Positions 1 through 64,000 of a DNA stretch of 64,000 nt are shown here, piece after piece. The stretch covers positions 186,001-250,000 of IMG/VR virus record IMGVR_UViG_3300022602_000024; one strand, 5' to 3'. The notes beneath the pieces are model-generated. The model was not told where the DNA came from. It saw nothing but the letters and a program-made list of their open reading frames with translations, and did not search any database. The translations under genes were made by a program, and so were the position numbers. Numbering within the stretch: position 1 is the stretch's first letter; each line of letters opens with the position of its first letter.

Positions 1-14
1 CCAATTACGGATAT

Positions 15-857
15 CTACAGGGTTATTTCGAACTCCTGAGGATTGAACTCTTCGGCTCTTTCCTCGTATCCTTTGTAGCCACGCGGGTTGCACACAATGC
101 GGCATTCACCAATGGTGTAATCAAACTTGCTATGAGTATGACCATGTGTCCAAAGTTGTATCTCTGGATGATCTAAAATAAACTCACTTAGGTCACTGCT
201 ATAAGCACCATTCATAATGGTTTCGTTAACATAGCGTGGATGTGTACTCGCCTTGCTGGGACTATGATGTGTTACCACTACCACTGGATTGGTTAGACCT
301 GCTGCTCGACGTTCTGTTAAAGTCTTCTTGAAGTAGGCCATAGTTTGATGGTGATCCGCCATGGTACGCTCGGGCTGTAATCTAAAATAATTGCCATTGG
401 TTTTGGCAGTGATCTGGCGATAATCATTCATCATTGACCTCATTTGCCAAAGTGTAATTTCATCTCCGCGATTCATATCAGTCCAAAGTGTAGCACCCAT
501 AAAAGTAACGCCATCTAATTCATATGTTTCATTTTCTAACAAATGAACATTATCAGGTAACTGACTACGGATATGATCGTAGGTTTTGTGATACTTAAAC
601 CCATAGTGTTCATGATTGCCCATAACCATGATGGTCTCGCGATACTTGCGGCCACACTCTTCTTCTAAGAATCTGTAGAAACGATCTGGTCTATGATCTG
701 CACGCTCATGCTCCAACAACACCATGTTGGGATTGTACTCGGCTTTTCGAATACTCTTTGCTTCGCACAGGTCTCCTGAAATAATCAGCACATCGCCGCC
801 GGGTAATGTCAGATCAGCAAAGTCCAAATGGAGGTCAGAGATTACATTTATTTTCAT
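15..857 (-). CDS. Calcineurin-like metallophosphoesterase
   Basis: Motifs SDLH, GD, GNHE, THH, HGHTH, NPRGY. Confidence 0.9.
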   Translation of the reverse strand: MKINVISDLHLDFADLTLPGGDVLIISGDLCEAKSIRKAEYNPNMVLLEHERADHRPDRFYRFLEEECGRKYRETIMVMGNHEHYGFKYHKTYDHIRSQLPDNVHLLENETYELDGVTFMGATLWTDMNRGDEITLWQMRSMMNDYRQITAKTNGNYFRLQPERTMADHHQTMAYFKKTLTERRAAGLTNPVVVVTHHSPSKASTHPRYVNETIMNGAYSSDLSEFILDHPEIQLWTHGHTHSKFDYTIGECRIVCNPRGYKGYEERAEEFNPQEFEITL

Positions 858-888
858 ATAGGTATTTTAGCACAAGTTGTGCTGAAGG

Positions 889-1254
889 TCAATCGAAATA
901 ACGCTTGGTTTGGACAATCCAGCCAATTTTGGCTATGTCCGTTTCCACTTCGGGTGTGATATAACTTTCTTCTACAAATCCATCAAAGTCTGTTCCGCTA
1001 AATCCAGTGCCGGAACAATACCAGTTATGGTAGCTATCATCTTCCCGTATTTCGGATATCATTACTGCGGCATGACTCCAACTGCAATCCCATTGAATGT
1101 TTTTCAATATGGCCCATACATCCTTGGGAGAATACAGGTTATTGCACAGGGCAGCATATAAATTTTGAGCGTAAATTTCCCGATGCCGTACTTTATCAAT
1201 GATCCAGTTGGCACCACGTATATCGCGTTCTAGATTAAAAACACGTCTGCTCAT
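889..1254 (-). CDS. Conserved phage hypothetical protein (paralog of 3037..3399)
   Basis: Shares YAQNLYAALCN...W.CSW..A...WYCSG with 3037..3399. Confidence 0.75.
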   Translation of the reverse strand: MSRRVFNLERDIRGANWIIDKVRHREIYAQNLYAALCNNLYSPKDVWAILKNIQWDCSWSHAAVMISEIREDDSYHNWYCSGTGFSGTDFDGFVEESYITPEVETDIAKIGWIVQTKRYFD

Positions 1255-1376
1255 AATAGTATTTACATCGTTTATTAAAAAATACCAAAGACATAAATAA
1301 TATTATAATTCAACACAATAGTGCGGCTCGGTCCGATACACATTCGATAAATATTACTAATACACAGGAGTATCCT

Positions 1377-2408
1377 ATGACAGAACGTCGTAAAATTCGT
1401 TGGCTAATTGCCCATTTTCCCGCATACTTATTCATAAGAACTGCAGAAGCATTTAGTGCCGAATTAGAAAAAATGCGCCCAGGAGAATTTGAAATTGAAA
1501 TTCTCACCATGAAAGATTATGTAAACAAATACAACAAATTGCATGAATTCCTGATAGCACCGCCAGGAGTTGAAGGACTTGAAGATGGCCCAGCTGGCGG
1601 CGCAGCTAGATGGGAAAAAGCAGTGAGCAAATGGCCTAAAATGTTCGCGGCATTAGGTGATGGCGAGTTTGAACTAAGTCAAACGCCAATTGGTCTAATC
1701 GGAACACATCTATATAGAAATTTCTCCGCAATAGATCTACCTTTCTTATTTAAAGATCATGACCACGTAACTGACGTATTAGATGGGCAAATTGGAGATA
1801 GCTTATGTAATCAACTAGCCAAAGAAACACCTATCAGAGGGTTAGCATTTACCTATTCGGGTGGGTATAGAGTAATAGGTTCAAAGCAGAAAATTAAAAA
1901 TCTAACAGAACTTTCTGCAACCAAGTTGTTAACACACAGTATACACAGTAGCAAATTATTCAAAGGCATAGGAGCCAAAACATTTGGTAAACAATATTCA
2001 ACTGATCTTGATTTAGCAGATGTGGCCGAAGATCCAAATGCTGCAATTGAAACAACATATTTGCGATTTACCGGAACTCATGTTTATAAAACTGAACACA
2101 GTATGTTCACAACTAGCATTTTAACTGGTAATAAATTCTGGGACTCGTTAACAGAAGATCAACAAAAGGCATTTCAAATTGCCGCTAAAAATACTGCAAA
2201 ACTCGAAAGAGAATGGAGTATTGAAGACGCTTTAAAATACGAAAAAGATGCTACAAGCAAAGGTATTGAAATCGTTGATATCACCGAAGAAGATCGCGCA
2301 CAACTACAAAAAGCATCAGCGATAGTTTATGATACTCTCAATGACCGTGATATCGATACCGAACTAGTTCAAGCAATCATTGATGCTGGCAACAGCACAA
2401 AACATTAA
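1377..2408 (+). CDS. TRAP-transporter DctP-like substrate-binding protein
   Basis: DLPFLFKDHDH, GLAFTYSGGYR, C-terminal LTEDQQKAFQIAA pattern typical of DctP; SD AGGAG. Confidence 0.75.
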   Translation: MTERRKIRWLIAHFPAYLFIRTAEAFSAELEKMRPGEFEIEILTMKDYVNKYNKLHEFLIAPPGVEGLEDGPAGGAARWEKAVSKWPKMFAALGDGEFELSQTPIGLIGTHLYRNFSAIDLPFLFKDHDHVTDVLDGQIGDSLCNQLAKETPIRGLAFTYSGGYRVIGSKQKIKNLTELSATKLLTHSIHSSKLFKGIGAKTFGKQYSTDLDLADVAEDPNAAIETTYLRFTGTHVYKTEHSMFTTSILTGNKFWDSLTEDQQKAFQIAAKNTAKLEREWSIEDALKYEKDATSKGIEIVDITEEDRAQLQKASAIVYDTLNDRDIDTELVQAIIDAGNSTKH

Positions 2409-2424
2409 AATAAATGTACTCAAT

Positions 2425-2452
2425 AAAAAACCCGCCTTGAGCGGGTTTTTCT
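2425..2452. terminator. Bidirectional intrinsic terminator
   Basis: AAAAAACCCGC-cttga-GCGGGTTTTT between convergent genes. Confidence 0.9.
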
Positions 2453-2468
2453 TTGACTTAGTTAGATA

Positions 2469-2735
2469 TCAAACCAAGCCCATTGCCATTGCTTTGTAAC
2501 CAGCAGCAACCAAACGACGGCTTGCTTTGCCATGACGGTATTCTGTAACACGAACGCCATTGCCAGCAACACGCTTGTTAGCGTAAACTGCAAAACCAGC
2601 GTGACGGATCTCGCTGATAGTAGCAGTTGGGTTCTTGATGCTGAAACGCTTGCTGATTTGGCTGGCTGTCATGGTCTCGCCATTGAGTACGAGGGCGGTA
2701 AACAATTTACCTTGTTTTGTTTTTGGATTAAACAT
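2469..2735 (-). CDS. Small winged-HTH DNA-binding protein
   Basis: GETMTASQISKRFSIKNPTATISEIR helix-turn-helix pattern; SD AGGAG. Confidence 0.65.
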   Translation of the reverse strand: MFNPKTKQGKLFTALVLNGETMTASQISKRFSIKNPTATISEIRHAGFAVYANKRVAGNGVRVTEYRHGKASRRLVAAGYKAMAMGLV

Positions 2736-2852
2736 TTAATTATCTCCTATATAAAAGTATTTGCTGTTGTTATCAGCTAGATCTAGTATAACAAACTTTA
2801 TGCTAGAAAAGCAACGATTTGTTTGCCCATCTGCAAACTAATATAACCAAAG

Positions 2853-3017
2853 TTATTCAGTTTTATTGCTGCGACTGCGTCCACGTGAGTCAGACTCAAG
2901 AATCCTTACATAACTGCGAATAAACGCACCACGTTGATGTGCGTCAACAATCTGTGCTGCTGAACGTTTTACCTGTTTAGGTACTTTTACTGCTTTTGCA
3001 TCATATCCTGAACTCAT
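2853..3017 (-). CDS. Small basic hypothetical protein (54 aa, below ORF-track cutoff)
   Basis: Manually read MSSGYDAKAVKVPKQVKRSAAQIVDAHQRGAFIRSY...; SD AAGGAG upstream. Confidence 0.7.
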   Translation of the reverse strand: MSSGYDAKAVKVPKQVKRSAAQIVDAHQRGAFIRSYVRILESDSRGRSRSNKTE

Positions 3018-3036
3018 AACTTTCTCCTTTTAAAAT

Positions 3037-3399
3037 TTATTCATCTTTGGGCCATTCCCGCCATTGCCAACCTAACTTCCGGAAGTCTTCTTCAATTTCT
3101 TCTGTGACTGTACCTTCAGTGACATAACCTGATGTGTATTCACCTTCGGTCATTATGCCTGAGCAATACCAATCAAGATAATCGCCTTGCTCTAATATGT
3201 CAGCAACGATTCCGCCGGCACTGCGCCAACTACAACTCCACCAATCGTCTCGCAGTATGGGAATAACATCTCGACGCTGCCATTGCGTATTGCACAAGGC
3301 AGCATAGATATTTTGTGCGTACCTTTGGCTGGCTTGTGCCTTGGCCACAATCCAATCAGTAGTATACAGATCTTGCGCAAGATTGTCGTGGTTAGTCAT
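3037..3399 (-). CDS. Conserved phage hypothetical protein (paralog of 889..1254)
   Basis: YAQNIYAALCN, WSCSWRSAG, WYCSG. Confidence 0.75.
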   Translation of the reverse strand: MTNHDNLAQDLYTTDWIVAKAQASQRYAQNIYAALCNTQWQRRDVIPILRDDWWSCSWRSAGGIVADILEQGDYLDWYCSGIMTEGEYTSGYVTEGTVTEEIEEDFRKLGWQWREWPKDE

Positions 3400-3649
3400 T
3401 TAAAATTTTAATATCTGTTACATTGGCCACACGAAAACTGCGCCATTCCTGCTTATCTATGCAGTAAGCACTAACAACTTCAGCGTTGACCTTTTTGGGT
3501 TTCTTATCCTCTTTGATGGGTGCTGGAGGAATATGTGCTGAATTTAGTGTACAAGGCATAACCCGCACACTTCCATCTACCTTGGTAAATGTTACTTCAC
3601 AGATGTTTTCTGTGAGCATTGTTTTGATTTGTTTGTTTGTGTAGGTCAT
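3392..3649 (-). CDS. WYL_2/SH3-like (DUF2693, T4 61.1-like) protein
   Basis: VTFTKVDGSVRVMPCTL ... D.KQEWRSFR motif. Confidence 0.7.
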   Translation of the reverse strand: MTYTNKQIKTMLTENICEVTFTKVDGSVRVMPCTLNSAHIPPAPIKEDKKPKKVNAEVVSAYCIDKQEWRSFRVANVTDIKILND

Positions 3650-3657
3650 AGTTATCC

Positions 3658-3855
3658 TTATTGTCGATTCAGTTCAGCCCAAGCAAGCCAGGCAGTAAAT
3701 GCATTGTACACATTTTCTGCTTCTTTGTCATCCTGTGGCACTTTTACACCACGTACCCAAAATCCTTCGCTGCTAATTCGAATCATTTCTTCTTGTTGTA
3801 CACCATGAAAGGTTATTGAATCTTTCAAATATTCTGTGTCTTCAATTGATTCCAT
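3658..3855 (-). CDS. Hypothetical protein (start moved to MESIED)
   Basis: SD GAGGA before ATG at 3855; avoids long overlap with upstream ORF. Confidence 0.55.
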   Translation of the reverse strand: MESIEDTEYLKDSITFHGVQQEEMIRISSEGFWVRGVKVPQDDKEAENVYNAFTAWLAWAELNRQ

Positions 3856-4058
3856 GTGTATTCCTCTTCGGTGACATAAGCCACTAATTTTACCCAACCC
3901 TTCATACGTGCTCGCTGAATCATCTGTATGTATTCTGCAGGACAATCGGCACTGAATTCCATATCGGCACGGGGATAAGTAACCATGCCATCTAAGACAG
4001 CAAATTCTGATTCACCCTCGTGAATTTTAACGACCGTGCTCTTGTTGACGGTATACAT
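3825..4058 (-). CDS. Hypothetical protein
   Basis: ORF tightly coupled to neighbours. Confidence 0.55.
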   Translation of the reverse strand: MYTVNKSTVVKIHEGESEFAVLDGMVTYPRADMEFSADCPAEYIQMIQRARMKGWVKLVAYVTEEEYTWNQLKTQNI

Positions 4059-4354
4059 TAAATTTTCCGTAATTCCCAGGATCCGTCACCGCGGTCAATC
4101 CAATCGATTATATCACCTTCTTGCCATCCTGTGTGTCGTAACAACGACTCAGGAAAGGTAATGACAGCATCTCCAGTGGTAGGATCCTCTTCTACAGGAA
4201 TGGTCCAGCGCAAGGGATTGGCTTCGATAAACTCACGCAAGATGTTTTCAATCAATTGATTCAGCGTGATGTCACGTTCATGTGCCATTTGCATTAAACG
4301 AAACTGCAAATCCTCATCTAAGTCTAGTTCGACTTCTACTCTATTGTCTAACAT
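4058..4354 (-). CDS. RHH + AbrB/SpoVT-like fused DNA-binding protein
   Basis: AHERDITLNQLIENIL (RHH helices) followed by TIPVEED..G..ITFPESLL..TGWQEGD (AbrB-like). Confidence 0.55.
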   Translation of the reverse strand: MLDNRVEVELDLDEDLQFRLMQMAHERDITLNQLIENILREFIEANPLRWTIPVEEDPTTGDAVITFPESLLRHTGWQEGDIIDWIDRGDGSWELRKI

Positions 4355-4532
4355 CTGTTTTTACCTCGTCTCTTGCAATAATCAACAATGCAATCAGCAC
4401 AATAAAGGTCATTATGGCCATGTACCAATCACCACGTCCCACATACATCGATAATCCCATGGTGTTGAGTCCAATCAGGAACCAATTAATCTTAACGCTG
4501 TTTAACATACACCATAAAACAAAATTTTTCAT
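4341..4532 (-). CDS. Small membrane protein
   Basis: Two hydrophobic segments, 63 aa. Confidence 0.55.
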   Translation of the reverse strand: MKNFVLWCMLNSVKINWFLIGLNTMGLSMYVGRGDWYMAIMTFIVLIALLIIARDEVKTDVRQ

Positions 4533-4759
4533 TCTTTTAACTCCTTCATTACCATATCTTTGGCACGTTGATCTAACTCTTTTTCTTCGGTTTCTACAAT
4601 CAGTGGTATAACTGTTTTGAGCAATTCGCTTACCGCAGCTTCACCTTCCTCAGTCCAATGACTGTAACCTTTGATACTACTGCGATAGAAATATCGTTTA
4701 CTACTACTCAGTTCCACCAAACTGCCATATAACACATCTTTGATTGCATCTCTGTTCAT
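4529..4759 (-). CDS. Hypothetical protein (likely start MNRDAIK)
   Basis: Start placed just after the ligase stop; the longer ORF overlaps ligase by 218 nt. Confidence 0.55.
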   Translation of the reverse strand: MNRDAIKDVLYGSLVELSSSKRYFYRSSIKGYSHWTEEGEAAVSELLKTVIPLIVETEEKELDQRAKDMVMKELKE

Positions 4760-4775
4760 AAAATACTTTCTTAGT

Positions 4776-6086
4776 TTAGATTTTTTCGCCAGGTACAAAG
4801 CCACGGAAACGTAGGAACCTCGGAAAGCGAAGGCTATAAGTGCCATCTTGATTTTGTGTGACTGCGTCTGCGCGGACTTCAACGATGTTATTAAGAACGG
4901 TGTCACGACATATCCAAAGGCTACTGCGTAAATCATCAGTAAACCCACTACCCACGTTAACGCGGATGTTACGCCCATCGTCTTCTCCTTCACATATTAT
5001 AGCACCCAAGCGGCCTACATTACGACCTGTTCCTTCTTCAACGTCTACTACACTTAGGCTAACTTCAATAAAAGGTTTTAGTTTGAGCCAGGCCACACTA
5101 CGTTTACACTCGTATGCGGCATCGGGTGCTTTGATCATAATACCTTCATATCCACCGGCCACCGCTTGAGTATTGATCATTTTAAATCTCTCTTGTCCTT
5201 TGACGGTGTCAAGATCCACAAGTTCTTGTCCTACTACAGTAACATTGGGCATGTGATCTGCCAAGGGCTCATACCAGTTCTTTAACAAGGTACTGCGGTC
5301 CAATTGACTAAACTCACCGGAGCCGGCTTGGAACTCTTCTAAACTCAGGATATCAAACAGATTCAATACTGCATCACTAGCCTCAACATTGTCCTTGCGA
5401 TGCACCTGCTTCATCAAGTCTTGAAAACTACTTGACATGACTTCGCCATCCAATACAGTAGGTACTTTAAACAATCGTGCATGTTTAGCCAACTGTGCTT
5501 TTATGTGAGGGAAGTTAACCAGTTCCTTGCCATTACGGCTATACTGATCCACAGTACCGTTAGGATATACCACAGTGATAACCCGTACGCCATCCAACTT
5601 AACTTCGATAAGTTTACGTCCCCCGACTTTACTCTCATGATTTGTCGAATCATGAGCCAGCTGGCAACTAAACACAGGAATAACAAAACCCACATGATCT
5701 TTCTCCACCATTTTGTTGATTGTTTTTTCGCTAACCCCACAACGTAGATCTTTGATCAAGATCAGTCGATACCAGTTGTTCCACTCATCTTCTCGGGCAT
5801 TTAACCTAAGATAGTTAACTGCGGTAATGGCCGCAGTACCGGTGAGCCGACGTTCAGCCAACTGTTGTGCAGTGGTCCAGAATTGATCTGCGGTAATGCC
5901 ACGCCCTGAGCCAGTCTTGGGTTCTACTTGCTTGATACCATAAGTGATCATTGAGTCTAATGCTGCACGTGCTCCACGAAAGAACTCAACATTATTAGCC
6001 CGAGCCTCACGTGCAATGACTGATTCTTTAAACAGTCGACTATTGTCTGTGTTTAGTTCTGCAACAACTTCCCAAGGTTTTAGCAT
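4776..6086 (-). CDS. lig: ATP-dependent DNA ligase
   Basis: EVKLDGVR (KxDG), DGE, EGIMIK, WLKLKP, SLRFPRF motifs. Confidence 0.95.
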   Translation of the reverse strand: MLKPWEVVAELNTDNSRLFKESVIAREARANNVEFFRGARAALDSMITYGIKQVEPKTGSGRGITADQFWTTAQQLAERRLTGTAAITAVNYLRLNAREDEWNNWYRLILIKDLRCGVSEKTINKMVEKDHVGFVIPVFSCQLAHDSTNHESKVGGRKLIEVKLDGVRVITVVYPNGTVDQYSRNGKELVNFPHIKAQLAKHARLFKVPTVLDGEVMSSSFQDLMKQVHRKDNVEASDAVLNLFDILSLEEFQAGSGEFSQLDRSTLLKNWYEPLADHMPNVTVVGQELVDLDTVKGQERFKMINTQAVAGGYEGIMIKAPDAAYECKRSVAWLKLKPFIEVSLSVVDVEEGTGRNVGRLGAIICEGEDDGRNIRVNVGSGFTDDLRSSLWICRDTVLNNIVEVRADAVTQNQDGTYSLRFPRFLRFRGFVPGEKI

Positions 6087-6101
6087 TTTGGCTCCTTAAT
6101 A

Positions 6102-6136
6102 TACCTATATTATAACACGCTTTTCTTATTTGGTCA
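6102..6136 (-). promoter_or_regulatory. sigma70-type early promoter for ligase
   Basis: TTGACC-17nt-TATAAT then SD AAGGAG. Confidence 0.8.
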
Positions 6137-6139
6137 ATG

Positions 6140-6376
6140 TTAGTTCTTCAACAAATAAAGGGTCACTGCTTCGGAATCTAGGCGTATGAGATCAAAGGGA
6201 TATTTTCGTGCAGTCCAAGTCCACTGCCCACCTACTTTGTTAATGGTCAACATTTTAGGAGTGAGTTTGGTAATCTTACCAATGTGCATATTATTGTTGT
6301 CGGGAAATGCCACGCAATCATCTACATTGAGCTCTTGCCCCAACTTGTCCTGATGTTGATATACTGGTTTAGCCAT
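6140..6376 (-). CDS. Hypothetical protein, KOW/SH3-like
   Basis: DKLGQELNVDDCVAF...GKITKLTPKM; SD AGGAG before MAKPVY. Confidence 0.6.
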   Translation of the reverse strand: MAKPVYQHQDKLGQELNVDDCVAFPDNNNMHIGKITKLTPKMLTINKVGGQWTWTARKYPFDLIRLDSEAVTLYLLKN

Positions 6377-6722
6377 TTTGCACTCCTGCGATATGTCGGC
6401 AAGCACCTCGGAATTTGAACCCACTACAGGTGCAACTGTACTGATTGTCATTTAAACTCACAGTATAAGTATCGCCCTTGCTTCCTGCCACCGACCAAGT
6501 TTTAATACTGCTGTCTTTAACAGGTTCTTCGAACCCAAAAGTATTGGGGATTTCTTTGAATTTTCTGCCACGTGTATCTAAACGCATAGGAGTAGAAAAT
6601 CGAAACACTGAATTGGTGCCGGCACGCACATAAGCAAACATTTTGCTTTTGGAATCATCTGTGATGTAGATGTGATTGGGAGTACGTCCTTCCCATGCTG
6701 TTGTTTCTTGCAGAACTTTCAT
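6369..6722 (-). CDS. SWIM zinc-finger protein
   Basis: YSCTCSGFKFRGACRH (CxC...CxH). Confidence 0.8.
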   Translation of the reverse strand: MKVLQETTAWEGRTPNHIYITDDSKSKMFAYVRAGTNSVFRFSTPMRLDTRGRKFKEIPNTFGFEEPVKDSSIKTWSVAGSKGDTYTVSLNDNQYSCTCSGFKFRGACRHIAGVQNG

Positions 6723-6931
6723 TTTACAAATAACCCTACAATATAAATGGCTAACAGGATACCGTTGACAATGATTAGATTGGTTTCTCTAATTCTAACG
6801 GCCCAGATTAAGTATAACACAGCTCCTGCGTTGAGCAAATAGATATTGAGTGGATCTATACGAAAACTGGTGCAAAGTGCTCCTAAAACAACACTAGCAC
6901 AACCTAACCATTTTAACATTGTATTAATCAT
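6719..6931 (-). CDS. Small membrane protein
   Basis: Three hydrophobic helices; start MINTMLKW after SD. Confidence 0.6.
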   Translation of the reverse strand: MINTMLKWLGCASVVLGALCTSFRIDPLNIYLLNAGAVLYLIWAVRIRETNLIIVNGILLAIYIVGLFVK

Positions 6932-7039
6932 CTGCTTCTTTTTCCTTACTATGTGTATATTATAACACGTTTCGGACTTTTTGGGCAAATTTGGGTGTTG
7001 TTTTTACACTACAAAAAAGTAATACTTCAGTACTACATT

Positions 7040-8155
7040 TTAAACACCCAAGTTGTAGGACTTAGACCATATGGGTTTTAGTTTACCAATACCGCCAGGT
7101 GTAACAAACGCATTTTGATTTAAAAAATTGTAGAACTTTTTGTCTGACAAAAAATTATAAATTGATCGTAGATATGTCATTCCCACTTTGTTTTCTGCAC
7201 TTATTATATCGCGTAAAAATTTTTCTCCGTTTCTAAGTTGCAAATCAGGAGTTACTTCTAAGCTATAATATCCTTCGGAGGAACTGATATATATTTTTTG
7301 AAAAGCACTCATACCAGGTATTAACTCTGGGTGCCGCCCGTGTATGTTGTAAATTAATTGATATTCGAGCTTATTTGTTTCTCTGACACGTGGATCGGCT
7401 ACAAGATTTGGTTTGTCAGGTCTTGTTTGTTGTATCATTTTCAAGGTATTTTTTGCAATATGACTTTGTTTTAAATTAATCATTGGTTCGAGAAAAAAAC
7501 AATCAATATTTTCGTGTCCAAATGACAGTGAAGACAAGATATCATTTTGTTTACTATACCAATAAGGTGCTTCGTAATAAACTGAAGATTTTTCAAGTCC
7601 TAATACAACCACATAATCGGTATCATTGTATTTTCTCTGACAATAAATGTTAAAGTATTCAGCATCAGCGGCCCGTCCCACTTTTAAAAAACGACCCTTA
7701 TTTTGAAACATCCAGTCATCGCCGTACTCAGGATGTTCTTCGTAAATTATATTATCTTTATCAACTGTGGGTAGTTTAACAACTGTTATTTCTGTTGTTG
7801 GGTCTGGATGATTTTCGACCATCCATTTTGCATGAGCATTGATGGTAGTGATGTCGTCAACAAACACCATTATTTCGTCTATATGAATATTGTTTTGTAC
7901 AAAAATATTGTATATGGTATGGCTATCAGTCCCCCCAGACCAAGGAAGTATGATTTTCTTATGTTTGTTTCTAAGGAAGACTGCATGGCGAGTCATTAAC
8001 TCGTCTATGGTTTCTACCGGGTCTTGAGTCCAATTCAGTTTACTGTATTCAGCATCGAAACAATAAAATGTAATTGGTTTGTTGGATTTGTAGGACTCGT
8101 AATAAGCAAGATAAGGGTTATATAAGATTTTATTATTTACTTGATAATGTAGCAT
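7040..8155 (-). CDS. PP-loop (adenine nucleotide alpha-hydrolase-like) ATP pyrophosphatase family protein
   Basis: WSGGTDS PP-motif near N-terminus; substrate unknown. Confidence 0.65.
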   Translation of the reverse strand: MLHYQVNNKILYNPYLAYYESYKSNKPITFYCFDAEYSKLNWTQDPVETIDELMTRHAVFLRNKHKKIILPWSGGTDSHTIYNIFVQNNIHIDEIMVFVDDITTINAHAKWMVENHPDPTTEITVVKLPTVDKDNIIYEEHPEYGDDWMFQNKGRFLKVGRAADAEYFNIYCQRKYNDTDYVVVLGLEKSSVYYEAPYWYSKQNDILSSLSFGHENIDCFFLEPMINLKQSHIAKNTLKMIQQTRPDKPNLVADPRVRETNKLEYQLIYNIHGRHPELIPGMSAFQKIYISSSEGYYSLEVTPDLQLRNGEKFLRDIISAENKVGMTYLRSIYNFLSDKKFYNFLNQNAFVTPGGIGKLKPIWSKSYNLGV

Positions 8156-8169
8156 AGGAGTTTGAAGAG

Positions 8170-8491
8170 ACTGGTAGCTTATTCTGTTACGAGGAAAGCT
8201 ACCGAAACCCTAAGCAGTGTTTAGGCTGCTAATGCGAACAGTTCGTCGTTTGCGTTTACGTTTTTTGCTTCTACGACCGGGTTACCCCAATCCTAACGGG
8301 TTTCACATTCCCGAGCGCCACTATTCTTACTCTTTGCCCAATCGATCACCATGTCAGGCCCATCATAAAAACACAATACCAAAGTAAATTTACAGTGAAT
8401 ACCAAAGTAAATTTATGCTCTTATGGTGGACCTGGAGGCTTCGAAGCCTCTTCTTGAACACTTTTCTTAATAACAGTTTACGCTGTTCAAG
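8170..8491 (-). ncRNA. ssrA: Circularly permuted (two-piece) tmRNA: acceptor piece ~8491-8424, intervening segment 8423-8362, coding piece 8361-~8170
   Basis: Acceptor stem GGGCCTG (8361-8355) pairs with CAGGTCC-A-CCA (8434-8424) with G3:U70; tag ORF 8253-8221 = ANDELFALAA*; helix 2 pairings TTGGGCA/TGTTCAA and TAAGAATAGT/ACTGTTATTA; CCA half lies upstream of 5' half. Outer ends approximate. Confidence 0.93.
8375..8415. repeat. 18-nt direct repeat in the tmRNA intervening segment
   Basis: AATACCAAAGTAAATTTA at 8375-8392 and 8398-8415. Confidence 0.95.
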
Positions 8492-8557
8492 TATTTATTA
8501 TATGGTATGTCGAAACCATTGTCAAGCGGTTTTACTTGGTTTCGACTAAATAATATT

Positions 8558-9055
8558 ATGCTACACAAACATCACATTATCCCAAGATATCTAGGCGGGA
8601 CAGACGATCCTTCTAATCTAGTTGAACTAACTATAGAGCAACACGCAGAAGCACATCGACTACTTTATGAACAACACGGCAATTGGCAGGACTATGTTGC
8701 GTGGCAAGGACTTGCCAAACTTGATGCTAACTTTGATGCCGCTAAACAATCTATGCTGGAAGGTAGCAGAAGAGGAACAGCCACGATGATTGCTAATCGT
8801 AAAGGAAAAAAGTGGGAAGAAATCTATGGGAAGAAAAGAGCCGCCAAAATAAAATCTAAATGTAAATTAAGTCGAAATGGCAAAACCTGGAACGGCAAAC
8901 TATATGAAATAACTCACCCAGATGGGACTGTGGAAACAGTTGAAGGATTACGCCAATGGTGTTTAGATCGAGGTTATAATCCTAACAACTTTGGAAACGC
9001 TTGTTTGAGAGGTGGTGTAACAAATGGTGGATTTAGGATTAAAAGGTTGGTTTAG
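8558..9055 (+). mobile_element. Free-standing HNH homing endonuclease (likely start MLHKHH at 8558)
   Basis: HKHHIIPRYLGGTDDPSNLVELTIEQHAEAH motif, basic NUMOD-like C-terminus; TAAATA 5 nt before ATG. Confidence 0.85.
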
Positions 9056-9179
9056 TTCTGTGGATTATTTTGAATCAAAGAAAAAGACACATTGGTATAA
9101 TGATGGGTCTAAAAGTTATTTGTTAAAAGTTGGAGATCCCAAAGTAGAAACATTAGGATTAGTTAAAGGAAGGATCTAA
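9024..9179 (+). CDS. Small ORF with endonuclease-associated WYNDG..GR module
   Basis: Manually read MVDLG...HWYNDGSKSYLLKVGDPKVETLGLVKGRI; +1 frame overlap with HNH end. Confidence 0.4.
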   Translation: MVDLGLKGWFSSVDYFESKKKTHWYNDGSKSYLLKVGDPKVETLGLVKGRI

Positions 9180-9180
9180 C

Positions 9181-9222
9181 ACCGTCCAGAACTCCTTCGC
9201 CCGGAAGGGATTACAACTATTC
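9181..9222 (-). pseudogene. Putative remnant of an older tmRNA acceptor piece truncated at the T-stem
   Basis: ...CCTTCCGGGCGAAGGAGTTCTGGACGG| aligns with GTGTTCAAGAAGAGG of the functional piece and stops where the HNH cassette begins. Confidence 0.5.
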
Positions 9223-9223
9223 T

Positions 9224-9310
9224 TTACTTCATATGATTGTTATACCAGTCCCATGCCCAGAAACCGAATACGATTGCAACCATTAGACATCCTAAATATA
9301 CATCATCCAT
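9224..9310 (-). CDS. 28-aa membrane peptide
   Basis: MDDVYLGCLMVAIVFGFWAWDWYNNHMK; perfect TATAAATA 5 nt upstream. Confidence 0.55.
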   Translation of the reverse strand: MDDVYLGCLMVAIVFGFWAWDWYNNHMK

Positions 9311-9524
9311 ATAGTTATTTATACCATTGAAAAGTATTTGAGTGCCAATTTATGCGTCCGGTACTTGCGTATTCTCGTGCAACAGCGTATAGCTTGGTTA
9401 TATCAGGAACTCCGACCACGCCAGTTGAGCCCGCTAGTTAGTGCGTCCACTAACCTACCCATGTTTCATCTCAAACACTTATCAATGGTATGTGGCACAC
9501 TTGGCGCCACAAGCCATTTTGCAT

Positions 9525-9851
9525 TTACTCTGCTACAGTTTCTGTAGTCTTAGCACGAGCCGCAATAGCTTCAAGGCTAGGCTTAACTTTAGCGGCCTTA
9601 GTAGTCACTTTGCCATTGTACTTGGCATCAGCGTCATCAATGGCTGCACGATATTCAGCATTGGCATACAACTCTGTGGTCTTAAGGAACGTGACCAACT
9701 CAGGCTTGGTCATTGCTGAAGGCAAGTCCATGAGCTGAATATCGCTATCAGTCTTAGCAAGAATTTTGACACGAGTCATGTCAGATGCGAAACGCACTTT
9801 GTAACCAGACTTAGATTTAGAAACACCACCAACGTTAAATTGCTTATCCAT
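9525..9851 (-). CDS. Hypothetical protein with K/A-rich tail
   Basis: ORF; SD GGAG before MDKQF. Confidence 0.7.
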   Translation of the reverse strand: MDKQFNVGGVSKSKSGYKVRFASDMTRVKILAKTDSDIQLMDLPSAMTKPELVTFLKTTELYANAEYRAAIDDADAKYNGKVTTKAAKVKPSLEAIAARAKTTETVAE

Positions 9852-9967
9852 AGTAAAAAACTCCATTTGTTAAATTGAAAAAACCAATACAGACACACTC
9901 TGTATATTCAAATTATAGTTGATTTCGATTTCTGTGTCAACCATATTCTGAATTCTTTTTACCGAAA

Positions 9968-10102
9968 TCATTTGCTGAGATCGGTCCCGCTGATCTTATC
10001 CTTGGTCCAATCGGACGCATTGGTAAGATCCTTGCCAAGTCCTGCCACGGTGCTACATGCCGAACATGCCACTACCATTGCTAATGCTATTACAAATTTC
10101 AT
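9968..10102 (-). CDS. Entericidin (EcnA/B)-like lipoprotein, 44 aa
   Basis: MKFVIALAMVVACSA-CSTVAGLGKDL: signal, lipobox Cys and C.TVxGxGKD motif; SD AGGAGG. Confidence 0.65.
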   Translation of the reverse strand: MKFVIALAMVVACSACSTVAGLGKDLTNASDWTKDKISGTDLSK

Positions 10103-10227
10103 TGTGCCGCCTCCTTTGCTACTTCTTGAACTTTATTCACACTTTTATCTATCACGTGAAAAATACCTGATACGCCAACTGTACAAATCACAATGCCAGT
10201 GACAACGCCTAATACAAACTTGCTCAT
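10099..10227 (-). CDS. 42-aa membrane peptide
   Basis: MSKFVLGVVTGIVIC...; ATGA overlaps on both sides. Confidence 0.6.
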   Translation of the reverse strand: MSKFVLGVVTGIVICTVGVSGIFHVIDKSVNKVQEVAKEAAQ

Positions 10228-10697
10228 ACTTCTGACCTTTCCATGGCTTCGTGTAAGGGAACAAAATCGCTATCGTCGGGAGTGGATACATACCATACTC
10301 CATTGTCCATTAGATAGTAATACTCTGCACCAACATTGTCGTAGTGTTCTACCCACTCAGATTCACTGCCAAAGGTGCGGAACTCACAACCTGTTTCGCC
10401 ACGGTCACGACCGTAAAATGTAGTCCAACCTGCTAGTTCCGCGGCTTCGTGTGCTTGTCTGATCCTGACCTGTTTAGCAGGACTCTTTGAAGTAGAGTGT
10501 GGGCTAAAAGGATGTTTTTCGCCGATTTTGCGGTTAAGAAAGCTGATGTCGCCTAGTGCCACTAAATTATTAGCCTTGGCAGAATCATAACTTTCCAACA
10601 AAATTGCACCATTGTGCTCAAGATAACCGTCCCAATGGCAATAAACTGCTTTGATGTTGTTGCCATGTTTGACTGCAATTGAACTACGTGTACCCAT
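10224..10697 (-). CDS. Conserved phage early hypothetical protein
   Basis: MGTRSSI...VYCHWDGYLEHNG; follows promoter cassette. Confidence 0.8.
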   Translation of the reverse strand: MGTRSSIAVKHGNNIKAVYCHWDGYLEHNGAILLESYDSAKANNLVALGDISFLNRKIGEKHPFSPHSTSKSPAKQVRIRQAHEAAELAGWTTFYGRDRGETGCEFRTFGSESEWVEHYDNVGAEYYYLMDNGVWYVSTPDDSDFVPLHEAMERSEV

Positions 10698-10704
10698 TTA
10701 CTAC

Positions 10705-10781
10705 CCCTTTTTGCTTAACATGCTGTTATTATACTGCATTTCGAATTAATGGTCTACCAAACGGTGTTGTTTTTATACAAC
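10705..10781 (-). promoter_or_regulatory. Early promoter/leader cassette copy 1
   Basis: TAGACC-17-TATAAT-aacagc-ATGTTAAGCAAAAAGG, upstream TGTTG-N8-CAAC. Confidence 0.85.
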
Positions 10782-11042
10782 TTCAACCATGTTAGCAGGA
10801 ACTTTATACAGGCCTTGCGGTGTGCGAATTGTAATGTACTTGATGGCAATTTTTTCAACTCGGCCAGTATGTGAGCCAAGTCTCGGTGATCTAAATGTAA
10901 CAGTATTGCCAACACTCAAGGAACGTTTGGTATTCTTTGCGATTTGCGCACGGGCAAATTGCACCGCAGATACAATACTTTCGATGTCCCGATTATTTAA
11001 ATTGCCAAACATGATTTCATGAGTGATTTCTTTAATATCCAT
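10773..11042 (-). CDS. Early hypothetical protein (SH3-like C-terminus)
   Basis: ORF after cassette copy 2. Confidence 0.75.
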   Translation of the reverse strand: MDIKEITHEIMFGNLNNRDIESIVSAVQFARAQIAKNTKRSLSVGNTVTFRSPRLGSHTGRVEKIAIKYITIRTPQGLYKVPANMVEVV

Positions 11043-11048
11043 TTACGA

Positions 11049-11128
11049 ACTCCTTTTTGCCGAACATGTATTGATTATACTGCATTTCGATTTAATGAGC
11101 AACCAAAATCTGTTGTTTTTATGCAACA
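11049..11128 (-). promoter_or_regulatory. Early promoter/leader cassette copy 2
   Basis: TTGCTC-17-TATAAT, ATGTTCGGCAAAAAGGAG, TGTTG-N8-CAACA. Confidence 0.85.
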
Positions 11129-11131
11129 GCA

Positions 11132-11365
11132 TTAATAATAGGGACCATTTTCCTTGAAAAATCTACGAAAATGTGGGGCATAATCCTCATAACTGCAATA
11201 AGCCCACTCAGTGACACCACGTTCTCCCCAGACGAAGTGCTGTCTGCCTTTTAGTATGCGCATCATCAGCTCACGATTATTGCGAGTAACCTGTGCTTTG
11301 GCACTGCCTTCGCGGTCATAGACCCCAACGTTTTTACCAGTTTTGACATGATACACTACAAACAC
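11132..11365 (-). CDS. Early hypothetical protein
   Basis: ORF after cassette copy 3. Confidence 0.7.
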   Translation of the reverse strand: MFVVYHVKTGKNVGVYDREGSAKAQVTRNNRELMMRILKGRQHFVWGERGVTEWAYCSYEDYAPHFRRFFKENGPYY

Positions 11366-11371
11366 GATGTT

Positions 11372-11450
11372 TCCTTTTTGCTTAACATGTTGTTATTATA
11401 CCCGATTTTGATTTAATAGTCTACCAAAAAGTGTTGTATTTCTATTACAG
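11372..11450 (-). promoter_or_regulatory. Early promoter/leader cassette copy 3
   Basis: TAGACT-17-TATAAT, ATGTTAAGCAAAAAGGA. Confidence 0.8.
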
Positions 11451-11490
11451 ATTGTATGTTGTATAAATACAACATAATAAGGAATTTCCA

Positions 11491-12054
11491 ATGGCTATCA
11501 CAATAACCACTGTTTACGCTAGACCCGACACATCAGCTGAATTTTACTATAATATAGTAAACGATGTTCAAACTTCAGTTAAATCATCGTTGGCCCCCCA
11601 CAGAGATACTAGTTCATTATTGGTCAATGCTACAATAAGCAACGATAACTTAAATCTTACGCTAGTTAGTACTGCAGCTGATTTAACAGCACTAGGCATA
11701 CGAGCAAATATAATGTCAGTGGCGTTAGATAACGATTTTACTACATATACAACACAACACTCGCACACACGTGTTTCATACACAATGGTGGGAATTGATG
11801 CACCATTTACTTGTACCACTGTTTATCATTTCCCAACTCCCGGCTCTGCTGTAGAAACTGCATTAAACACTCAACTCAGTGATAACATTCATGGAAGATT
11901 GTCTAATTTAATAGTGACAACCTCTACAATAACTGCAATTCATACCTATTCAAATGATGCCGATTATTCAACTAATTTTTGGAGTGATTTTTCTTTAATT
12001 CCCGATTTACATGCTGCAGGTGCAACTAGAACAATTAACTATGCAATGGTATAA
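11491..12054 (+). CDS. Late hypothetical protein, Thr-rich
   Basis: TATAAATA at 11462-11469, SD AAGGA, followed by terminator. Confidence 0.7.
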   Translation: MAITITTVYARPDTSAEFYYNIVNDVQTSVKSSLAPHRDTSSLLVNATISNDNLNLTLVSTAADLTALGIRANIMSVALDNDFTTYTTQHSHTRVSYTMVGIDAPFTCTTVYHFPTPGSAVETALNTQLSDNIHGRLSNLIVTTSTITAIHTYSNDADYSTNFWSDFSLIPDLHAAGATRTINYAMV

Positions 12055-12080
12055 CTTTTAAAAACAATAATAAATCAAAG

Positions 12081-12109
12081 AAAAACCCGCCTAGTGCGGG
12101 TTTTGTTTT
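12081..12109. terminator. Bidirectional intrinsic terminator
   Basis: AAAAACCCGC-ctagt-GCGGGTTTT between convergent genes. Confidence 0.9.
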
Positions 12110-14582
12110 ATGACATTACCGGAACAACATTGAGTCCGGTATTTGCATATTGCGGATTACGTCTTATCCAATCTCTAGCAACATTGTTAGCATCAATTTG
12201 ATTGTTGCCTATGCCATTGAAACGATGCAGTTCAACACCATCGTTGTTGATGATTTTCCACCAACCAGTAAAGTTTCCTCCGGCAGCAGGCGGTTGAGTA
12301 TCCGTATTGGTTGCTCGCTCAACATTGTATTCTGCACCAGGATTTTCTTGTTGATATCGAGCTAATCTAGCTATGGCTTCTTGATCTGTATCAGCCACAA
12401 ATGTAGCTACAACAGCGTTTGAGTCCATGCCCCTGATGATATTATATTGCTGACCAAAACTGAATGTTTGTTGTGTCGGAGTCTCTGTTGCTCTGTGTTC
12501 CAATCTATAAATGTCTGGATCTGTTACACCATTGGCATTGCACCATGACCATTTGATACTCTCTGCATCATTTCTAGTTTCAGCATGGAATCTATATACC
12601 ACTTCCCTATCTCTTGGACTCAGTACAACCCAGTTGCCACGGGGATCGCTAGGTGGCAGCGTTCTGGGAGAAGTAGTGCCTCTTACAGGTGCATTGTTCA
12701 TGTTGACACCTGCTTGCCGATTACTAGGGTTGGCAAACAAATCAGCAAATCGTAGGTCAGGATAACTACGTTTAACCATCTCTCCAGCAAGGTACGCACT
12801 GGGAGCCATCACATACACTCTAAAATTAGGATCAACTTCAGGACGCAAGGTGACCACCCATTCAATGGGTTTGGCCAGGTCATTGTAGGCATGTCTGCCA
12901 ATATTGGTCACTTCTGCAGATTTGATATAGTCAGGAGTTACTCCCCACTCTTTGGCGGCCAATTCTAATGCTTCCGATTCAGTGCCGGCCACTACTTCTG
13001 TGGATCGATTAAGATGATCAACACGCCACCAGAACTGCTCGCCTTTGCGTTGGATCTTGCGTTGTAACTGAGCTTGCTTGATAAAACTGCGTAGTGCTGC
13101 CTTGGGCAGTTCGCCGGCCACATATCGGGCAAAATATTCAATGGTGCTTTTTTCACCCGACGGTGCTAACAACTTATACAACTTTTTCAAATACTCTTGA
13201 CGATACTTTTGTGGATTGGTTGCAGCGTCCAGTGCCACTACAAAACGCAACATGGTATTTTTGATTTTGCCTTCGTTGTTGTTTAGGTCACGCAACCAAT
13301 CGCCGCCGGGACTACGAAACTCTACATAACCATCTTTGACATTGGCACTGGTGTATTTGGTGGTACTCATCATACCCAGGGCTTTACTAGCCAAGTCGTT
13401 TAAGTGGCCCTTCATTTGGTTTAATAAAGGTTCTGCAAGACCAGTATTGGTTCTTATTCTTTCTTGAACTTTTTCCAAACCTGAACTGCAAAATGTATTG
13501 CTGGCACGGTCAAACTGATCCAACACATACTGATCTCCCATCAGCAGGACCAATTTGACATAATCGAGAGTCCCACCTTTTCCGGCATCACTCTTGGTCC
13601 ACCCAGGTACGCTGACATTCATGTGCAGTCCGGTGCTCTCGTTGGTGTAACAACCCATACGGTTGGCCCATTCTCGGATTTTGTCTAAATCATCAAACAG
13701 TTCTGATACTGGCATGGCAGGACTTACAAACTCCAAGCCAGAGTCTTCATCGCTGTCAGCACTGTCTAAACTGCCGTCGGTTTCCACAATATAGAATTGA
13801 TTTGTAGCATCAGGACGTCCTGCGCCTCTAATACTGTGATAACTACCGCCAGGCTTGCAGTCTTTGCCCACTGCATGCTCAAATTCACTGGCCACTTCGT
13901 CTATACTGAGACTACCGCCTGAACGTTGATCAGTCCAGTAAGGCCAAGAGATACCCTGACGGCCAAATGTGTTCATGGCATCTTCCATGTCACGAATGCC
14001 TTCAAGGTCTAACCACATTTCTTCACTGAAGTCGCTGTCACTTTCATTTTCATCACGGAACTCGTCATAAGCATCTTGCTTGCTAGAATCGTCTTTGCCC
14101 CAGAGATAGTTGGCATAGTCCAGGATGTCTTGCTTGCCAGGAGTGTAATCATCATCGAGATCTTGGCCAGCAACTTTTCCCAGCCACTCTTTGATGTCTA
14201 CTTCGTCAATATTATTGGCCACCCACGTGACATAAAACTCAAACCCGTCTTCGTCCCATAATTCAGAGACCTTGTTGTCGCGCCACTCAAAATAAGCTTC
14301 TTCCATTCTTTCTGTAAAATCTCGTATTGTACTACGATCATTGTAGTCACCATCGTGGAAAAAGTCTGCAATTTGCTGTATGCTGTAGGCTGACTCGTTG
14401 TATTCCATGTCAGGCTCTGAATCCCAGTCGTTTGGATCGCCGGCTGCATTGGGCACATACATTTCAAATTCCATACCTGCACGGGCATCGATCTGTGCCG
14501 CAAGTTTTTGCAGGCTGGTGGGGCTCATGGCAATTTCGTCTAATTGCTGTTCTGCTAGGGGTTTAATTTCTTTAAAGCGCAT
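12108..14582 (-). CDS. Putative amidoligase (Amidoligase_2-like) with acidic insert and repeated C-terminal modules
   Basis: GMEFEM, GLEFVSP, TNESTGLHMNVS, VEFRSPGG motifs. Confidence 0.7.
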   Translation of the reverse strand: MRFKEIKPLAEQQLDEIAMSPTSLQKLAAQIDARAGMEFEMYVPNAAGDPNDWDSEPDMEYNESAYSIQQIADFFHDGDYNDRSTIRDFTERMEEAYFEWRDNKVSELWDEDGFEFYVTWVANNIDEVDIKEWLGKVAGQDLDDDYTPGKQDILDYANYLWGKDDSSKQDAYDEFRDENESDSDFSEEMWLDLEGIRDMEDAMNTFGRQGISWPYWTDQRSGGSLSIDEVASEFEHAVGKDCKPGGSYHSIRGAGRPDATNQFYIVETDGSLDSADSDEDSGLEFVSPAMPVSELFDDLDKIREWANRMGCYTNESTGLHMNVSVPGWTKSDAGKGGTLDYVKLVLLMGDQYVLDQFDRASNTFCSSGLEKVQERIRTNTGLAEPLLNQMKGHLNDLASKALGMMSTTKYTSANVKDGYVEFRSPGGDWLRDLNNNEGKIKNTMLRFVVALDAATNPQKYRQEYLKKLYKLLAPSGEKSTIEYFARYVAGELPKAALRSFIKQAQLQRKIQRKGEQFWWRVDHLNRSTEVVAGTESEALELAAKEWGVTPDYIKSAEVTNIGRHAYNDLAKPIEWVVTLRPEVDPNFRVYVMAPSAYLAGEMVKRSYPDLRFADLFANPSNRQAGVNMNNAPVRGTTSPRTLPPSDPRGNWVVLSPRDREVVYRFHAETRNDAESIKWSWCNANGVTDPDIYRLEHRATETPTQQTFSFGQQYNIIRGMDSNAVVATFVADTDQEAIARLARYQQENPGAEYNVERATNTDTQPPAAGGNFTGWWKIINNDGVELHRFNGIGNNQIDANNVARDWIRRNPQYANTGLNVVPVMS

Positions 14583-14586
14583 TTAG

Positions 14587-15519
14587 TTATTTATTGTAAG
14601 GCACCAAAGCTGGTATAGTGTCAATACCCTGCGCACGAGCAGCAGTGGCACGGTGATTGCCATCAATGACCCATCCATCTGCGTCAATCACAATGGGACG
14701 GTTTTTGATGTCTTGAGGACGAATTGTTTCCACATGATCCCAGTCAATGTCAATCACCCGACGATAAGGATCATCTTGATGCACATACTCAGGAGTTTTT
14801 AGTCTACTAACTGGCACATTTTTCATAACCCAAATTTTGTGTGCCAAAATGGGCTTGGGCATGTGATATTCATCATGTATGCCAGTTACATAATCCAACA
14901 CTTGTCTGCTGGTGTATAAGCCACCGGTACGTCTAACATCTAGATCTTTTTCGTCTTCGCTGACAGGCATGCGATGTGGTTTTACTCGGCCACGTAGGGC
15001 CGCACTGAGTTTATGCAAGGCTTGTTGATATTTTTCATCTTTGTACAAGATGCCAATACCACCATTGGCTTCCCATAGGCGAATATTGGTATCCCAGTCA
15101 TCGATTAAGATATTAGGAGTGCCATCTGCTTGACGTGCAAACTTGTATTTTTCGTGATCAAATATCACTGCTTGTGGCTGATGATTTTTTAAATGGCGTT
15201 CTAGCCAATCAGCTTTTTCTCTACTGCTGTCCTCTACGTTGCTCAACAAAGGACTGCTTAGAATACTGTATTTTCCAGACAGTTGTATAACACCTTGCAT
15301 CAGTCTGCCAGCATTAGGCAACACAGGCAGTTTGGTAAAAAATTCGGGTTCTTGAGCAATTTGATCAATGCCCAGGTCCTTACGGTGTATTTCGCGCCAG
15401 TAGGCTACATCGTGTTCTCTTGCCACTTCCCCAAAGAAATCCGCAAGGACGCCATCCATGTCTACATACACTATCGGTGTAGGGGAACGATTAGCCGCTT
15501 CAAATTCAAATGATTTCAT
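14587..15519 (-). CDS. HAD 5'(3')-deoxyribonucleotidase-like domain fused to ParB/Srx-like domain
   Basis: N-term YVDMDGVLADF and LIDDWDTN; C-term PIVIDADGWVIDGNHRATAA. Confidence 0.75.
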   Translation of the reverse strand: MKSFEFEAANRSPTPIVYVDMDGVLADFFGEVAREHDVAYWREIHRKDLGIDQIAQEPEFFTKLPVLPNAGRLMQGVIQLSGKYSILSSPLLSNVEDSSREKADWLERHLKNHQPQAVIFDHEKYKFARQADGTPNILIDDWDTNIRLWEANGGIGILYKDEKYQQALHKLSAALRGRVKPHRMPVSEDEKDLDVRRTGGLYTSRQVLDYVTGIHDEYHMPKPILAHKIWVMKNVPVSRLKTPEYVHQDDPYRRVIDIDWDHVETIRPQDIKNRPIVIDADGWVIDGNHRATAARAQGIDTIPALVPYNK

Positions 15520-15546
15520 AACATAGTATTTATTACTATGCTTTTG

Positions 15547-16131
15547 TTATCCTAAAATGTTGTTGAACATTTCTTCCTGGCTCTGCAGGATCATACGATA
15601 CAAGTTGCGATTTTTAAGTGCGTACTCTTGCCCGATGCTGCTTAGGCTTGCTGGGGGCAATTTGCAACGGCTTTCTGTTTCTGTGCCATCAGTGAAGTTT
15701 TTGACATTTAGTCCGTGTTTTTCGCACAATTTACGGATGGGTTGATTCCAAGTTAGGCAATGCATAAACAAATGAACGTATCCACGGTTTCTTGCCCATA
15801 GTATAGCTTCTTCCATCATTTGATCTGCTATACCTTGTTTGCGATGTGCATGATCTACGATTACACCAAACTCCACATCTGTTTCGTTGGTGATTGCAAT
15901 ATGTACCGTACCCAACCAAACACCATTGCGTTCAGCAACCAAAAAGTGGTGATTATCACTATCGTTGATAAAACTCTGCACTAGATTATCTATAAAATAA
16001 TCAGTAACAGGAATGCCAAAGTACAATCGCAAGGTTTCTTCATCCTGTTCTTTGAGCCAATTGGCATACTGGCGGTATTCAGTGGGTCTTAAAAATCTGT
16101 TGGCTGGCATAGAAATATTTAGTCCGAACAT
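15547..16131 (-). CDS. GNAT N-acetyltransferase
   Basis: EFGVIVDHAHRKQGIADQMM acetyl-CoA motif A. Confidence 0.85.
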   Translation of the reverse strand: MFGLNISMPANRFLRPTEYRQYANWLKEQDEETLRLYFGIPVTDYFIDNLVQSFINDSDNHHFLVAERNGVWLGTVHIAITNETDVEFGVIVDHAHRKQGIADQMMEEAILWARNRGYVHLFMHCLTWNQPIRKLCEKHGLNVKNFTDGTETESRCKLPPASLSSIGQEYALKNRNLYRMILQSQEEMFNNILG

Positions 16132-16403
16132 GGCTCTATCACTAGGTTATTGTCGCTAGCAAAGTTTAAGACAAAATTCAGTGCCAAGGGCTCAATGAGC
16201 CCGATGCTATCATCCAGCAACACTGAACGAATGCCGTTAACCATTGAGGGCATGAGGTACTTAGAATATGTAGCTGTATGATGACCTTGCCGAGTCGGAA
16301 CATTGGTTTTGTAGTGTGCTAGTACGCTACACAATCTGTCGGACCAATCACTGGGACGAAATACATGCCCGGATTGTGTGCGTCCGTGAATAATATACTT
16401 CAT
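16119..16403 (-). CDS. DUF3579-like protein
   Basis: G.T.SG..FRPSDWSDRLC motif. Confidence 0.7.
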   Translation of the reverse strand: MKYIIHGRTQSGHVFRPSDWSDRLCSVLAHYKTNVPTRQGHHTATYSKYLMPSMVNGIRSVLLDDSIGLIEPLALNFVLNFASDNNLVIEPCSD

Positions 16404-16584
16404 TATCTTGTGATCAACAAATAAGCGATGGTTACAATAACACCAGTGATGGGGATTGTCACTTCAGTTTTTAATTTATCTAAAAATTCCATATCAATGA
16501 CCCAACTGCTTGAGTCTTGCTTCGGCAGCGGAATTTCTGATTTCTTTGATACCATTCCACAACCGAATAAAAAATTGTTTCATT

Positions 16585-16740
16585 TTACAGTTCCTTGGCC
16601 ATTGCTTGACGATTGTATTGATTTAGCCAAAATTCTACTTCAGCAGTGCTGGTAGGACGCTTGCTATTGATGAATTGTTCTATATTGCTGGCTTGATGCA
16701 GTTTAAAAAACTCTGTAAGTTTTTGTACTAGTTTTGTCAT
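16585..16740 (-). CDS. 51-aa hypothetical protein (possibly DUF3563-like)
   Basis: Manually read MTKLVQKLTEFF...STAEVEFWLNQY; SD AAGGAG; two further tiny ORFs follow (16494..16583 and one ending near 16403). Confidence 0.55.
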   Translation of the reverse strand: MTKLVQKLTEFFKLHQASNIEQFINSKRPTSTAEVEFWLNQYNRQAMAKEL

Positions 16741-16809
16741 TTTGTGACTCCTTTTGAATATTAGTGTTTCTACTACTAAGATATTTATCTCTCAGTGTTT
16801 CTACTAATA

Positions 16810-16842
16810 TACAATTATATTGCAAAGCAATATAGAAGTCAA
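16810..16842 (-). promoter_or_regulatory. sigma70 promoter overlapped by a palindromic operator
   Basis: TTGACT-17-TATAAT; TATATTGC-AAA-GCAATATA at 16816-16834. Confidence 0.75.
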
Positions 16843-16843
16843 A

Positions 16844-17326
16844 TCAACACTTGGTAAAGTCTTGATATTTGAACCACTTCAGCATCCTGTGTGTGGTTTT
16901 TAAGTGCAAGCCATAGTATTCGAACTGTTCGCGCCATGCAAAAAAATTGGGACCATGTGCACCAGAGAATTCGTAGATGCCCCCGTTTTCTTCACGGTAA
17001 ATGTCCCATTGCCACTGGTGCACCATTTCGTGTGCAAGTGTGTTCATAAACCATTGGGCACAGAACCATTTATCAACCAATCGAATTTCAGTATAAAACT
17101 CCATGGTTTTAGGGTGTTGTAACCATCGGCAGATGCCCCAACAACCAGGTACACGGCCTTGGGTTATTTTAGGACGCCGTAGTTGATTATCAAAAACATA
17201 CCTGTTAATGATATTGTAGGCGTAAGTAATGTCTTCGTCTGTGGGACGAAAAGGTTTGCGTTTTTGATCTGCTATGCTAGGCAATGGTAGTTCCATTATC
17301 CTGCGTATTGGGTTTGGTCTTGCCAT
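16844..17326 (-). CDS. SprT-like zinc metalloprotease
   Basis: TLAHEMVHQWQ (HExxH) and AHGPNF. Confidence 0.85.
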   Translation of the reverse strand: MARPNPIRRIMELPLPSIADQKRKPFRPTDEDITYAYNIINRYVFDNQLRRPKITQGRVPGCWGICRWLQHPKTMEFYTEIRLVDKWFCAQWFMNTLAHEMVHQWQWDIYREENGGIYEFSGAHGPNFFAWREQFEYYGLHLKTTHRMLKWFKYQDFTKC

Positions 17327-17393
17327 TGAATTGCCCTCGCTAATGTATTTAAGTATACACTAGGAGGGCAAAAAGTATAGTTATATCGAACGG

Positions 17394-18119
17394 TTATCTT
17401 AGGGTAGTTTGCCCAATAACTGCACCAGGTTTTTGTAAAGCAGCATCACGTTGAGCTTTGTACGCCTCGTTGTCTACTGGCAACAAATTAATGGTAGTTA
17501 CACCACTAACCGAACTTTGTGGAGATGCTACTGGAGCGGCTAGAGCAGGCGTAGATGCTGGCTTATTAGCAGGATCAGCGGCAACCCTATCCAATTCTTC
17601 AAACGCTTCTGGCACACGTTTCTGTGCATCCTTGGTACCTTTGAGCACATTGGTAGTGCCAATTGGCAGGGCTACCAACGCATAAGTCCTGATACGATTG
17701 CCTTCGCTCACGTGACGCATTTCCACGGTTTCTACACCAGTAATGTCTATGTCTGGACAAATACTGCGAACAGTAAGTTCACTGTTTTCACTGCTGGCAC
17801 TGTCGTTATCGATCTTGGCCATTTTCATTTGGCTACGTACTTTGCCGCCGGCTGCAATACAAATCTTAGCATAAGCAATGGTCTTGGCCTTCATGTCTGC
17901 CATACCAAAATCACTGGATGTTGCAGTGCCATTTTCATAAACTGCATTAGGTGACTTAGGCAACCGGCTCATCCAATCAGGGGCTTTATCAACTGCGGAC
18001 TGCATGTTGCTGATTTGTTGAGTATAAACTGCTTGTTGGTTTTGTGCATAGTTTGTCTGTGCAGTACTACATGCACTCAGCAAAACTGCAATACCTGCTA
18101 CAACGGCTAACTTTTTCAT
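17394..18119 (-). CDS. Lipoprotein (LPP20-like)
   Basis: Lipobox LSA-C; APDW motif. Confidence 0.7.
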   Translation of the reverse strand: MKKLAVVAGIAVLLSACSTAQTNYAQNQQAVYTQQISNMQSAVDKAPDWMSRLPKSPNAVYENGTATSSDFGMADMKAKTIAYAKICIAAGGKVRSQMKMAKIDNDSASSENSELTVRSICPDIDITGVETVEMRHVSEGNRIRTYALVALPIGTTNVLKGTKDAQKRVPEAFEELDRVAADPANKPASTPALAAPVASPQSSVSGVTTINLLPVDNEAYKAQRDAALQKPGAVIGQTTLR

Positions 18120-18164
18120 GATCTACCTTTCGGTGTTAATTAAAAATACATTATACAACAATAA

Positions 18165-18728
18165 TCAAAACTTGTCAACCACAGACCATTTTGAGTCTGG
18201 TGTCGAGTCTATTTTGCAGATAACTCCTTGATAAGTTATCAGGTTATTGTCTCTTGAGGCCTGTTCTGTAAAATATCTACACCGTGTGCCTTTGTAGACG
18301 AAATAAGGTCTTTCCGCCGGCATAGTATGTAGATCAGTTTCACTTTCCCAAATTACGTCCCCGACCCGAACAGGATGAATTTGGATTTCCGGAGCATCAC
18401 TACAAACCATCTGCATATCTGCAGACATTTGAGTGGGCTCTACTTCAGCTAATACGTAGCCACGACCAATGTCACGGGCACGCATACAGGCCTCAGATTC
18501 TGTTTTGGCATTGGCTGACCCTTCAGCATTGTGCCATGAGTTACCAATGTAAACTCTATAACTAACTACACAATGACTGCCCACTGCATCCGGAGTCGCC
18601 ATACGTCGAAAGTCAGTGGGACCAGCCACAATGTTTTGCCGTGTCATGCGAATGTTGGAATGTAGGTAGCAATCTGCCGCTGCATTCAACGCCAACAAAC
18701 AAAGTCCAAATGTGGCAATCTTTTTCAT
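18165..18728 (-). CDS. Secreted Cys-rich hypothetical protein
   Basis: Signal peptide, multiple Cys. Confidence 0.65.
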   Translation of the reverse strand: MKKIATFGLCLLALNAAADCYLHSNIRMTRQNIVAGPTDFRRMATPDAVGSHCVVSYRVYIGNSWHNAEGSANAKTESEACMRARDIGRGYVLAEVEPTQMSADMQMVCSDAPEIQIHPVRVGDVIWESETDLHTMPAERPYFVYKGTRCRYFTEQASRDNNLITYQGVICKIDSTPDSKWSVVDKF

Positions 18729-19027
18729 TTCTTGTATCTATCCGGATTTGAACAATCAACTCTGAGTTCCCATATCAATGCTCGGAATCGTAAATTAATT
18801 AATCTGTACTTGTTGTCTAATGCTTCAGGTGGTACATTTAATACACCCCAATACATTTGTTGAAGTTCTAAATAATTTACAATTTGATCAATGTAAGGGC
18901 AACTGTCTGGACCATAATGTAAAGTTAAAAGTTGTTGGTATGATAATTTTGGGTATGTGACCAAAACCTGACTGTGCGCAGATATTAGTAATCCTAAACT
19001 TATCAATAACCCAACTACTGTTTTCAT
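18725..19027 (-). CDS. Secreted hypothetical protein
   Basis: Signal peptide, ATGA coupling. Confidence 0.55.
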   Translation of the reverse strand: MKTVVGLLISLGLLISAHSQVLVTYPKLSYQQLLTLHYGPDSCPYIDQIVNYLELQQMYWGVLNVPPEALDNKYRLINLRFRALIWELRVDCSNPDRYKK

Positions 19028-19182
19028 CGTGTTTTATGGAACATGGTTACAGATTTAACGGCAGCCTTGGCAGTTGATTCATCAACTCCGGCATTGCGTT
19101 GAACATAACGAACCGCATCGCGGGTGTTAAACTGCAATTGGAATACTGCTTGATTGGCCATGGTTTCAACTAATGCGTTCAT
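19024..19182 (-). CDS. 52-aa hypothetical protein
   Basis: Manually read MNALVETMANQAVFQLQFNTRDAVRYV...; overlaps neighbours by 4 nt. Confidence 0.6.
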   Translation of the reverse strand: MNALVETMANQAVFQLQFNTRDAVRYVQRNAGVDESTAKAAVKSVTMFHKTR

Positions 19183-19400
19183 TTTTTCCCCTTTGATTTG
19201 AACTCTTTGTTAACATAAAAACTCAACAACTTTTGATTAATGTAAGTAACCAAATCTGTATTAAGACCTTCTGCGGTAAACCTTACGGGACAACTGCCCC
19301 AGGTACCTCGTTTAAGGAACTCAAAATAATAACTTCTATGTTTAGGATCCGTTTCGTCAAACGAAATAACCGGACGAGATCTAAGATATAGCAAACTCAT
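19179..19400 (-). CDS. Hypothetical protein
   Basis: ORF with SD GGAG. Confidence 0.65.
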   Translation of the reverse strand: MSLLYLRSRPVISFDETDPKHRSYYFEFLKRGTWGSCPVRFTAEGLNTDLVTYINQKLLSFYVNKEFKSKGKK

Positions 19401-19429
19401 TGCTGACTCCAGTGGTTAAAAACTTTATT

Positions 19430-19612
19430 TTACTTGATATTTCTAATTCTGTTAATAACAGCATCAGCTTCTGGGGTGCCATAACATTCCATAACAATGT
19501 TATCTAACTCATCAGCAAATCCATCCAGTATAGAAGAAACAAATTCATCTACTGCTGATGCGTTTTGCTGGACCGGCAATTTAAAAGAATAAGAAAGAAT
19601 CTCTTTGTTCAT
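19430..19612 (-). CDS. Hypothetical protein
   Basis: ORF with SD AAGGAG. Confidence 0.55.
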   Translation of the reverse strand: MNKEILSYSFKLPVQQNASAVDEFVSSILDGFADELDNIVMECYGTPEADAVINRIRNIK

Positions 19613-19914
19613 AACATACTCCTTAAGTATTGTGCAATTTCCATACCAAACACAATCAATGCAGATGCTACCGCAGTCAACAAGATTGTGCCAACAAATA
19701 ACAAGACGGGAATTAAAGGATCTTGTTTCATGATTCTACCGGAGCAAAAAGATTTTCAAATCCAGCCATTACATCATAAAATGCACCTAGTTCAGTAAGA
19801 CTAAACTCATAGGTGTGTTCTTTAATATAAAAGAGTGTCTCTAACAAAGGCATTTGAAGTTGTTCTTGAATTGCCTGTATTGTGGTCATTGATTGTGAGT
19901 GCATAGTGATCTCC

Positions 19915-20181
19915 TTAAGCAGCGACAGATTGGTTACGTTTTTCGTCCATCATTTCAAACAAGATGAACTTGGCAATGTTTAAATTACAACGGATCAACT
20001 CGTCAGTAAATGGTGAACCAATTGTGGGATTCTTCATTGCAATCATTTCTTGGCAGTCTGACATGATGCCAGCAACAACCATTTCGAGTCCGGAACATTT
20101 TGCAGTGATACTATTCATGTATTGATCACGAATTTGTTGCTCAGTTAACCCACCGTACATTTTAGTTTCTGTTGACATCAT
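19915..20181 (-). CDS. Early hypothetical protein (true start MMSTETK)
   Basis: ORF-track N-terminus MVVQKFK... is the promoter cassette read through. Confidence 0.7.
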   Translation of the reverse strand: MMSTETKMYGGLTEQQIRDQYMNSITAKCSGLEMVVAGIMSDCQEMIAMKNPTIGSPFTDELIRCNLNIAKFILFEMMDEKRNQSVAA

Positions 20182-20182
20182 T

Positions 20183-20263
20183 AACTCCTTTTTGCTTAAC
20201 ATGCTGTTATTATACTCGATCTTGAATTTTTGGACAACCAAACTGTGTTGTTTTTTAGCAACA
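20183..20263 (-). promoter_or_regulatory. Early promoter/leader cassette copy 4
   Basis: TTGTCC-17-TATAAT; 60 bp identical to copy 5. Confidence 0.9.
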
Positions 20264-20270
20264 AGTGTGA

Positions 20271-20420
20271 TTATGCCACTACTTCCAAAATGACATCATC
20301 GTAGTTTTGTGCAATCCACTCTTTATAGACTGCTTTGGCCTGATTTAAATCATCGCCTTCATAATCAGCTACGCCGCCTACCCAAACAATAAATTTGCTG
20401 ACGTTATTTGCGTTTGACAT
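20271..20420 (-). CDS. Early hypothetical protein (true start MSNANN)
   Basis: SD AAGGAG of cassette copy 5. Confidence 0.65.
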   Translation of the reverse strand: MSNANNVSKFIVWVGGVADYEGDDLNQAKAVYKEWIAQNYDDVILEVVA

Positions 20421-20424
20421 ATTC

Positions 20425-20505
20425 AACTCCTTTTTGCTTAACATGCTGTTATTATACTCGATCTTGAATTTTTGGACAACCAAAAAGTGTTGTTTTTATG
20501 CAACA
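20425..20505 (-). promoter_or_regulatory. Early promoter/leader cassette copy 5
   Basis: 20425-20484 identical to 20183-20242. Confidence 0.9.
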
Positions 20506-20699
20506 AAATCAATTATGTACTCGCCTGCAACAGGACCATTGAGTTCAATTGAGCCATAAGTCAAATATAGTTCGTCGTATACTTCTTGCAGTTTTTCTTC
20601 TGAACATTCTACAAAAAGACTACCATTGTAGAAACAGGCCTTACGAGCTTCGCCTAAAATTGTTTCTACACGATTTAGTACTACAGTTTCGAATCCCAT
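20496..20699 (-). CDS. Early hypothetical protein
   Basis: ORF after cassette copy 6. Confidence 0.7.
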   Translation of the reverse strand: MGFETVVLNRVETILGEARKACFYNGSLFVECSEEKLQEVYDELYLTYGSIELNGPVAGEYIIDFVA

Positions 20700-20705
20700 T
20701 TAAGA

Positions 20706-20763
20706 CTCCTTTTTGCTGAACATGTATTGATTATACTGCATTTCGAATTATGGGTCAACCAAA
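20706..20763 (-). promoter_or_regulatory. Early promoter/leader cassette copy 6
   Basis: TTGACC-17-TATAAT, ATGTTCAGCAAAAAGGAG. Confidence 0.9.
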
Positions 20764-20765
20764 AG

Positions 20766-20790
20766 AAAACCCGCTAAAAAGCGGGTTGTT
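20766..20790 (-). terminator. Intrinsic terminator after phasin-like gene
   Basis: AACCCGC-N6-GCGGGTT followed by T-rich run on minus strand. Confidence 0.8.
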
Positions 20791-20818
20791 GCAGTATTAC
20801 AACGGTAATACTAAAGTA

Positions 20819-21061
20819 TTACTTTTTAGCGAATGCTTTAGTGTAGTCAAATTTACCAATTTCTTGGAAAGTTTTGGTAAATTCTTCTGCAAAAGTAGTA
20901 GCAGTTTCTGTACCAGTTTTGACAGCTTTTTTGGTATATTCCGTTTGTGCATCCACAAAGTCGTTCATTGCGGTGGCAATGGCTTTGTTGGTTACGAAAG
21001 TGTTTACAAACATTTTCTTACCTGTTTGGATTGTGTCAATGGTTGAATCTAATGCGAACAT
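20819..21061 (-). CDS. Phasin-like small amphipathic helical protein
   Basis: 80 aa, A/T/K/F-rich amphipathic helices; upstream TATTGC-N3-GCAACA palindrome. Confidence 0.45.
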   Translation of the reverse strand: MFALDSTIDTIQTGKKMFVNTFVTNKAIATAMNDFVDAQTEYTKKAVKTGTETATTFAEEFTKTFQEIGKFDYTKAFAKK

Positions 21062-21189
21062 AATATGTCTCCTTTAAAATTGTATTATACATTTATTTAT
21101 ATTGCGCTGCAACACAAAATCACAAAAATTTTAGTGAATGGTCACTAGATGTTAAATAACTGTATCCAATTAAACATAGGAGTTCAAAA

Positions 21190-21507
21190 ATGGAAATTAT
21201 CATCGCTATTGTTATCGTAGTTGCTTTTGTTGCAGTATGGTACAACCGTCGTTCGCCAGCAGCACCTGTTGTCGAAGCAGAAACATTTTCTGACAACGGT
21301 ATCAAGTTCACAGCCAAAGAAGAAGCACCCGCACCAGTTGTAGCACCTGCTGCTCCTGCACCTGTTGTGGCCGAAACAACACCTGCCAAGAAGCCACGTG
21401 CCAAAAAGCCTGCGGTAGTGGCAAAAACTGCTACCAATGCTAAGAAAGCATCAAGTGCCAAAAAAGCACCTGCTAAGAAACCAGCGAAAACTGCAAAAGC
21501 AAAATAA
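21190..21507 (+). CDS. Membrane-anchored protein with histone-H1-like K/A/P tail
   Basis: N-terminal TM helix; PAKKPRAKK repeats. Confidence 0.7.
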   Translation: MEIIIAIVIVVAFVAVWYNRRSPAAPVVEAETFSDNGIKFTAKEEAPAPVVAPAAPAPVVAETTPAKKPRAKKPAVVAKTATNAKKASSAKKAPAKKPAKTAKAK

Positions 21508-22658
21508 TGATTGTTGATCCCGCATTCGGAGTTTATGTAGACTCCGAAAGTGCTCGCTGGCACTTTAATCAGTTTGCGGTATTACAATTTAGATACGACT
21601 TATTTAATAGGACTATAGATGACTTTGTCACTACAGACCGTTATGTAAGTCGTATCGCCGCTTTTCACGTACCATTTCCCGCAGAGCACACTTGGCTGGA
21701 GCGAGTAGAAAGACTGTTGCCATTGTGCCGGCACATATTTGTATTTTGCAGTGAACTACATGATCGCACAGTAGAACAACTGCGTAGCCTGGATAGACCC
21801 AACATCAGCATTTACGCCTGCGGAGTATTTGCAGAGCCATTTCAACACGCAACACAGGGTGCTTGGATGGATTGGTTGCATACTAGTAGCGAGTTTTATG
21901 CACGAACAAAACCTGGCTTTTTAGATGACAAATTAACACCTTACAAGCCTAAATCTCTGTCGTTTGATGTCCTGTTGGGCAATCAACGCACGCATAGAGA
22001 TTTTGTATATAACTATGTAAACGATTACATAAAAGACCACGCCGTAATGACCTATGTGTATCATGCACATTTACCAATCATCAACAGTGATAAGTTTATT
22101 ATGGAAACAGACGGAGTAGAGTTTGATGCCAATAGATCCTATACTCATAGCATAGACTCTGTTCGATATTATGGACGATGGATGACATTAAGCCAAGTTA
22201 TACCCTTAAAGATATACAATCAAACTGCGTACACTATTGTAACTGAAACCAACTTTAGCAATGACTATAATTTTTACACAGAAAAAATAGTTAAACCCAT
22301 ATTGGCACGCAGACTGTTCATTGTGATTGCTGGACAGAACTATTTGCGAAATTTACGTGCATTTGGTTTTAGAACCTTTGATGGTATCATTGATGAAACA
22401 TACGATACCATTGCCAACAATGAACAACGGTGGGCTGCCGCTATGGAGCAAGCACGTTGGCTAACTACCCAAGATCAATCCGCAATATTAAGTCAAGTAC
22501 AAGAGATTGCAGAACATAATTATCGATTGATCACTGAAAAAAACTGGTATCGAGATTTCAATCAAGTACTAGAACAAGAAGTGCAGGTATTAGTCGATAA
22601 TACCGAAATTAGCCCATCTAGCATCACCAAGACTTACCCATCCCAACGGCCCACCTAA
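21507..22658 (+). CDS. Glycosyltransferase-like protein (GT10-like TEK motif)
   Basis: IVTETN...YTEKIVKPI...GFRTF...IDETYD; paralog of 27229..28443. Confidence 0.5.
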   Translation: MIVDPAFGVYVDSESARWHFNQFAVLQFRYDLFNRTIDDFVTTDRYVSRIAAFHVPFPAEHTWLERVERLLPLCRHIFVFCSELHDRTVEQLRSLDRPNISIYACGVFAEPFQHATQGAWMDWLHTSSEFYARTKPGFLDDKLTPYKPKSLSFDVLLGNQRTHRDFVYNYVNDYIKDHAVMTYVYHAHLPIINSDKFIMETDGVEFDANRSYTHSIDSVRYYGRWMTLSQVIPLKIYNQTAYTIVTETNFSNDYNFYTEKIVKPILARRLFIVIAGQNYLRNLRAFGFRTFDGIIDETYDTIANNEQRWAAAMEQARWLTTQDQSAILSQVQEIAEHNYRLITEKNWYRDFNQVLEQEVQVLVDNTEISPSSITKTYPSQRPT

Positions 22659-23849
22659 ACTGGGCATACTGTTGAACACAATAGCACCACGTGGTTGATT
22701 TGTGCTGGGAGGAGTATCACTAACTGATATCATAATCGATCCAATGCTTAATTGATTTACTGCGGTGGCACCATCAGGTGTCAGGGTAATGTTATTTTTA
22801 CCATTACTGCTGATAATTAACGACTGAGTACGCGGTGTACCTAGTACAGCAACATTAGTTGATTGTTTGCCGATTCCCACTTCAATTTCTTGATCCCATA
22901 TGCTCAGGGCCTGTGCTGGCTCAATAGTATTGATACCAACTCTACGTTGTGTTGTATACAAAGTATCACTTAATAGTGTTTCGCCCGACACTTGTAGTTC
23001 TTTTAGTTGTCCTACTTTTTGCAAGTTACTGTTGACAATAAACCCGCCTAGACTATTGCCATCAACAGCAACTTGTCCGCTAATGGTAATTTGATTTAAA
23101 TCTACGCCGTCGGTTTTAATTTTGGCAAGTGTATTGTTTAAAATGTCAGTTAGCATTGCAGTATCAGCACAAACTATTTTCTTTGCAGCAGAAACAACAT
23201 TTTGAAACAGGGGACTAGATTCGGGCATTGTTCCCGTAACATTCAAATCGCCCTCAATTGTAGCAGTGCCTTTGACTGTTAGGTCTTTAGTAAGCAGATT
23301 ATTTTCAACCACTGTGATATCATCAAATACACTTAGTTGGCAGGTAGTAGCTTTGTCATCAATACCGGTGCTGCCGAATTGCTGTATGATCCCACCTTCA
23401 ATTTGACTGCCCGACAATCGTAGTTCGGTTAAATCTAATGCAGTATGCTTGATACTACCATCAGGGAAAGTAACCGCTTGATTTTGCAATGCATTTACAA
23501 TGCTGGATTGAAACAATCCGTTAAAGTCAATCTGCCTTATTTGCGTATTAACTGAATCTTCAATCATTCGCAATGATTGTGCTTGAACTGTAGCAGATAA
23601 GTTTTGTGCAAGAGTATCAACTCTAGTGCTCAATTCAGTCTGTATAGAGGCAGCACTAATAGGTAACTTACTTAGATGTGCATCTATTTTTTGACTTAGC
23701 AGTGCAGTTAATACATCTGTGTAGTCCAGTGCACCCACAACTTCGTCAATCTTTTGTGTGATTGCTGCCATCGCTTGTGTTTGCACTTGCGATGTTATTG
23801 ATGTTACTATGCCTTGGACTATTGAATTTACGTGTGTGTCTATATCCAT
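22590..23849 (-). CDS. Putative structural/fibre-associated protein
   Basis: Helical N-terminus, beta-rich C-terminus with RVGINTIEP motif. Confidence 0.55.
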   Translation of the reverse strand: MDIDTHVNSIVQGIVTSITSQVQTQAMAAITQKIDEVVGALDYTDVLTALLSQKIDAHLSKLPISAASIQTELSTRVDTLAQNLSATVQAQSLRMIEDSVNTQIRQIDFNGLFQSSIVNALQNQAVTFPDGSIKHTALDLTELRLSGSQIEGGIIQQFGSTGIDDKATTCQLSVFDDITVVENNLLTKDLTVKGTATIEGDLNVTGTMPESSPLFQNVVSAAKKIVCADTAMLTDILNNTLAKIKTDGVDLNQITISGQVAVDGNSLGGFIVNSNLQKVGQLKELQVSGETLLSDTLYTTQRRVGINTIEPAQALSIWDQEIEVGIGKQSTNVAVLGTPRTQSLIISSNGKNNITLTPDGATAVNQLSIGSIMISVSDTPPSTNQPRGAIVFNSMPSLGGPLGWVSLGDARWANFGIID

Positions 23850-23851
23850 TT

Positions 23852-24586
23852 TTACTCGAATTGAATGCTCACTACATGTTCATAGTTCTTTTTAATGAGC
23901 GATTTATACATTAGGTTTTTATGAACTAAGAAGTTTACTGCTCCTGCGTCCATGCTAAACTTAGCTAATTGTTTGAAAAACATGGTTCTACGAGCAAATG
24001 CCCCGTAACTGACTGTACCCTTTGCTGGTTCATTAATTTCATAAACCATTGATGTCCAAAGTGTACGATCTTTAACGTCCCAGTTGTGACTTTCTACAAA
24101 CATACGTGTGTCTGTGCCATTGCGTACTGCAATAGGTTGACTAAAGTCACGGTCTTTGAAATCTTGATTTTTGTAGTCTCTAATGGTACTTATTACAAAG
24201 GCAGTTGCTAGACCGCAAATGTTGGCTATCTTGTTCTGCTGATCTAGGTCGCTGTCGGCAAATGTAAAATACTCATCCATTGCTACTACACAATCAAAAT
24301 GTTTTTTGTACTTGGCCAAATCTGCGGATGCAATGTATTGATATTTTACTTTTTGTGTATCTAAGAACGCTCTTGCAGCATCACTGATTTCTGTTACTGC
24401 GATTGTAGGAGCGCAGCAACTTAATATAGCAGGATTAAATCCCACAAACAAAACGCTTTGTGGTTCAAGATTCTCTGTGCGATATACACCGTCTAAGATT
24501 TCTTGTTTGCGTGCAACCACATCTGCAAACTTGGGATTAAATGTTAGCGCAGATAATACTGCATCAGTATAAGTTGTGAATGTCAT
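23852..24586 (-). CDS. Degenerate class I methyltransferase-fold protein (start MTFTTY)
   Basis: SVLFVGFN, FDCVVAMDEYFTF resemble MTase motifs I/IV without a canonical GxG. Confidence 0.45.
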   Translation of the reverse strand: MTFTTYTDAVLSALTFNPKFADVVARKQEILDGVYRTENLEPQSVLFVGFNPAILSCCAPTIAVTEISDAARAFLDTQKVKYQYIASADLAKYKKHFDCVVAMDEYFTFADSDLDQQNKIANICGLATAFVISTIRDYKNQDFKDRDFSQPIAVRNGTDTRMFVESHNWDVKDRTLWTSMVYEINEPAKGTVSYGAFARRTMFFKQLAKFSMDAGAVNFLVHKNLMYKSLIKKNYEHVVSIQFE

Positions 24587-24594
24587 AAAGTTAT

Positions 24595-25509
24595 TTATTG
24601 CTCGCGTATTAAATCCAATGTCACACAATGAAATCCACCTCCGAGTGTACGGCTATGACGTAATTCTAACGGGATAACTGTAAATTTATGTACTTCTAAA
24701 GTTCTTATTAAGTCTACCTGATTTCGATCAACAATAACAGTATACGGATCAACCACCAGCATGTTGAGTGCTATCCACTTGCTGGCATAAGGATATTGAT
24801 AAAAGTCCTGTGCCACAACATCTGTGACCCAAATCTTCTCCCAGGAATCAAATGCTCGTGGGCAGTTGCTTTCATTTACACGACTGGCGTTTAACATTAC
24901 TAATCCTTCACGTAAGGGCACAATGGTTGAATCAATATGCACACCAGCGTAGAAGTTACATAGTTCAATATTGACTTCGGGAAAGCGAGCCACTAACCAA
25001 TCATATGCGGCACGGTTACCTGATGCACTTTCTAAAAATAACCAAGTGTCATTTAACCTCAATATGTTGGCCGCATCTAACACCATGCCCTGTTCTCGAC
25101 GCATATGAATAATGCTCCGGGATTTGTTTAATATATGTATATAACTACCGTACTCTTGATCTCTGCAGGGATACATCATGGGAGTATCTACAATGGTAGA
25201 TCCATATACTAAAAATCTATCCCGAGGACAATAATTGTATAACCCGTCATGACGTTGAAAATCATAAGTTGCTGGTCGGTCCACTTTGACTCCCAACTGT
25301 CCCAATGTACCGCACAGTTGATTTAGGTCTTCATTTGTTTCATCAATGATATGTTGCGGAACAGGTCCCGACGGCAAAGGAGTTTCTTTCCATAGTGTAC
25401 GTTCTGCTTCAGATCTAAATACTTTATCCTGAGTAGGCCAATTTGCAAATGCGGCATCACCGACTACTACTCTTTTCAATGGATCCCATTCATTGTAACT
25501 TGATATCAT
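24595..25509 (-). CDS. Amidinotransferase (glycine/inosamine-phosphate amidinotransferase family)
   Basis: SYNEWDPLKRVVVG, NYCPRD, HIDST, GGGFHCVTLD. Confidence 0.9.
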   Translation of the reverse strand: MISSYNEWDPLKRVVVGDAAFANWPTQDKVFRSEAERTLWKETPLPSGPVPQHIIDETNEDLNQLCGTLGQLGVKVDRPATYDFQRHDGLYNYCPRDRFLVYGSTIVDTPMMYPCRDQEYGSYIHILNKSRSIIHMRREQGMVLDAANILRLNDTWLFLESASGNRAAYDWLVARFPEVNIELCNFYAGVHIDSTIVPLREGLVMLNASRVNESNCPRAFDSWEKIWVTDVVAQDFYQYPYASKWIALNMLVVDPYTVIVDRNQVDLIRTLEVHKFTVIPLELRHSRTLGGGFHCVTLDLIREQ

Positions 25510-26024
25510 TTGTGTCCCGTTATTTGAAGTGTGTATCTGGGAATCATCCCTATGTTGGCTGCCATGTGTGGAGTATCATATGCCCATTCAACAACATCTC
25601 CGGCACGCCAGTGTATGATAACATCGTGTGCTATTTCTAAGTAGTGTCCACTAGACCAATCTTCTAAAAAAACAATTGCACGACGAATGTGTTGTTCTTG
25701 TCCTTGCAAGTCAAACAACTGTACATATTTTTTATACAGGTCTCGGTGCATGGGCAGTATAGCACCAGCATCCATGCGATAGTAACTGGTACCAATGTTT
25801 TTCCAACGTTTAGCAGTGAACAATTTTACAAAACTATCATTCCAGCTGGGTTGGGGACTACGCATATCACACATATAGCCAGTGGCAACATTTTGATAAC
25901 CAATAGTTGCCCATTCTGCCAACTTTTTATCGTCATTGAATTGTTCTCGAATGTAAGTCAAACTCTTATACTCATCATTCCAGAAAGGATCAATGCGATA
26001 TCTTTTGTAGCCTTGTGTTTCCAT
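25506..26024 (-). CDS. 2OG-Fe(II) oxygenase / cupin-fold hydroxylase
   Basis: PMHRD ... PHMAAN.G...RYTLQITG (HxD...H, R). Confidence 0.75.
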   Translation of the reverse strand: METQGYKRYRIDPFWNDEYKSLTYIREQFNDDKKLAEWATIGYQNVATGYMCDMRSPQPSWNDSFVKLFTAKRWKNIGTSYYRMDAGAILPMHRDLYKKYVQLFDLQGQEQHIRRAIVFLEDWSSGHYLEIAHDVIIHWRAGDVVEWAYDTPHMAANIGMIPRYTLQITGHK

Positions 26025-27228
26025 AATGTATTACCTTAATATTTGTGTTGTCTGTAGCAAATGTGCGCCAAGGATCAATAACAACGCTACCGTCTTCTAG
26101 ATGACAATATAATTGTTGTTCTCCGTCAACTCCAGCGTATCCGTAAGTAACTTTTTTATTGTGCGCCAGCAACACAATACCTCGTACTGATGTTGGCACT
26201 GATGGTTCTGTTAGTGGGTCAATATAGTTAGGAGTTATTCCGACCTCATTGAGATAATATCCAACTAGTAAACTGTAACTACCTTCTGTGAATGCCACAT
26301 CCGGCTTGTAGGCTTTGCCATGAATATATACTGGCAATGCGTAAGAATTATGATAACGTATGATATACTCGGCCATGTTTCGGGCCTGCTGTTCTCTAGC
26401 CAGCATGATGGTATCAAACAAGTCATAGCCCAAGTCTAGATTTTCAGCAAGATAACGCAAAGCAATGTTATCACGTGGGTGGCAAGGCCCAGCATCTCCC
26501 ATACCGGCAGTCATATACTTTGGTCCCATGATACGCATGCTGGATTTAGCCAGGGCCGTGGTTACTACATCAACATCAATGTTGCCTTGTTTGATGGCCA
26601 CATCTTGTATCATGTTTGCAAGACCAATCTTGGCGCTGATAAAAGTATTATAGAATACTTTGATACATTCTGCTTCGTCCCAGGTACCAACTTCGTAGCG
26701 TGGATCATTTTGCATTATGGTTTGGTAGAATTCAATCAGTAGTTTAGCATCGCCCGTGGTTGAGCCATCTTCAGTTCCAATAATGACCATTTCGGGATTG
26801 ACCATGTCCCAGGCCACACTACCCATGGCAATCAAATAAGGATTGTAGATAAAACGTGCTTGGTCCAACAAGTGTACAAATTCTCTGCGTGTGGTCCCTG
26901 GCAGTACTGTGCTGATAAGCACAACCAATTGTTCTGGGCTAGCCCATTGGTTGATTTCTTGTAAAACTTTTTTTACTATGCTATAATCAAAGTCTCGATT
27001 AGGTAAATGAGTAATGGGTTGCTCGCCACCATACACAGGATCATGTGGTGTTTGTACCGCAACAAATATAATGTCTTTGCCTGCAACTGCACCTCTGAGG
27101 CTGTCAGAAATTGTAATCTTGTCGCTGGTTCTTGGGTAAATATCATATCCAGTGACTTCATGTTTCTCTGCCATTGCTTCCGCACACGGCAATCCTAGCT
27201 TTCCAATTCCGATAAATCCAATTTTCAC
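25990..27228 (-). CDS. ugd: UDP-glucose/GDP-mannose 6-dehydrogenase family
   Basis: GIGKLG Rossmann, K..YNTF, GDAGPCHPRD catalytic Cys; GTG start. Confidence 0.9.
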   Translation of the reverse strand: MKIGFIGIGKLGLPCAEAMAEKHEVTGYDIYPRTSDKITISDSLRGAVAGKDIIFVAVQTPHDPVYGGEQPITHLPNRDFDYSIVKKVLQEINQWASPEQLVVLISTVLPGTTRREFVHLLDQARFIYNPYLIAMGSVAWDMVNPEMVIIGTEDGSTTGDAKLLIEFYQTIMQNDPRYEVGTWDEAECIKVFYNTFISAKIGLANMIQDVAIKQGNIDVDVVTTALAKSSMRIMGPKYMTAGMGDAGPCHPRDNIALRYLAENLDLGYDLFDTIMLAREQQARNMAEYIIRYHNSYALPVYIHGKAYKPDVAFTEGSYSLLVGYYLNEVGITPNYIDPLTEPSVPTSVRGIVLLAHNKKVTYGYAGVDGEQQLYCHLEDGSVVIDPWRTFATDNTNIKVIHYGNTRLQKISH

Positions 27229-28443
27229 ATGTTCTCCTTAGATAGATTTTACGATATATTGCACAATAATTTAGTTACTCATTTTAAACAGGCACGGTCT
27301 CTCTATCCCTACCCATTTGGTTCTTACGATCGTAGTATCATGTTATGCTCACGTCATGAAACTATGCGATTTACCAGTGAGTTTTTTACTAATTCGTTTT
27401 TTCATTGTTACTTTTTTGATCAAGAACCATATTATGATTACAGTTTAGATATTATTAGAAATTCATTTAGCAAATACAGAGACAATACAAATCAACCCAA
27501 TCGTATTAGCATACTAGCAAATAGTGAACATTCAGTCATGAAATCAAATTTTATCAAATCGGAAAAATTATACGATTGGTATTATTTCTTCCACGGATTT
27601 GCAGCATTAGATTGGTATAGAGATTTTCAGTATTTGAATCCAACTTCATTTAATCGATTTAACAAAGTATTTATATGTTACAATCATCTAACATCAAAAT
27701 ATCGATCATATAGATTACACTTAGTAAGTAATTTAATATCAAAGGATTTAGTTAAACATGGATCTGTTAGTTTATTCCTTAAAGATGATCAAGGCACATG
27801 GGAAGACACCGTCAAAGATCGCAGTCACCCATTGGATAATCGGGCACGAGTTAAAATTTATAATACGTTAAAAAATATAACAGAACCGTTGACTATCGAC
27901 ACTGACTCTCCCGATGGCTCAATGAGTGCCAATGTTGATATAAAACAATTAACAAGTGCCCTATGGCACGTGGTAACAGAAACAGTATACTTCCTGCCCA
28001 AGTTGCATTTAACAGAAAAAATATTTAAACCCATTGTGGCTCGACGTCCGTTTATACTAGTGGCTGCACCAGGTAATCTAGCGTATCTGAAAAGTTATGG
28101 GTTTCGTACATTTGATCGTTGGATAGATGAAAGTTACGACCAGGAACAGGATCATTATGTACGTATAGAAAAGATTACCAATGAAATTGAAAAGTTATGT
28201 GCACTCAGTCCTGAACAACTAAAACAAATGCACACAGAAATGCAAGAAGTATTAGAATACAACTTCAATCATTTCTATACAACATTCAAAATAGCTATAG
28301 TTAATGAATTAGTGGATAATTTTGCAGGGATATTAGGTCAAGTTAACAACGGCCGACAACCCAACAATCATAGTCCCCATCATACTAGATTTGAACTTGC
28401 TCCAGCATACTTAGAAGAGGTAAAAAAACGGTTGTCTAAATAA
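27229..28443 (+). CDS. Glycosyltransferase-like protein (GT10-like TEK motif)
   Basis: VVTETV...LTEKIFKPI...GFRTF..WIDESYD. Confidence 0.5.
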   Translation: MFSLDRFYDILHNNLVTHFKQARSLYPYPFGSYDRSIMLCSRHETMRFTSEFFTNSFFHCYFFDQEPYYDYSLDIIRNSFSKYRDNTNQPNRISILANSEHSVMKSNFIKSEKLYDWYYFFHGFAALDWYRDFQYLNPTSFNRFNKVFICYNHLTSKYRSYRLHLVSNLISKDLVKHGSVSLFLKDDQGTWEDTVKDRSHPLDNRARVKIYNTLKNITEPLTIDTDSPDGSMSANVDIKQLTSALWHVVTETVYFLPKLHLTEKIFKPIVARRPFILVAAPGNLAYLKSYGFRTFDRWIDESYDQEQDHYVRIEKITNEIEKLCALSPEQLKQMHTEMQEVLEYNFNHFYTTFKIAIVNELVDNFAGILGQVNNGRQPNNHSPHHTRFELAPAYLEEVKKRLSK

Positions 28444-28476
28444 ATACTTGATAATAAGAATTTCAAGGAGCAACCA

Positions 28477-29061
28477 ATGGCATTAACAGATTCAGTGTTA
28501 AACCTACTTAACAAAAAACCCAAAGACTCAGACTTACAAGCAGATCCCTTACGTCCAGCACGTGAAGCCAAGATGAAGGATCGTGCAGGTATGGTTATCA
28601 GTGTGTTTGCATTAATATTGGCAGTGAATGCCTGGTATGGCAATAAACTCAGCAGTGCTACACTAAATGATACCATTGCTGCCAATGATGTTTGGAGTTT
28701 TTACGAAGCCAAGAGCATTAAACAAATGTTAGCTGAACAAAGCCTAGACGATGCTGTCGTTCGCAAAGACACAGACAAAATTGCCAAATTAGAAGCCAAG
28801 ATTGCTCGCTATGAAAGCGATCCCAAAACTGGCGAAGGCAAAGTAGAATTAATGGCCAAAGCCAAGGCAATTGAAGCCGAACGCGACCATGCAAAAAAGC
28901 AAAGCCCATGGATTGGGTTTGCTAGTACCTTATATCAATTATCAATTGTTGTTCTATCCGCAAGCATCTTGGCAGTAAGTATGTCAATGTTCTGGGGCAG
29001 CTTTTTTGTTGCCGGGTTAGGACTATTACTTTCAGCACAAGGTGTCTTCCTCTGGTTCTAA
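28477..29061 (+). CDS. DUF4337-like membrane protein
   Basis: TM - NDVWSFYEAKSIKQ - coiled coil - two TM. Confidence 0.7.
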   Translation: MALTDSVLNLLNKKPKDSDLQADPLRPAREAKMKDRAGMVISVFALILAVNAWYGNKLSSATLNDTIAANDVWSFYEAKSIKQMLAEQSLDDAVVRKDTDKIAKLEAKIARYESDPKTGEGKVELMAKAKAIEAERDHAKKQSPWIGFASTLYQLSIVVLSASILAVSMSMFWGSFFVAGLGLLLSAQGVFLWF

Positions 29062-29073
29062 GGAGCCAGGCGT

Positions 29074-29850
29074 GTGGATCCGTTAACACTTTTTGCCTTG
29101 GCCAATGGGGCAGTACAGGCCGTTAAAAAAGGCTGTCAACTGTACAAAGACATCAAGGGTGCTGCCGGAGATGTTAAAGCCGTCCTTAAAGATCTTGACG
29201 ACCAATTTCACACAAATCATCCGCCCGACAAACCTGCCACGGTTACTCAACGTAACGCTTACATAGAAGAAAAGAATCGTGTAATCGAGCTGAACAAAAA
29301 GCAAGGAGAAACTGTTGGAATTTACCAAGAGCTAGCCAACTATCTTGGTGACTTCTTTGACAACATGAACAAGTGCATGGCTGTTATTGAAGAAGAAGAA
29401 CGCAAAAACCGTGAAGAAATATACGAAGGTGAAGAAAGTCTAGGTCGTCGTGCTTTACAATTGGTTATAATGAAAAAGCAGTTGGAGCAAATGCAAGTTG
29501 AACTACGTGAAATGATGATTTACAACTCTCCCCCAGAGTTAGGTGCACTATGGACTGACGTCAGCGAAATGATGAAAGAAATGGGTGCACAACAAAAGTT
29601 TCTACTCACTAACAAAATGCGTGCTGAAGAAGTTCAAGCTAAAAGACGTAGAGCTAGAATGAAAGCGTTACGAGACGAAGCAATCTGGGGTGTTCTAATG
29701 TTGGTTGGGGTATTCACTACTGCTAGCTTGTTTGTTTGGGTGGCATATGACCGGCAACAAAAATATCCGCAATACGGTGCTGGATTGTTTCCTAGAACCG
29801 AAGATGAACGCAGAGTAGAAGAAGGCCCGCAAAAATATGTTGGTCGATAA
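29074..29850 (+). CDS. Coiled-coil membrane protein with MDPLT N-terminal helix
   Basis: GTG start, SD AAGGAG, C-terminal TM. Confidence 0.7.
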   Translation: MDPLTLFALANGAVQAVKKGCQLYKDIKGAAGDVKAVLKDLDDQFHTNHPPDKPATVTQRNAYIEEKNRVIELNKKQGETVGIYQELANYLGDFFDNMNKCMAVIEEEERKNREEIYEGEESLGRRALQLVIMKKQLEQMQVELREMMIYNSPPELGALWTDVSEMMKEMGAQQKFLLTNKMRAEEVQAKRRRARMKALRDEAIWGVLMLVGVFTTASLFVWVAYDRQQKYPQYGAGLFPRTEDERRVEEGPQKYVGR

Positions 29851-29855
29851 AGTGG

Positions 29856-29996
29856 TTATCGGAAAAAATGAATATAAACCAACAGAACAATCATTGCTAT
29901 TGACCATAATCCAAGTACTATAGCAAACATTGACCAAAAGAATACTGCAAAGGACAAGTCCAGTACCCAATCTGTGAAGGATCGTTCATTACTCAT
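29856..29996 (-). CDS. 46-aa membrane peptide
   Basis: Manually read MSNERSFTDWVLDLSFAVFFW...; TAAATA 5 nt upstream. Confidence 0.5.
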   Translation of the reverse strand: MSNERSFTDWVLDLSFAVFFWSMFAIVLGLWSIAMIVLLVYIHFFR

Positions 29997-30039
29997 ATAA
30001 ATATTTAACTACCTGTTATATTCCGTTAAACGCTATGTA

Positions 30040-30074
30040 AAGTAATGTAACTGTAATATAACAAGATATAAATA
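30040..30074 (+). promoter_or_regulatory. Pho-box-like repeat plus late TATAAATA promoter
   Basis: AAGTAAT-gtaa-CTGTAAT, 11-nt gap, TAAATA. Confidence 0.5.
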
Positions 30075-30098
30075 CTTGTAATTCAACTAAGGTGCCCT

Positions 30099-31148
30099 GT
30101 GTCAAAAATATTATTCATTCTCAAGCGTCGTGAAGATTTCAACGCAACCGTCCATAACCATGTAGGACTAAGTACAGGCCTATATAATAGTGCCAGTTTT
30201 ATGAACAACATGCTCAATGATTTAGATATCGAATCTAAGTTAGTGGTTGTTCCCGACAACAATTCCATAGACCGCGAAGTCACTGCTTTTAAACCGACTC
30301 ATGTTATCATTGAGGCCTTGTGGGTAGTACCTCAGAAGTTTGCTATCTTACAAAAGTTGCATCCTAATGTAAAATGGATTATCCGTATCCACAGTGAAAT
30401 GCCATTCATGGCCGGAGAAGGTATGGCCATGGATTGGTTAGGTGATTACAGTATGTTTAAAAATATAATCATTGGTGTTAATGCACCACGTATGTTGCGT
30501 GAAACAAGATTATATCTACAGCATAAAAATCAATGGGACGATGCTACGACAGAAGAAAAAGTAATTTATATGCCAAATTACTATCCGCAGGATTATGTCA
30601 ATAAACAATTCAGCAAAAACAAGTACTGGATTGATGTCAGTTGTTTTGGTGCAGTTCGTCCACTTAAAAATCATTTAGTCCAAGCATTTGCTGCCATTGA
30701 TTTTGCAAATAAAATAGGCAAACAACTGCGGTTCCACGTCAATGCAGGACGTATTGAAATGCAGGGTGGTCCAGCCTTGGCCAATCTCAAAGGTCTATTC
30801 CAACAAATAAGCGATCACGGGCATCAACTGATCAATCATCAATGGACTCCACGTGAACAATTCTTAGAATTGTGCGCCGAAATGGACATTGGTCTTCAAT
30901 GTAGCTTTAGCGAAACATTCAATATCGTAGGTGCAGATATCATTAGTCAGGGTGTTCCGCTTGTGGGCAGCCGAGAAATACCCTGGGCTATACCAATATT
31001 TTGTGCTGATCCTACTTCTAGCGAAGATATATGCAATAAATTGATGTTGGCATACCGTTGGCCACAAATCAATGTACTATCAAATCAATGGGCATTAACA
31101 CGCTATACCAGTAAAACTGCCAATACATGGCATAAATACTTCAGTTAA
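30099..31148 (+). CDS. GT-B fold glycosyltransferase-like protein
   Basis: FGAVRPLKNH and DIGLQCSFSETFNIVGAD..SQGVPLVGS resemble GT4 C-domain. Confidence 0.6.
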   Translation: MSKILFILKRREDFNATVHNHVGLSTGLYNSASFMNNMLNDLDIESKLVVVPDNNSIDREVTAFKPTHVIIEALWVVPQKFAILQKLHPNVKWIIRIHSEMPFMAGEGMAMDWLGDYSMFKNIIIGVNAPRMLRETRLYLQHKNQWDDATTEEKVIYMPNYYPQDYVNKQFSKNKYWIDVSCFGAVRPLKNHLVQAFAAIDFANKIGKQLRFHVNAGRIEMQGGPALANLKGLFQQISDHGHQLINHQWTPREQFLELCAEMDIGLQCSFSETFNIVGADIISQGVPLVGSREIPWAIPIFCADPTSSEDICNKLMLAYRWPQINVLSNQWALTRYTSKTANTWHKYFS

Positions 31149-31158
31149 GGAAACAACT

Positions 31159-31365
31159 ATGTCAAGAGCTCACAGAGTAAGAACACACCACTGGAGAATG
31201 GGTCGATTAGAAGTTAAAGATCAGATTTTTGAATCCGAAGAGGCTGCGCTAGCGTTTGCTAATAGCGTTGAAGGTGCTGATAGTGTAAAGGTATTCGATC
31301 ATACCAATCAATTATCTCACAACATTGTCGAACAAGGTACTCCAACTGCAGAAAGTTATGCCTAA
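31159..31365 (+). CDS. Small protein, paralog 1 of tandem trio
   Basis: HRV..H.W..G.L....FES.E.A..FA...VKV...L.H...YA. Confidence 0.8.
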   Translation: MSRAHRVRTHHWRMGRLEVKDQIFESEEAALAFANSVEGADSVKVFDHTNQLSHNIVEQGTPTAESYA

Positions 31366-31563
31366 ATGCCTAATTTTCACAAAGTAAAATCTCATCGTTG
31401 GATCGACGGTAAACTAACAACTGTATGGGATTTTTTTGAGTCATTTGAAGATGCAAAGATATTTGCAGAAAATCAAGTAGATTCACACTCAGTGAAGGTT
31501 TACACAGATTCTAACGAATTACTTCATAGTATACAACCCACTATTACTAATACTTACGCATAA
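31366..31563 (+). CDS. Small protein, paralog 2 of tandem trio
   Basis: Same motif, ends NTYA. Confidence 0.8.
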   Translation: MPNFHKVKSHRWIDGKLTTVWDFFESFEDAKIFAENQVDSHSVKVYTDSNELLHSIQPTITNTYA

Positions 31564-31572
31564 GGATTTACC

Positions 31573-31764
31573 ATGGCAGATCATCGAGTTAGACAACATA
31601 CGTGGATTGGCGGAATATTAAAAACCGTAGATCACTTCTTTGAGGAAATCGAAGAAGCCATAGGTTTTGCAAAAAAACAAGATGCACATACTATCAAAGT
31701 ATACGATGCTAATGGACAACTAGTACATCACGAAGACCCTAAGCCCGTGAATACTTACGCTTAA
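31573..31764 (+). CDS. Small protein, paralog 3 of tandem trio
   Basis: Same motif, ends NTYA. Confidence 0.8.
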   Translation: MADHRVRQHTWIGGILKTVDHFFEEIEEAIGFAKKQDAHTIKVYDANGQLVHHEDPKPVNTYA

Positions 31765-31767
31765 TCA

Positions 31768-32481
31768 ATGTTGGCACTAATTTATACACTTGTGGTCACA
31801 CATATTACCATAGTATGTGTGACTTTGTTTTTGCATCGCGGTCAAGCACATCGCGGATTTGAATTTAATCCTGTAGTCGAACACTTTATGCGCTTTTGGT
31901 TATGGCTAACCACGGGCATGATTACTAAGCAATGGGTTGCTATACATCGCAAACATCATCAATACAGTGATTTAGCAAGAGATCCACACAGTCCTGTGGT
32001 ATACGGCCTATGGCGTGTGTTGTTTGGCGGTGCTTTGTTGTATAGTTCGGCAGCCAAAGATGCGGAAATGGTTGCCCAATATGGCGTAGGAACTCCAGAT
32101 GATTGGATTGAGCGTAACTTATATACCCCACATAACTTCACTGGCATAGGAATAATGTTGCTAATAGATATGTCTATATTCGGACCATGGGGATTTGTAG
32201 TATGGGCGGTGCAAATGTTATGGATACCGTTTTGGGCTGCAGGAGTTATCAATGGTCTAGGACACTGGTGGGGTTATCGCAATGGCAATTCTAGAGACAA
32301 TAGTCGCAACTTAGTGCCCTGGGGTATTATAGTTGGTGGAGAAGAACTACATAACAATCATCATTTGAGCCCAGCAAGACCCAAGTTAAGTCTAAAACCT
32401 GGTGAATTTGATATAGGGTGGATGTATATCCGTATACTACAAGCTCTAGGTCTTGTAAAAATCAATAGGCCTCTGCAATAA
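31768..32481 (+). CDS. Membrane fatty-acid desaturase (delta-9 / DesA-like)
   Basis: His boxes LHRGQAH, HRKHH, HNNHH; EFDIGW. Confidence 0.92.
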   Translation: MLALIYTLVVTHITIVCVTLFLHRGQAHRGFEFNPVVEHFMRFWLWLTTGMITKQWVAIHRKHHQYSDLARDPHSPVVYGLWRVLFGGALLYSSAAKDAEMVAQYGVGTPDDWIERNLYTPHNFTGIGIMLLIDMSIFGPWGFVVWAVQMLWIPFWAAGVINGLGHWWGYRNGNSRDNSRNLVPWGIIVGGEELHNNHHLSPARPKLSLKPGEFDIGWMYIRILQALGLVKINRPLQ

Positions 32482-33172
32482 ACTCTGCTTCGGGAATACG
32501 TGTATGCGTATTCTTACTACCAAGCACTACAACAATTCTACGTCCCACATCAGTATCTAACATCATTACAATGCATCCGCCTGATGCGTGTATGTAACCT
32601 GTTTTGCTGACAATAAAATTGTGTCGTTTGCCAATGACAGGGTTAGTATTATATAATATTAGCCAACGACGCTTCATACGAATCTTTACAATGGGACTAG
32701 CAGCCGCATCAACAATGGGTTTATACTTACTGGCTTCGGTTACTAGTTTAACCAACTCGCCGGCAGTACTGACATTAAACACACTGAGACCAGTTGCTTC
32801 GATAAAGTGAGTATGTGTCATACCTAACTGTTGTGCTTTGGCATTCATTGCTGTGACACAAGCAGTTTTACCGCCAGGGTAATAATCGCACAACAACTTT
32901 GCTGAGTTATTATCAGATTTTACCAACGCCATCATTATGCGTTGTTCTCTACTGACTCCTATTAAGTCAGTATGTGGATTTTGATCTGCATCTAACACCA
33001 CCATGACCGTCATTAGTTTACTAATGCTAGCAATAGGACGAACTTCTTCAATATTTTCGCTTTGTAATAACTTACCTTCACCGTCGGCCACTAACCAACT
33101 TGTAGCAGTTATTGTTTTAGCAAAGGTAGGTAATACAACTGTTGTTAACAACACCAATAAAAGTTTTTTCAT
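32462..33172 (-). CDS. pbpG: Peptidase S11 D-alanyl-D-alanine endo/carboxypeptidase (PbpG-like)
   Basis: Signal peptide; SISK (SxxK), SDN, KTG. Confidence 0.88.
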   Translation of the reverse strand: MKKLLLVLLTTVVLPTFAKTITATSWLVADGEGKLLQSENIEEVRPIASISKLMTVMVVLDADQNPHTDLIGVSREQRIMMALVKSDNNSAKLLCDYYPGGKTACVTAMNAKAQQLGMTHTHFIEATGLSVFNVSTAGELVKLVTEASKYKPIVDAAASPIVKIRMKRRWLILYNTNPVIGKRHNFIVSKTGYIHASGGCIVMMLDTDVGRRIVVVLGSKNTHTRIPEAEFIAEAY

Positions 33173-33302
33173 TTGGACTTATTAATGCTCGAAAGGTCGT
33201 TTAAGATAGCGTATGGCATAAAGTACAATTGTAGCATCCACCATTGGTTCAAGTCAAACCATTTGGCTAATAGTTTATCCAATACTGGGGGTACAATATA
33301 CA

Positions 33303-34124
33303 TTATCGTTGTGCCATTTGGAAACGTTTTTCCAAATCTTGTCTGCGATCCAAGTGAACTGCTTTGTTTTTACCAGGGTCAACGGTTTGAGTTGCGGCAG
33401 TTACGTTGTGTTGTCCACGACGTTTTAAATCTGGTTCAACTCTATTTTTCCAAAACCATAAACTTGTGCGTAAGGCTATTTCGGGTTTGGCAACCAAGTC
33501 GGGATTTTGAACTAATCTATCATCACCAAATATGTCTCTAGAGGCTGCAGTATAGTTCCAACGTCCTGTAAGCATAATAAACCCGCGTCCTTTAAAACGT
33601 GGACCGTCTCCGGGCTTTACATTGCCTAAACTTTTGCGTCCTTCATACTGTTTGCCTGAACTGTCTTCAACTAGTTTAGTAAACATAGCCGACTCATGCG
33701 CACATGTAGCTAAGAATGCCATTAGGTATGCACCAGTTATGTGTTCTGCTTCAGCAAACTTCTTTAAGATTGGTTCCAGCGGGGATTTAGTTACAGGAAT
33801 ATACTCGTGTTTAGCAGGTGCAACACCTTTTGCTTGTTGTGATGCAGGATGTGCCGGTGCCTTCGGGTTAGCGGCTTGAACTGTTGTAGTAGCCGCAGTT
33901 GCTAACTTTTCTTTTGCATCATTTAAGAACTGAATGATAATGCCAAGTTTGTCATCCTCTACTGGCGCAAGTGACATGTTATTTTGTTTACTATAATGTG
34001 TAACAAAATCATCCAGTTCGTCAGCTTTGGTGCCTGTAACACCTGCGGCTGCCGCGGCGCCTGCACCAAATTTTCTTAGGACATCGCGTCTAGTATCTTC
34101 GTTTAATATATCATGTAGGAACAT
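33303..34124 (-). CDS. GH19 chitinase-like lysozyme with twin-arginine-like N-terminus
   Basis: AHES, YEGRKSLGN..PGDG..FKGRG..MLTGR.NY; TRRDVLRK. Confidence 0.88.
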   Translation of the reverse strand: MFLHDILNEDTRRDVLRKFGAGAAAAAGVTGTKADELDDFVTHYSKQNNMSLAPVEDDKLGIIIQFLNDAKEKLATAATTTVQAANPKAPAHPASQQAKGVAPAKHEYIPVTKSPLEPILKKFAEAEHITGAYLMAFLATCAHESAMFTKLVEDSSGKQYEGRKSLGNVKPGDGPRFKGRGFIMLTGRWNYTAASRDIFGDDRLVQNPDLVAKPEIALRTSLWFWKNRVEPDLKRRGQHNVTAATQTVDPGKNKAVHLDRRQDLEKRFQMAQR

Positions 34125-34135
34125 GAAGTATTTAG

Positions 34136-34927
34136 TTAAATACCGTCAGGTCTATACTTTGAGTTCTTTGCTATTGCGGCATTCAAAACCGCTAAATTGA
34201 TGTCTAAATCACGTGCAATCTTAGCCAAAGCGGCAGTATCCTTAGGGAAACATGCACCTCCATAGCCTCTACTGCCGTCAGGCCCGGGTACTGCCCAATG
34301 ACTAGTGCCCAAGCGTGGATCTGTTTTGGCCATATCTGCAATAGTGGCCCAATCAATACCTAGAGATTGACACAGATCGTAATATTCATTATTAACTGTT
34401 ACTTTGATTGCTAACTGTGTGTTAGCCAAATACTTGAACATACTGGCTTCGGCTACTGTGCAGTAATCAATTTTTCCGTAAAACTTAACTGAACTTTTGT
34501 CGATCAATACCTTAGTAATATCTGCTCTGAGTCCTTCAGAGCACCCAATGACCACTTTGTGTGGTTCCAAGTAATCGTTGACTGCGTTTACCTGTGTTAA
34601 AAATTCAGGCACATGAGCAAAACGTAATCCGGACTCTTTTTCTAAATGAGTGTATACTGAGGGACTTGCAGTGCTTTTACTGATTACAAGACCTCGATAT
34701 CCAAACAGTTGTTCAACGACTAACTCTAATATGCTGGTATCACAAGCACCGTCTGCACTTTGTGGTGTAGGCACACAGATAAAAATAACATCGCATTTGT
34801 CTTTTAATTCGCTAAGTGGTCTGCTGATGTCCGGATATGCGGGATCATTGATCATTAACTCATCGGGTCTATAACTTGCTGCCACTGCTGAACCTACATA
34901 GCCGCGGCCTATAATGCCTACATTCAT
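34136..34927 (-). CDS. Short UDP-glucose 6-dehydrogenase family protein
   Basis: GRGYVG, PEFL, GYGGACFPKD; lacks C-terminal UDP-binding domain. Confidence 0.85.
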   Translation of the reverse strand: MNVGIIGRGYVGSAVAASYRPDELMINDPAYPDISRPLSELKDKCDVIFICVPTPQSADGACDTSILELVVEQLFGYRGLVISKSTASPSVYTHLEKESGLRFAHVPEFLTQVNAVNDYLEPHKVVIGCSEGLRADITKVLIDKSSVKFYGKIDYCTVAEASMFKYLANTQLAIKVTVNNEYYDLCQSLGIDWATIADMAKTDPRLGTSHWAVPGPDGSRGYGGACFPKDTAALAKIARDLDINLAVLNAAIAKNSKYRPDGI

Positions 34928-34952
34928 TGAAAACTCCTAATTGAACTAATAT

Positions 34953-35180
34953 TTATTTTGCTAAAGTCAGACTGTCTTTAAAAATCTTCCAACAACTTTC
35001 CCAAGACCAACGATGACTGGCTTGTTCTACTTGTGTTCTATCCATCATTATACACTGATCCACTGCGGCACGCAAGCCCACAGATTCCGAAACCATAAAT
35101 CCAGTTATGCCTTGATCTACAACATCCTTGGTTCCTAAGTGTACATCACTAATGAAAATAGTCCTGTAAGTTTTGTTCAT
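34953..35180 (-). pseudogene. In-frame chimera: N-terminus of LpxH/PlcP-like phosphoesterase joined to C-terminus of GT4 glycosyltransferase
   Basis: YRTIFISDVHLGTKD | VVDQGITG...RWSWESCWKIF. Confidence 0.7.
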
Positions 35181-35184
35181 ATTG

Positions 35185-35219
35185 TATTTACGTAGAAGAT
35201 TGTTACAATTGTGTTACAA
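35185..35219 (-). promoter_or_regulatory. Pho-box-like repeat plus TAAATA
   Basis: TTGTAAC-acaa-TTGTAAC, 11-nt gap, TAAATA, 4 nt, ATG. Confidence 0.7.
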
Positions 35220-35221
35220 TC

Positions 35222-35788
35222 TTATTTGTTGGCCAATGGATTGTCGATGGCTTTTTGGATTTTGCTGTCTACATCTCTATTGAGTTTTTCCAATTTGGCA
35301 TCTGTAGTAGATTTTAACTTGTCCATGTCATTGCGCACTTTGTCTAGGTCGTCGCGCACATCTTTGCGCATGGCACGTATCTCTGCGTCTGTTTCACGCA
35401 TGGTTTCTTTTGAACTGCGCTCCACTGTTTCGGTAACTGATTCGTTACGACGTATGTCATTTTTTAAATCGTTTTTGATGTCACGAGTATAGTCATTGGT
35501 CTTGCCCAGAGTTTCTTCAATCACTGCCAGGCGCTTGTCGTAGTCGCTCAAGTCTGGTGCTGAGTAATCAGCAATCTTTTTCTTCATATTCATATAGTCT
35601 TGGTAAACTTGGAAACATCCGTATAGTCCACCAAGTAACGAGCTAGCCAATGTAAATGCCACCATTAGTTTTGCTGGGGTGAATTCATATCCGCCGATGC
35701 TGATAACTGTATCTTTGCTGGCATACTTTTTTACTGCTGCTTCAGCATCATCAATTTTTGCATCAACACTTTTAATTTCTTCTGACAT
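35222..35788 (-). CDS. TM plus coiled-coil hypothetical protein
   Basis: One TM, heptad-rich C-terminus. Confidence 0.75.
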   Translation of the reverse strand: MSEEIKSVDAKIDDAEAAVKKYASKDTVISIGGYEFTPAKLMVAFTLASSLLGGLYGCFQVYQDYMNMKKKIADYSAPDLSDYDKRLAVIEETLGKTNDYTRDIKNDLKNDIRRNESVTETVERSSKETMRETDAEIRAMRKDVRDDLDKVRNDMDKLKSTTDAKLEKLNRDVDSKIQKAIDNPLANK

Positions 35789-35789
35789 A

Positions 35790-37454
35790 TTATTCTCCTA
35801 TTTTGTATTGCATGTCAAGCATTTCTTGGTATAGACGTTCGCTTGCCATTTGTCTTAGTGCTCTTACGTTATCTACTGTTGCTTGATTTGCGTAGACTTC
35901 TTTGGGTGCATAAAAAGCCGCATCTCGTAGTGTGACTGAATATGCTTCAAATCCCTTTGGTTGGGTGGCCATTGCTTCGATAGTAACTGCTCCAGCGGCT
36001 TCGTTTTGCTGAGCATTACGATTTACTGTTTCTGTTTTGGTTTCTTGCAAATTGTTAGACAATTCAAATCTACTGTTCATTGCATCATTTACGGGGTTGC
36101 CGGGTCGGTTTAATCCCAAAGAGCCAACTGAGGCATCTTGTGTAGCAACTTCTGTAAATCTAGTAGCCTGTGTTGGTTGTGAAACAAAGGTTGGTGTTTG
36201 CACAGGAGTTGACTGTTGTGAAGACGTAGTATTAACAGTTATACCTGTTCCAGATGGAGCAAATGGGTTTAATCCAATTGATCCAGTAATACTTTTATTA
36301 GACAAACTGGTTGCGGTTATTGCAGAAGCCGCAGATCCCTGCATGACGCTGACGGCCAGTGCAGATGATTGTTGTGCTTGTGCAGTCGAAGCGGCCAATG
36401 ATGCTTGTGAATTTTGTAGTGCGGCTTTTTGTGTTGCTTGGTCTCTTGCTTCTGCTTGTCTTAGTGCCTTCATTGCAGTTGTAGATGGACCGGCCTTGGT
36501 ACTAGATGATGTGCTGGCAGTTGTTGGGGTAGCGGCTGAAGGTGAAGACGACGCTACTGAATCTTTAACTGTTTGTGGTACACCATCTTGTGCCGAAACT
36601 GTGCCAGTAGAACTTACATTAGCACCACCAGCATTAACTGTTGTCACACTGGTCATTGTGGGATTACTCGATGTTTGGCCAGTCGGCGGAGTCACTGCGG
36701 TTGAACTAGTAGTTACTGTAGTTTGACCAGTTTGACCAACAGTTACATTATTAGATGACGAATTTGTAGTTGTAGGAACGGTTGGTGTTGTAGTACTTGT
36801 GCCAGTTGACGAAGGAGAACTAGTATAGTTCAATGATACATTAACATCACGTACTCTCGGTCCATAGTATCCTGCCCAGAATCGATTATCTTTGCCAGTA
36901 AATGATACATCAAGACTGCTTACAGATGACAAACTATAATTGGTGGTAAAATTTTGCGTACCCGAGAATGTTTGTAAATTGATATTTGTATTGTTATAAT
37001 TGTAACTGTAACTTTCTAATGTCTGCCCATTGGCACCTTGTAGGCTGACATTGCCAGTTAATGTTCCTTGAGTAGCGCCTTCATTATCAATGGTCCAAGA
37101 ATAATTATAGCCGTTGAGTTTAATGCCAGAGCCAGCATTGGCCAACGCTGTGTTAATGCCGATTATTTGCGAAGCGGTACTGTAACCCCAAGAAAATCGA
37201 ATAGTATTAGTATCCTGATTCATTGCAGGTGCAGGACCGCCCCAACAACACTGACTTACTCCAGCAGTATTGGTATATGTTATTCCGTTCCATCCTGTTG
37301 GATTGATCAAATTTCCAGTAGAAGAAACAACACCAGTATTTGGATTTACTGTCTGTACTGTTTGTGCTTTAGAATAATTTAAAAGCAAGGATGCCAAGCA
37401 AAGCGCCAAGGCCAATATTTTTCTTAGTGTCATCAACTTTATCCTTTTCATCAT
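35790..37454 (-). CDS. Secreted S/T/Q-rich protein with N-terminal beta-sandwich (carbohydrate-binding-like) domain
   Basis: Signal-like N-terminus; FWAGYYGPRV; long low-complexity linker. Confidence 0.65.
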   Translation of the reverse strand: MMKRIKLMTLRKILALALCLASLLLNYSKAQTVQTVNPNTGVVSSTGNLINPTGWNGITYTNTAGVSQCCWGGPAPAMNQDTNTIRFSWGYSTASQIIGINTALANAGSGIKLNGYNYSWTIDNEGATQGTLTGNVSLQGANGQTLESYSYNYNNTNINLQTFSGTQNFTTNYSLSSVSSLDVSFTGKDNRFWAGYYGPRVRDVNVSLNYTSSPSSTGTSTTTPTVPTTTNSSSNNVTVGQTGQTTVTTSSTAVTPPTGQTSSNPTMTSVTTVNAGGANVSSTGTVSAQDGVPQTVKDSVASSSPSAATPTTASTSSSTKAGPSTTAMKALRQAEARDQATQKAALQNSQASLAASTAQAQQSSALAVSVMQGSAASAITATSLSNKSITGSIGLNPFAPSGTGITVNTTSSQQSTPVQTPTFVSQPTQATRFTEVATQDASVGSLGLNRPGNPVNDAMNSRFELSNNLQETKTETVNRNAQQNEAAGAVTIEAMATQPKGFEAYSVTLRDAAFYAPKEVYANQATVDNVRALRQMASERLYQEMLDMQYKIGE

Positions 37455-38442
37455 CCTTAGGCATCTTCTCTGGATTGTCTGCCCATGCTGCCTTGGCTTG
37501 TTCGCCTATCTTACCTTCATAAGGGCAAGGTGTTCCGGCCTGTGCCATGGCATCAAACACACGACGGTCCTGGCACATGGTAGCAACAGCAGCCACTTTC
37601 ATTCCCATATCGTAAAGAGTCTTGGACAATTTTAATCGTTCGCAATTCAAATCACGAACTGTACCACCAGTGCTAACACCAAATATTTGTGTTTGAACTG
37701 ATCCACTGGTACCTGTTGTACACAGGTCAGCATTACCACCCGACATCATAGCAGGTGCTATAGCAGTTGGAGGAGGTTGAATAACACGCTGAGTGATATC
37801 ACTTACGTTGTTATTGTTGTTGTTTAATGTTCCACTTTGAATGTTTTGATTGACGTTGTTATTGGTAGCGGTACTAGTGCTGGCATTAACATTGTTATTG
37901 TTGTTGGTCATTGTACCAGTGTTAACATTGTTATTGTTGTAGGTCATTGTACCAGTGTTAACATTGTTGTTATTATTAGTATTGGTACTTGTTGAAGTAG
38001 AGGTAGATGTATTAACATTATTATTATTATTGTTATTGGTCATTGTCCCATACTGATAATTTGTGTTTGTACTGGTAGATGTGTTAACGTTATTATTGTT
38101 GTTTGTTAGTGTACCACTTTGAACGTTATTGTTGGTGTAGGTAACTGACCCGCTCAATACATTATTGTTGGTCACTGTTCCACTTTGAACGTTGTTGTTG
38201 GTATTAACATTGGTAGTACCGCCACTAAGAGCGGTATTGTTATTGTTGGTAACTGTGCCACTGTTGACATTGTTTGAATTGATTGTACTAACGCTATTGC
38301 TAGTACTGTTGGTATCAACCAAACTAGATGAACTGTAGCCACCCAAAGCAGTGCTTTGGTTTATTATCGTAGGTGATGTTTGTGCAGTCGCAGACAAGGC
38401 GATCAACGCAGACATACCAATCATTATTATTTTTCTTATCAT
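37369..38442 (-). CDS. Secreted Asn/Thr-repeat protein with Cys-rich C-terminal domain
   Basis: NNNVNTGTMT-type repeats; CERLKLSKTLYDMGMKVAAV..MCQD. Confidence 0.75.
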   Translation of the reverse strand: MIRKIIMIGMSALIALSATAQTSPTIINQSTALGGYSSSSLVDTNSTSNSVSTINSNNVNSGTVTNNNNTALSGGTTNVNTNNNVQSGTVTNNNVLSGSVTYTNNNVQSGTLTNNNNNVNTSTSTNTNYQYGTMTNNNNNNNVNTSTSTSTSTNTNNNNNVNTGTMTYNNNNVNTGTMTNNNNNVNASTSTATNNNVNQNIQSGTLNNNNNNVSDITQRVIQPPPTAIAPAMMSGGNADLCTTGTSGSVQTQIFGVSTGGTVRDLNCERLKLSKTLYDMGMKVAAVATMCQDRRVFDAMAQAGTPCPYEGKIGEQAKAAWADNPEKMPKDDEKDKVDDTKKNIGLGALLGILAFKLF

Positions 38443-38508
38443 TTGATTGCTCCATAAGGTAAGTCTTACCTAAATATTTATAAAGCAATCTACTGAACTT
38501 AAGTGCTA

Positions 38509-38763
38509 CTACTTAGTTTTCGTGGGATGGAATGAGTTTATTTGCCTTTGACTGTCTCTAACGTTAAGAATACATGTGGTTTTTAGTTCCAAGTTGTTGA
38601 TTTTTTCGCACTCAGTGGCGCTCAAAGTGACTCTCGCAATGCATAAATGATGTTGATTTGTTTCGTGTATTTGATTGCACTGATCTATGTCGCCAGCAAA
38701 TGCAGAGGGAAATAGCAATAAAATTACAAGGATGTAATACATACAGTATTTACATACAACCAA
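38509..38763 (-). CDS. Small secreted Cys-containing protein
   Basis: Signal peptide, four Cys. Confidence 0.5.
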   Translation of the reverse strand: MVVCKYCMYYILVILLLFPSAFAGDIDQCNQIHETNQHHLCIARVTLSATECEKINNLELKTTCILNVRDSQRQINSFHPTKTK

Positions 38764-38766
38764 AAT

Positions 38767-38788
38767 AAAAGGCTCCGAAGAGCCTTTT
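38767..38788. terminator. Intrinsic terminator
   Basis: AAAAGGCTC-cgaa-GAGCCTTTT. Confidence 0.85.
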
Positions 38789-38805
38789 GGTTAAGTTAAC
38801 GAAAC

Positions 38806-39723
38806 TTATGCCGGAATGTAATCGATTCCTGTTCCAGCTAATACACCAGTTGTTGCAGGAGAAACACCAACCAATCCAATGGTTTGTTGGAATGCTGTAA
38901 TGTGTGCAGCTGCTGCCAACATAGCACCTTCAGTAGTAGCACCAGTGGCCAACTGTGTTACATAAGGCAAGGCCTGTGCAGGAGTAGGAGCAGTTCCGAC
39001 TACGTTGGTGTAAACAAAGTTAACAAAACTTGCATAGTCTGAACCACCTGCGGCTGTTGCAAATACACTAGAGCTGGCAATGGCTTGACCAACTTGTGCG
39101 CTGGTTTGTCCGGCGTCTTCCATTTTGATACCAAGACCTTCGTATGTGGTGTTGACTGTGCCGCCCAAGCCGGCTTTGAGTAATGCATACACGTCGCCAG
39201 CAGTTCCGCTGACATCAAATGCAGTTGCTTTGTCTGTGAATGTAATACGCTCGTGATTTTCTAATTTGAAACTCACTGTTGTATCTAATGCAGATGTTAC
39301 TAAAATAGCCTTGTTGGTTGTATCATTAACCACTGTGTAGTCTGCACTCTTATCATTAAGCACATAGTTGTCAATACCGTTAGTACCAGTTACATCAATG
39401 ATGGTGTCAATGATGCCATTGCCAATAGCGCCAGTACCAGATGTAGCAAAGCCAGTGATTTTACCACCTGTACCAATGCCGGTAACGATTACCACGTCAT
39501 TGTTAGTGGGAGCTGCGCCACCAAGGGCAGTACCAGCAATAGTTACTGTATCACCAAGAGCATATCCTGTGCCCGAGTTAGTAGATTCAACTGCGGTTGT
39601 ATATACGCCATTGGTTTTTGTTACGTCAAACTTAGCACCGGTACCCGAGCCACTGGTTGTGCCCGTTACTGCGTTATAAGTTGCGTTGATTGGGACTACC
39701 CCGATTGTTACTGTTGTTGTCAT
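38806..39723 (-). CDS. G/T/A-rich surface-type protein with DUF4214-like C-terminus
   Basis: ERITFTDKATAFD and FVNFVYTNVVGTAP resemble S-layer/RTX-associated DUF4214 proteins. Confidence 0.55.
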   Translation of the reverse strand: MTTTVTIGVVPINATYNAVTGTTSGSGTGAKFDVTKTNGVYTTAVESTNSGTGYALGDTVTIAGTALGGAAPTNNDVVIVTGIGTGGKITGFATSGTGAIGNGIIDTIIDVTGTNGIDNYVLNDKSADYTVVNDTTNKAILVTSALDTTVSFKLENHERITFTDKATAFDVSGTAGDVYALLKAGLGGTVNTTYEGLGIKMEDAGQTSAQVGQAIASSSVFATAAGGSDYASFVNFVYTNVVGTAPTPAQALPYVTQLATGATTEGAMLAAAAHITAFQQTIGLVGVSPATTGVLAGTGIDYIPA

Positions 39724-39797
39724 TTATTTTCCTTTGAATTCAATAAAGTAATAGTATATAGTATTTCTACTAGTAGGTCAAATATTTTGTTAGCCAT

Positions 39798-39818
39798 AAA
39801 AAAGAGCCTTTCGGCTCT
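39798..39818 (-). terminator. pstS terminator
   Basis: AGAGCC-gaaa-GGCTCT-TTTTT. Confidence 0.85.
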
Positions 39819-39869
39819 CAGTGTTGGTTACGAGTTCCAACATCCACTCTATCGTTGTGGCCGGTTATT

Positions 39870-40844
39870 TTACTTAGCGTTCCATTCTGCACGGATTTTA
39901 TTTTTAACTCGGTCAGGTAAAACCAAATAATCTAAATCAGTTGCTGACTTATCGCCCTTGGTAAATGCCCAATCAAAGAATTTAGTCACTGCAGGTGTAC
40001 GGTCTAATCCTTTGTAAACAACAACAAATGTAGCACTGGTAATGGGCCAACCATCCAGGTTGTTTAAATCAACCGCAAATCCGGGAACGTCCCAGTTTGC
40101 TGATTTGGCCGAGACTGCAAATGTGGTATCATCGGGTTGAACAACTTGTCCTTTGCGATTTTTCATCACAACATAATTCATCTTGGCCTGCTTAACATAA
40201 GCATACTCTACATATCCAATGGCTCCAGGGAATTGTTGCACGTATGCAGCAACTCCAGGATTGCCTTTACCTGCCACAATACCTTCTTTACCAAAGATAA
40301 CTGTTTTACCTGTGCCCACATTCTTTTTAAATTCTTCGTTGACTTTGCTCAAGAAGTCTGTGAATACTGCGGTAGTGCCCGATGCATCACTGCGTACGAT
40401 CAGTGTGATTGCTTGATCTGGCAATGCTAACCCAGGATTTAGTTTAGCAATGGCTGCATCATTCCAGTTTAAAATTTTACGTTGGAAAATGTCTGCCAAA
40501 GTTCGTCCGTCTAGCACTAACTTGCCGGGTTCAACACCTTTGAGATTGATTACCGGAACAACACCGCCTACCGCAGTTGGAAATTGATAATAACCTTTTG
40601 CACGAATTTCATCTGTAGTAACAGGATCATCTGTGCCGGCAAAGTCCACGGTCTTTGCTTCGATTTGCTTCATACCAGCACCTGATCCCACTGGTTGATA
40701 GTTGATAGCAATACCAGTTTCCTTATTGTATTCTGCTGCCCACTTTGAATATAATGGACCTGCAAAACTGGAACCTGCCCCAGTTACTTGTGCTTGACTG
40801 ACCATAGCCACTGTGGCTAATAAAATTGCTAAGAGTTTGTTCAT
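39870..40844 (-). CDS. pstS: Phosphate ABC transporter substrate-binding protein PstS
   Basis: GAGSSF, YQPVGSGAG, DFAGTD, RSDASGTT, GAIGYVE, WPITSAT. Confidence 0.96.
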   Translation of the reverse strand: MNKLLAILLATVAMVSQAQVTGAGSSFAGPLYSKWAAEYNKETGIAINYQPVGSGAGMKQIEAKTVDFAGTDDPVTTDEIRAKGYYQFPTAVGGVVPVINLKGVEPGKLVLDGRTLADIFQRKILNWNDAAIAKLNPGLALPDQAITLIVRSDASGTTAVFTDFLSKVNEEFKKNVGTGKTVIFGKEGIVAGKGNPGVAAYVQQFPGAIGYVEYAYVKQAKMNYVVMKNRKGQVVQPDDTTFAVSAKSANWDVPGFAVDLNNLDGWPITSATFVVVYKGLDRTPAVTKFFDWAFTKGDKSATDLDYLVLPDRVKNKIRAEWNAK

Positions 40845-40868
40845 TGATTTTCCTTTGTGTTATATTAC

Positions 40869-40914
40869 TATTTAAACACAAATATGTTACAGTTTTATTA
40901 CAAACTCATTACAA
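40869..40914 (-). promoter_or_regulatory. Triple Pho box plus TAAATA upstream of pstS
   Basis: TTGTAAT-gagt-TTGTAAT-aaaa-CTGTAAC (11-bp period), 11-nt gap, TAAATA. Confidence 0.85.
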
Positions 40915-40915
40915 T

Positions 40916-41215
40916 TTAAATATTTTTGCCCAAATTGATTAAATGAGCGCGATTACCCACTCCAACTACACAAGCATCGTTGTTTTGGTATTGGATCATG
41001 GTCCAGGATTTTGTTTTGGGATTAACCATCAATATGTATTTGGAGTCATCGTCAGCACCATTCCAAAATGGCACTTCATTATATTCGCCAGACACATATT
41101 CTATTACAGTTTTAAGATCACTACAAACAATGGGTTTTTGAGATTTATATATTTGGGCGTTGGCTACAAGACTGGTTAGGGCTAATAGGAACGCTATTGA
41201 TCGCCACATAGCCAC
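40916..41215 (-). CDS. Secreted hypothetical protein
   Basis: Signal peptide; TAAATA and SD AAGGAG upstream. Confidence 0.65.
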   Translation of the reverse strand: MAMWRSIAFLLALTSLVANAQIYKSQKPIVCSDLKTVIEYVSGEYNEVPFWNGADDDSKYILMVNPKTKSWTMIQYQNNDACVVGVGNRAHLINLGKNI

Positions 41216-41612
41216 TCCTTAAAGCAGTATTTAGTGACCGGGCCAAGCAAACCAACTATATTTTTGTAGGCGACGTATTACTTCGTCTTCGGTTATAGAG
41301 AATTCTTTAGCAACTATTTCAACAAACATAACCCAATGTTCTGCGTAGTCTTCTATACCCTGTATCCATTGTTGGTACATATTATATAATTGATACTCGA
41401 TCATTTCTTGACTTTTTTAACTGGGGGTATTATAGTGGGTTTTGAAGATTCCTTGGTTTCTCGGAGTAGGCGTTCAACAGTGGGACTATATCGATGAGAT
41501 GAATGACTTGGGGGTTCTTTCACATTGGGTTTGCGTCTAAACCAACTCATCGGCATCTCCTTAATCTTACAGATATTTACACACTGGTATCTGTAAAATT
41601 AAGTACTGCGTT

Positions 41613-41912
41613 TTAGTCTATCTTCTTTGCTATTTCTTCGTAGAAAGAGTCTAGTTCCCCGCCAAATTTGCCCGTTAATATAGGCATTAAATCTCGACAC
41701 AGTTGATAGTTTTTGGCATTGTAAGCATTTATAAACTCTTGGTGCAGATTCTTGTAACTTTCCAATGTAGACATTTCCATCACAATCTTTTCTGCTGGCA
41801 GTACACAATACACCGGAGTAGGCTCGCCATTGACGTCAAAAGTTTCAAGCTCTAACAAGGTATGCTTGCTCTTTAGCAAATGAATTGCAGTTGGTTCCCA
41901 AACTATTTGCAT
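41613..41912 (-). CDS. Hypothetical protein
   Basis: ORF coupled to exonuclease. Confidence 0.65.
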   Translation of the reverse strand: MQIVWEPTAIHLLKSKHTLLELETFDVNGEPTPVYCVLPAEKIVMEMSTLESYKNLHQEFINAYNAKNYQLCRDLMPILTGKFGGELDSFYEEIAKKID

Positions 41913-42445
41913 TAACGTTCCTTTGATATTTTTAATCTATGATATATTTCCTGCACACCTTGTGCTTGGCTAATACAATCTTCTAAGGCATTGTGTAGGC
42001 CGGCTTTGTTTTTTTCTCTAGGATCGCCATGTACTCCAAACAAGGTACGACTATCACGTATTTGCCAAAACTGCCAAGGTGTAGGCCAGCCCATTTGTCT
42101 ATAGATGTTTTCTAGTATCACAATATCAAATGCAGGGCCTTGGCACCAAATATTATTTACGCCAACTAAGAATCTATTCAGTTGTTGATACATGTCGGTT
42201 AGGCTGATGCGTCCGGTTTCGCCTAATGCTTCTTCACGAACATCTTCAGCTTGTCTCCCCCACCATTCAAGAGTATCTTCTTGTACCTCACGGCCCAGTT
42301 CTAACTGTTCGTTAACATCAATTCGGAAATACAATCCGTCTCCGAACCGGTCAACTTCAAAAGGATCAAACTTGACTGCGCCTAGTGTGAGTATGGCACA
42401 GTCAGGGCGGGTTCCTAACGATTCTAAATCAATCATACAATCCAT
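41912..42445 (-). CDS. DEDDh 3'-5' exoribonuclease (Rv2179c-like)
   Basis: MIDLESLG, WCQGPAFD, HNALEDC. Confidence 0.88.
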   Translation of the reverse strand: MDCMIDLESLGTRPDCAILTLGAVKFDPFEVDRFGDGLYFRIDVNEQLELGREVQEDTLEWWGRQAEDVREEALGETGRISLTDMYQQLNRFLVGVNNIWCQGPAFDIVILENIYRQMGWPTPWQFWQIRDSRTLFGVHGDPREKNKAGLHNALEDCISQAQGVQEIYHRLKISKER

Positions 42446-42465
42446 GCTTGTATTATACTAGGTTT

Positions 42466-42945
42466 TTACTTAGTTGTCAAGATTTTGTGGCTTTCTGCTT
42501 CAGCCACACGTCGACGCAAATTGGTACTGGAGAAACTGTGATCTCGTCCATTGTGTACAATTTCGATACCACGTGCCCAGCAGGCTTCATCACCGGTAAA
42601 TCGTTTGCCTTCGTACTCAACACCCAATACACGTACATCAATTGGTAATGTAAGTAAGATGTCTACTAGGTCTTGCTCCGTGCTATATACCACAACTTCA
42701 TCTACGTATCTGCAGCCTGCCAATTGTATTTGACGTTCCACAATGCTTTGGATAGGTTTGTTTTTGGTATCGGGGCGATCAATTGTGGGATCTGTTTGCA
42801 AGCCAGCAATTAAATAATCGCAATGATTTTTGGCATCCGATAACATGGCCACGTGTCCAGCATGTAAAAGATCAAACGAACTAAAAACTATACCAATTCG
42901 TTTTCCATCGGCTTTGAGTTTTTTAAAATTATTAAATATGTTCAT
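42466..42945 (-). CDS. Cytidylyltransferase (TagD/RfaE-like)
   Basis: FDLLHAGH (HxGH), YVDEV, SSTNLR. Confidence 0.9.
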   Translation of the reverse strand: MNIFNNFKKLKADGKRIGIVFSSFDLLHAGHVAMLSDAKNHCDYLIAGLQTDPTIDRPDTKNKPIQSIVERQIQLAGCRYVDEVVVYSTEQDLVDILLTLPIDVRVLGVEYEGKRFTGDEACWARGIEIVHNGRDHSFSSTNLRRRVAEAESHKILTTK

Positions 42946-43634
42946 ATGTATTTTATGGTAATAATATTACGATGTATTTTGTCGTAAAAAGTTGCTCTAT
43001 GTTTTATCCCTAATGCTATCATAGCATCTTTTATTGAGGGATATTCTATATTGTTTATTATAACTGGTTTATATTTTTTTATCAATGGTTTTCCAACTCT
43101 TTTGGCCATTGCTTCACCATGAGATTTTTTCCAGGCTGGATTATTTGCTCTATCAAATTCAATATTGCTTTTACGTATTTTTTCGATAGTTTCAGCAGTT
43201 TGGGTTAAACCTTCATGTCCATTTGATTTTCCTTTTTTAGAATTTTGTATTTTTTGATTACGGAGTGTTTTCTGTTCGGTAGTTAAAGAAGAATGCCACT
43301 GCTTTATTCCAGCAGACCTTTTTTTCGTTATCAATTCTTTATTGGGATGATTACTTGTAGTATCACCACCAGTGCCACCATCTGTTATATTATATAAATT
43401 TTCTACTAACTTACTTTTTTTAATGTATTCTATTTCGAGCATGTCAAGTTCTTTTTTTGACTCTGCCCAACAAAGTATTTCAATTTTAAAATTTTCTTTA
43501 CCGTATTTTTTTATGGCATCATTTAATATAACACCAGATCCATAATATGTTGGGCAAAAATTTGCTGATTTTTTCTGCCCAACATAAGATCTTTGATTGA
43601 TTAAATTTGTCGTCTTGTAAATGTATCCGTACAT
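42942..43634 (-). mobile_element. Free-standing GIY-YIG (Seg-like) homing endonuclease
   Basis: GYIYKTTNLIN..YVGQK, YYGSG, YNITDGG. Confidence 0.88.
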
Positions 43635-43684
43635 GATATCTCCTATACATTATTTATTACATTGACAACATTTAACCTATCATT

Positions 43685-44002
43685 TTAACTGTCCTGTTCA
43701 ATTTTTACCTGTAAAGGATAACCATTGTTGCGTGCCAACAAGGTGACTTCTATACCTTTTTGTTCAGCCATTTCATATGGCATTACTGCTACTACTGCAG
43801 ATCCTTCTTCGTGAACTTTTAATGTCAGTGCTTCAGCAGCACCTTCATCGTAGCCAAAAATAAGTCGTAGCGTTTCAACAACAAACTCCTGTGTGGTAGT
43901 TTCATCATTGATGTAAATTATTCTGTATTGCGGAGGTTCGGGAATGTTCTGTTTAGGAGCGATTCGTTCTCTCACTGGAGTTTCTGTTTTTGTATTGGCC
44001 AT
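43685..44002 (-). CDS. clpS: ATP-dependent Clp protease adaptor ClpS
   Basis: YINDETTTQEFV, VHEEGSAVV, EMAEQK. Confidence 0.93.
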   Translation of the reverse strand: MANTKTETPVRERIAPKQNIPEPPQYRIIYINDETTTQEFVVETLRLIFGYDEGAAEALTLKVHEEGSAVVAVMPYEMAEQKGIEVTLLARNNGYPLQVKIEQDS

Positions 44003-44017
44003 TATTTTTCACTCATA

Positions 44018-44047
44018 ATAAAAGGGGAAGTTTTAAGTTCCCCTTAT
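44018..44047 (-). terminator. Terminator after hsp20
   Basis: AAGGGGAA-N8-TTCCCCTT-TTATT. Confidence 0.7.
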
Positions 44048-44063
44048 TGTAACATACTGCTGA

Positions 44064-44507
44064 TTACTTAGCAAATGTTATGGCGATCTTTTTAGCCTTT
44101 TGTTCTTCCGGAACTACTTCCTCAAGAGCAACTGCTAGGATACCATTCTTAACTGTAGCACCTTTGACTTGAATGTGTTCAGCCAAGGGAAATGTGCGAA
44201 CAAAATTGCGAGTTGAAATACCTTTATGCAAGTATTCCACATCTTTGTCAGTTTTTGTTTGCTCGCCTTTTACTGTAAGAACATTGTCCTTTAGTTCAAG
44301 ATCGATTTCTTTTTCACTGAACCCAGCAACGGCCAACTCCAACACATAGTGTGTGTCGTCCAGTTTGACCACGTTGTGTGGGGGATAATTACCATCTGCT
44401 TTACTGTTGGCAAAGGTTTTGTTCAGCTGATCAAACAGTTGGTCAAAGCCAATTGCGTGACGGTGTAAAGCTGGTAAATCAATCGTGTGAAGTGTAAATT
44501 GTGTCAT
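44064..44507 (-). CDS. hsp20: Small heat-shock protein Hsp20 (IbpA-like)
   Basis: YPPHNV, LAVAGF, YLHKGIS.R.F.R.F.LAEH, NGIL. Confidence 0.95.
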   Translation of the reverse strand: MTQFTLHTIDLPALHRHAIGFDQLFDQLNKTFANSKADGNYPPHNVVKLDDTHYVLELAVAGFSEKEIDLELKDNVLTVKGEQTKTDKDVEYLHKGISTRNFVRTFPLAEHIQVKGATVKNGILAVALEEVVPEEQKAKKIAITFAK

Positions 44508-44572
44508 TTTATTTCTCCTTTAATAAGCAAGTTATGACTAATGTTGTAGCCCGACTATCGGCACTACACATT
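44508..44572 (-). promoter_or_regulatory. ROSE-like RNA thermometer in the hsp20 5' UTR
   Basis: CUUGCUU-auua-AAGGAG hairpin with bulged G over the SD; upstream hairpin UGUAG..CCGA-uag-UCGG..CUACA. Confidence 0.6.
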
Positions 44573-44605
44573 TATTTATTATACACAAAGTCTAATAAAA
44601 TACAA

Positions 44606-45370
44606 TTATTTTGGTTGAATTCTTTTTAGAACTGCATCCCATAAATGTATTCTATGGTGAATAGCTGATACTGCTGCTTGTTCAGCTTGAACAATCTTAA
44701 CAGGATCACTATCGCATAACATTTCAATCAAATCCAGGCTAGCCGGCCCATGCTCGTCGCCATCTATATCGATATGTCTTTCTAGATAATAATAAAATCT
44801 AGGAGTTTGATTTCTGGGAATTTTTAACTGAGCCAACAACGCACTGAACATGTCAGTGATAACAGTTTCTCTGCCAAAACAAAATGCTGCCGCTACCACA
44901 TGCGGATTTCCTGTGTTGATAAAGTCAAATGTACTGGAGACAAATTCTTTACTTTCTTTTGGTACTGAATTTAATTTTAGTGCCGCATCAACTCCGCTGG
45001 TTTTTACTGTTTCTATAAATTTGGTAATTGGGCCAATGTCTGCTCCGATTTCCATCATGCTTTGACAGTATAAATCAAAGTGACTGGATGTTCCTGATAG
45101 ATTAAAATCACTTTCTTCGGCAATTACAATTTCATTTATCAACCTGGCACTTGAACTACGTTTGTAATTGGTTGGCACCCAAGGCACAGTAGAAGGCACG
45201 ATTGCATTTTGTAAAAACTTCAACATGCTCATAAAGTCCCATACTGCATATACGTGACTCTCCATAAAAATGGTTAATTCTTTTACATTCTGTATAACGG
45301 GTTTTGCCAGTAAAGGGTGATTTGCCAACTTAAATTGTTCTTCTTTGATTCTTTCTAAGTTTATCTTCAT
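44606..45370 (-). CDS. DUF3050 heme-oxygenase-like (HDO) protein
   Basis: FMESHVYAVWDFMS, YYLERHIDIDGDEHGP. Confidence 0.85.
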   Translation of the reverse strand: MKINLERIKEEQFKLANHPLLAKPVIQNVKELTIFMESHVYAVWDFMSMLKFLQNAIVPSTVPWVPTNYKRSSSARLINEIVIAEESDFNLSGTSSHFDLYCQSMMEIGADIGPITKFIETVKTSGVDAALKLNSVPKESKEFVSSTFDFINTGNPHVVAAAFCFGRETVITDMFSALLAQLKIPRNQTPRFYYYLERHIDIDGDEHGPASLDLIEMLCDSDPVKIVQAEQAAVSAIHHRIHLWDAVLKRIQPK

Positions 45371-46923
45371 ATGTCAATTCCCTCATACTTGCATAATTCT
45401 GCAATATATTCATTTTTCTGCATTTCCAATCTGTTTTTTATCTCTATACGATCATAATCAAATTTTGCACGAGTTTGTATATCTGAAAATTTATATCCTA
45501 TATCCTGTAGACCCATTACTTCATATGCACTTACTTTGTTCCTTCTTGAATAATACATTTTTTCCATGTATTTTTTAGCCAAGATGTTGACGTCATTGAC
45601 ATTCCAATGTTCGTTTTTCCAATGAACTTCCGTATCAAATTCATATTTGTCGTCTAGTTCTGTCAGACTGTATCCATATTTTTCAATGTCTAATCCAAAT
45701 ACACTCGGAATATCTTTGTACATATGAAATGGATGTACTCTAACATAATCTATCGGGCAGTTGGCATCTTCTAACCACTCCATCCATTTACTTACAGTTT
45801 CGGGAGTGTCGTATGGTAATCCAAAGATAAAAGATCCGTATATCATAACTTGATTGCCCCAGGCCAACTTGAGTTCTCCCAAAAACTCTTTTACCATTGA
45901 GCTTTTCATGGGTTTACCTATCAACTTGAGTGTAGCATCATTGAATGTTTCGATTCCAAAATAAGCAGATGTTAAGCCCATATCTTTGAGTAGTTGTATC
46001 TGTTCAGGATGTTTTTTTATCAAATCAAGCCTAAGAAATGCAAAAAAAGAAAAATCGGGAACACCAGCTTGAATAACAGCTTGTTTTATGGCTTCTAATT
46101 TTTCAGTTGTTTCATTGAATGTATCATCTATTATGTAATATTTGTTGATCCGATAGTTATCCCAGTTGTATTTTAATTCTTGTGTGATTATGTCTATTTC
46201 TTTGTGATATTTGGGGTCAGTCTTTTTTCTGCCCAATAACAAGTAAGTACAAAATTTACATTTAAACATACACCCGCGACTGGTTTCTATACACATCACT
46301 TCGCCTTGACGTATGTGGTCAGTGGGTTCAAATTTGGTAAAACTATTTGGAAAGTCAAAACTCAATCCCAATGGGTCATGATTTATTAATTTTTGCCCTG
46401 GATATGATCCGGGCATGAATTTTAAAGGAGTTCCAAACTTTAAATGATTTGCCAGTTCAACAATGGTTGTATCTGCTAATCCCTTTACTACATAATCTAT
46501 ACCAGCATTAAATTTAATTCCAGCATTGGTCCATGCACCACCGTAAACTATTTTGGTATTGCGATTTATACTTTTTATTGTTGACAAGAAGATTGAAAAT
46601 CTTTTTTCGTCTCCAGGATACGGACTGGGTCTATATCCCATTGTTTCTTGATACGCATTGTTATGGGAAAAGCTGAGTTTACTTACTGCTTTTGTAGAAA
46701 AATGTGTACCGCTAAATCCGACAAATATGGTATTATCGCCAATTAAATTTTTGAATATTTTTAATGCTAGCCGATGGTCGCAGAATATATGTTGTGTGTG
46801 ATCAACTACTTTAACAGTATATCCATGTTTTCTAAGTTCTGATGCAAGTCGATATGGCCCGAGGGTGCGGATTCTACTATACCCAATAATAGAATCCGTA
46901 AACAATATTATATCATATGTCAT
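45367..46923 (-). CDS. B12-binding-like radical SAM protein
   Basis: N-terminal LGPYRLASEL..G..VKVVD; ETSRGCMFKCKFC; GIET; FIFGLPYDT. Confidence 0.85.
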   Translation of the reverse strand: MTYDIILFTDSIIGYSRIRTLGPYRLASELRKHGYTVKVVDHTQHIFCDHRLALKIFKNLIGDNTIFVGFSGTHFSTKAVSKLSFSHNNAYQETMGYRPSPYPGDEKRFSIFLSTIKSINRNTKIVYGGAWTNAGIKFNAGIDYVVKGLADTTIVELANHLKFGTPLKFMPGSYPGQKLINHDPLGLSFDFPNSFTKFEPTDHIRQGEVMCIETSRGCMFKCKFCTYLLLGRKKTDPKYHKEIDIITQELKYNWDNYRINKYYIIDDTFNETTEKLEAIKQAVIQAGVPDFSFFAFLRLDLIKKHPEQIQLLKDMGLTSAYFGIETFNDATLKLIGKPMKSSMVKEFLGELKLAWGNQVMIYGSFIFGLPYDTPETVSKWMEWLEDANCPIDYVRVHPFHMYKDIPSVFGLDIEKYGYSLTELDDKYEFDTEVHWKNEHWNVNDVNILAKKYMEKMYYSRRNKVSAYEVMGLQDIGYKFSDIQTRAKFDYDRIEIKNRLEMQKNEYIAELCKYEGIDI

Positions 46924-46943
46924 CGGATTAGGGAGTTAAAAGT

Positions 46944-47180
46944 TTAATAAAGTTTTTTAGGAAGAGATTCCGCGGCGATTTTCTTTTGCCAACGGTTTTT
47001 AGCAGCAGATTTTGCTCGCTTGCGTGCAGTTGTGGGTTTTTCGTAAAACTCTTTTTCTTTGAGTATACGCAACAGGCCCGACTCTAGAACTTTCTTCTTG
47101 AATTTACGCATGGCCTTGTCTACTTGGTCGTTGACCACAACAACTGTCATGCCTTTGGTATGTTTTGAATTATATGCCAT
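46944..47180 (-). CDS. rpsU: 30S ribosomal protein S21
   Basis: VDKAMRKFKKKV...G.L...KEKEFYEKPT..RKR. Confidence 0.92.
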   Translation of the reverse strand: MAYNSKHTKGMTVVVVNDQVDKAMRKFKKKVLESGLLRILKEKEFYEKPTTARKRAKSAAKNRWQKKIAAESLPKKLY

Positions 47181-47186
47181 AGTGCT

Positions 47187-47474
47187 TTATTTAGCAAAAT
47201 AATCTGCTGGTTCCTTTAGAATTTGATCTGCTCCAAATTTTATGTGGTTTAGTATGGGCGCTGGACTATCTTGCGCTAATAATACCGTATCTGCTCGATC
47301 AATTGCTTGCCCTAGCCAATTTAAATCGTTCATTGCTGAATTGTAAAGATACACATTATACGGGATTTGCGCATCCTTGCAATGTTGTGCCACTGACTCA
47401 ATTTGTTCTTTGGTGGCATCTACGATTAGTACTGAATCTACAAAATCTGGGGGAGTTATAAAATTTGAATGCAT
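47187..47474 (-). CDS. Conserved hypothetical protein
   Basis: SNFITPPD motif ORF. Confidence 0.7.
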   Translation of the reverse strand: MHSNFITPPDFVDSVLIVDATKEQIESVAQHCKDAQIPYNVYLYNSAMNDLNWLGQAIDRADTVLLAQDSPAPILNHIKFGADQILKEPADYFAK

Positions 47475-48004
47475 TATATATTATTTTTACAGTTGTCAAA
47501 ATGCCATCTTTTCATGGCGGTCATTTGTCCAATTTTCTCACAATGTGGGCATTTTATATCATTTAATAAATGATGAGTCCCATTTAACATTTTTTCTCTA
47601 TTTACACTAATCATCGATTCACTAATTTTTTTACGATGTAGTAGAGATTTAGGATTAGTATTTTTACCAATCATTGATTTTGATTTTTTATCACGAATTT
47701 CCTGCGACGGATTATGCAATCCTTCGCCTCCGTCTGTCATATTGCGTAAAATTCCAGTTCCGATATCCTTGCGTCCGTATTTTACTATTAGTTCTATTTC
47801 TAATTCTTTTGCTTGTTGGTTAGTTAAATGTTCTTTAAGAATTACTATTCTTGATTTGTCTTTTGGTGTCCAGACATACATACCATTTTTTCTATGTTGT
47901 TTCCATGCTCTTTTATGTACTCCTTTACCGATATAATAAGGAGTACCATCTTCCCTAAGGTATGCGTAAACGTAATAAATATTCATGCTGACATGCCTTT
48001 CCAT
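47474..48004 (-). mobile_element. GIY-YIG-like homing endonuclease with C-terminal Zn ribbon
   Basis: YYVYAYLREDGTPYYIGKG, LRNMTDGGEG, CPHC. Confidence 0.85.
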
Positions 48005-48046
48005 GTTAGAGTAGTTGGGCCTGCCAGCCGCGAACTACACTTATAT

Positions 48047-49717
48047 TTAGTTACTTTTTGACAAATATTGTTGAATTTGTTCGCGCTCTACTGCGGTCAG
48101 TGTATCTGTATCGTAACGTCCAGCATCAATTTCTTCGATCAAATGCTGAATATACTGTTCTTCATAAGCATACACATCTGTGGCTTCTTTGTCAACTTCA
48201 ATCCATTTATTACCATTGTACTTGAATAGTCTGTTTGGTAAGAAATCTGTTCTTAAATATACATCGCCCTTTTCTGGTACAGCAGGAAATTGATTGCCGA
48301 AGTCACTGTTGGCTGCTTTGCCTAAATCTGGTTCTGCATTGTCTGCTGGGATTACCGGAGTATATTTGGCGCCTGGATGCGGGGCAGCTTCGATGCTCGG
48401 AATTATCAGGGGAGCAGGTGGTTCCGGTGGCAAAGTTGCTATAACATAATCGCCGGGACGTTCCATGTCTGCAATATCTATCGGAAGCTCGGGCTCGGGT
48501 TCTGGAGCAAACATCCATCCAGGAGTGTGTGGATTATTGTCTGCTACGGGCTCGGGGGGTTCTGGAGTATATACTCTTGGTTTTTCATTGTTAAACCCAT
48601 CGCCCCAGGGTCTATTCAAATAGGGATGACGTTCATATAGTGTGGGTTCTGGCTCGGGTAATTCAACTGCAAATTCAATTGTTTCGCCACTGACGGCATC
48701 CATCACTGTGCAGTCCTTATTAGGGCAAAATTGACCTATGCCGGGTGCATTTACCAATTCAGTGCCGCATTTGTAACACTGAATAGTTTCGGGTTCGTCA
48801 GGAGGTTCTCCGACTGAGTCATTGCTGACCGCAGGCTGCGTATGTTTGTTCGCCTCGACAGGTGTATGTTCCTCCTCCTCAACGCTCTCTAACTCTTCTG
48901 GTGTGGGCTTTTCACCAACAAATGTATCCGATTCTGCAATAGTAGGATGTGGTTCTCGTTCTGATCGTATCCACGCAAACGTCATTTGACTGGCCAATAG
49001 CATTACAACTGCCAAGGGATCAAATACTATAACAATCAGGATAATGACCCATGTTACTGCTCGTTCCAAAATAGATGCATCGGGATTGTCACCGTATACA
49101 AAAGCCGCAATATACTTGATGGGTCCAACTTCGGCTTCTACTTTGCGATTCTCTGCACGTACAGGTGCCGCTTCGTCATTGAGCTGACTAATTGTTTTCT
49201 GGTTCGCTTCGATATCACGGGCAAGAGCCGCACGGTCTTTTTGTTGCGATTTGCGTACAGCGTTTGCTTTATCGGCACCTTTTTCATCTGTGCTTCGGCC
49301 CATGATTTGGTCCACCGCTTCATCCATTTGTCGAAGTTGCCGGCGGTCAACTTCGATGTTTTCTTTTGCCGTCTTAATCTTCTCATCATATATTGCAATC
49401 CGACTTTGTACGTCACCCGATACTAAAGTCTGGTCACTGTGTGCTTTACTTAAAAATCCAAAAATACCTAAACTGGTAATAAACATTAGAATGGCCACTG
49501 CGGTTACTGCATAACTTCGCATGAGCCAAGGCAATCTGGGCCAGTGTGCTTTGACCCAAGACGCAGTTACCAGTTTACCAATTTCCAAACTGATGCCCAT
49601 GATCATGATGGGAATAGCGGCTGCCGAAAAGATGGCCATCAAGCCCATGACCGAATAGTAAATGGCCACGGCCGAGATGGTCAGGCCAGAGAGTAAGAGT
49701 AGTGTTGCTAATATCAT
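48047..49717 (-). CDS. Membrane coiled-coil protein with P/E-rich linker
   Basis: N-terminal TMs, coiled coil, VFDPLAV, conserved C-terminal domain. Confidence 0.75.
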   Translation of the reverse strand: MILATLLLLSGLTISAVAIYYSVMGLMAIFSAAAIPIMIMGISLEIGKLVTASWVKAHWPRLPWLMRSYAVTAVAILMFITSLGIFGFLSKAHSDQTLVSGDVQSRIAIYDEKIKTAKENIEVDRRQLRQMDEAVDQIMGRSTDEKGADKANAVRKSQQKDRAALARDIEANQKTISQLNDEAAPVRAENRKVEAEVGPIKYIAAFVYGDNPDASILERAVTWVIILIVIVFDPLAVVMLLASQMTFAWIRSEREPHPTIAESDTFVGEKPTPEELESVEEEEHTPVEANKHTQPAVSNDSVGEPPDEPETIQCYKCGTELVNAPGIGQFCPNKDCTVMDAVSGETIEFAVELPEPEPTLYERHPYLNRPWGDGFNNEKPRVYTPEPPEPVADNNPHTPGWMFAPEPEPELPIDIADMERPGDYVIATLPPEPPAPLIIPSIEAAPHPGAKYTPVIPADNAEPDLGKAANSDFGNQFPAVPEKGDVYLRTDFLPNRLFKYNGNKWIEVDKEATDVYAYEEQYIQHLIEEIDAGRYDTDTLTAVEREQIQQYLSKSN

Positions 49718-49763
49718 ATTTGTAGATTCTACTAGAATATCAGCATAAGGTCAACAAGTTTGG

Positions 49764-51785
49764 TTAAATGGTATTGTTACCAATTGCAGTTACAAATAAG
49801 TTACCGGTTGTTCCGTCGAAATTAAAATATTTGATATACATACTTTGGTGTGATGTAACAAAAATACTAGCACCGTTTGTAGATTGCCCGCTAGACACCC
49901 CGTGATTGAACTGTGTGCTGCCGCCAGCCGGACTCATTACCAGCACTTCCACTGTTTTGCCTATTGTAGTTGCTAGGTTGATCAAATTGGCAGTGAGAGT
50001 TGTACCGGGCCCGGTTGTGTGTACATGTATCAAATCGTCTGTATCAAAGTTGATTGGAACCACATTGGCCACTAGGGTGGGCTGTGTTGCATTGTGGGTA
50101 ATACCCTTGGTTGAACTAAAAGTCCCATTAACAGCAACATTGCCTGTGGTCAATGTCTTACCCGCGGCCATAACAGTGTTAAGATTCAGTACTAAGTTAG
50201 CAGTAGAACCAGTTGACCCGATCTGTATATCAATGTTGCCTGTAGCGGATTGGATTGTGTTATCGACAAACTTTAATTGACCAACTTGTAACTGGTTGGC
50301 TCCGTTGATTTGTAACACACCGTTTGTAACAGTAAGTTCTGCACTTATTGCGGCGTTAGCAGTATCTTGGATGTATATTGATCCCGGACCAATATAGACA
50401 CTCTTCCATTTTCTGGTCTCACTACCAAGGTAATATGTATTATCAAGGCTAGGAGTTAAGTTACCGCCGATGTTGCTGTCTGCGGTTAAATTAATACCTG
50501 CAAAGGTCGGAGTGGCATTTGCAGAAACATCCTGCCCAATACTAACAGTAATAGCACTGCCTAAACTAACAGTGCCACCGCCCGTGACGCCTGTTCCTGA
50601 GTTTACTGTGACTGTTGAATTTTGTAATTTAACGTTTTGTATACTGCTTGCAGCCAATGCACCGATAACATCAGCATTGCTTAATGTTATAGCACCAGTA
50701 CGTGTATTGAATGTTGTTACTCCGTTGGCGCCGACTGGAATTCTTTCCCAAGTTGCACCGTTATAAATTACCCAGTCGCCTGCAACAAAAGTAGACCCTA
50801 GGTTGGTACCACCGGTAGTAACTGCATATTCATATCCAGTTGTACCTACGCCATTGGCCAGTGTTGGTACGTTGGTATTAGCGTTCCATGTGCCTTGATA
50901 ACTTACTCCGCCTAACAACGAAGTAGGAATTTGTGATAATGTAAGTCTACTTGCGCCGTCTAATGTAGCAACACCGCTGGCTGCGCCCAGTTGTGTTAAT
51001 GGGATAGCCGCAGTACTCTGAGTTGTTGCGTCAGCAAAAGTAATACCACCACTGTCTATTGTTAAACTACGACTAACGCTATTGCTATTAATAGCACTAG
51101 TCCAAAACTGTATGTTGCTGCCTTGGTTAGTTCCGGTTTGATCTTGGCTGGAAACAAAATCTATACGAGCTGTACTTAATGCGGGCCATCCTGCGCTAGT
51201 ATAAGGAGTAGCACCAACTCGACTAATGATGTTGCCATTTAATACTTGAGTTGGAGCTCTGCTGGATCCGTTATATCTTCGTCCTACATAAGCAGCATAG
51301 CCCGATTGGCCATCATTGTAAATTCTGCTGCTGTTGTTGGGTTGCCCTGTTACGTGAAGTAATACACCAGTATTTTGCGGGGCTTGAACTGTGTGGTCTG
51401 GGTTACCGATAATATCAATGCCCGAGTCAAGGCTATTGACTACTGGTACATAAAAATTGATAGTTTTGTTAGATAAACTTTCTATTAGAACATCGCCAGA
51501 TGGAGATTCAGTAATAAAATTACCAACTACATATATGTTACCTGTACCGTTACTAGCAATAGTAACATCTTGGTTTGTGCCGGTGGAACTCATTGTGGTT
51601 CCATTGAACTCTATGTCACCAATTCTATTACTACCCAGAGCAATGGGATTACCACCGGGAGTAACGCCGTCACTAATCCTTAAGTTACCAGTTGACTCAT
51701 CATAAAACATGTGACCTTTTTCACCGACAAAGGTTGCACCGTTTGTACCGTTTGCTCTACTAGTAAATAGTTTTTGGATTGCCAT
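49764..51785 (-). CDS. Virion structural protein (tail fibre/baseplate-like)
   Basis: G/T/N-rich; GVASLD-like, YQGTWNANTN.PTL, GDWVIYNG motifs. Confidence 0.7.
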   Translation of the reverse strand: MAIQKLFTSRANGTNGATFVGEKGHMFYDESTGNLRISDGVTPGGNPIALGSNRIGDIEFNGTTMSSTGTNQDVTIASNGTGNIYVVGNFITESPSGDVLIESLSNKTINFYVPVVNSLDSGIDIIGNPDHTVQAPQNTGVLLHVTGQPNNSSRIYNDGQSGYAAYVGRRYNGSSRAPTQVLNGNIISRVGATPYTSAGWPALSTARIDFVSSQDQTGTNQGSNIQFWTSAINSNSVSRSLTIDSGGITFADATTQSTAAIPLTQLGAASGVATLDGASRLTLSQIPTSLLGGVSYQGTWNANTNVPTLANGVGTTGYEYAVTTGGTNLGSTFVAGDWVIYNGATWERIPVGANGVTTFNTRTGAITLSNADVIGALAASSIQNVKLQNSTVTVNSGTGVTGGGTVSLGSAITVSIGQDVSANATPTFAGINLTADSNIGGNLTPSLDNTYYLGSETRKWKSVYIGPGSIYIQDTANAAISAELTVTNGVLQINGANQLQVGQLKFVDNTIQSATGNIDIQIGSTGSTANLVLNLNTVMAAGKTLTTGNVAVNGTFSSTKGITHNATQPTLVANVVPINFDTDDLIHVHTTGPGTTLTANLINLATTIGKTVEVLVMSPAGGSTQFNHGVSSGQSTNGASIFVTSHQSMYIKYFNFDGTTGNLFVTAIGNNTI

Positions 51786-51787
51786 AA

Positions 51788-52465
51788 TTAAATTTCTTTC
51801 CCTAAAGTTTTACACTTATCAAAATGATATTGTTTCATTTGTGGCAATCCGCCAATTTTATTACAATGGGGGCATTCAACTTTGGGTTTTGGTTTTCTTA
51901 ATTTACTACGCTCTATTTCCGTCCAGGCTCTGCCAGGTTTCCCTGCGTTCACACCTATCAATGATTGCTTCATTTTTGCAATATGCTCGTTGGATAATTT
52001 TCTTCCTTTAAGCGGACTCGGTTTACCCAATTTCTTAATTGTCTCCGCCCGTTTAGCGATTGTCTGTGTTGGTATTTTTCTACCTTTAAGAGTATTTGAA
52101 ATTTTATTACGAAGTTCTTCTGTTAAAATTCTACCAGAACAACCTTCACCACCATTAGTCATATTTCTTAATATACCAGTGCCCAAATCTTTACGACCAT
52201 ATTTTTCTATTAGACTTATTTCTAATTCAAATGCATCAATTTCATTTAAATTTTCTGCCAATATTTTAATTTTAGATTTATCTTTTGGCACCACAACTGA
52301 ATGTTTATTATTCCATGCCCGATTACCCTTCCCCTTACCAATATAGTAAGGAGTATCATCTGATTTTCTTAAATAGGCATAAACGTAATACGTATTCATA
52401 CAATGTAAATTACGATTCGAAAGGCTCGTCTTCGTCTGCAATAACCATTGTGGCAGCAGGAGCAA
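51788..52465 (-). mobile_element. GIY-YIG-like homing endonuclease with NUMOD3 repeats (paralog of 47474..48004)
   Basis: YYVYAYLRKSDDTPYYIGKGKG, LRNMTNGGEG, KGRKLSNEH, CPHC; likely start MNTYY. Confidence 0.85.
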
Positions 52466-52811
52466 TACCAGCGTTGCGCTTCATGATTGACATTTCGTCT
52501 TCTGCATCACAATCGCAAGGTGAGTGTCCACAAGCAGGGCAAGATTCTTCGCCTCCGGCAATGCTGACATCAGTTACTGGAACTTCTACACCAGCCAATT
52601 TTTTCATTAGATCCAATTTTTGTTGCAATGGGCCAACCATGCTACGAGTGTTGACCTGTGCAGCACCTTCGATGCCGTGTGTGCTGTCTGCACCACCCAC
52701 TTCAACGTCAACAATTTCGGGACGGTTAGTGATTTCAGTGCTGGATGATTGACCAGACTCTTTTGAGTCAATAATGTCGGCCATTTTTCTTAATATTTCA
52801 CTTGCTCTCAT
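52410..52811 (-). CDS. Late hypothetical protein
   Basis: MRASEIL leader; CPACGHSPCDC. Confidence 0.7.
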   Translation of the reverse strand: MRASEILRKMADIIDSKESGQSSSTEITNRPEIVDVEVGGADSTHGIEGAAQVNTRSMVGPLQQKLDLMKKLAGVEVPVTDVSIAGGEESCPACGHSPCDCDAEDEMSIMKRNAGIAPAATMVIADEDEPFES

Positions 52812-52823
52812 AGTGTTCTTTCA

Positions 52824-53135
52824 TTAACCATTGGTATATGTGTTGCCGCCAAATGCTGGACCAGCAGTGCCCGAAGCCGCTACATTACCAACTTGTGTGA
52901 TTGTAATTGCAGCGGTACCAGCAGTGGGCAACAAACCCAGTGTGTTGCCAATGCCCTGCATATTAATGGGGGTTCTCATGTTTGCTGGGATTAGTGTAGT
53001 TACGTTGCTGGTTATTGATGCTGAGCCATTGATGTTGGCGTAGCAGGCCACGTTAGAAACTACAATAACTTTGGTACTGTTGATTGGAAGACTTGTGATT
53101 CCAACTGCTGATACAAATGTTTGTGAATATGCCAT
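52824..53135 (-). CDS. Small structural-type protein
   Basis: Beta-rich G/T/A/N composition. Confidence 0.65.
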   Translation of the reverse strand: MAYSQTFVSAVGITSLPINSTKVIVVSNVACYANINGSASITSNVTTLIPANMRTPINMQGIGNTLGLLPTAGTAAITITQVGNVAASGTAGPAFGGNTYTNG

Positions 53136-53169
53136 TTTTAGATTCCTGAATCGTTATTGTTATTTATGG

Positions 53170-55992
53170 TTAGAAGCCTGCGGCTTTCAATCTTGCAGCA
53201 ATTTGGTCTAATGCACTACTAATTGTGTAAACATTGCTGGTCCAATTACGATAATTGCCCATAATATACTGAATATTACCAGTGACTGTCAGATTGCCGG
53301 CCTGCACGTTACCACTATAAGTTGGCAAATAACTAGCAACATTAGCATTAGAATAAACATTGGCCTGTAAGTTTGCTAACCAAGTGGTGTGAGTAGAAAT
53401 TGTTGTTGCTTGTGCAGAAATATTAGCATTGCTCCATATTTCATAACTACCAACATTGGCCTGTAGTGTCGATATTGCAGCATTAGCCGCAGTCACGTTT
53501 GCAACTATTCCTGTAACAACTGTTGATGTTGGTAAAAAACTTGCAACATTGATGTTACTGTAAGTACCAGTGGGCGGATTAGCAATCAAATAGCTGGCAA
53601 CATTGGAGTTACTGTATGTGTTTACAAGTGGGCTTGTAACCAAAAAGCTGGCAACGTTGGAGTTACTATAAGTACCTGTAGGCGGATTAGCAATCAAATA
53701 ACTAGCCACGTTGGAGTTGCTATAGTTACTAGTACCAAAATGTGAATTAGCCCAGGTCTGGTATGCTCCGATATTGCTATTGATATTAACAAAATTGCCA
53801 ACATTACTGGTTATACTAGTGGCAGTTATATTACCTGTTACTACATTGCCAGTTGCATAATCAAAAGTTATAAACGGTGTAGAGAAGTTGCTGCCGCCTT
53901 GCTTGTAAAGACCAAAGCGAGCATGTTGAGATCCAGTTCCGGTACCATTACCTACTCCATCGGTCCAGTCCCAGTCCCATGCAACATCACCACGATAAGT
54001 GACATTACCAACCCCGCCGTTGCTGAATCCAATGTCAATGTTACCTGTGTTAGGTATAGCAGACAATGAACCATCACCTACACTCAGGACCAGTCCAGGA
54101 TTGGGGTTCTTAACACCAGTGTAACTGTCTAAGTGTATTTTTCCAGATCCGTATGGGTCAATGAAAATGCCCACATTGCCGTTGCTGATAGTACCAATAC
54201 TGTTGCCATTGAAGGTGATATTACCAATGGATCCTACTGCAACATTTCCACCACCAATAAACGGTGTACCATTGGCCCAGTAGAAGCCCGACACAATGAT
54301 ATTACCTGCAGTGATGTTACCGGCAGTATGAATATATCCTGTGGTCACATTTGCTACCAAGGCATTGACTGTATTGTTAATAGTACTCAACGTTGCAGTA
54401 TGTGTGGTTATCACTGCGTTAGCAGCCGCAACATTGGCATTGATTGTGGCTATGGTAGTATTGGTAGCAGTATTAGCAGATAAGTTTGCAAGATTACTTT
54501 GTAAAGTGATTATGGCTGCATTGGCTGCAGTAACATTGGCATTTACTAAATTAATTCGAGTAGTCTGACTAACTGCATTAGCATTGGCGTAGGTTTCAAA
54601 TGCACCAATGTTGGTCTGTATTGCGGCAATCACCAAATTGGCGGCAGTTACGTTAGCCGATAATGCAGCATTAACTGTGGCAACATTGGTATTCGTAGAC
54701 CCAATTGCAGAATTAACCGCAGTCAATGAATTATTAATTGTTACAAGATAAGCAGAGGTACTACTTACATTAGATATTAAAGTAGCAATACTTGTATTTG
54801 CGATTGTAACACCAGCAACCAATGATCCAATGGCAACTGATTGAGCGGCCGCATTGGAAAATAGTGTGGTGATGTTATTTGTAGCAGTACCAAGGTTAGC
54901 ATTGGCATAAGAGCCACTGGCTAACAAGTTAACTATGTTGGTTGTTGCAGTACCAAGGTTGGCCTGTATAGAAATTATAGAACTAGCTACTGTTGATAAA
55001 CCAGATTGCAGATTACCAATTGAAGACGTATGCCCAACAATCGTTGCATTGGCAGCTGTCAAGTTGGCATTTAGCAGGCTGATGTTATATGTGTTGCTCG
55101 ATATATTATTATTTGCCGCAGTTGCATTAGCAGTCAACTGTGCTACCGTTGCAAATCCAGCATTACTAAACGCCACATTAGCGGCTGTGATATTAGCACG
55201 TAATCCAGCAATTTCAGTTTCTTGTGCGGCAGCATTACTTTGTAAACTGGCTACTGTAAGATTAACGGTAGAAACGTTAGAGTTTACTGCATTAATTTCG
55301 GTAGCTAATACTCCGGTGTTGGTAGTTAATGTATTAAGGTAGTTGCTTACTGATCCAAGGTTGGCATTGATTGTGCTTATTGCAGAATTAGCAGCAGTGA
55401 CATTAGCGTTTAACGAATTGATACTGGTTGCTTGTACGGCTGCATTTGTAAACAATGTGGTGATGTTATTTGTAGCCGTTCCAAGATTAGCATTAACTGC
55501 TGCATTACCGGCAATTAATGCAACAATATTTGTAGTTGCAGTTCCGAGATTTGCTTGTGTTGTGGCAATCGATGCATTAGCGGCAGCGACATTAGCATTA
55601 ACTACAGTAATTAAATTTGCAATACCGCCCAATGAGCCAGCACTGATAGTAGCAGCAACATTGGCAATATTAGCACTTAGTGCCGCTGAAAGATTTGCGT
55701 AAACATTTGCTGAAATGCTACTATAAGCGGTGCTTAAACTTTGTGTTACAAAAACATTACTGGCAATAGTTTGTTGGTTAACATAAGCAATATTAGCCGC
55801 CCCGGCAACATCATTAACAGTCAACACAACATTGCCAGTGCGTCCTGCTACCGTAGCAACTCCAACAATGGCATTACCTTGGGCTAAAATATTAGCAAAG
55901 TTGCGATCGATTGTTTGAAAAGCGGTGCGTAACGGATCACCAGTGCCATCGTTGGCAGTATTACCGATAAAGACGTTAGAAAGAACGAGCAT
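53170..55992 (-). CDS. Long fibre protein (baseplate-anchor N-terminus, A/N/T coiled coil, repeats)
   Basis: IG..ANDGTGDPLRTAF anchor motif; VATVAGRTGNVVL; YSNSNVAS repeats. Confidence 0.8.
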   Translation of the reverse strand: MLVLSNVFIGNTANDGTGDPLRTAFQTIDRNFANILAQGNAIVGVATVAGRTGNVVLTVNDVAGAANIAYVNQQTIASNVFVTQSLSTAYSSISANVYANLSAALSANIANVAATISAGSLGGIANLITVVNANVAAANASIATTQANLGTATTNIVALIAGNAAVNANLGTATNNITTLFTNAAVQATSINSLNANVTAANSAISTINANLGSVSNYLNTLTTNTGVLATEINAVNSNVSTVNLTVASLQSNAAAQETEIAGLRANITAANVAFSNAGFATVAQLTANATAANNNISSNTYNISLLNANLTAANATIVGHTSSIGNLQSGLSTVASSIISIQANLGTATTNIVNLLASGSYANANLGTATNNITTLFSNAAAQSVAIGSLVAGVTIANTSIATLISNVSSTSAYLVTINNSLTAVNSAIGSTNTNVATVNAALSANVTAANLVIAAIQTNIGAFETYANANAVSQTTRINLVNANVTAANAAIITLQSNLANLSANTATNTTIATINANVAAANAVITTHTATLSTINNTVNALVANVTTGYIHTAGNITAGNIIVSGFYWANGTPFIGGGNVAVGSIGNITFNGNSIGTISNGNVGIFIDPYGSGKIHLDSYTGVKNPNPGLVLSVGDGSLSAIPNTGNIDIGFSNGGVGNVTYRGDVAWDWDWTDGVGNGTGTGSQHARFGLYKQGGSNFSTPFITFDYATGNVVTGNITATSITSNVGNFVNINSNIGAYQTWANSHFGTSNYSNSNVASYLIANPPTGTYSNSNVASFLVTSPLVNTYSNSNVASYLIANPPTGTYSNINVASFLPTSTVVTGIVANVTAANAAISTLQANVGSYEIWSNANISAQATTISTHTTWLANLQANVYSNANVASYLPTYSGNVQAGNLTVTGNIQYIMGNYRNWTSNVYTISSALDQIAARLKAAGF

Positions 55993-56036
55993 AAAATTTC
56001 AACCTTAATATAAGGTATTTATGCTAAAACTACATA

Positions 56037-57047
56037 TTAGATTGCTTGATGGTATAGCTCAAAACTGGCCAAGTTTTTGCCTTTGGCCTCGCACATGATG
56101 TCAAACTGATCCCAAAATGTCAAGGCCCACTCGTTCACCGTACGATTCCAGAAAAAGTCTGAGTGTGCACGCAATTTTTGCTTTTTATAGCCAGTGGCCA
56201 ACAAGTGCTGATAGTTGGGCATTACATCGGGGTCGTGACCCACAAGTACATCTTCACGGCTGACGCTGTAATGCATAGTGGGACGCAGACCGCGCCAGCT
56301 ATCAACCACCTGTCGGACTCGACTATCTGTTGGATCAATGTATTCGCCTTCCCTAATCCAATGGTGGTGAATGTCCATAACAATAGGAAGTAAGTCGGTA
56401 AGTTCAAGACAATCATTTAGCCCCCATGAGTTTTCTTCGTTTTCGATAGTGATACAGTTGCGGGCTTCGGGCGATAGGCGTTTATATGCCAACCTGATGC
56501 CTTGCGGACCTTGACGTCCGGAGATGTGTACGTTGATTTTAAAGTCTTGGAAACTTCTGCCAAATCCCATCCAACGGGCCATTGTTGCATGATACTCAAA
56601 CTCCTCAATGCTACGTTCTACAATATCAGGATTTTCTGATGCCAATACACAAAACTGTCCAGGATGGAAACTGAGTCGCACACCCAAACGACGAGCAGCT
56701 TCGCCTACAGGAGCAAATATCCGTGCACAATGGTCCTGTATTTCACGACGTTGCCACCAGGCCTGCCAGTCTGGTTCAGTATAGCCCTGTAGCATTTCGC
56801 TACCAAGCCGTACCATGCGCAGATGTGGATCGAGACTGCCCACACGCTCAACCAACAACAAGGCTGCACGAGCATTATGATTCATAATGTCCCACTGGCG
56901 TTGTTCAGCTTCGCTTTTGTGTTCGCGTAACCATCGCATGGTGGTACTACGTCCGTTGAGATCACGATCAGCGGCATTTACTTTCATGCCACCAACCTCA
57001 CTGGGATCATTGATCCATTTACAAGCAAAGCCAATACGTTTAGTCAT
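56037..57047 (-). CDS. uvsE: UV-damage endonuclease
   Basis: RIGFACK, RLSFHPGQF, TIENEE, DIHHH, AHSD. Confidence 0.93.
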   Translation of the reverse strand: MTKRIGFACKWINDPSEVGGMKVNAADRDLNGRSTTMRWLREHKSEAEQRQWDIMNHNARAALLLVERVGSLDPHLRMVRLGSEMLQGYTEPDWQAWWQRREIQDHCARIFAPVGEAARRLGVRLSFHPGQFCVLASENPDIVERSIEEFEYHATMARWMGFGRSFQDFKINVHISGRQGPQGIRLAYKRLSPEARNCITIENEENSWGLNDCLELTDLLPIVMDIHHHWIREGEYIDPTDSRVRQVVDSWRGLRPTMHYSVSREDVLVGHDPDVMPNYQHLLATGYKKQKLRAHSDFFWNRTVNEWALTFWDQFDIMCEAKGKNLASFELYHQAI

Positions 57048-57077
57048 AGTGTATTATAGCAGTATATTATTTTTGTG

Positions 57078-57518
57078 TCAAGCATAAATCCATCCCAAAT
57101 TTTCTAATTTATAGATCCAAGTAAAAATGGGCACAGAAAACTCCAACTCCCATTGCCCATTCCACCCCAAATAGGTAGCACTCTTGTGTGATTCGGGCAA
57201 AGGTTTTGTTTGCTCGCTAGCCCAAGGTTCTGGGTAATCAGGATAGTATACCCCGGCCCATTTAAACCTATCGGTGGTTATTCCTTCTACTGAAACTGCC
57301 ACCACCTCCACCGCCATATCTGGGGTTTCGTTGGTTTTGTTTGCGAATTCCAGGATAAATCTATGTTGGCCAACCGACAGGTCTTGGGCAAACTCAAGTA
57401 TTACATCATCAGTTAATACTAAAGTATTACTGTCTACGTCGTCAACGCCACAACGGATTTCGGGTGCTACTATACCATGTGGACGCAAATGTATGCTAAA
57501 CTCTGTATTGTATATCAT
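57078..57518 (-). CDS. Hypothetical beta-sandwich protein accompanying radical SAM
   Basis: YLGWNGQW.L.F..PIFTW motif. Confidence 0.65.
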   Translation of the reverse strand: MIYNTEFSIHLRPHGIVAPEIRCGVDDVDSNTLVLTDDVILEFAQDLSVGQHRFILEFANKTNETPDMAVEVVAVSVEGITTDRFKWAGVYYPDYPEPWASEQTKPLPESHKSATYLGWNGQWELEFSVPIFTWIYKLENLGWIYA

Positions 57519-58788
57519 TTAAAAACTCTGCGTATTCTGGGTAATAGTCATGTGCATCTAATTTGAATTCTTGGTCCCAACGCATTAGCCAGTCTGCCAA
57601 TTGAGTTTGCAACTCTGCTACATTATCAGGTTCAGGTGCTAGCAACATAGCAATCATGGTATCACATTCCCTACGCAATAGTGTATTCAATGTACCTGCG
57701 TTTCTGCCAGTACTTAATTCCTGTATTTCGGCAGGCGGTATAGAATCTTTGATTAATTGGTATCGGTCAACAAATGTTTTCCTTAACTCTACAGGCAACA
57801 CAGATATTTGCAAATATGCAGGATTAATAAGCGGAATACCTTGTATAGGCAATCCCAATTTCCATGCCCAGGCGATATACTGATCATAGTTATTGATGTT
57901 TAACAGTTGCGGTACACTTCTTAATATCACGTGAAATTGATCAGTTTGTTGACTGCGTAGCCAGATTATGTTTTTAAGTACATCTTCAGTGTTACTGCCC
58001 TGACGAATATAATGATTGTTGTGATGAATACTTTCTAGACTAACTTCTATGTCGCAACTACGAAATTTTAGCAATCTGTCAACAACCTGTTGATTGGTTA
58101 CCGTTCCGTTGGTAACAAAACTGATAGAAATAGAATGTCGGTTATTGTCTAGTAGAAAATCTAACAATTCTACAAATCGTTTATTCAACAAAGGTTCTCC
58201 GCCCATAAAGTGCAGTCGGTTAAGGTTGGGCACAGACATGATACTATCTAAAAAGTTTTGCCAGGATGGTGAGTCCTGAGTCCAATTGCGATTGGCAGAG
58301 TCAGCAATCAAATGCCATTTTTTAAATATGCTGGATATTTTACTGCTGGCCTGGGGATTACACATTTTACAAGCCAAATTACATTCATTGCCCAAATCAA
58401 TGTGCCAATCTATAGGTAACCTATTGGTTACATTAGACTGAAAGTCTTGATACATAGGACTTTGTAGATAACTTTTATCAAATGCCTGCTGAGTAAAAAT
58501 AACGCTTTTAAAGTTTTCTTTAATGCGCCTACTTTCATATCCTATGTGTTCCTCTTTATAACAACCCACACACTGAGTCAAACGATATTTAGACTTGATC
58601 CGAGACCGCATGTCGATCATTGGTTGAGATTTGTACCATTGATCCACCGTCATTGTGTGCAGATTATATCGATCAGGCTCGGTGTGCGGAGGATGACGCT
58701 CGCTACAACACCCGCCAAAACTACCATCCCAATAAACATGGAGGTTGGTCCACGGCACATTACAAAATATGTCTTTATTTGCCATCAA
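57496..58788 (-). CDS. Radical SAM protein with N-terminal twitch/SPASM-like Cys cluster
   Basis: FCNVPW..CC; CNLACKMC; FMGGEP; VTNGT. Confidence 0.88.
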   Translation of the reverse strand: MMANKDIFCNVPWTNLHVYWDGSFGGCCSERHPPHTEPDRYNLHTMTVDQWYKSQPMIDMRSRIKSKYRLTQCVGCYKEEHIGYESRRIKENFKSVIFTQQAFDKSYLQSPMYQDFQSNVTNRLPIDWHIDLGNECNLACKMCNPQASSKISSIFKKWHLIADSANRNWTQDSPSWQNFLDSIMSVPNLNRLHFMGGEPLLNKRFVELLDFLLDNNRHSISISFVTNGTVTNQQVVDRLLKFRSCDIEVSLESIHHNNHYIRQGSNTEDVLKNIIWLRSQQTDQFHVILRSVPQLLNINNYDQYIAWAWKLGLPIQGIPLINPAYLQISVLPVELRKTFVDRYQLIKDSIPPAEIQELSTGRNAGTLNTLLRRECDTMIAMLLAPEPDNVAELQTQLADWLMRWDQEFKLDAHDYYPEYAEFLNDIQYRV

Positions 58789-58799
58789 TCTTTGGTGTT

Positions 58800-59021
58800 T
58801 TAATGTAACGTACTGTCGTTGAATTTTTCTGGGTCATGAATGCCAAAAAGTTTTAGAATCTTTCTGACATTTTTTGGCGAATCAAATGGTAGTGCTTCAG
58901 GGAAGATTACAGATTTTAGATTACCGTCGGGTCCTAGTACAAAACAATAGTCCCCTTCTTCTAAATCGGTGTCGTAAACCGCCTGTACGTCTAGCTCAGT
59001 TTCTTGAATCAATTTGCTCAT
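58800..59021 (-). CDS. Hypothetical acidic protein
   Basis: SD GGAG before MSKL. Confidence 0.6.
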   Translation of the reverse strand: MSKLIQETELDVQAVYDTDLEEGDYCFVLGPDGNLKSVIFPEALPFDSPKNVRKILKLFGIHDPEKFNDSTLH

Positions 59022-59089
59022 GCTACACTCCATTGTTTTTAATATTTACTCATTTACAAACTTCATTGTAACATAAGTTTAAACAAATA

Positions 59090-59668
59090 TCAATCACCGT
59101 AGAATATATGACCACCTATTCGAGCAATTTTCTTTTTCAGGGAACGCCATGTCGGACGAATAGCGGTAGCGTGAAAGTACAAGGCTTCATCGTATTTGTT
59201 CCGGAATTCATTGTAACCGCCATTAAGTAATTCTTCAGCTACATTGACACTTTCTGCCCAACGCTCATCATTGGCCTGAGGTTTTTTAACTGATCCGCAA
59301 CTCCAGCTGAACTGACATACCGCAGTGGTATAAGGCTGACTTTGAATTTCTGTCACATGGTCAACTTGATCAATCACTAGATATTTCTTGTGATGTACTT
59401 CTTTAGTGACCTTGGTATGACGAGTACGATGCAGTACTGTTCTTTGGTGCACTACTCCGCAAACGTTGTTGCCAAATCGGCCATCGGCCACACGATTTAA
59501 TGTTACCACGCCAACTGCAACTTTGCCTTCGAGGCTTTCTGTGCCGGCTTCGTAGTAAATGTTTTTTGCAAGACAGTCTAACTCGCGATGGTTGACTTCA
59601 GTTGCATGACCGAGTTGTAGTACGGTCAGGGTCATAATGGTCACTATGATTTGCATCATGGTTTTCAT
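59090..59668 (-). CDS. Cell-wall hydrolase SleB/Hydrolase_2
   Basis: CLAKNIYYEAG.ES..GK.AV..VTLNRV, CQFSW, ALYFHA, IGGHIFY. Confidence 0.9.
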   Translation of the reverse strand: MKTMMQIIVTIMTLTVLQLGHATEVNHRELDCLAKNIYYEAGTESLEGKVAVGVVTLNRVADGRFGNNVCGVVHQRTVLHRTRHTKVTKEVHHKKYLVIDQVDHVTEIQSQPYTTAVCQFSWSCGSVKKPQANDERWAESVNVAEELLNGGYNEFRNKYDEALYFHATAIRPTWRSLKKKIARIGGHIFYGD

Positions 59669-59787
59669 ATGGCTCTCCTTTTTAAAATTGTAAAATATTT
59701 AAAGACAGATATCAATAGTTATAATACTATATAAGTCTGATTTTGTCAAGTTAAATAAGGAACTTTAGAAAAACACCAGTTAAAACC

Positions 59788-61713
59788 CTACTTATTCTGA
59801 GATAAGTATGTCTTTAATGGTATCCCTTGGTGGCTAGCATTGTACAATGCCATGCCAGGTTTGGCATCGTTGGGATACGATGCTGAGTTGTTTACTTCTG
59901 CCACTGCGGCACGAATAGTGTCACCGTACCCGTTTAAGTCGGCGGTAATTAAATTTGCCAATAGTGCATCGCCTCTGAATCCCGAATAGTCAGTTGACGC
60001 CATAGAGGGAAACTGCTGACTAAATCCATACGCTAATACATTCGATCCAGGATTAAATTTGATATTAGCAAATGCCAATAAATTTATTTCATTGACTAGT
60101 TTATTCACAATTGCATAATAGGCCGCTTGACTAGTAGCATACCCAGAAGATCCACTGCTTGCAGTTACTGAATTGATTAACGCAGTAGCAGCAGCAGTAA
60201 CTCCCGAAGTGTCTGGCACAATAGTAGCAGTATTTGGAGTTCCTAGTGTATGAGCATTTGATACTGCTAATTGATAGGCAGTATTACAAGCAGTAATTGC
60301 AGAATTTAAATTCTGAAATGCAGTATACGTAGCCGATGATAATCCATTGTAACTGGCATTTATTGTGCGAAGAGCAGCAGTATAAACATTACCAGCACAA
60401 GCACCTAGTAGATCAGCGGCAGTATAATTGCCATAGTCTCCAGTACCTTTTATAGGGAATGTTTTACTTAATGCAGTATCAACCGTTGGTAACAATACAG
60501 GACTAGAACTAGTAGTAGCCTTGGTATGCGGCATACTGGGAATTTGTACGTTTGATAAAAAATTATATACATCTTTCCAGGATTGGAATGTATTTTTACC
60601 TAATCTAGTACTCAAATATGTGGCCAACTGAGACATCGAATTTATGCCTAACGAGGACAACTGTGGTTGTAGTTTTAAGTCAACTACTTTAGCAATGTCA
60701 AGAAAATCTGCTAGCGTTTTCCATGTAGTGTTGGGCGAAGAGAATCCAGTGGCCTGAACAATACTAGTAAGGTTAGCGCCTGTAATGGATTCATAAATGT
60801 TCAGCACCACTGTTGGATTATTTCCAGTGGGAGTAACTGATGATTGAACCCCACCAACTGTAGGTAAAGAAAATTTCCCAACATCACTACTGATCGAACT
60901 AACTGATGTAGTTGTAAGAGTTGGTACATTTGTAACAGATGCAGTTGGCATTACTGCTATGTTTGCTGTGTCTAGACCTGTGGCAGTTAGATTTGCTGAT
61001 AAATTACCAACTGTACCAAGTCCTTGATTTAACAAATTTTGTCCAAATACATATGGGTCTGCAAGTAAATTGATTTGATTAACATCATACATGGTCCCCC
61101 AATGCATAACCACATTAGCCAATAAAGGAGCATTGACACCAACCCCGCCAGTGGCAAGATCAATAGGGCCAGAATAGCCTAATCCCGACTGAGCGTAGGT
61201 CTTCCCGTGTAAGATGTTAGCAGTACCAATCAAATCAAATGTTGATCCAGCAAATCCCCTGACAGACGAATATGACCCAGCAAAATTTGCAGTATATTGA
61301 ATACCGCCTACACCAGGGTCAACATTACCAAATGGTAATCGTGCTTGATTATACAGGGTTCCTATTACATCTGGAATCTGGCTATTGGCTGTGTTTAATA
61401 AATTATATGTAGCCGCACCAGAAACACCAACTGAACTAATAGTGGATCCGCCATTTGTAATACCCGAAGGAACCGTCCCGATTAAAAATTCACCTTGCAC
61501 AACCGAGTTGGGTATACTGGCAAGTATAGGAGCAACATGACTAGCAACAACAGCATTTGCACTAGTATTGAAATTTATAGTGGACCATTGTTGTATAGCA
61601 CCTTTGGGATTTAGCCGATAAGTTTGAATTTCTTGCATCAAAGCAGCGTTTGGTGCTATGCCAAGGCCTTGTAATAAAACTGCGGCTGCATTTAATTGTA
61701 GTGCTGAGGACAC
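59788..61713 (-). CDS. Putative baseplate/tail structural protein
   Basis: Large S/T/A/N-rich ORF between PAAR and SleB. Confidence 0.6.
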   Translation of the reverse strand: MSSALQLNAAAVLLQGLGIAPNAALMQEIQTYRLNPKGAIQQWSTINFNTSANAVVASHVAPILASIPNSVVQGEFLIGTVPSGITNGGSTISSVGVSGAATYNLLNTANSQIPDVIGTLYNQARLPFGNVDPGVGGIQYTANFAGSYSSVRGFAGSTFDLIGTANILHGKTYAQSGLGYSGPIDLATGGVGVNAPLLANVVMHWGTMYDVNQINLLADPYVFGQNLLNQGLGTVGNLSANLTATGLDTANIAVMPTASVTNVPTLTTTSVSSISSDVGKFSLPTVGGVQSSVTPTGNNPTVVLNIYESITGANLTSIVQATGFSSPNTTWKTLADFLDIAKVVDLKLQPQLSSLGINSMSQLATYLSTRLGKNTFQSWKDVYNFLSNVQIPSMPHTKATTSSSPVLLPTVDTALSKTFPIKGTGDYGNYTAADLLGACAGNVYTAALRTINASYNGLSSATYTAFQNLNSAITACNTAYQLAVSNAHTLGTPNTATIVPDTSGVTAAATALINSVTASSGSSGYATSQAAYYAIVNKLVNEINLLAFANIKFNPGSNVLAYGFSQQFPSMASTDYSGFRGDALLANLITADLNGYGDTIRAAVAEVNNSASYPNDAKPGMALYNASHQGIPLKTYLSQNK

Positions 61714-61716
61714 TGG

Positions 61717-62082
61717 TTATCCTCCCAACGGTCCGCCAACTAATACTGTTGGTATCCCAGGGCCTGCTACCCAATGACCGCACATGGTCAAACTGCCCAA
61801 TGCCCCTGCTAGTGCAACCGGTCGGCCTTCTACCAATACTGTGGCACTGCCTTCAACAATAAGAGAGGCAGCACAGGTGGGGTTGTATCCGGGTGCAGAT
61901 GGATTGTAGGGATTGCCGTGTACACTGGTATCTGTGCCTACTGTAGCAACAGGAAGTCCGCCAGCCAACACAGTTCTTGCTGCTGGTGCTACCACCATAC
62001 CGATAGGAGTGGGTGCATTGGTGCCTTCAACACCACCAACTCCATCTAATATAGTTGTTACAATTGCTATCGGGCTTGGCAT
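61717..62082 (-). CDS. PAAR-like spike tip protein
   Basis: TVLAGGLPVATVG, H, TVLVEGRPVA, CGH. Confidence 0.85.
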   Translation of the reverse strand: MPSPIAIVTTILDGVGGVEGTNAPTPIGMVVAPAARTVLAGGLPVATVGTDTSVHGNPYNPSAPGYNPTCAASLIVEGSATVLVEGRPVALAGALGSLTMCGHWVAGPGIPTVLVGGPLGG

Positions 62083-62390
62083 TAAGTTATGATCCCTTTT
62101 CCTGCTGGTTCAATTCCTGTAGTGGTACGAATATAGTGATTTTCTATATCTTTGATTACAGGACCATGCATAATAATATGTATGTTTTTTAACTCTACAT
62201 TATTATTTATATCCGCAGAAATTAGGCTTTGCATCAAGCCCAGGCCTTGCTGGCTAGGGATAACTGTACAGGGACGATTAACAGTAAATCCGTCTTCATC
62301 AACTGATACAATTTTTGCTACAATTTCGTCGCCATTGGAGATTTTGAAACATACGATGTCACCTGCACCGTAGCCTTTTCGAATTAACAT
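62082..62390 (-). CDS. Conserved Sm-like hypothetical protein
   Basis: GDIVCFKISNGDEIVAK motif. Confidence 0.65.
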   Translation of the reverse strand: MLIRKGYGAGDIVCFKISNGDEIVAKIVSVDEDGFTVNRPCTVIPSQQGLGLMQSLISADINNNVELKNIHIIMHGPVIKDIENHYIRTTTGIEPAGKGIIT

Positions 62391-62393
62391 ATT

Positions 62394-62639
62394 TTAACCT
62401 TTGAGTGTTTGAAAGAATTCTTCGGACTGTTTACGCAATCCGTTGAATCCGCCTTCGACCAATAATTTTCCGTCTTGGTAAATTTGAGGTACTGTGCGAT
62501 GACCTTCTGCTAGGATAAAGTCACGTGCATCAGTGTTTTCGTCTATTTTAACTTCTTGAAATTCAATGCCTTTGCTAGCAAGCAGATTTTTAGCTTGCAC
62601 ACAGAAGGCACAATTGTTTTTACTATAAACTGTTATCAT
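62394..62639 (-). CDS. grx: Glutaredoxin
   Basis: YSKNNCAFC, TVPQI, GGF. Confidence 0.93.
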   Translation of the reverse strand: MITVYSKNNCAFCVQAKNLLASKGIEFQEVKIDENTDARDFILAEGHRTVPQIYQDGKLLVEGGFNGLRKQSEEFFQTLKG

Positions 62640-62646
62640 TCTTTAA

Positions 62647-62952
62647 TTATTCGTTAGATTCTACTACAGTTAGTGTAGTTCCAGTTTCTGCTAGGTACCT
62701 ATCAAAAAATACTTTCCAGTCTGGATCAATATGAGCTTCAACATTAACATTTGCATTGTTCCATTTGACTTTGCCGGGCTCGTGTCCTGCTAGTGCTCCG
62801 GATGCAATGTTAGCATCGTCAATTGCTTGTTGTTTAGCTTGAGCTGAAGCAAAAGCCGTTTGTTGATCTGCAGGTAATGTTGCAATCCACTCAAGTAAAG
62901 TAACCAGTGGTTTGCCTGCAGCAGGTGTATAAGTTAACGTATGAACTAGCAT
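62647..62952 (-). CDS. Hypothetical protein (paralog of 62979..63326)
   Basis: W..TL...Q..F..A...Q....DP.WK..F.RYLAETG. Confidence 0.7.
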   Translation of the reverse strand: MLVHTLTYTPAAGKPLVTLLEWIATLPADQQTAFASAQAKQQAIDDANIASGALAGHEPGKVKWNNANVNVEAHIDPDWKVFFDRYLAETGTTLTVVESNE

Positions 62953-62978
62953 GTTGATGCTCCTTTAATATATTGTAT

Positions 62979-63326
62979 TTATTGTTTTATTTCTGTTTCA
63001 ATAATATCAAACTCAATTCCTGTTTCAGCCAAATATCTATTCCAATATTCTTTCCAAGTTGGATCAAAAGGTTTACCTTTACGTGCAGTTTCTTCATCTT
63101 TCCACACATAAAGGGGTTGGCTAGCAGGATTCTTGGGATCAACACTACTAAAATCACGTATCATGTCGCCACGATCAATTGCTTCTTGCCTGTACGCTTC
63201 TTGCCGTTGTTTAGAAGCATAAAAATCTGTTTGTTCGGCAGAAGACAGGGTTTTAACCCAATCTTCAAACTGAATAAACTTTTTTCCCTCTGGCACAGAG
63301 TAATTAAACCGATGCGCGACTGCCAT
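62979..63326 (-). CDS. Hypothetical protein (paralog of 62647..62952)
   Basis: DPTWKEYWNRYLAETG. Confidence 0.7.
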   Translation of the reverse strand: MAVAHRFNYSVPEGKKFIQFEDWVKTLSSAEQTDFYASKQRQEAYRQEAIDRGDMIRDFSSVDPKNPASQPLYVWKDEETARKGKPFDPTWKEYWNRYLAETGIEFDIIETEIKQ

Positions 63327-63327
63327 T

Positions 63328-64000
63328 TTACAAACTAAATCCCTTAAATGTATTGTTGTCTACGTCTTGCTTAGTACCACCAATCACATAAGTTGTAATT
63401 TCTGTTTCTTGTGGTGCCACTTGCACTTCTGATCCAGCAATCCATTTAGCAGTCCAGGGTAAGGGGTTAGAACCAGGCTTGATACCACAGTCTAAGCCTA
63501 CCGCAGTCATACGTTTGCATGCCAACCAATCAACATACTGCGCCAACAGTTGTTCGTTAAGGCCAATCATTGATCCGTCCTTGAACAAGTACTTGGCCCA
63601 GTTCTTTTCTTGCTCAGCAGCAGCCAAGAACATGCGAGTACATTCTTCCTTGGTTTCTGCTTTGATTGCGACATAGTCGGGATCATCCTGAGGCAATAGT
63701 TTCAACAGAGTTTGAGTAGATCCTAAGTGCACATTTTCGTCACGTGCAATTAGTTTAATGATCTTGGCATTGCCTTCCATCTTTTTAAGTTCAGCAAAGG
63801 CCCAACTACAAGCAAAACTCACATAGAAACGTATGCCTTCTAGTGCGTTAACACTATTCAAACACAACCACAGTTTCTTTTTAAGTTCATATGGATCTAC
63901 CACAATAGTTTTGCCATTGACAGAGTGTGTGCCGTAGCCCAACATACGATACCAACCCGATGCTTCAATCAATGAATCATAGTACTTGCTGATGTCTGTG
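63328..64000 (-). CDS. nrdB: Class Ia ribonucleotide reductase beta subunit (3' part; start outside window)
   Basis: LEGIRFYVSFACSWAF, IARDENVH, APQETEITTY. Confidence 0.96.
   Translation of the reverse strand, partial: TDISKYYDSLIEASGWYRMLGYGTHSVNGKTIVVDPYELKKKLWLCLNSVNALEGIRFYVSFACSWAFAELKKMEGNAKIIKLIARDENVHLGSTQTLLKLLPQDDPDYVAIKAETKEECTRMFLAAAEQEKNWAKYLFKDGSMIGLNEQLLAQYVDWLACKRMTAVGLDCGIKPGSNPLPWTAKWIAGSEVQVAPQETEITTYVIGGTKQDVDNNTFKGFSL

Follow-up and report, generated by a model that had tools for sequence, protein, structure and literature searches.

A likely intron-less homing endonuclease cassette at the T-loop position of a two-piece phage tmRNA gene

Homing endonucleases are thought to survive in essential genes only with the help of introns or inteins, or else to reside between genes. 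Several described systems come close to the locus reported here. The free-standing endonucleases of phage T4 include SegB, SegE, SegF, SegG, and MobE, and the closest of them is SegB, which sits in the tRNA cluster, recognizes DNA encoding the T-psi-C stem-loop, and drives the inheritance of the tRNA region (PMC2330249). Group I introns, some of them with LAGLIDADG genes, occupy the T-psi-C loop of standard bacterial tmRNA (PMC11915505). Integrase islands and prophages restore the tRNA and tmRNA genes that they split and leave a displaced fragment behind (Islander, PMC4383910). Two-piece tmRNAs are already known in phages (PMC9004378). In the literature that was searched, a permuted tmRNA gene harboring an endonuclease cassette without an intron was not described.

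The locus lies in a window of 64,000 nucleotides, i.e., the whole stretch of DNA that was analyzed and to which all positions given without a locus name refer. It stems from the 354-kb IMG/VR phage contig IMGVR_UViG_3300022602_000024, which is called a jumbo phage. A blastn search with positions 7900-9900 yielded no nucleotide match among the INPHARED phages. The features of the locus are collected in Table 1. The explanation that we favor, and regard as likely, is that the gene HNH1 encodes an intron-less homing endonuclease, the cassette of which occupies the T-loop position of a phage two-piece tmRNA; cleavage and immunity are inferred.

The cassette shares with the T4 Seg and Mob systems a free-standing gene without intron or intein, a presence/absence polymorphism, and the co-conversion of flanks, and with SegB it also shares the apparent target, the T-arm-coding DNA of a tRNA-like gene. 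In contrast to the seg and mob genes, which are intergenic, it lies inside an RNA gene and displaces the 5′ end of that gene, which it restores by means of a promoter and a duplicated, recoded 5′ segment. In addition, the enzyme belongs to the HNH type, whereas SegB is a GIY-YIG enzyme; yet GIY-YIG relatives are found at the same spot in the loci L007 and L051. With the tmRNA group I introns, the cassette has in common that a mobile element has invaded the same T-loop sub-site and that gene function is preserved, but there is no ribozyme and no splicing, and continuity is restored in the DNA by duplication. No match to the Rfam family Intron_gpI was obtained in the window at the gathering threshold or in the region 8900-9600 at E <= 10, and the layout is not that of a group I intron, as the HNH gene is followed by a promoter and a complete acceptor piece, not by the 3′ half of a T-loop.

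The Islander elements also provide a replacement for the displaced gene part, and the fragment marks the end of the element. However, the cassette is only about 0.9 kb long, shows no integrase or att recombination, and replaces a 5′ end together with its promoter rather than a 3′ end; only a permuted gene allows this. The sole coding content of the insert is the HNH ORF and the remains of a second HNH gene (HNH2); the lack of a tyrosine integrase and the replacement of the 5′ end both speak against an integrase island. Finally, in I-HmuI (PDB 1u3e), too, an N-terminal HNH motif of the beta-beta-alpha-metal type precedes an extended DNA-binding region, but I-HmuI is intron-encoded and HNH1 is not, and the C-terminal domain of HNH1 has no recognized family.

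Table 1. Position and content of the features at the tmRNA locus in the window
Feature	Position	Strand	Content and evidence
Coding piece of the working tmRNA	8163..8361	minus	acceptor 5′ strand GGGCCUG, P2 strand, tag ORF; 8311-8361 belongs to the imported block
Intervening segment	8362..8423	minus	62-nt spacer containing a direct repeat; in native alleles 300-400 nt with an ORF
Working (imported) acceptor piece	8424..8485	minus	new P2 strand, T-arm, acceptor strand, CCA end; Rfam alignment
Cassette promoter	8497..8525	minus	sigma-70, TTGACA-17-TATAAT, 12/12 consensus; placed to drive the working tmRNA
Perfect 10-bp inverted repeat GTCGAAACCA/TGGTTTCGAC	8509-8518 / 8537-8546		brackets the -35 hexamer; repeat search
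Intact HNH homing endonuclease gene HNH1	8558..9055	plus	165 aa; antisense to the tmRNA; PF01844, phrog_655
Fossil of a second HNH (HNH2)	9056..9179	plus	C-terminal domain ending in HWYNDGSKSYLLKVGDPKVETLGLVKGRI and a stop codon; tblastn to L048
Native acceptor-piece 5′ stub	9182..9224	minus	42-base fossil; P2 strand, GGAC, first T-arm bases; cut in T-stem/T-loop
Recently transferred block	8311..9226		99.7% identity to L066, 3 mismatches in 916 nt

The working tmRNA, the stub, and the endonuclease genes

An Rfam scan revealed one circularly permuted tmRNA on the minus strand (8163-8539). The model RF01850 matched 8539..8163 with 85.6 bits (threshold 84) and RF04321 matched 8485..8221 with 94.9 bits (threshold 47), and the region 8163-8485 thus scored above the curated thresholds of both covariance models for a two-piece tmRNA. 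The acceptor stem is formed by GGGCCUG (from 8361) and CAGGUCC, which is followed by ACCA; its third pair is G-U. The tag frame (8253..8221, minus strand) encodes ANDELFALAA and ends, as expected for a tag, with LAA and a stop codon.

An atypical T-loop and a missing gene call are among the points that count against the favored explanation. The T-arm of the working copy is GAGGC-UUCGAA-GCCUC, and its loop, UUCGAA, comprises 6 nt instead of the canonical 7 nt of a T-psi-C loop, which appears as a deletion in the Rfam alignment. A departure of this kind would be expected of a recoded target site, although the function of the working copy is unproven. Within IMG/VR, this T-arm allele was found in this contig only; it is identical in L066. 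ARAGORN did not call a tmRNA anywhere in the window. This result is uninformative, because the tmRNA of L008, which is free of the endonuclease, was also missed.

The intervening segment of the working tmRNA contains an exact 18-nt direct repeat (8375-8392 / 8398-8415, spacing 23 nt). The native, endonuclease-free permuted tmRNAs of this group harbor protein ORFs in the intervening segment. In L065 it is a NifU/IscU-like gene (7020-7403; PF01592, E 7.5e-55), in L063 an ORF of 104 aa (179-493) without a Pfam family.

The same promoter block accompanies HNH1 at other loci, and the inverted repeat is kept beside HNH1 in L011, L015, L017, L018, and L019. The repeat is a candidate for a cassette operator or a recognition element. 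The motif of the inverted repeat, GGTTTCGAC, is at the same time the motif that is conserved close to the 5′ end of the coding piece of the tmRNA.

The stub reads AAGAATAGTTGTAATCCCTTCCGGGCGAAGGAGTTCTGGACGGTG on the minus strand (9224..9182), and it includes the hairpin and GAGTTCTGGACGG located at 9222..9181. A first nhmmer profile of acceptor pieces was built solely from three endonuclease-free relatives (L003, L004, and L008). Its top match in the 64 kb was 9224..9173 with an E-value of 3.3e-6, and the next match had an E-value of 0.36; the working copy was not reported by this profile. With a broader profile, the stub was retrieved at E 1.2e-8. The stub can be aligned with the intact alleles of L003, L004, L008, L063, and L065, and it occupies the position of the tmRNA 5′ end in the syntenic loci L003, L004, and L008, about 300 nt past a conserved gene of 113 aa, with a small membrane ORF immediately before the stub. 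When 8900-9600 was scanned against Rfam at E <= 10, the stub returned no tmRNA match because it is too short. The nhmmer alignments stop at the T-loop in seven of eight loci, and the alignment of L013 extends further with low posterior probability. In the group of loci with the junction GGGTTCGA, the homology ends at the end of the 7-nt T-loop; in the type represented by the window and L013, the junction lies a few bases earlier and is decayed. By homology, the stub belongs to the native acceptor piece, and its end lies in the T-arm. The possibility that the stub is part of a whole decayed acceptor piece, which runs antisense through the 3′ end of the HNH gene up to CCACCA, was also considered and was not supported by these alignments.

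The P2 helix was used to determine which acceptor piece fits which coding piece, and standard pairs were counted at 15 positions in the Rfam register. The working acceptor piece forms 14/15 pairs with the coding piece of the window, as required for a P2 helix, and 6/15 with that of L063, which is of the native type. For the stub the order is reversed, with 8/15 pairs with the window coding piece and 13/15 pairs with that of L063. Both P2 strands have been replaced together. The initial annotation had compared only a short part of the helix, with GTTCAA pairing fully with TTGGGC of the coding piece and GTTCTG less well. This is correct (6/6 and 5/6 pairs), and the contrast in the full register (14/15 versus 8/15) is larger. 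The in-register pair counts were used because duplex free energies did not discriminate between the stub and the working 5′ half.

HNH1 has an ORF without stops, and its length equals that of relatives with 52-75% identity. It exceeds the cut-off of PF01844 (21.7 versus 21.4 bits) and matches phrog_655 with E 1e-20. The residues H5, H6, N20, H29, and H33, which make up the catalytic motif HH...N...H...H, are invariant across 9 relatives. An AlphaFold model with a pLDDT of 73 had I-HmuI (1u3e) as its best fold match in the PDB, but the match is weak (E 8.5e-3, TM 0.31, 16% identity), and a sequence search of the PDB yielded only marginal matches to the HNH motif. A scan of a bacterial genome collection revealed no full-length HNH1, only relatives of the N-terminal domain in MAG contigs.

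The 124 nt that follow the stop codon of HNH1 contain, in a different frame, the HNH2 fossil, the stop codon of which abuts the stub. The fossil matches the C-terminus of an intact HNH protein of 209 aa encoded at L048 161..790 (tblastn, E 2.6e-9). Both the fossil and its contact with the stub junction had been overlooked in the initial annotation. As the fossil follows an intact HNH1, two endonucleases have occupied the site in succession; and because the stub junction abuts HNH2 and not HNH1, the enzyme that made the junction may differ from the one now present. HNH1 and the frame at 9024-9179 were also considered as one frameshifted gene. This was rejected, because the HNH1 relatives all end at the stop codon of the window and because the C-terminus that the downstream piece matches is that of another HNH protein, from L048. 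The gene in L048 (161-790, minus strand) represents an intact second HNH type, in which the N-terminal nuclease domain is the same and the C-terminal domain differs. It has the orientation of the tmRNA strand and extends with its 3′ end into the start of the acceptor piece.

Empty sites, the transferred block, and other loci

Metagenome contigs were scanned with the 5′ half of the stub, and 13 matches were obtained. The initial annotation had predicted HNH-free relatives in which the sequence of 9181-9222 is joined directly to a T-arm and CCA. This was borne out in 9 of the 13 contigs, including L063, which shares the small upstream ORF with the window, is 95.7% identical over 9322-9184, and has an intact T-arm and CCA. 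The junction of the window is also present in L059, L062, and L066, in a different upstream context. L063 is the empty-site counterpart of the window, and L065 is the empty-site counterpart of the L066 context; in each of them the 5′ half runs on into a T-arm and CCA, and a presence/absence polymorphism thus exists at the orthologous site in both cases.

The comparison with L066 defined the recently transferred block. Below the block, the identity is about 90% at 8230-8310 and lower further down; above 9226, it drops to the random level, and the upstream flanks of the window and L066 are unrelated. One edge of the block coincides with the first base of tmRNA homology, the other lies just past the P2 strand of the coding piece. 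The block comprises the stub, the HNH2 fossil, HNH1, the inverted repeat with the promoter, the new acceptor piece, the short spacer, the acceptor 5′ strand, and the P2 strand. The 3′ end of the tmRNA in L066 resembles that of its own empty-site relative L065, as would be expected if the conversion tract had ended inside the gene. Lateral spread with co-converted flanks is thus documented by the 916-nt block and by the presence of the module in 10 unrelated contexts. The block boundary was set by the L066 comparison and not by likeness to L003; a native, L003-like origin of the coding piece below 8314 remained ambiguous, because L011, L019, and L020 share this segment.

A gene of 371 aa (7040-8155, minus strand) lies immediately downstream of the tmRNA and is missing from L063. 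As L063 runs straight to a homologue of 6719-6988, this gene represents a separate indel. It resembles a PAPS-reductase-like PHROG only weakly and shares 34% identity with an ORF that follows the tmRNA of L003.

Across 10 loci, the stub, HNH1, and the promoter are 69-100% identical, and the 600-nt upstream flanks have no detectable similarity. Fifteen IMG/VR stretches match the 17-mer that spans the junction (GGGTTCGA followed by YTAAGCCTG), two of them (L049 and L055) without the usual stub context. Eight of the 10 full-length HNH1 relatives in IMG/VR are divergent and adjoin a permuted tmRNA, and the working tmRNA that comes next is on the same strand. A working tmRNA is also present at most further junction loci with enough downstream sequence. 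At some loci, small genes separate the cassette promoter from the tmRNA. In L016 and L055, the junction is present and the available sequence contains no tmRNA, which counts against the favored explanation. Two further variants were found. In L019 and L020, the HNH gene lies upstream of the tmRNA and there is no stub, a point against the favored explanation; this could be the ancestral free-standing arrangement. In L048 and L051, the stub is accompanied by a 15-nt scar of the HNH1 3′ end and the gene is gone; we take these scars to be signs of an endonuclease life cycle.

The T-arms of the various alleles were compared as well. GGG-TTCGA is present in all stubs with the GGGTTCGA-type junction; among the empty alleles, most carry GGG-TTCGA or GGG-TGCRAAT. 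Of the 11 working copies linked to HNH1, 7 have the T-arm GAG-TTCGAnT-CTC, with a compensated pair change adjoining the junction. The sequence GGG-TTCGA is kept in the HNH1-linked working copies of L013, L043/L045, and L020, and a change in the T-stem is therefore not a universal route to immunity. The tmRNAs linked to GIY-YIG genes (L007 and L051) have the T-loop GGCAGTG instead of TTCGAAT. These differences could reflect target-site immunity, but resistance is inferred from the sequences and enzyme data are lacking.

Three observations were made at individual loci. The GIY-YIG genes, which are SegE-like, lie directly upstream of the permuted tmRNA and on the same strand (L007 2884-3681; L051 8233-8988, minus strand). 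L051 contains an inverted T-arm fragment, GAATCGAACC, beside the HNH1 scar. In L013 (about 3255-3400, minus strand), the tag region has long insertions in comparison with all other alleles, suggesting an unusually long tag frame.

The homing explanation and its alternatives

In the favored explanation, the starting point is the circular permutation of the gene, which places the T-loop only about 45 nt from the gene's 5′ end. The cassette, read along the tmRNA strand, would consist of the antisense HNH gene, the sigma-70 promoter together with the 10-bp inverted repeat, and an entire new 5′ part of the acceptor piece. Because it brings its own promoter and a new 5′ portion, a full tmRNA precursor would be transcribed, and the resident 5′ stub would stay upstream as a decaying fossil. 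The enzyme is inferred to cut endonuclease-free alleles in or near the DNA coding for the T-arm. The break would then be repaired from an endonuclease-bearing genome, with the stub providing the left homology arm and the tmRNA body the right one, which is likewise inferred. Co-conversion would carry the donor promoter, along with the acceptor piece and the P2 strand that matches it, into the recipient and would give rise to mosaic tmRNAs. The altered T-arm of the linked allele plausibly protects against the enzyme. In this view, the site has been invaded repeatedly, as seen in the HNH2 fossil of the window and in the GIY-YIG genes or HNH1 scars of relatives.

The central reading of the initial annotation, which had been made from sequence alone, was that an endonuclease split the acceptor piece and brought its own replacement. 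All sequence features that it had listed were confirmed at their coordinates, and the reading is supported by the comparative evidence, with the enzymatic steps being inferred. The replacement part is supported by the 916-bp block in an unrelated context, by the joint P2 swap, and by the cassette-specific promoter that travels with HNH. The new promoter proposed for the working tmRNA also held, and the idea that the permuted architecture enables a 5′ replacement has been adopted in our explanation. Targeting of the T-loop and a cleavage-resistant, recoded tmRNA remain inferences without enzyme data.

The alternative that survives best, albeit an unlikely one, is that the HNH gene is a bystander. 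The enzyme would be inactive or have another target, the stub would stem from one illegitimate recombination, and the block would have spread by homologous recombination at the conserved tmRNA among co-infecting phages. In favor of this view, the HNH gene of L019 and L020 is simply located upstream of a stub-free tmRNA, the tmRNA alleles of these phages are mosaic anyway, and nuclease genes often lie at phage recombination boundaries (PMC10448857). However, the T-loop position of the junction is constant across 10 unrelated upstream contexts, the stub type follows the local lineage (A in the window and L013, B in L015-L018), three endonuclease families (HNH1, HNH2, and GIY-YIG) converge on one spot, and the block boundary is the start of tmRNA homology. 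Together, these observations fit break-initiated gene conversion better than random recombination.

A second alternative is that the working copy was not imported but arose by local tandem duplication of the native gene, with divergence at a later time. It could be argued that SegB promotes the segmental amplification of tRNA loci (PMC13096335) and that the working copy shares its acceptor stem, GGGCCUG/CAGGUCC, with the native L063 and L065. Nevertheless, this is very unlikely, because the P2 type of the working copy and that of the stub differ in both strands, L066, where the context is unrelated, matches the entire block at 99.7% identity, and L063 and L065 can be aligned with the window tmRNA in the coding piece only, with about 82% identity. 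An assembly artefact or a chance resemblance is all but excluded: the window is a metagenome-assembled contig, but the junction and the block are found in at least four independently assembled contigs (window, L059, L062, and L066), and chance is contradicted by the E-value of the stub profile (3.3e-6).

If the homing explanation is correct, the locus represents a third route for endonucleases in addition to introns or inteins and intergenic positions, i.e., an element resides inside an RNA gene and the damage is repaired in the DNA by its own promoter and a duplicated, recoded segment. This route is possible because the tmRNA gene is permuted. The locus would be a natural example of mobile nucleases that generate mosaic phage RNA genes, it provides empty and occupied alleles in matching pairs with which the recognition of T-arm DNA targets can be studied, and it implies a greater tolerance of the tmRNA T-loop for sequence change than is generally supposed. 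The displaced 5′ tmRNA stub can serve as an annotation signature for such cassettes.

A bolder reading goes beyond the homing explanation and is about as likely as not. The permutation of tmRNA would have opened a niche in a structural RNA gene for intron-less cassettes that bring a promoter and a replacement for the 5′ segment. Endonucleases of at least three lineages (two HNH types and one GIY-YIG) would compete for the T-loop, and an arms race would recode this normally near-invariant loop of functional phage tmRNAs. The 6-nt loop UUCGAA, the loops GGCAGUG and UGCAAAU, and the compensated G-C to A-U swap in the T-stem would be examples of such recoding.

A structured element and promoters upstream of the stub

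A conserved, structured non-coding element is located at 9321-9491 (minus strand), between the 113-aa gene and the small ORF. It has a closing stem of 22 bp, and RNAalifold predicted 50 pairs from four sequences, 11 of them with compensatory changes. The element has no Rfam match, and it is also found in L005 and L006, neither of which yielded a tmRNA. It may represent a new phage RNA, although it is only a candidate at present.

The sequence TATAAATA (9323..9316, minus strand) lies at the 3′ edge of this element. The initial annotation had regarded it as the promoter upstream of the stub. This is not supported, as a -35 element is missing, the sequence was not detected in a promoter search, and it lies at the edge of the structured element and precedes a conserved small ORF; a promoter function is thus improbable. 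A second sigma-70 promoter with a 12/12 match to the consensus was found at 9912-9940 (minus strand), upstream of the 113-aa gene. It might have driven the native operon, which would have comprised the 113-aa gene, the RNA element, the small ORF, and the tmRNA.

What the first reader, a model, noticed from the sequence alone, without database searches (positions are those of the whole stretch)
8170..8500. Phage-encoded circularly permuted (two-piece) tmRNA
On the minus strand the 3' half of the tRNA-like domain (T-arm, CAGGUCC-A-CCA ending at 8424) comes before the 5' half (GGGCCUG from 8361), separated by a 62-nt intervening segment. The halves form a 7-bp acceptor stem with the G3:U70 alanine determinant. 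The tag ORF 8253-8221 encodes ANDELFALAA*, a ClpXP-type degron of betaproteobacterial style. An ATAAATA late-type element at ~8492-8498 sits directly upstream. Established knowledge: permuted tmRNA is known from alphaproteobacteria, some marine cyanobacteria and a few betaproteobacteria, and phage tmRNAs are known. The ORF track misses this gene entirely. Inference: the phage supplies its own ribosome-rescue RNA late in infection.
Basis: partly seen in the sequence, partly recalled or inferred. Interest (0 to 1): 0.8.

Follow-up and report, generated by a model that had tools for sequence, protein, structure and literature searches.

The report
Two-piece tmRNA gene in jumbo phage
A 354-kb freshwater jumbo phage carries a real, intact, circularly permuted (two-piece) ribosome-rescue RNA gene, but phage-borne two-piece tmRNAs are already documented, so this is a new member of a known class with a few unusual details.

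Summary
On the minus strand, two Rfam models (tmRNA_permuted 94.9 bits; beta_tmRNA 85.6 bits) and ARAGORN at relaxed threshold call a permuted tmRNA with tag ANDELFALAA. The window is part of a 354-kb IMG/VR phage contig that recurs in at least 18 freshwater metagenome runs.

Across 113 unique members the acceptor stem is 100% paired, G3:U70 is invariant, and P2, the T-stem and other helices show compensatory changes.

The window copy has a 6-nt T-loop. Independent assemblies confirm it, and the identical arm occurs in at least five other diverged genes, so it is a lineage trait and not decay.

No direct RNA evidence for this copy was obtained, and no SmpB was found among the ORFs tested. Phage two-piece tmRNAs are already published (Buchholz 2022: 53 of 133 unique phage tmRNAs). 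Verdict: a real feature and a new member of a known kind.

The parts
8497..8525 (-). Perfect sigma-70-type promoter: -35 TTGACA at 8525-8520, 17-nt spacer, -10 TATAAT at 8502-8497. The predicted start is about 8492-8490.
   Evidence: It matches 12 of 12 positions. Such promoters with at most 1 mismatch number 11 in the window against 0.9 expected, and 10 of them are on this strand. The Rfam beta_tmRNA model itself aligns to this promoter.
8492..8499 (-). AATAAATA, a 7-of-8 match to the T4-late-type TATAAATA, overlapping the -10 box. The predicted start is about 8486-8485.
   Evidence: The motif is at chance frequency overall. It lies 16-30 nt upstream of about 10 gene starts in the window. It ends 65-72 nt from the CCA end in 20 of 104 unique family upstream regions.
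8424..8490 (-). Acceptor piece, about 62-67 nt. P2 5' strand 8484-8454, T-stem 8450-8446 paired with 8439-8435, 6-nt T-loop UUCGAA 8445-8440, acceptor 3' strand 8434-8428, discriminator A 8427, encoded CCA 8426-8424.
   Evidence: Rfam alignment, ARAGORN and covariation. The T-arm sequence is confirmed by independent DNA contigs and recurs in at least 5 other diverged genes.
8362..8423 (-). Intervening segment, 62 nt, predicted to be removed during maturation. It holds a 23-nt tandem duplication with 17-nt cores at 8414-8398 and 8391-8375. The leader UUUUUAUGAU just 5' of G1 is conserved.
   Evidence: The length across the family ranges from 17 to about 490 nt. A co-occurring variant replaces 49 nt with 15 nt (table 5c).
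8163..8361 (-). Coding piece. Acceptor 5' strand 8361-8355, D-loop analogue 8354-8342, P2 3' strand 8341-8314, hairpin Ha 8313-8297, hairpin Hb 8292-8275, tag frame 8253-8221, hairpin H5 with the stop codon in its loop 8230-8213, and a 3' hairpin or putative pseudoknot at 8211-8173.
   Evidence: Rfam. Compensatory changes: P2a 95% paired, Hb 99%, H5 91%, 3' hairpin 82%. The cofold recovers the acceptor stem, Hb, H5 and the 3' hairpin with z = -3.5.
8221..8253 (-). Tag reading frame: resume codon GCA, peptide ANDELFALAA, stop UAA.
   Evidence: The AND..(F/Y)ALAA pattern is conserved in family members retrieved without reference to the tag.
8507..9055 (+). HNH homing endonuclease gene, divergent from the tmRNA. 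Its start codon lies inside the tmRNA promoter spacer. It is an insertion specific to this phage strain.
   Evidence: PHROG 655, 1e-20, and Pfam HNH. It is absent at this place in relatives L020 and L017. L201 has a 98.8% identical tmRNA without the -35 box.
7040..8155 (-). Downstream ORF of 371 aa with unknown function. No terminator or separate promoter lies between it and the tmRNA, so it is probably co-transcribed.
   Evidence: No minus-strand terminator was found. The close strain L206 and L017 have a terminator plus an own promoter here. Homologues of the ORF occur in L017, L154 and L160.

Best explanation
This is a functional ssrA gene of the circularly permuted, betaproteobacterial type, carried by a lytic-looking 354-kb freshwater jumbo phage.

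Proposed mechanism. A precursor is transcribed from an overlapping promoter pair: a consensus sigma-70 promoter read by host RNA polymerase, plus a possible late-type ATAAATA element. Host tRNA-processing enzymes cut it. RNase P cleaves at G1 (8361), and 3' trimming stops at the encoded CCA (8424). The 62-nt spacer is discarded. This leaves an acceptor piece of about 65 nt and a coding piece of about 190 nt, held together by the 7-bp acceptor stem and the long P2 helix. Host AlaRS charges the complex through G3:U70. With SmpB and EF-Tu it enters stalled ribosomes, translation resumes at GCA, and ANDELFALAA is added, marking the product for ClpXP-type proteolysis. The benefit to the phage would be to keep ribosomes free while host mRNA is being destroyed and translation demand is high.

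Shown here: gene identity, permuted architecture, intactness, purifying selection on structure and tag, and phage location. Inferred: transcription, processing, charging, the partner proteins and the benefit.
For: Two covariance models score above their gathering thresholds, and ARAGORN gives a permuted call with the same tag.

Family covariation on 113 unique relatives: acceptor stem 100% canonical with G3:U70 in 113 of 113 and 4 pairs with double changes; P2a 95% with all 7 pairs compensated; T-stem 94.5%; Hb 99%; H5 91%. Shifted-partner controls give 11-82%.

The tag pattern AND..(F/Y)ALAA is conserved in members retrieved independently of the tag.

The 6-nt T-loop arm is confirmed by independent assemblies. 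It recurs unchanged in at least 5 genes that are only 68-74% identical overall. These carry different promoters, spacers and complete tags, and show compensatory P2 changes.

The promoter is a perfect sigma-70 match in a phage that is rich in such promoters. Both promoter types are positionally conserved across the family.

Phage context: DNA ligase, HNH, tail and virion proteins, a 354-kb viral contig, and viral nearest clusters. The tmRNA-ligase synteny holds in about 14 related loci.

The phage recurs in at least 18 freshwater DNA runs dated 2016-2023.
Against: There is no direct RNA evidence for this copy. RNA-library contigs on the tmRNA core come from relatives, and only a 53-nt contig (depth 14) lies on the spacer repeat. 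RNA runs hold only 14-30% of the gene's words, which is the conserved core shared by relatives.

Its beta_tmRNA score is the lowest among the family members tested, 85.6 against 97-167 bits, and ARAGORN misses it at default settings.

The T-loop is one nucleotide short and, taken alone, folds as a 6-bp stem with a tetraloop.

No terminator follows the gene.

No SmpB was found among the window ORFs tested. The other 290 kb of the genome were not examined.

The host is unknown.
Confidence: 0.77

Rival explanations
1. It is a decaying, non-functional copy (pseudogene) of a captured tmRNA gene.
For: It has the lowest beta_tmRNA score of the tested family members. ARAGORN calls it only at sub-threshold settings. 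The T-loop is 6 nt. The terminator found in close strains is missing.
Against: The 6-nt T-loop arm is conserved in at least 5 diverged genes that have intact tags. All helices pair, with compensatory changes relative to relatives. The tag frame, resume context and CCA are intact. The promoter is perfect. The gene is near-identical in independent metagenomes.
Confidence: 0.07
2. It acts mainly as a competitor or re-programmer of host trans-translation rather than as a simple supplement. It would titrate SmpB or AlaRS, or replace the host tag with a phage-chosen tag so that tagged proteins meet a different fate.
For: There is a precedent: the DS6A tRNA-like-domain-only tmRNA, a form shown to inhibit endogenous tmRNA (PMC4131195; PMC11915505). 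Tags in the family vary at positions 4-5, and some are long and atypical, such as a 26-residue tag ending VLA. The exact tag ANDELFALAA is present in 83 viral stretches but in only one 1.8-kb MAG contig among 185,579 species genomes. The T-loop is deviant.
Against: The tag keeps the canonical AND...ALAA degron pattern. The full mRNA-like domain and resume context are conserved. Host tags could not be compared because the host is unknown.
Confidence: 0.1
3. It is host DNA: an assembly chimera, or a prophage boundary or attachment site within a bacterial ssrA gene.
For: Many mobile elements integrate into ssrA (PMC4383910, listed). Assembly graphs break at the conserved tmRNA core.
Against: The gene sits inside a 354-kb viral contig, between phage genes in an order conserved in relatives. 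Independent contigs bridge the HNH gene, promoter and acceptor piece, and the close strain L206 spans 9227-8182. The gene is complete with its own promoter. No integrase was seen among the neighbours tested. The tag is essentially absent from bacterial genomes.
Confidence: 0.03

Closest known systems
Betaproteobacterial two-piece tmRNA (Rfam RF01850; the third permuted lineage of Sharkady and Williams 2004, as cited in PMC9004378)
   Same: Same gene order: promoter, P2 5' strand, T-arm, acceptor 3' strand with CCA, spacer, acceptor 5' strand, P2 3' strand, tag, 3' hairpin. It has G3:U70 and a tag of the ANDExFAxAA style. It scores above the family gathering threshold.
   Different: It barely passes, at 85.6 against 84 bits. 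The T-loop is 6 nt. Two hairpins lie between P2 and the tag where the model has one. The terminal terminator hairpin of the model is absent. It is carried by a phage. Its nearest relatives score better with the alpha model.
Published phage-encoded permuted tmRNAs: Methylophilales phage Melnitz, Pelagibacter phages HTVC008M and Mosig, phiCbK-like Caulobacter phages, cyanomyophages and Bordetella phage PHB04 (PMC9004378, Table S1)
   Same: A complete two-piece ssrA in a large, lytic-looking aquatic phage. In Melnitz the gene also lies just downstream of an early promoter and directly upstream of a protein gene.
   Different: Melnitz is alpha-type and linked to a glutamine riboswitch. The window gene has no blastn similarity to any of 50,697 deposited phage records. 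It belongs to a freshwater family so far seen only on uncultivated viral and metagenome contigs.
One-piece tmRNAs of phages (mycobacteriophage Bxz1 group, Bacillus phage G) and of huge phages (PMC4131195; PMC7162821)
   Same: Phage-carried ribosome-rescue RNA in large genomes.
   Different: Those have the standard, non-permuted gene form.
Mycobacteriophage DS6A tRNA-like-domain-only tmRNA
   Same: A phage-borne tmRNA derivative that could interact with SmpB.
   Different: The window gene keeps a full coding piece with an intact tag frame.

Membership tests
tmRNA (ssrA) | tRNA-like domain with a 7-bp acceptor stem carrying the G3:U70 alanine identity pair, discriminator A and 3' CCA | tested here: met
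   GGGCCUG (8361-8355) pairs with CAGGUCC (8434-8428), followed by A and CCA. G3:U70 is invariant in 113 of 113 relatives.
tmRNA (ssrA) | T-arm with a canonical 7-nt T-loop | tested here: inconclusive
   A 5-bp T-stem is present, but the loop is 6 nt (UUCGAA). This is real and conserved in a subclade. Every other family member I examined by eye has a 7-nt loop.
tmRNA (ssrA) | Short tag reading frame that starts at a GCA resume codon without an AUG or SD and ends in a hydrophobic ALAA-type degron plus a stop codon | tested here: met
   8253-8221 encodes ANDELFALAA*. ARAGORN reports the resume context. The pattern is conserved family-wide.
tmRNA (ssrA) | Long P2 helix connecting the tRNA-like and mRNA-like domains | tested here: met
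   The Rfam alignment pairs 8484-8454 with 8341-8314. P2a is 95% canonical with all 7 pairs compensated, and P2c is 95%. The distal parts aligned poorly.
tmRNA (ssrA) | Pseudoknot PK1 upstream of the resume codon | tested here: inconclusive
   Two hairpins are found there. Hb is well supported and Ha is supported by eye. A loop-to-downstream pairing (AUGU with ACGU) is possible but was not tested.
tmRNA (ssrA) | Score above the curated covariance-model threshold | tested here: met
   RF04321 94.9 against 47 bits; RF01850 85.6 against 84 bits.
tmRNA (ssrA) | Alanylation, SmpB binding and tagging activity | not testable with these tools
   This needs biochemistry. No SmpB gene was found among the ORFs tested in the window.
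Permuted (two-piece) tmRNA | The 3' half of the tRNA-like domain, ending in CCA, is encoded upstream of the 5' half, with a spacer between them | tested here: met
   CCA ends at 8424, G1 is at 8361 and the spacer is 62 nt.
Permuted (two-piece) tmRNA | The precursor is cleaved into two RNAs and the spacer is discarded | not testable with these tools
   Only assembled contigs were available. There is no end information for this copy. Indirect support: the spacer is hypervariable in length and sequence.
Betaproteobacterial subtype (RF01850) | Best-scoring clan member is the beta model, with beta-specific 5' and 3' elements | tested here: met
   Beta is the retained clan hit for the window, and most relatives score 97-167 bits. 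However, the nearest subclade members L024, L039 and L085 score best with the alpha model, and the beta terminal hairpin is missing here.

The most novel reading that the evidence does not exclude
The window gene is one representative of a large tmRNA lineage that is maintained by phages and is not a recent capture from a host. The lineage consists of beta-type two-piece genes that evolve by shuffling modules: tRNA-like domain, pre-tag hairpins, tag allele, 3' hairpin and promoter type. It includes a subclade with a non-canonical 6-nt T-loop. In several members the discarded spacer is used as an expression slot for a small protein gene. If so, phages have been diversifying the ribosome-rescue RNA, and possibly the fate of tagged proteins, independently of their hosts.
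Probability: 0.4. Interest if true: 0.6.

Novelty: new member of a known kind. Interest (0 to 1): 0.42.

Why it matters
Standard annotation misses this gene. The ORF track cannot see it and ARAGORN at default settings does not call it, so phage tmRNAs of this type are under-counted.

The gene adds a freshwater, beta-type, jumbo-phage example to a class known mostly from marine alpha-type and cyanobacterial-type cases.

The wider family found here offers natural experiments for tmRNA biology:
- a conserved 6-nt T-loop;
- spacers from 17 to about 490 nt, some carrying ORFs;
- interchangeable tags and promoters.

The family could also serve as a marker for linking uncultivated freshwater phages to hosts that use two-piece tmRNA. 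For the single finding as submitted, the biology is expected rather than surprising.

Tried and rejected
(1) "The tag ANDELFALAA is phage-specific and therefore special." The tag pattern hit 83 viral stretches but only one MAG contig among 185,579 species genomes. However, retrieval through the 3' motif, independent of the tag, showed many tags in the same family, such as ANDSQFALAA, ANDEQFALAA and ANDEKFALAA. ANDELFALAA is therefore one allele. I downgraded the idea.

(2) "ATAAATA is chance." That was my first reading from the overall counts. I reversed it after the positional analysis in the window and across the family.

(3) "The 6-nt T-loop is an assembly error or a lesion." Rejected on the evidence.

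(4) [quoted passage not shown] Rejected. The acceptor piece lies 340-490 nt upstream, separated by a nested ORF.

(5) Similarity to cultured phages: megablast and blastn found nothing.

(6) Host inference through a UDP-glucose dehydrogenase homologue returned only viral clusters. The host stays unknown. The abundance of sigma-70 consensus promoters argues for a proteobacterial-type RNA polymerase and against a Bacteroidota host, despite the bin label of L085. This point is inference.

(7) RNA evidence: the single read-laying run gave only assembled contigs dominated by relatives, so it does not show expression or RNA ends.

(8) RNAalifold on the whole family recovered only the core helices, because the modules do not align. 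I counted pairs for explicit helices instead.

Full report
OBSERVATION

- T-arm 8450-8435.
- Acceptor 3' strand CAGGUCC 8434-8428, discriminator A 8427, CCA 8426-8424.
- A 62-nt spacer, 8423-8362.
- Acceptor 5' strand GGGCCUG 8361-8355, giving seven pairs including G3:U70.
- The frame GCA AAC GAC GAA CUG UUC GCA UUA GCA GCC UAA at 8253-8221.

Rfam gives two hits above the curated thresholds. tmRNA_permuted scores 94.9 bits (gathering score 47) and beta_tmRNA scores 85.6 bits (gathering score 84). The ARAGORN tool found nothing at default settings. ARAGORN with -ps reports a permuted tmRNA with the same domains and the tag ANDELFALAA.

GENOMIC CONTEXT

The window is part of IMGVR_UViG_3300022602_000024, a 354,429-bp viral contig. 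Neighbouring genes include:
- an ATP-dependent DNA ligase;
- a 5'-nucleotidase-like protein;
- tail and virion proteins;
- radical SAM proteins;
- an HNH homing endonuclease directly upstream of the tmRNA.

A UDP-glucose dehydrogenase homologue falls in viral clusters. No deposited phage genome is similar at the DNA level, and the ligase is at most 37% identical to those of cultured phages. The same sequence is held by at least 18 freshwater or lake DNA runs from 2016-2023. This is an uncultivated freshwater jumbo phage. The host is unknown.

A LARGE FAMILY

A degenerate pattern for the tag peptide found 83 stretches on viral contigs. ARAGORN called 69 of them, and every call is permuted. The same pattern found a single 1.8-kb MAG contig among 185,579 species genomes.

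That retrieval was conditioned on the tag. I therefore repeated it with a conserved 3' motif, TAGGGT-N4-16-CCTCGTAACAGAA. The tags it recovered are varied: ANDSQFALAA, ANDEQFALAA, ANDEKFALAA, ANDSRFALAA and others, all sharing AND..(F/Y)ALAA. ANDELFALAA is therefore one allele in a large family.

Representative members score 97-167 bits with beta_tmRNA. The window copy, at 85.6, is the lowest. Its nearest subclade (L024, L039, L085) scores better with the alpha model.

The tmRNA lies near the DNA ligase in about 14 loci. The closest relatives, L017 and L020, keep the local gene order. This argues for inheritance within a phage lineage.

STRUCTURE AND SELECTION

I analysed 113 unique members with the two pieces joined in un-permuted order. 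RNAalifold recovers the acceptor stem, the T-stem and proximal P2. Explicit pair counts give:
- acceptor stem 100% canonical, G3:U70 in 113 of 113, four pairs with double changes;
- P2a 95% canonical, with all seven pairs compensated;
- P2c 95%;
- T-stem 94.5%;
- hairpin Hb 99% (31 sequences);
- hairpin H5, which holds the stop codon in its loop, 91%;
- 3' hairpin 82%.

Controls with the partner column shifted give 11-82%. The distal P2 segments and hairpin Ha could not be assessed this way, because different modules occupy those positions.

A thermodynamic cofold of the window's two pieces recovers the acceptor stem, Hb, H5 and the 3' hairpin, with z = -3.5.

THE 6-NT T-LOOP

The window's T-arm is GAGGC-UUCGAA-GCCUC, one nucleotide short of the 7-nt loops in the other members. 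On its own it prefers a 6-bp stem with a tetraloop.

It is not an error. Contigs from two independent DNA runs match with no differences across it.

It is not a private lesion either. The identical 27-nt arm plus CCA occurs in one further viral contig and eight metagenome contigs. These represent at least five other genes that are only 68-74% identical to the window gene. They have different promoters, spacers of 62-197 nt, compensatory P2 changes and complete tags: ANDELFALAA, ANDEQFALAA, ANDSQYLVAANA and a 26-residue tag. I read this as a tolerated, selected variant of the tRNA-like domain.

EXPRESSION SIGNALS

A perfect TTGACA-N17-TATAAT lies at 8525-8497. Such promoters with at most one mismatch occur 11 times in the window against 0.9 expected. 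Ten are on the main coding strand, and those that precede annotated genes precede DNA or RNA metabolism genes.

Its overall frequency is at chance level. However, about ten copies lie 16-30 nt upstream of start codons, including that of a 940-aa virion protein.

Across 104 unique family upstream regions:
- ATAAATA ends 65-72 nt from the CCA end in 20;
- a sigma-70-type -10 box ends 70-74 nt from the CCA end in 24;
- three regions, including the window and L024, have both promoter types in place.

Both promoter types are therefore plausible. "Late only" is not established.

The HNH start codon lies within the promoter spacer. A 98.8% identical tmRNA without HNH (L201) lacks the -35 box but keeps TATAATAAATAC. 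The -35 element therefore seems to have arrived with the HNH insertion.

No terminator follows the gene. The close strain L206 and L017 have a terminator plus a separate promoter for the downstream ORF. The window carries a different, recombinant 3' module.

RNA EVIDENCE

Only assembled contigs were available. In a lake metatranscriptome, contigs lie on the HNH gene and on the spacer repeat (53 nt, depth 14). The contigs on the tmRNA core come from relatives. Many aquatic RNA libraries hold 14-30% of the gene's words, which corresponds to the conserved core shared by relatives. Expression and processing of this copy therefore remain inferred.

COMPARISON WITH WHAT IS KNOWN

Permuted tmRNAs are established in Alphaproteobacteria, Betaproteobacteria and Cyanobacteria (PMC11915505).

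Phage tmRNAs were listed in 2014 (PMC4131195) and reported for huge phages in 2020 (PMC7162821).

Buchholz et al. 2022 (PMC9004378) describe a two-piece tmRNA in phage Melnitz. They found 53 of 133 unique phage tmRNAs to be permuted, mostly in aquatic phages. They state that all three permuted lineages are shared with associated phages.

The tag ANDELFALAA appears in no paper of the searchable library.

The finding is thus a new member of a known kind. The family-level features are modest novelties.

VERDICT

It is a real, intact, selected, phage-encoded two-piece tmRNA gene of beta type. I put the probability that it functions in ribosome rescue with host factors at about 0.77. Expression timing is unresolved between early, late or both. 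Interest is moderate.

Noticed in passing
L020:11626-12081(-), L018:4627-4941(+), and the spacers of L109, L133 and L140: In five relatives the spacer between the two tmRNA halves is 220-490 nt and holds a complete same-strand ORF of 68-151 aa. Each ORF starts 11-23 nt after the CCA, behind a Shine-Dalgarno-like UAAGGAG or UAAGGAAG, and stops 1-13 nt before G1. It is a protein gene nested in the discarded spacer of a split RNA gene. The ORFs have no Pfam or PHROG family. No pair of them gives a BLAST match at the thresholds used. ARAGORN misses L018 and L020.
   Followed up: partly
window 8507-9055 (+) and 8497-8525 (-): The HNH homing endonuclease gene is a strain-specific insertion. Its first codons supply the -35 box and spacer of the tmRNA's sigma-70 promoter. 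Relatives without HNH (L201, L020, L017) lack that -35 box.
   Followed up: partly
window 8156-8250; L206, L017, L022 and L060; read-laying table 7: The tmRNA locus is mosaic. The window's 5' two-thirds match L017 and L206 at 92-98% identity, but its 3' hairpin module matches L022 and L060 and lacks the terminator. Co-occurring variants in the same samples carry other 3' modules and other spacers. Across the family, tRNA-like domains, pre-tag hairpins, tag alleles and 3' modules appear in different combinations. Assembly graphs break at the conserved core.
   Followed up: partly
window, e.g. 56016-56022, 34950-34956, 43651-43657, 38475-38482, 11462-11469 and 30067-30074: (T)ATAAATA lies 16-33 nt upstream of about ten gene starts, including a virion protein gene. 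Consensus sigma-70 promoters precede the ligase, an endonuclease and an exoribonuclease gene. This suggests two promoter classes, early with host sigma-70 and T4-late-like. No late sigma factor was looked for.
   Followed up: partly
L003, L012, L014, L025, L029, L040, L064, L122, L142, L154 and L189: Some family members do not encode the full 3' CCA. The acceptor ends ...CAC or ...CACC, followed by UAAG or UGAG, so they would need CCA addition. L003 also has a second, partial tmRNA_permuted hit at 2951-3156 (58 bits).
   Followed up: no
L199, and two loci: A few family members encode long atypical tags of 26-28 residues, ending AAVLA or EALAV instead of ALAA.
   Followed up: no
window 41912-42445 (-) and 42466-42945 (-): There is a 3'-5' exoribonuclease of the Rv2179c-like family (Pfam 2e-37) next to a cytidylyltransferase-like protein, each behind a sigma-70-type promoter. 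These are possible RNA 3'-end processing functions carried by the phage.
   Followed up: no
L085 (CAILDT010000304.1): The only hit to the tag pattern in the genome collection is a 1,794-bp contig binned into a Bacteroidetes MAG. It carries a permuted tmRNA of the window's subclade and is probably a mis-binned phage fragment.
   Followed up: no
window 8375-8414 (-): The spacer contains a 23-nt tandem duplication. L024 has one copy, while the window, L017, L201 and L206 have two. A lake metatranscriptome contig of depth 14 carries a variant array of the same unit.
   Followed up: partly

What the first reader, a model, noticed from the sequence alone, without database searches (positions are those of the whole stretch)
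21507..28443. Amidinotransferase + 2OG oxygenase + nucleotide-sugar dehydrogenase + two GT-like paralogs around a structural gene
One co-oriented block (22590-27228) encodes Ugd, a 2OG-Fe oxygenase, an amidinotransferase, an MTase-fold protein and a fibre-like protein. It is flanked on both sides by paralogous TEK-motif GT-like genes. Amidinotransferases make guanidino compounds from amines using arginine (established, e.g. creatine and streptidine pathways). Hypothesis: the block builds a guanidino- or uronate-containing glycan, or a modified amino acid, that decorates virion proteins, the host surface or DNA. I know of no characterised pathway with this combination in phages.
Basis: inference. 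Interest (0 to 1): 0.65.

Follow-up and report, generated by a model that had tools for sequence, protein, structure and literature searches.

The report
Jumbo-phage guanidino-sugar glycan gene cluster
A 354-kb uncultured phage carries a conserved gene set that most likely makes an unusual guanidino- or uronic-acid sugar and attaches it to some target; no such sugar pathway has been characterised in any virus.

Summary
At the stated coordinates lie seven genes. Two are confirmed by sequence: a nucleotide-sugar 6-dehydrogenase and a StrB1-type amidinotransferase with all catalytic residues. Two are confirmed by fold: a PHD/P4H-type 2OG oxygenase (HxD...H...R invariant) and the TEK-motif paralogs, which are GT-B glycosyltransferases. 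The methyltransferase and fibre labels remain leads.

The genes are co-conserved. In 52 related phage loci with full flanks, the oxygenase is next to the amidinotransferase in 52, a divergent TEK glycosyltransferase is present in 51 and the dehydrogenase in 47.

In four more distant lineages the oxygenase and amidinotransferase stay together in shuffled order. Each also has a short DegT-like aminotransferase within a few genes. Two have the dehydrogenase nearby, and one has a carbamoyltransferase, TEK glycosyltransferases and a radical SAM enzyme.

Best reading (about 0.5): a nucleotide-sugar tailoring route of oxidation, transamination and amidination from arginine, with the product transferred by the glycosyltransferases. 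The acceptor is unknown; the adjacent acidic fibre-like protein is a candidate. DNA modification is less likely: no hydroxylated-base or deazaguanine enzyme was found, and the glycosyltransferases are acidic.

Nothing has been tested biochemically. The only paper found lists a cyanophage homolog as an "antibiotic synthesis gene".

The parts
21507..22658 (+). GTa: TEK-motif GT-B glycosyltransferase paralog (383 aa). It converges on fib and overlaps it by 69 bp.
   Evidence: Paralog of GTb (E 5e-16). Member of the 97-protein TEK family in related loci. Fold inferred from the GTb model.
22590..23849 (-). fib: acidic protein (pI 4.5, 419 aa). The helical N-terminal part varies in length. The C-terminal ~260 aa are conserved and end in GWV.LG..W..FG. 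Possibly a virion fibre, possibly the glycan acceptor.
   Evidence: Present in 40 of 52 full-flank loci, and next to AT in the distant contig L096 (37% identity). Weak tail-fibre lead only. No Pfam, PHROG or PDB match.
23852..24628 (-). MT: putative class I SAM methyltransferase-fold protein. The likely true start gives 23852-24586 (244 aa). It is found only together with fib.
   Evidence: Language-model features 0.93-0.94 to methyltransferase clusters. Homologs are 242-247 aa. No Pfam or PDB hit. Present in 32 of 52 loci, always with fib.
24595..25509 (-). AT: L-arginine-dependent amidinotransferase of the StrB1 type (304 aa). It lacks about 24 residues of a StrB1 segment.
   Evidence: 1bwd at E 1.3e-65 with the catalytic Cys-His-Asp aligned. 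Invariant residues. At least 7887 clusters of relatives in metagenomes.
25506..26024 (-). OG: small PHD/P4H-like Fe(II)/2OG oxygenase (172 aa). Its stop overlaps the AT start by 4 bp.
   Evidence: AF2 model pLDDT 86. Foldseek and VIA matches to 2OG oxygenases, Z up to 15.1. HxD...H...R invariant. Adjacent to AT in 81 of 81 loci.
25990..27228 (-). Ugd: NAD-dependent nucleotide-sugar 6-dehydrogenase (412 aa, GTG start). The sugar it acts on is not assignable.
   Evidence: PF03721 and PF00984. TIGR03026 at 145 bits, below its cut-off. PDB UDP-glucose dehydrogenases at 1e-16 with the Cys aligned.
27229..28443 (+). GTb: TEK-motif GT-B glycosyltransferase (404 aa). It is transcribed divergently from Ugd with no intergenic base between the two start codons.
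   Evidence: AF2 model pLDDT 84. GT-B matches in the PDB and among viral models. A divergent TEK glycosyltransferase is present in 51 of 52 loci.
34136..34927 (-). Second, short nucleotide-sugar dehydrogenase-like gene (263 aa, no C-terminal domain). A possible accessory gene outside the finding.
   Evidence: PF00984 and PF03721. TIGR03026 at 147 bits. 24% identity to Ugd.

Best explanation
The block is the core of a phage-encoded glycan tailoring and transfer system.

Shown:
- It encodes a nucleotide-sugar 6-dehydrogenase.
- It encodes a PHD-like 2OG oxygenase.
- It encodes an amidinotransferase with an intact catalytic site.
- It encodes GT-B glycosyltransferases.
- These genes travel together across divergent phage lineages.
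- Their other companions are a short DegT-like aminotransferase, a carbamoyltransferase and radical SAM enzymes.

Inferred:
- Ugd makes an NDP-hexuronic acid.
- A sugar carbinol is oxidised to a ketone. The 2OG oxygenase is my candidate for this step, by analogy with KanJ- and SnoN-type sugar chemistry.
- The short DegT-like enzyme transaminates the ketone to an amine.
- The amidinotransferase moves the amidino group of arginine onto that amine, giving a guanidino sugar and ornithine. This is the oxidise, transaminate, amidinate logic of streptidine biosynthesis.
- Optional methylation, carbamoylation and acylation may follow.
- The TEK glycosyltransferases then transfer the sugar or sugars to an acceptor.

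The acceptor is not established. The adjacent acidic fibre-like protein, or another virion or host-envelope component, is my first guess.

Synteny within the clade:
- OG sits next to AT in 81 of 81 loci.
- In 52 loci with full flanks, OG is present in 52, a divergent TEK glycosyltransferase in 51, Ugd in 47, fib in 40 and MT in 32.

More distant lineages (AT 37-49% identical):
- L098 holds the whole set together: carbamoyltransferase, Ugd, short DegT, AT, OG, two TEK glycosyltransferases and a radical SAM enzyme.
- L100 has AT, OG and short DegT, with Ugd convergent on them.
- L097 has OG, short DegT, AT.
- Cyanophage S-SCSM2R has short DegT, radical SAM, GT, OG, AT, GT2.
- Shuffled order with retained membership argues for a shared pathway.

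The same genome (G000):
- It carries the short DegT (61% identical to the one in L098) next to a GalE that passes its curated cut-off.
- A second sugar region holds a NodU-like carbamoyltransferase, two SGNH proteins, a DegT, an SDR and the third TEK glycosyltransferase.

Other leads:
- A 788-aa predicted viral protein named for a Ugd N-terminal domain matches the GTb model at E 3e-14, which suggests a Ugd-GT fusion.
- The best solved relative of AT acts on an aminocyclitol, a sugar-like amine.
Against: - No substrate is known for any of the enzymes.
- In G000 the short DegT is 100 kb from the block.
- The keto-forming role of OG is pure inference. The closest folds to OG are protein prolyl hydroxylases and PiuC-type enzymes, so OG could hydroxylate a protein instead.
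- Cellular AT homologs are fused to TauD- or HalD-type oxygenases and to NRPS or aaRS-like modules. That pattern points to amino-acid substrates in those lineages.
- Some phage AT homologs stand alone, for example between UvsW and UvsY in a T4-like contig.
- The fibre nature of fib is weakly supported.
- The 80 close loci are related phages, so their counts are not independent events.
Confidence: 0.5

Rival explanations
1. DNA hypermodification. The TEK GT-B enzymes glycosylate phage DNA, and the block supplies an unusual, possibly cationic guanidino sugar that protects the genome from restriction.
For: The two best solved-structure matches of GTb are the T4 DNA beta- and alpha-glucosyltransferases (Z 11.5 and 10.4; Foldseek rank 2). 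Phage GT-B DNA glycosyltransferases with nearby sugar-activating genes are documented (bioRxiv 10.1101/2023.12.21.572611; PMC13326640). The third TEK paralog lies about 6 kb from a thymidylate synthase gene and next to a P-loop kinase.
Against: The thymidylate synthase looks canonical: 349 bits to PF00303 and the Asn of the PFNIASY motif. No TGT/DpdA, QueC or ThyX was found. Tet_JBP also gave no hit, but its control rang in no genome, so that result is weak. The TEK family is acidic, median pI 5.8; I take that as untypical of DNA-binding glycosyltransferases, which is my expectation and was not tested. The Z margin over other GT-B families is only 1-1.6.
Confidence: 0.12
2. Small-molecule product. 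OG and AT, with MT, make a free guanidino metabolite. Candidates are a hydroxylated or methylated homoarginine- or arginine-like amino acid, a guanidinylated polyamine, or an antibiotic-like compound. Ugd and the glycosyltransferases would be only loosely associated, or would glycosylate that metabolite.
For: Characterised amidinotransferases act on small amines (glycine, inosamine phosphate, and the HsvA and SxtG substrates). Cellular homologs are fused to TauD- or HalD-type 2OG enzymes, DAO, NRPS A-PCP and aaRS-like modules. AT followed by a methyltransferase recalls creatine synthesis, and a viral GAMT gene is reported as an auxiliary metabolic gene (PMC11360552). The S-SCSM2R authors read their homolog as an antibiotic-synthesis gene (PMC12801897).
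Against: The tight, lineage-spanning linkage is to Ugd, a sugar-type DegT aminotransferase and glycosyltransferases. No amino-acid activating or exporting genes sit nearby. MT is optional, present in 32 of 52 loci.
Confidence: 0.2
3. Protein hydroxylation followed by glycosylation. OG hydroxylates Pro or Lys of a phage protein such as fib, as in collagen, Skp1 or mimivirus L230 systems. The TEK glycosyltransferases glycosylate that site using UDP-GlcA. AT serves a separate purpose, or modifies a protein-bound amine.
For: The best OG fold matches include the EF-Tu prolyl hydroxylase, PHD2 and a chlorovirus collagen prolyl hydroxylase. fib is adjacent and co-conserved. In S-SCSM2R a second AT and a 2OG oxygenase were detected in purified virions (PMC12801897).
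Against: This reading does not explain why AT is the invariable neighbour of OG, or why a short DegT joins them in other lineages. fib has no collagen-like or Pro-rich repeat. OG is present in 12 of 52 loci that lack fib.
Confidence: 0.1
4. The genes are neighbours without a shared function, and AT simply redirects host arginine and ornithine metabolism.
For: Some AT homologs occur alone in T4-like phage core regions. G000 scatters its sugar genes over three regions.
Against: OG and AT are adjacent in 81 of 81 loci with a 4-bp overlap. The pairing persists in four other lineages with different gene order.
Confidence: 0.04

Closest known systems
StrB1 and the streptidine branch of streptomycin biosynthesis (Streptomyces)
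   Same: AT is a clear homolog of StrB1 (E 1.3e-65) with the same catalytic Cys-His-Asp and arginine-binding residues. The inferred sequence of oxidation, transamination by a DegT/StrS-family enzyme and amidination is the same.
   Different: The phage enzyme is about 44 aa shorter, with roughly 24 residues missing from one segment. No inositol dehydrogenase or inosamine kinase is in the block. The partners here are Ugd, a 2OG oxygenase and glycosyltransferases. The host is a phage, not an actinomycete gene cluster.
Synechococcus phage S-SCSM2R ORF305-310 (PQ898602; PMC12801897)
   Same: It has homologous OG (hhalign E 2.7e-22) and AT (37% identity) as adjacent genes among glycosyltransferases, a short DegT-like 'AHBA synthase' and a radical SAM enzyme. 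UGDH, GT10 and GT11 genes lie elsewhere in that genome.
   Different: It is a T4-like cyanomyovirus. Its neighbouring glycosyltransferases carry other family names in the record (GT25, GT2) and are not TEK homologs (no tblastn match). The authors only annotated the genes and proposed antibiotic synthesis. No function was tested.
Virus-encoded virion glycosylation (mimivirus and chlorovirus glycan pathways; mycobacteriophage capsid and tail glycosylation)
   Same: The virus carries its own nucleotide-sugar modifying enzymes (dehydratase or epimerase, DegT aminotransferase) together with glycosyltransferases. The GTb model also matches uncharacterised mimivirus-like proteins.
   Different: As far as I know, none of these systems includes an amidinotransferase (my own knowledge, plus the searches). 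The acceptor here is unknown.
T4 alpha- and beta-glucosyltransferases and phage DNA glycosylation clusters
   Same: The GT-B fold. T4 BGT and AGT are the top structural matches of GTb.
   Different: No detectable sequence similarity. The TEK proteins are acidic. No hydroxymethylase, 5hoC synthase, TET or DpdA was recognisable in the genome.
GT10 alpha-1,3-fucosyltransferases
   Same: The GT-B fold (5zoi Z 9.9, FUT9 8.7, FUT13 8.6). An invariant ET...TEK...P motif in the C-terminal domain resembles the GT10 YxTEK nucleotide-sugar motif; I recall that motif from memory and did not test it.
   Different: No Pfam GT10 hit for any of 26 family members at E <= 0.1. Donor specificity is unknown.
Bacterial uronic-acid and amino-sugar pathways (Ugd-ArnA-ArnB; P. 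aeruginosa WbpA-WbpG ManNAc(3NAm)A)
   Same: A nucleotide-sugar 6-dehydrogenase combined with a DegT-type transaminase. In the Wbp pathway the product is an amidine-bearing uronic acid (my own knowledge).
   Different: The Wbp amidine is an acetamidino group made by an asparagine-synthase-like amidotransferase, not a pentein amidinotransferase. No ArnA- or WbpB-type oxidase is found here.

Membership tests
Amidinotransferase (pentein superfamily; StrB1/AGAT type) | Full-length sequence homology to characterised members | tested here: met
   1bwd at 1.3e-65; AGAT, HsvA and SxtG at 1e-22 to 1e-28.
Amidinotransferase (pentein superfamily; StrB1/AGAT type) | Catalytic Cys-His-Asp triad and arginine-binding Asp and Arg residues | tested here: met
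   C295 (GGGFHC), H191, D193, D97 and R116 are invariant, and D145 is at least 90% conserved. They align with StrB1 C332, H227, D229, D108, R127 and D179.
Amidinotransferase (pentein superfamily; StrB1/AGAT type) | Transfers the amidino group of arginine to an amine acceptor | not testable with these tools
   Needs an enzyme assay.
Fe(II)/2-oxoglutarate oxygenase (PHD/P4H-like DSBH) | Double-stranded beta-helix fold | tested here: met
   Model pLDDT 86. VIA Z 15.1 (3dkq), 14.4 (PiuC), 13.5 (P4H), 13.2 (PHD2, SnoN).
Fe(II)/2-oxoglutarate oxygenase (PHD/P4H-like DSBH) | HxD/E...H iron triad and a basic residue that binds 2OG | tested here: met
   H93, D95, H153 and R163 are invariant in 15 sequences. 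They are retained in homologs from S-SCSM2R, L098, L100 and L097.
Fe(II)/2-oxoglutarate oxygenase (PHD/P4H-like DSBH) | Match to a curated sequence family | tested here: not met
   No Pfam, NCBIfam, PHROG or PDB sequence hit.
UDP-glucose/GDP-mannose dehydrogenase family | NAD-binding and central domains with the catalytic Cys | tested here: met
   PF03721 at 5e-17 and PF00984 at 6e-15. The Cys of GPCHPRD aligns with GGSCFQKD of 2o3j.
UDP-glucose/GDP-mannose dehydrogenase family | C-terminal UDP-binding domain and an equivalog-level score that names the substrate | tested here: inconclusive
   PF03720 was not reported. TIGR03026 scored 145 bits against a cut-off of 190. No equivalog model passed its cut-off.
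GT-B glycosyltransferase | Two Rossmann-like domains with a C-terminal nucleotide-sugar binding motif | tested here: met
   Model pLDDT 84. All leading matches are GT-B enzymes, and 30 chains score Z 8 or more. The ET...TEK...P motif is invariant in 26 sequences.
GT-B glycosyltransferase | Assignment to a CAZy or Pfam family (for example GT10) | tested here: not met
   None of 26 members hits a glycosyltransferase Pfam family at E <= 0.1. The profile search of the PDB found nothing.
Class I SAM-dependent methyltransferase | Rossmann-like fold with a glycine-rich SAM loop and an acidic residue after beta-2 | tested here: inconclusive
   Only language-model similarity, 0.93-0.94. The loop reads VGF(S/N)P, and the E of VTEI is replaced by A in several homologs. 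No Pfam or PDB hit. No fold prediction was run.
Phage tail fibre or virion fibre | Homology to, or a fold of, known fibre proteins; presence in virions | tested here: inconclusive
   Atlas features score 0.91 with only 122 shared features to a PTL_trimer cluster, and the Atlas model is poor (pTM 0.24). No PHROG, PDB or cultured-phage match. Presence in virions cannot be tested here.
Phage DNA glycosylation system | An enzyme that creates a hydroxylated or otherwise reactive base (dCMP/dUMP hydroxymethylase, 5hoC synthase, TET/5mYOX, DpdA) | tested here: not met
   The only thymidylate synthase homolog looks canonical. There is no ThyX, TGT or QueC. The Tet_JBP search was negative, but its control rang in no genome.

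The most novel reading that the evidence does not exclude
A large, globally abundant group of aquatic phages (jumbo phages, a T4-like cyanophage and others) makes a guanidinylated sugar, possibly a guanidino-uronic acid. It does so by a previously unknown route: a 2OG oxygenase, a minimal DegT-like transaminase and a StrB1-type amidinotransferase. The sugar is installed on a virion fibre, or on DNA. This would be the first guanidino glycan in any virus and a new use of amidinotransferases outside secondary metabolism.
Probability: 0.3. Interest if true: 0.8.

Novelty: new variant of a known kind. Interest (0 to 1): 0.6.

Why it matters
Virus-encoded glycan pathways are known, but none is known to use an amidinotransferase.

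This gene set is not a curiosity of one contig. The amidinotransferase alone has at least 7887 clusters of relatives at 90% identity in metagenomes, and it recurs with the same partners in several phage lineages.

If the product is a guanidino sugar, it would add a permanently cationic, arginine-like group to the chemistry that phages use on their surfaces or genomes. That bears on adsorption, immune or defence evasion and particle stability.

It would also give glycoenzymology a compact three-enzyme route from a sugar hydroxyl to a guanidine. A cultured carrier, Synechococcus phage S-SCSM2R, makes the question directly testable.

Tried and rejected
Searches that found nothing:
- Pfam, NCBIfam and PHROG scans gave nothing for OG, MT, GTa, GTb or fib.
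- Single-sequence and profile searches of PDB sequences gave nothing for OG, MT, the TEK family or fib.
- Megablast of the block, and tblastn of fib and GTb, against 50,697 cultured-phage records found nothing.
- The sigma-70 promoter and terminator scan found no more sites than shuffled sequence.
- The window has no tRNA genes.

Leads that failed:
- Campylobacter phage CP220 has a distant AT in a cluster of radical SAM and GT-A genes. The 173-aa gene upstream of it is not detectably related to OG.
- S-SCSM2R ORF267 is not related to OG, although ORF266 is a distant AT.
- The 263-aa cluster c19 in related loci is not the short Ugd-like gene.
- The conserved neighbours c6 and c44 are a UvdE endonuclease and a radical SAM/SPASM protein, not structural proteins.
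- The scan of 185,579 species genomes returned only five hits. All are 61-68% identical contigs in MAGs, most likely phage contigs that were binned with bacteria. No cellular close relative emerged.
- The moraphage paper (PMC12619734) does not mention these genes.

Full report
**Setting.** The window is bases 186001-250000 of a 354,429-bp IMG/VR virus record estimated 98% complete, that is, a jumbo phage. GC content is about 40% throughout. Megablast of the block finds no cultured phage.

| Gene | Coordinates | Strand | Length |
|---|---|---|---|
| GTa | 21507-22658 | + | 383 aa |
| fib | 22590-23849 | - | 419 aa |
| MT | 23852-24628 | - | 258 aa (TTG start) |
| AT | 24595-25509 | - | 304 aa |
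| OG | 25506-26024 | - | 172 aa |
| Ugd | 25990-27228 | - | 412 aa |
| GTb | 27229-28443 | + | 404 aa |

- MT homologs are 242-247 aa, so the ATG giving 23852-24586 is the likelier start.
- The OG stop and the AT start overlap by 4 bp.
- The Ugd and GTb start codons are back to back with no intergenic base.

**Identities shown by sequence.**
- Ugd matches PF03721 and PF00984 and phrog_9148 at 6e-93.
- Ugd also matches UDP-glucose dehydrogenases in the PDB at 1e-16, with its Cys (GPCHPRD) aligned to the catalytic Cys.
- No equivalog model passes its cut-off, so the sugar Ugd acts on is open.
- AT matches StrB1 (1bwd) at 1.3e-65, and AGAT, HsvA and SxtG at 1e-22 to 1e-28.
- The residues aligned with StrB1 D108, R127, D179, H227, D229 and C332 are invariant or nearly so in 16 homologs.
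- AT lacks about 24 residues of the StrB1 135-173 segment.

**Identities shown by fold.**
- OG has no sequence-family hit.
- Its AF2 model (pLDDT 86) is a 2OG-oxygenase DSBH: Z 15.1 to 3dkq, 14.4 to PiuC, 13.5 to the P. putida EF-Tu prolyl hydroxylase, and 13.2 to PHD2 and SnoN.
- H93-x-D95, H153 and R163 are invariant in OG.
- GTa and GTb are paralogs (E 5e-16). A third copy lies at G000:79732-80949.
- The GTb model (pLDDT 84) is a GT-B glycosyltransferase: T4 BGT Z 11.5, T4 AGT 10.4, GT10 fucosyltransferase 9.9, and many other GT-B enzymes.
- The ET...TEK...P motif is invariant in 26 family members.
- No Pfam glycosyltransferase family is hit.

**Leads only.**
- MT resembles class I SAM methyltransferases by language-model features (0.93-0.94).
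- Its SAM loop is atypical, and the acidic residue after beta-2 is not conserved.
- fib is acidic (pI 4.5).
- It has a variable helical N-terminus and a conserved C-terminal domain.
- The only lead for fib is weak: a tail-fibre-like cluster at 0.91. Nothing was found in the PDB.

**Co-conservation within the clade.** A scan of IMG/VR with AT returned 98 matching stretches, of which 80 loci were kept (60-75% identity), several on contigs of 290-357 kb.
- OG is adjacent to AT in all 81 loci that carry AT.
- The counts below come from the 52 loci with at least 4.5 kb on both sides.

| Gene | Present in (of 52) |
|---|---|
| OG | 52 |
| Divergent TEK glycosyltransferase | 51 |
| Ugd | 47 |
| fib | 40 |
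| MT | 32, always with fib |

- The usual order is: GT (divergent), then Ugd, OG, AT, optionally MT, optionally fib, then variable genes, then often a second GT.
- These loci are related phages, so the counts are not independent events.

**Co-conservation beyond the clade.** A HMMER search of 1.84 billion representative proteins gave 938 relatives of AT. I looked at the contigs that encode some 40-50% identical ones.

| Locus | Gene order around AT |
|---|---|
| L098 (84-kb phage-like contig) | carbamoyltransferase, 275-aa gene, Ugd (divergent), then short DegT-like (194 aa), AT, OG, two TEK glycosyltransferases, and a radical SAM/SPASM gene |
| L100 | AT, OG, short DegT, with Ugd convergent |
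| L097 (TARA contig) | OG, short DegT, AT |
| L096 | radical SAM, AT, fib homolog (37% identity) |
| S-SCSM2R (cultured cyanophage) | short DegT ('AHBA synthase'), radical SAM, GT, OG, AT, GT2 |

- In S-SCSM2R, OG matches at hhalign E 2.7e-22 and AT is 37% identical.
- That phage also has a second, distant AT beside 2OG oxygenases and KdsA/KdsB.
- Its authors detected that second AT and one of those oxygenases in purified virions (PMC12801897).
- Shuffled order with retained membership is the strongest evidence that OG, AT and the short DegT act in one pathway, and that Ugd and the TEK glycosyltransferases belong with them.

**The rest of the genome.** G000 spreads the same set over three regions.
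- At about 110 kb lies the short DegT (206 aa). It is 61% identical to the one in L098, and the SFxxxK lysine is present.
- Its neighbours are a GalE that passes its curated cut-off and a GTP cyclohydrolase I.
- At 74-88 kb lie two SGNH proteins, a NodU-like carbamoyltransferase and a P-loop kinase.
- The same region holds the third TEK glycosyltransferase, a 1071-aa unknown protein, a full-length DegT, an SDR and a thymidylate synthase.
- A predicted viral protein of 788 aa, named for a Ugd N-terminal domain, matches the GTb model at E 3e-14. This suggests a natural Ugd-GT fusion.

**Mechanism.** The enzymes and their linkage are shown. The chemistry below is inferred.
- The AT-OG-DegT triad fits a conversion of a sugar C-OH to C=O, then to C-NH2, then to a guanidine. 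This is the logic of streptidine synthesis, where a dehydrogenase, a DegT/StrS-family transaminase and StrB1 act in turn.
- Ugd would supply the uronic-acid scaffold.
- The short DegT in G000 sits beside an epimerase, not a dehydratase, and no other keto-forming enzyme travels with the triad. I therefore propose that OG makes the ketone. That step is speculative.
- The TEK glycosyltransferases would then transfer the product.
- The acceptor is unknown. fib is a candidate because it follows AT in two divergent lineages.

**Rivals.**
- DNA modification is suggested by the T4 BGT and AGT matches.
  - Against it: the thymidylate synthase looks canonical (349 bits, Asn in PFNIASY).
  - Against it: no ThyX, TGT/DpdA or QueC is present, and Tet_JBP gave no hit, although its control rang nowhere.
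  - Against it: the TEK family is acidic (median pI 5.8).
- A free guanidino metabolite remains plausible.
  - For it: cellular AT homologs are fused to TauD- or HalD-type oxygenases, DAO, NRPS A-PCP and aaRS-like domains.
  - For it: all characterised amidinotransferases act on small amines.
- Protein hydroxylation plus glycosylation fits the closest folds of OG, but it does not explain the AT-DegT linkage.

**Literature.**
- Searches for amidinotransferases in phages found only annotation-level mentions.
- The S-SCSM2R paper calls the homolog an antibiotic-synthesis gene.
- The Campylobacter phage genome paper notes a possible glycine amidinotransferase.
- An ocean auxiliary-metabolic-gene survey highlights viral GAMT, not this gene.
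- Papers on phage DNA glycosylation do not involve amidinotransferases or Ugd.

**Verdict.** This is a real, widespread, uncharacterised phage pathway. It is best described as a new variant of virus-encoded glycan biosynthesis with an amidinotransferase branch. Neither the product nor the acceptor is known.

Noticed in passing
window 57496-58788 (-); G000:66949-73509 and other sites: A radical SAM/SPASM protein family has about 12 paralogs in this genome, five of them in tandem. Homologs sit beside the AT cluster in relatives (c44), in L098, L096 and L105, and in S-SCSM2R and CP220. The repeated pairing of radical SAM genes with phage amidinotransferases is unexplained.
   Followed up: partly
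L004:2340-4409 and 28 other related loci (cluster c9): A CHASE2 sensor domain fused to an adenylate/guanylate cyclase domain (about 680 aa) is encoded a few kb upstream of the cluster in many related phages. No homolog was found in G000.
   Followed up: partly
L051-L053, L074, L076 (cluster c43, e.g. L052:7386-7916): A NUMOD3-motif protein, probably a homing endonuclease, is inserted on the opposite strand between OG and AT in some relatives.
   Followed up: no
L049:11655-12782; L074:6184-7356 and 7635-8906; L075; L020:9938-11134: Some related phages carry one or two extra, very divergent amidinotransferase paralogs (375-423 aa) a few genes downstream of the main AT.
   Followed up: no
window 27226-27231: The GTG start of Ugd (- strand) and the ATG start of GTb (+ strand) abut with no intergenic base. 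Each gene's promoter must therefore lie inside the other gene. GTa and fib converge and overlap by 69 bp (22590-22658).
   Followed up: no
window 31768-34927 and 39870-40844: A run of host-like auxiliary genes: fatty-acid desaturase, D-Ala-D-Ala carboxypeptidase (S11), GH19 chitinase/lysozyme-like, a short Ugd-like gene, and further on a PstS-like phosphate-binding protein.
   Followed up: partly
window 56037-57047 (-): A UvdE UV-damage endonuclease. In most relatives its ortholog (c6) lies directly downstream of the AT cluster, but here it is 30 kb away.
   Followed up: partly
G000:109093-109842 (L102:6093-6842): A GTP cyclohydrolase I gene sits next to the short DegT and GalE, although no QueC or TGT/DpdA was found in the genome. 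An FAD-dependent oxidoreductase (DAO family) lies nearby.
   Followed up: partly
L088, L092 (Haliscomenobacter MAG); L089-L091 (other MAGs): Contigs with 61-68% identical AT genes are binned into bacterial MAGs (Haliscomenobacter twice, Legionella, Terrimicrobiaceae, Bacteroidetes). This is either mis-binned phage DNA or a faint hint at the host.
   Followed up: no
L104 (JGI 3300017719 contig): A 36% identical AT homolog stands alone between UvsW and UvsY, close to gp23 and the portal gene, in a marine T4-like phage contig. It has no OG, Ugd or DegT beside it.
   Followed up: no
window 28477-29061 (+): A DUF4337 protein directly downstream of GTb is conserved at that position in about 20 related loci. 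Its function is unknown.
   Followed up: no
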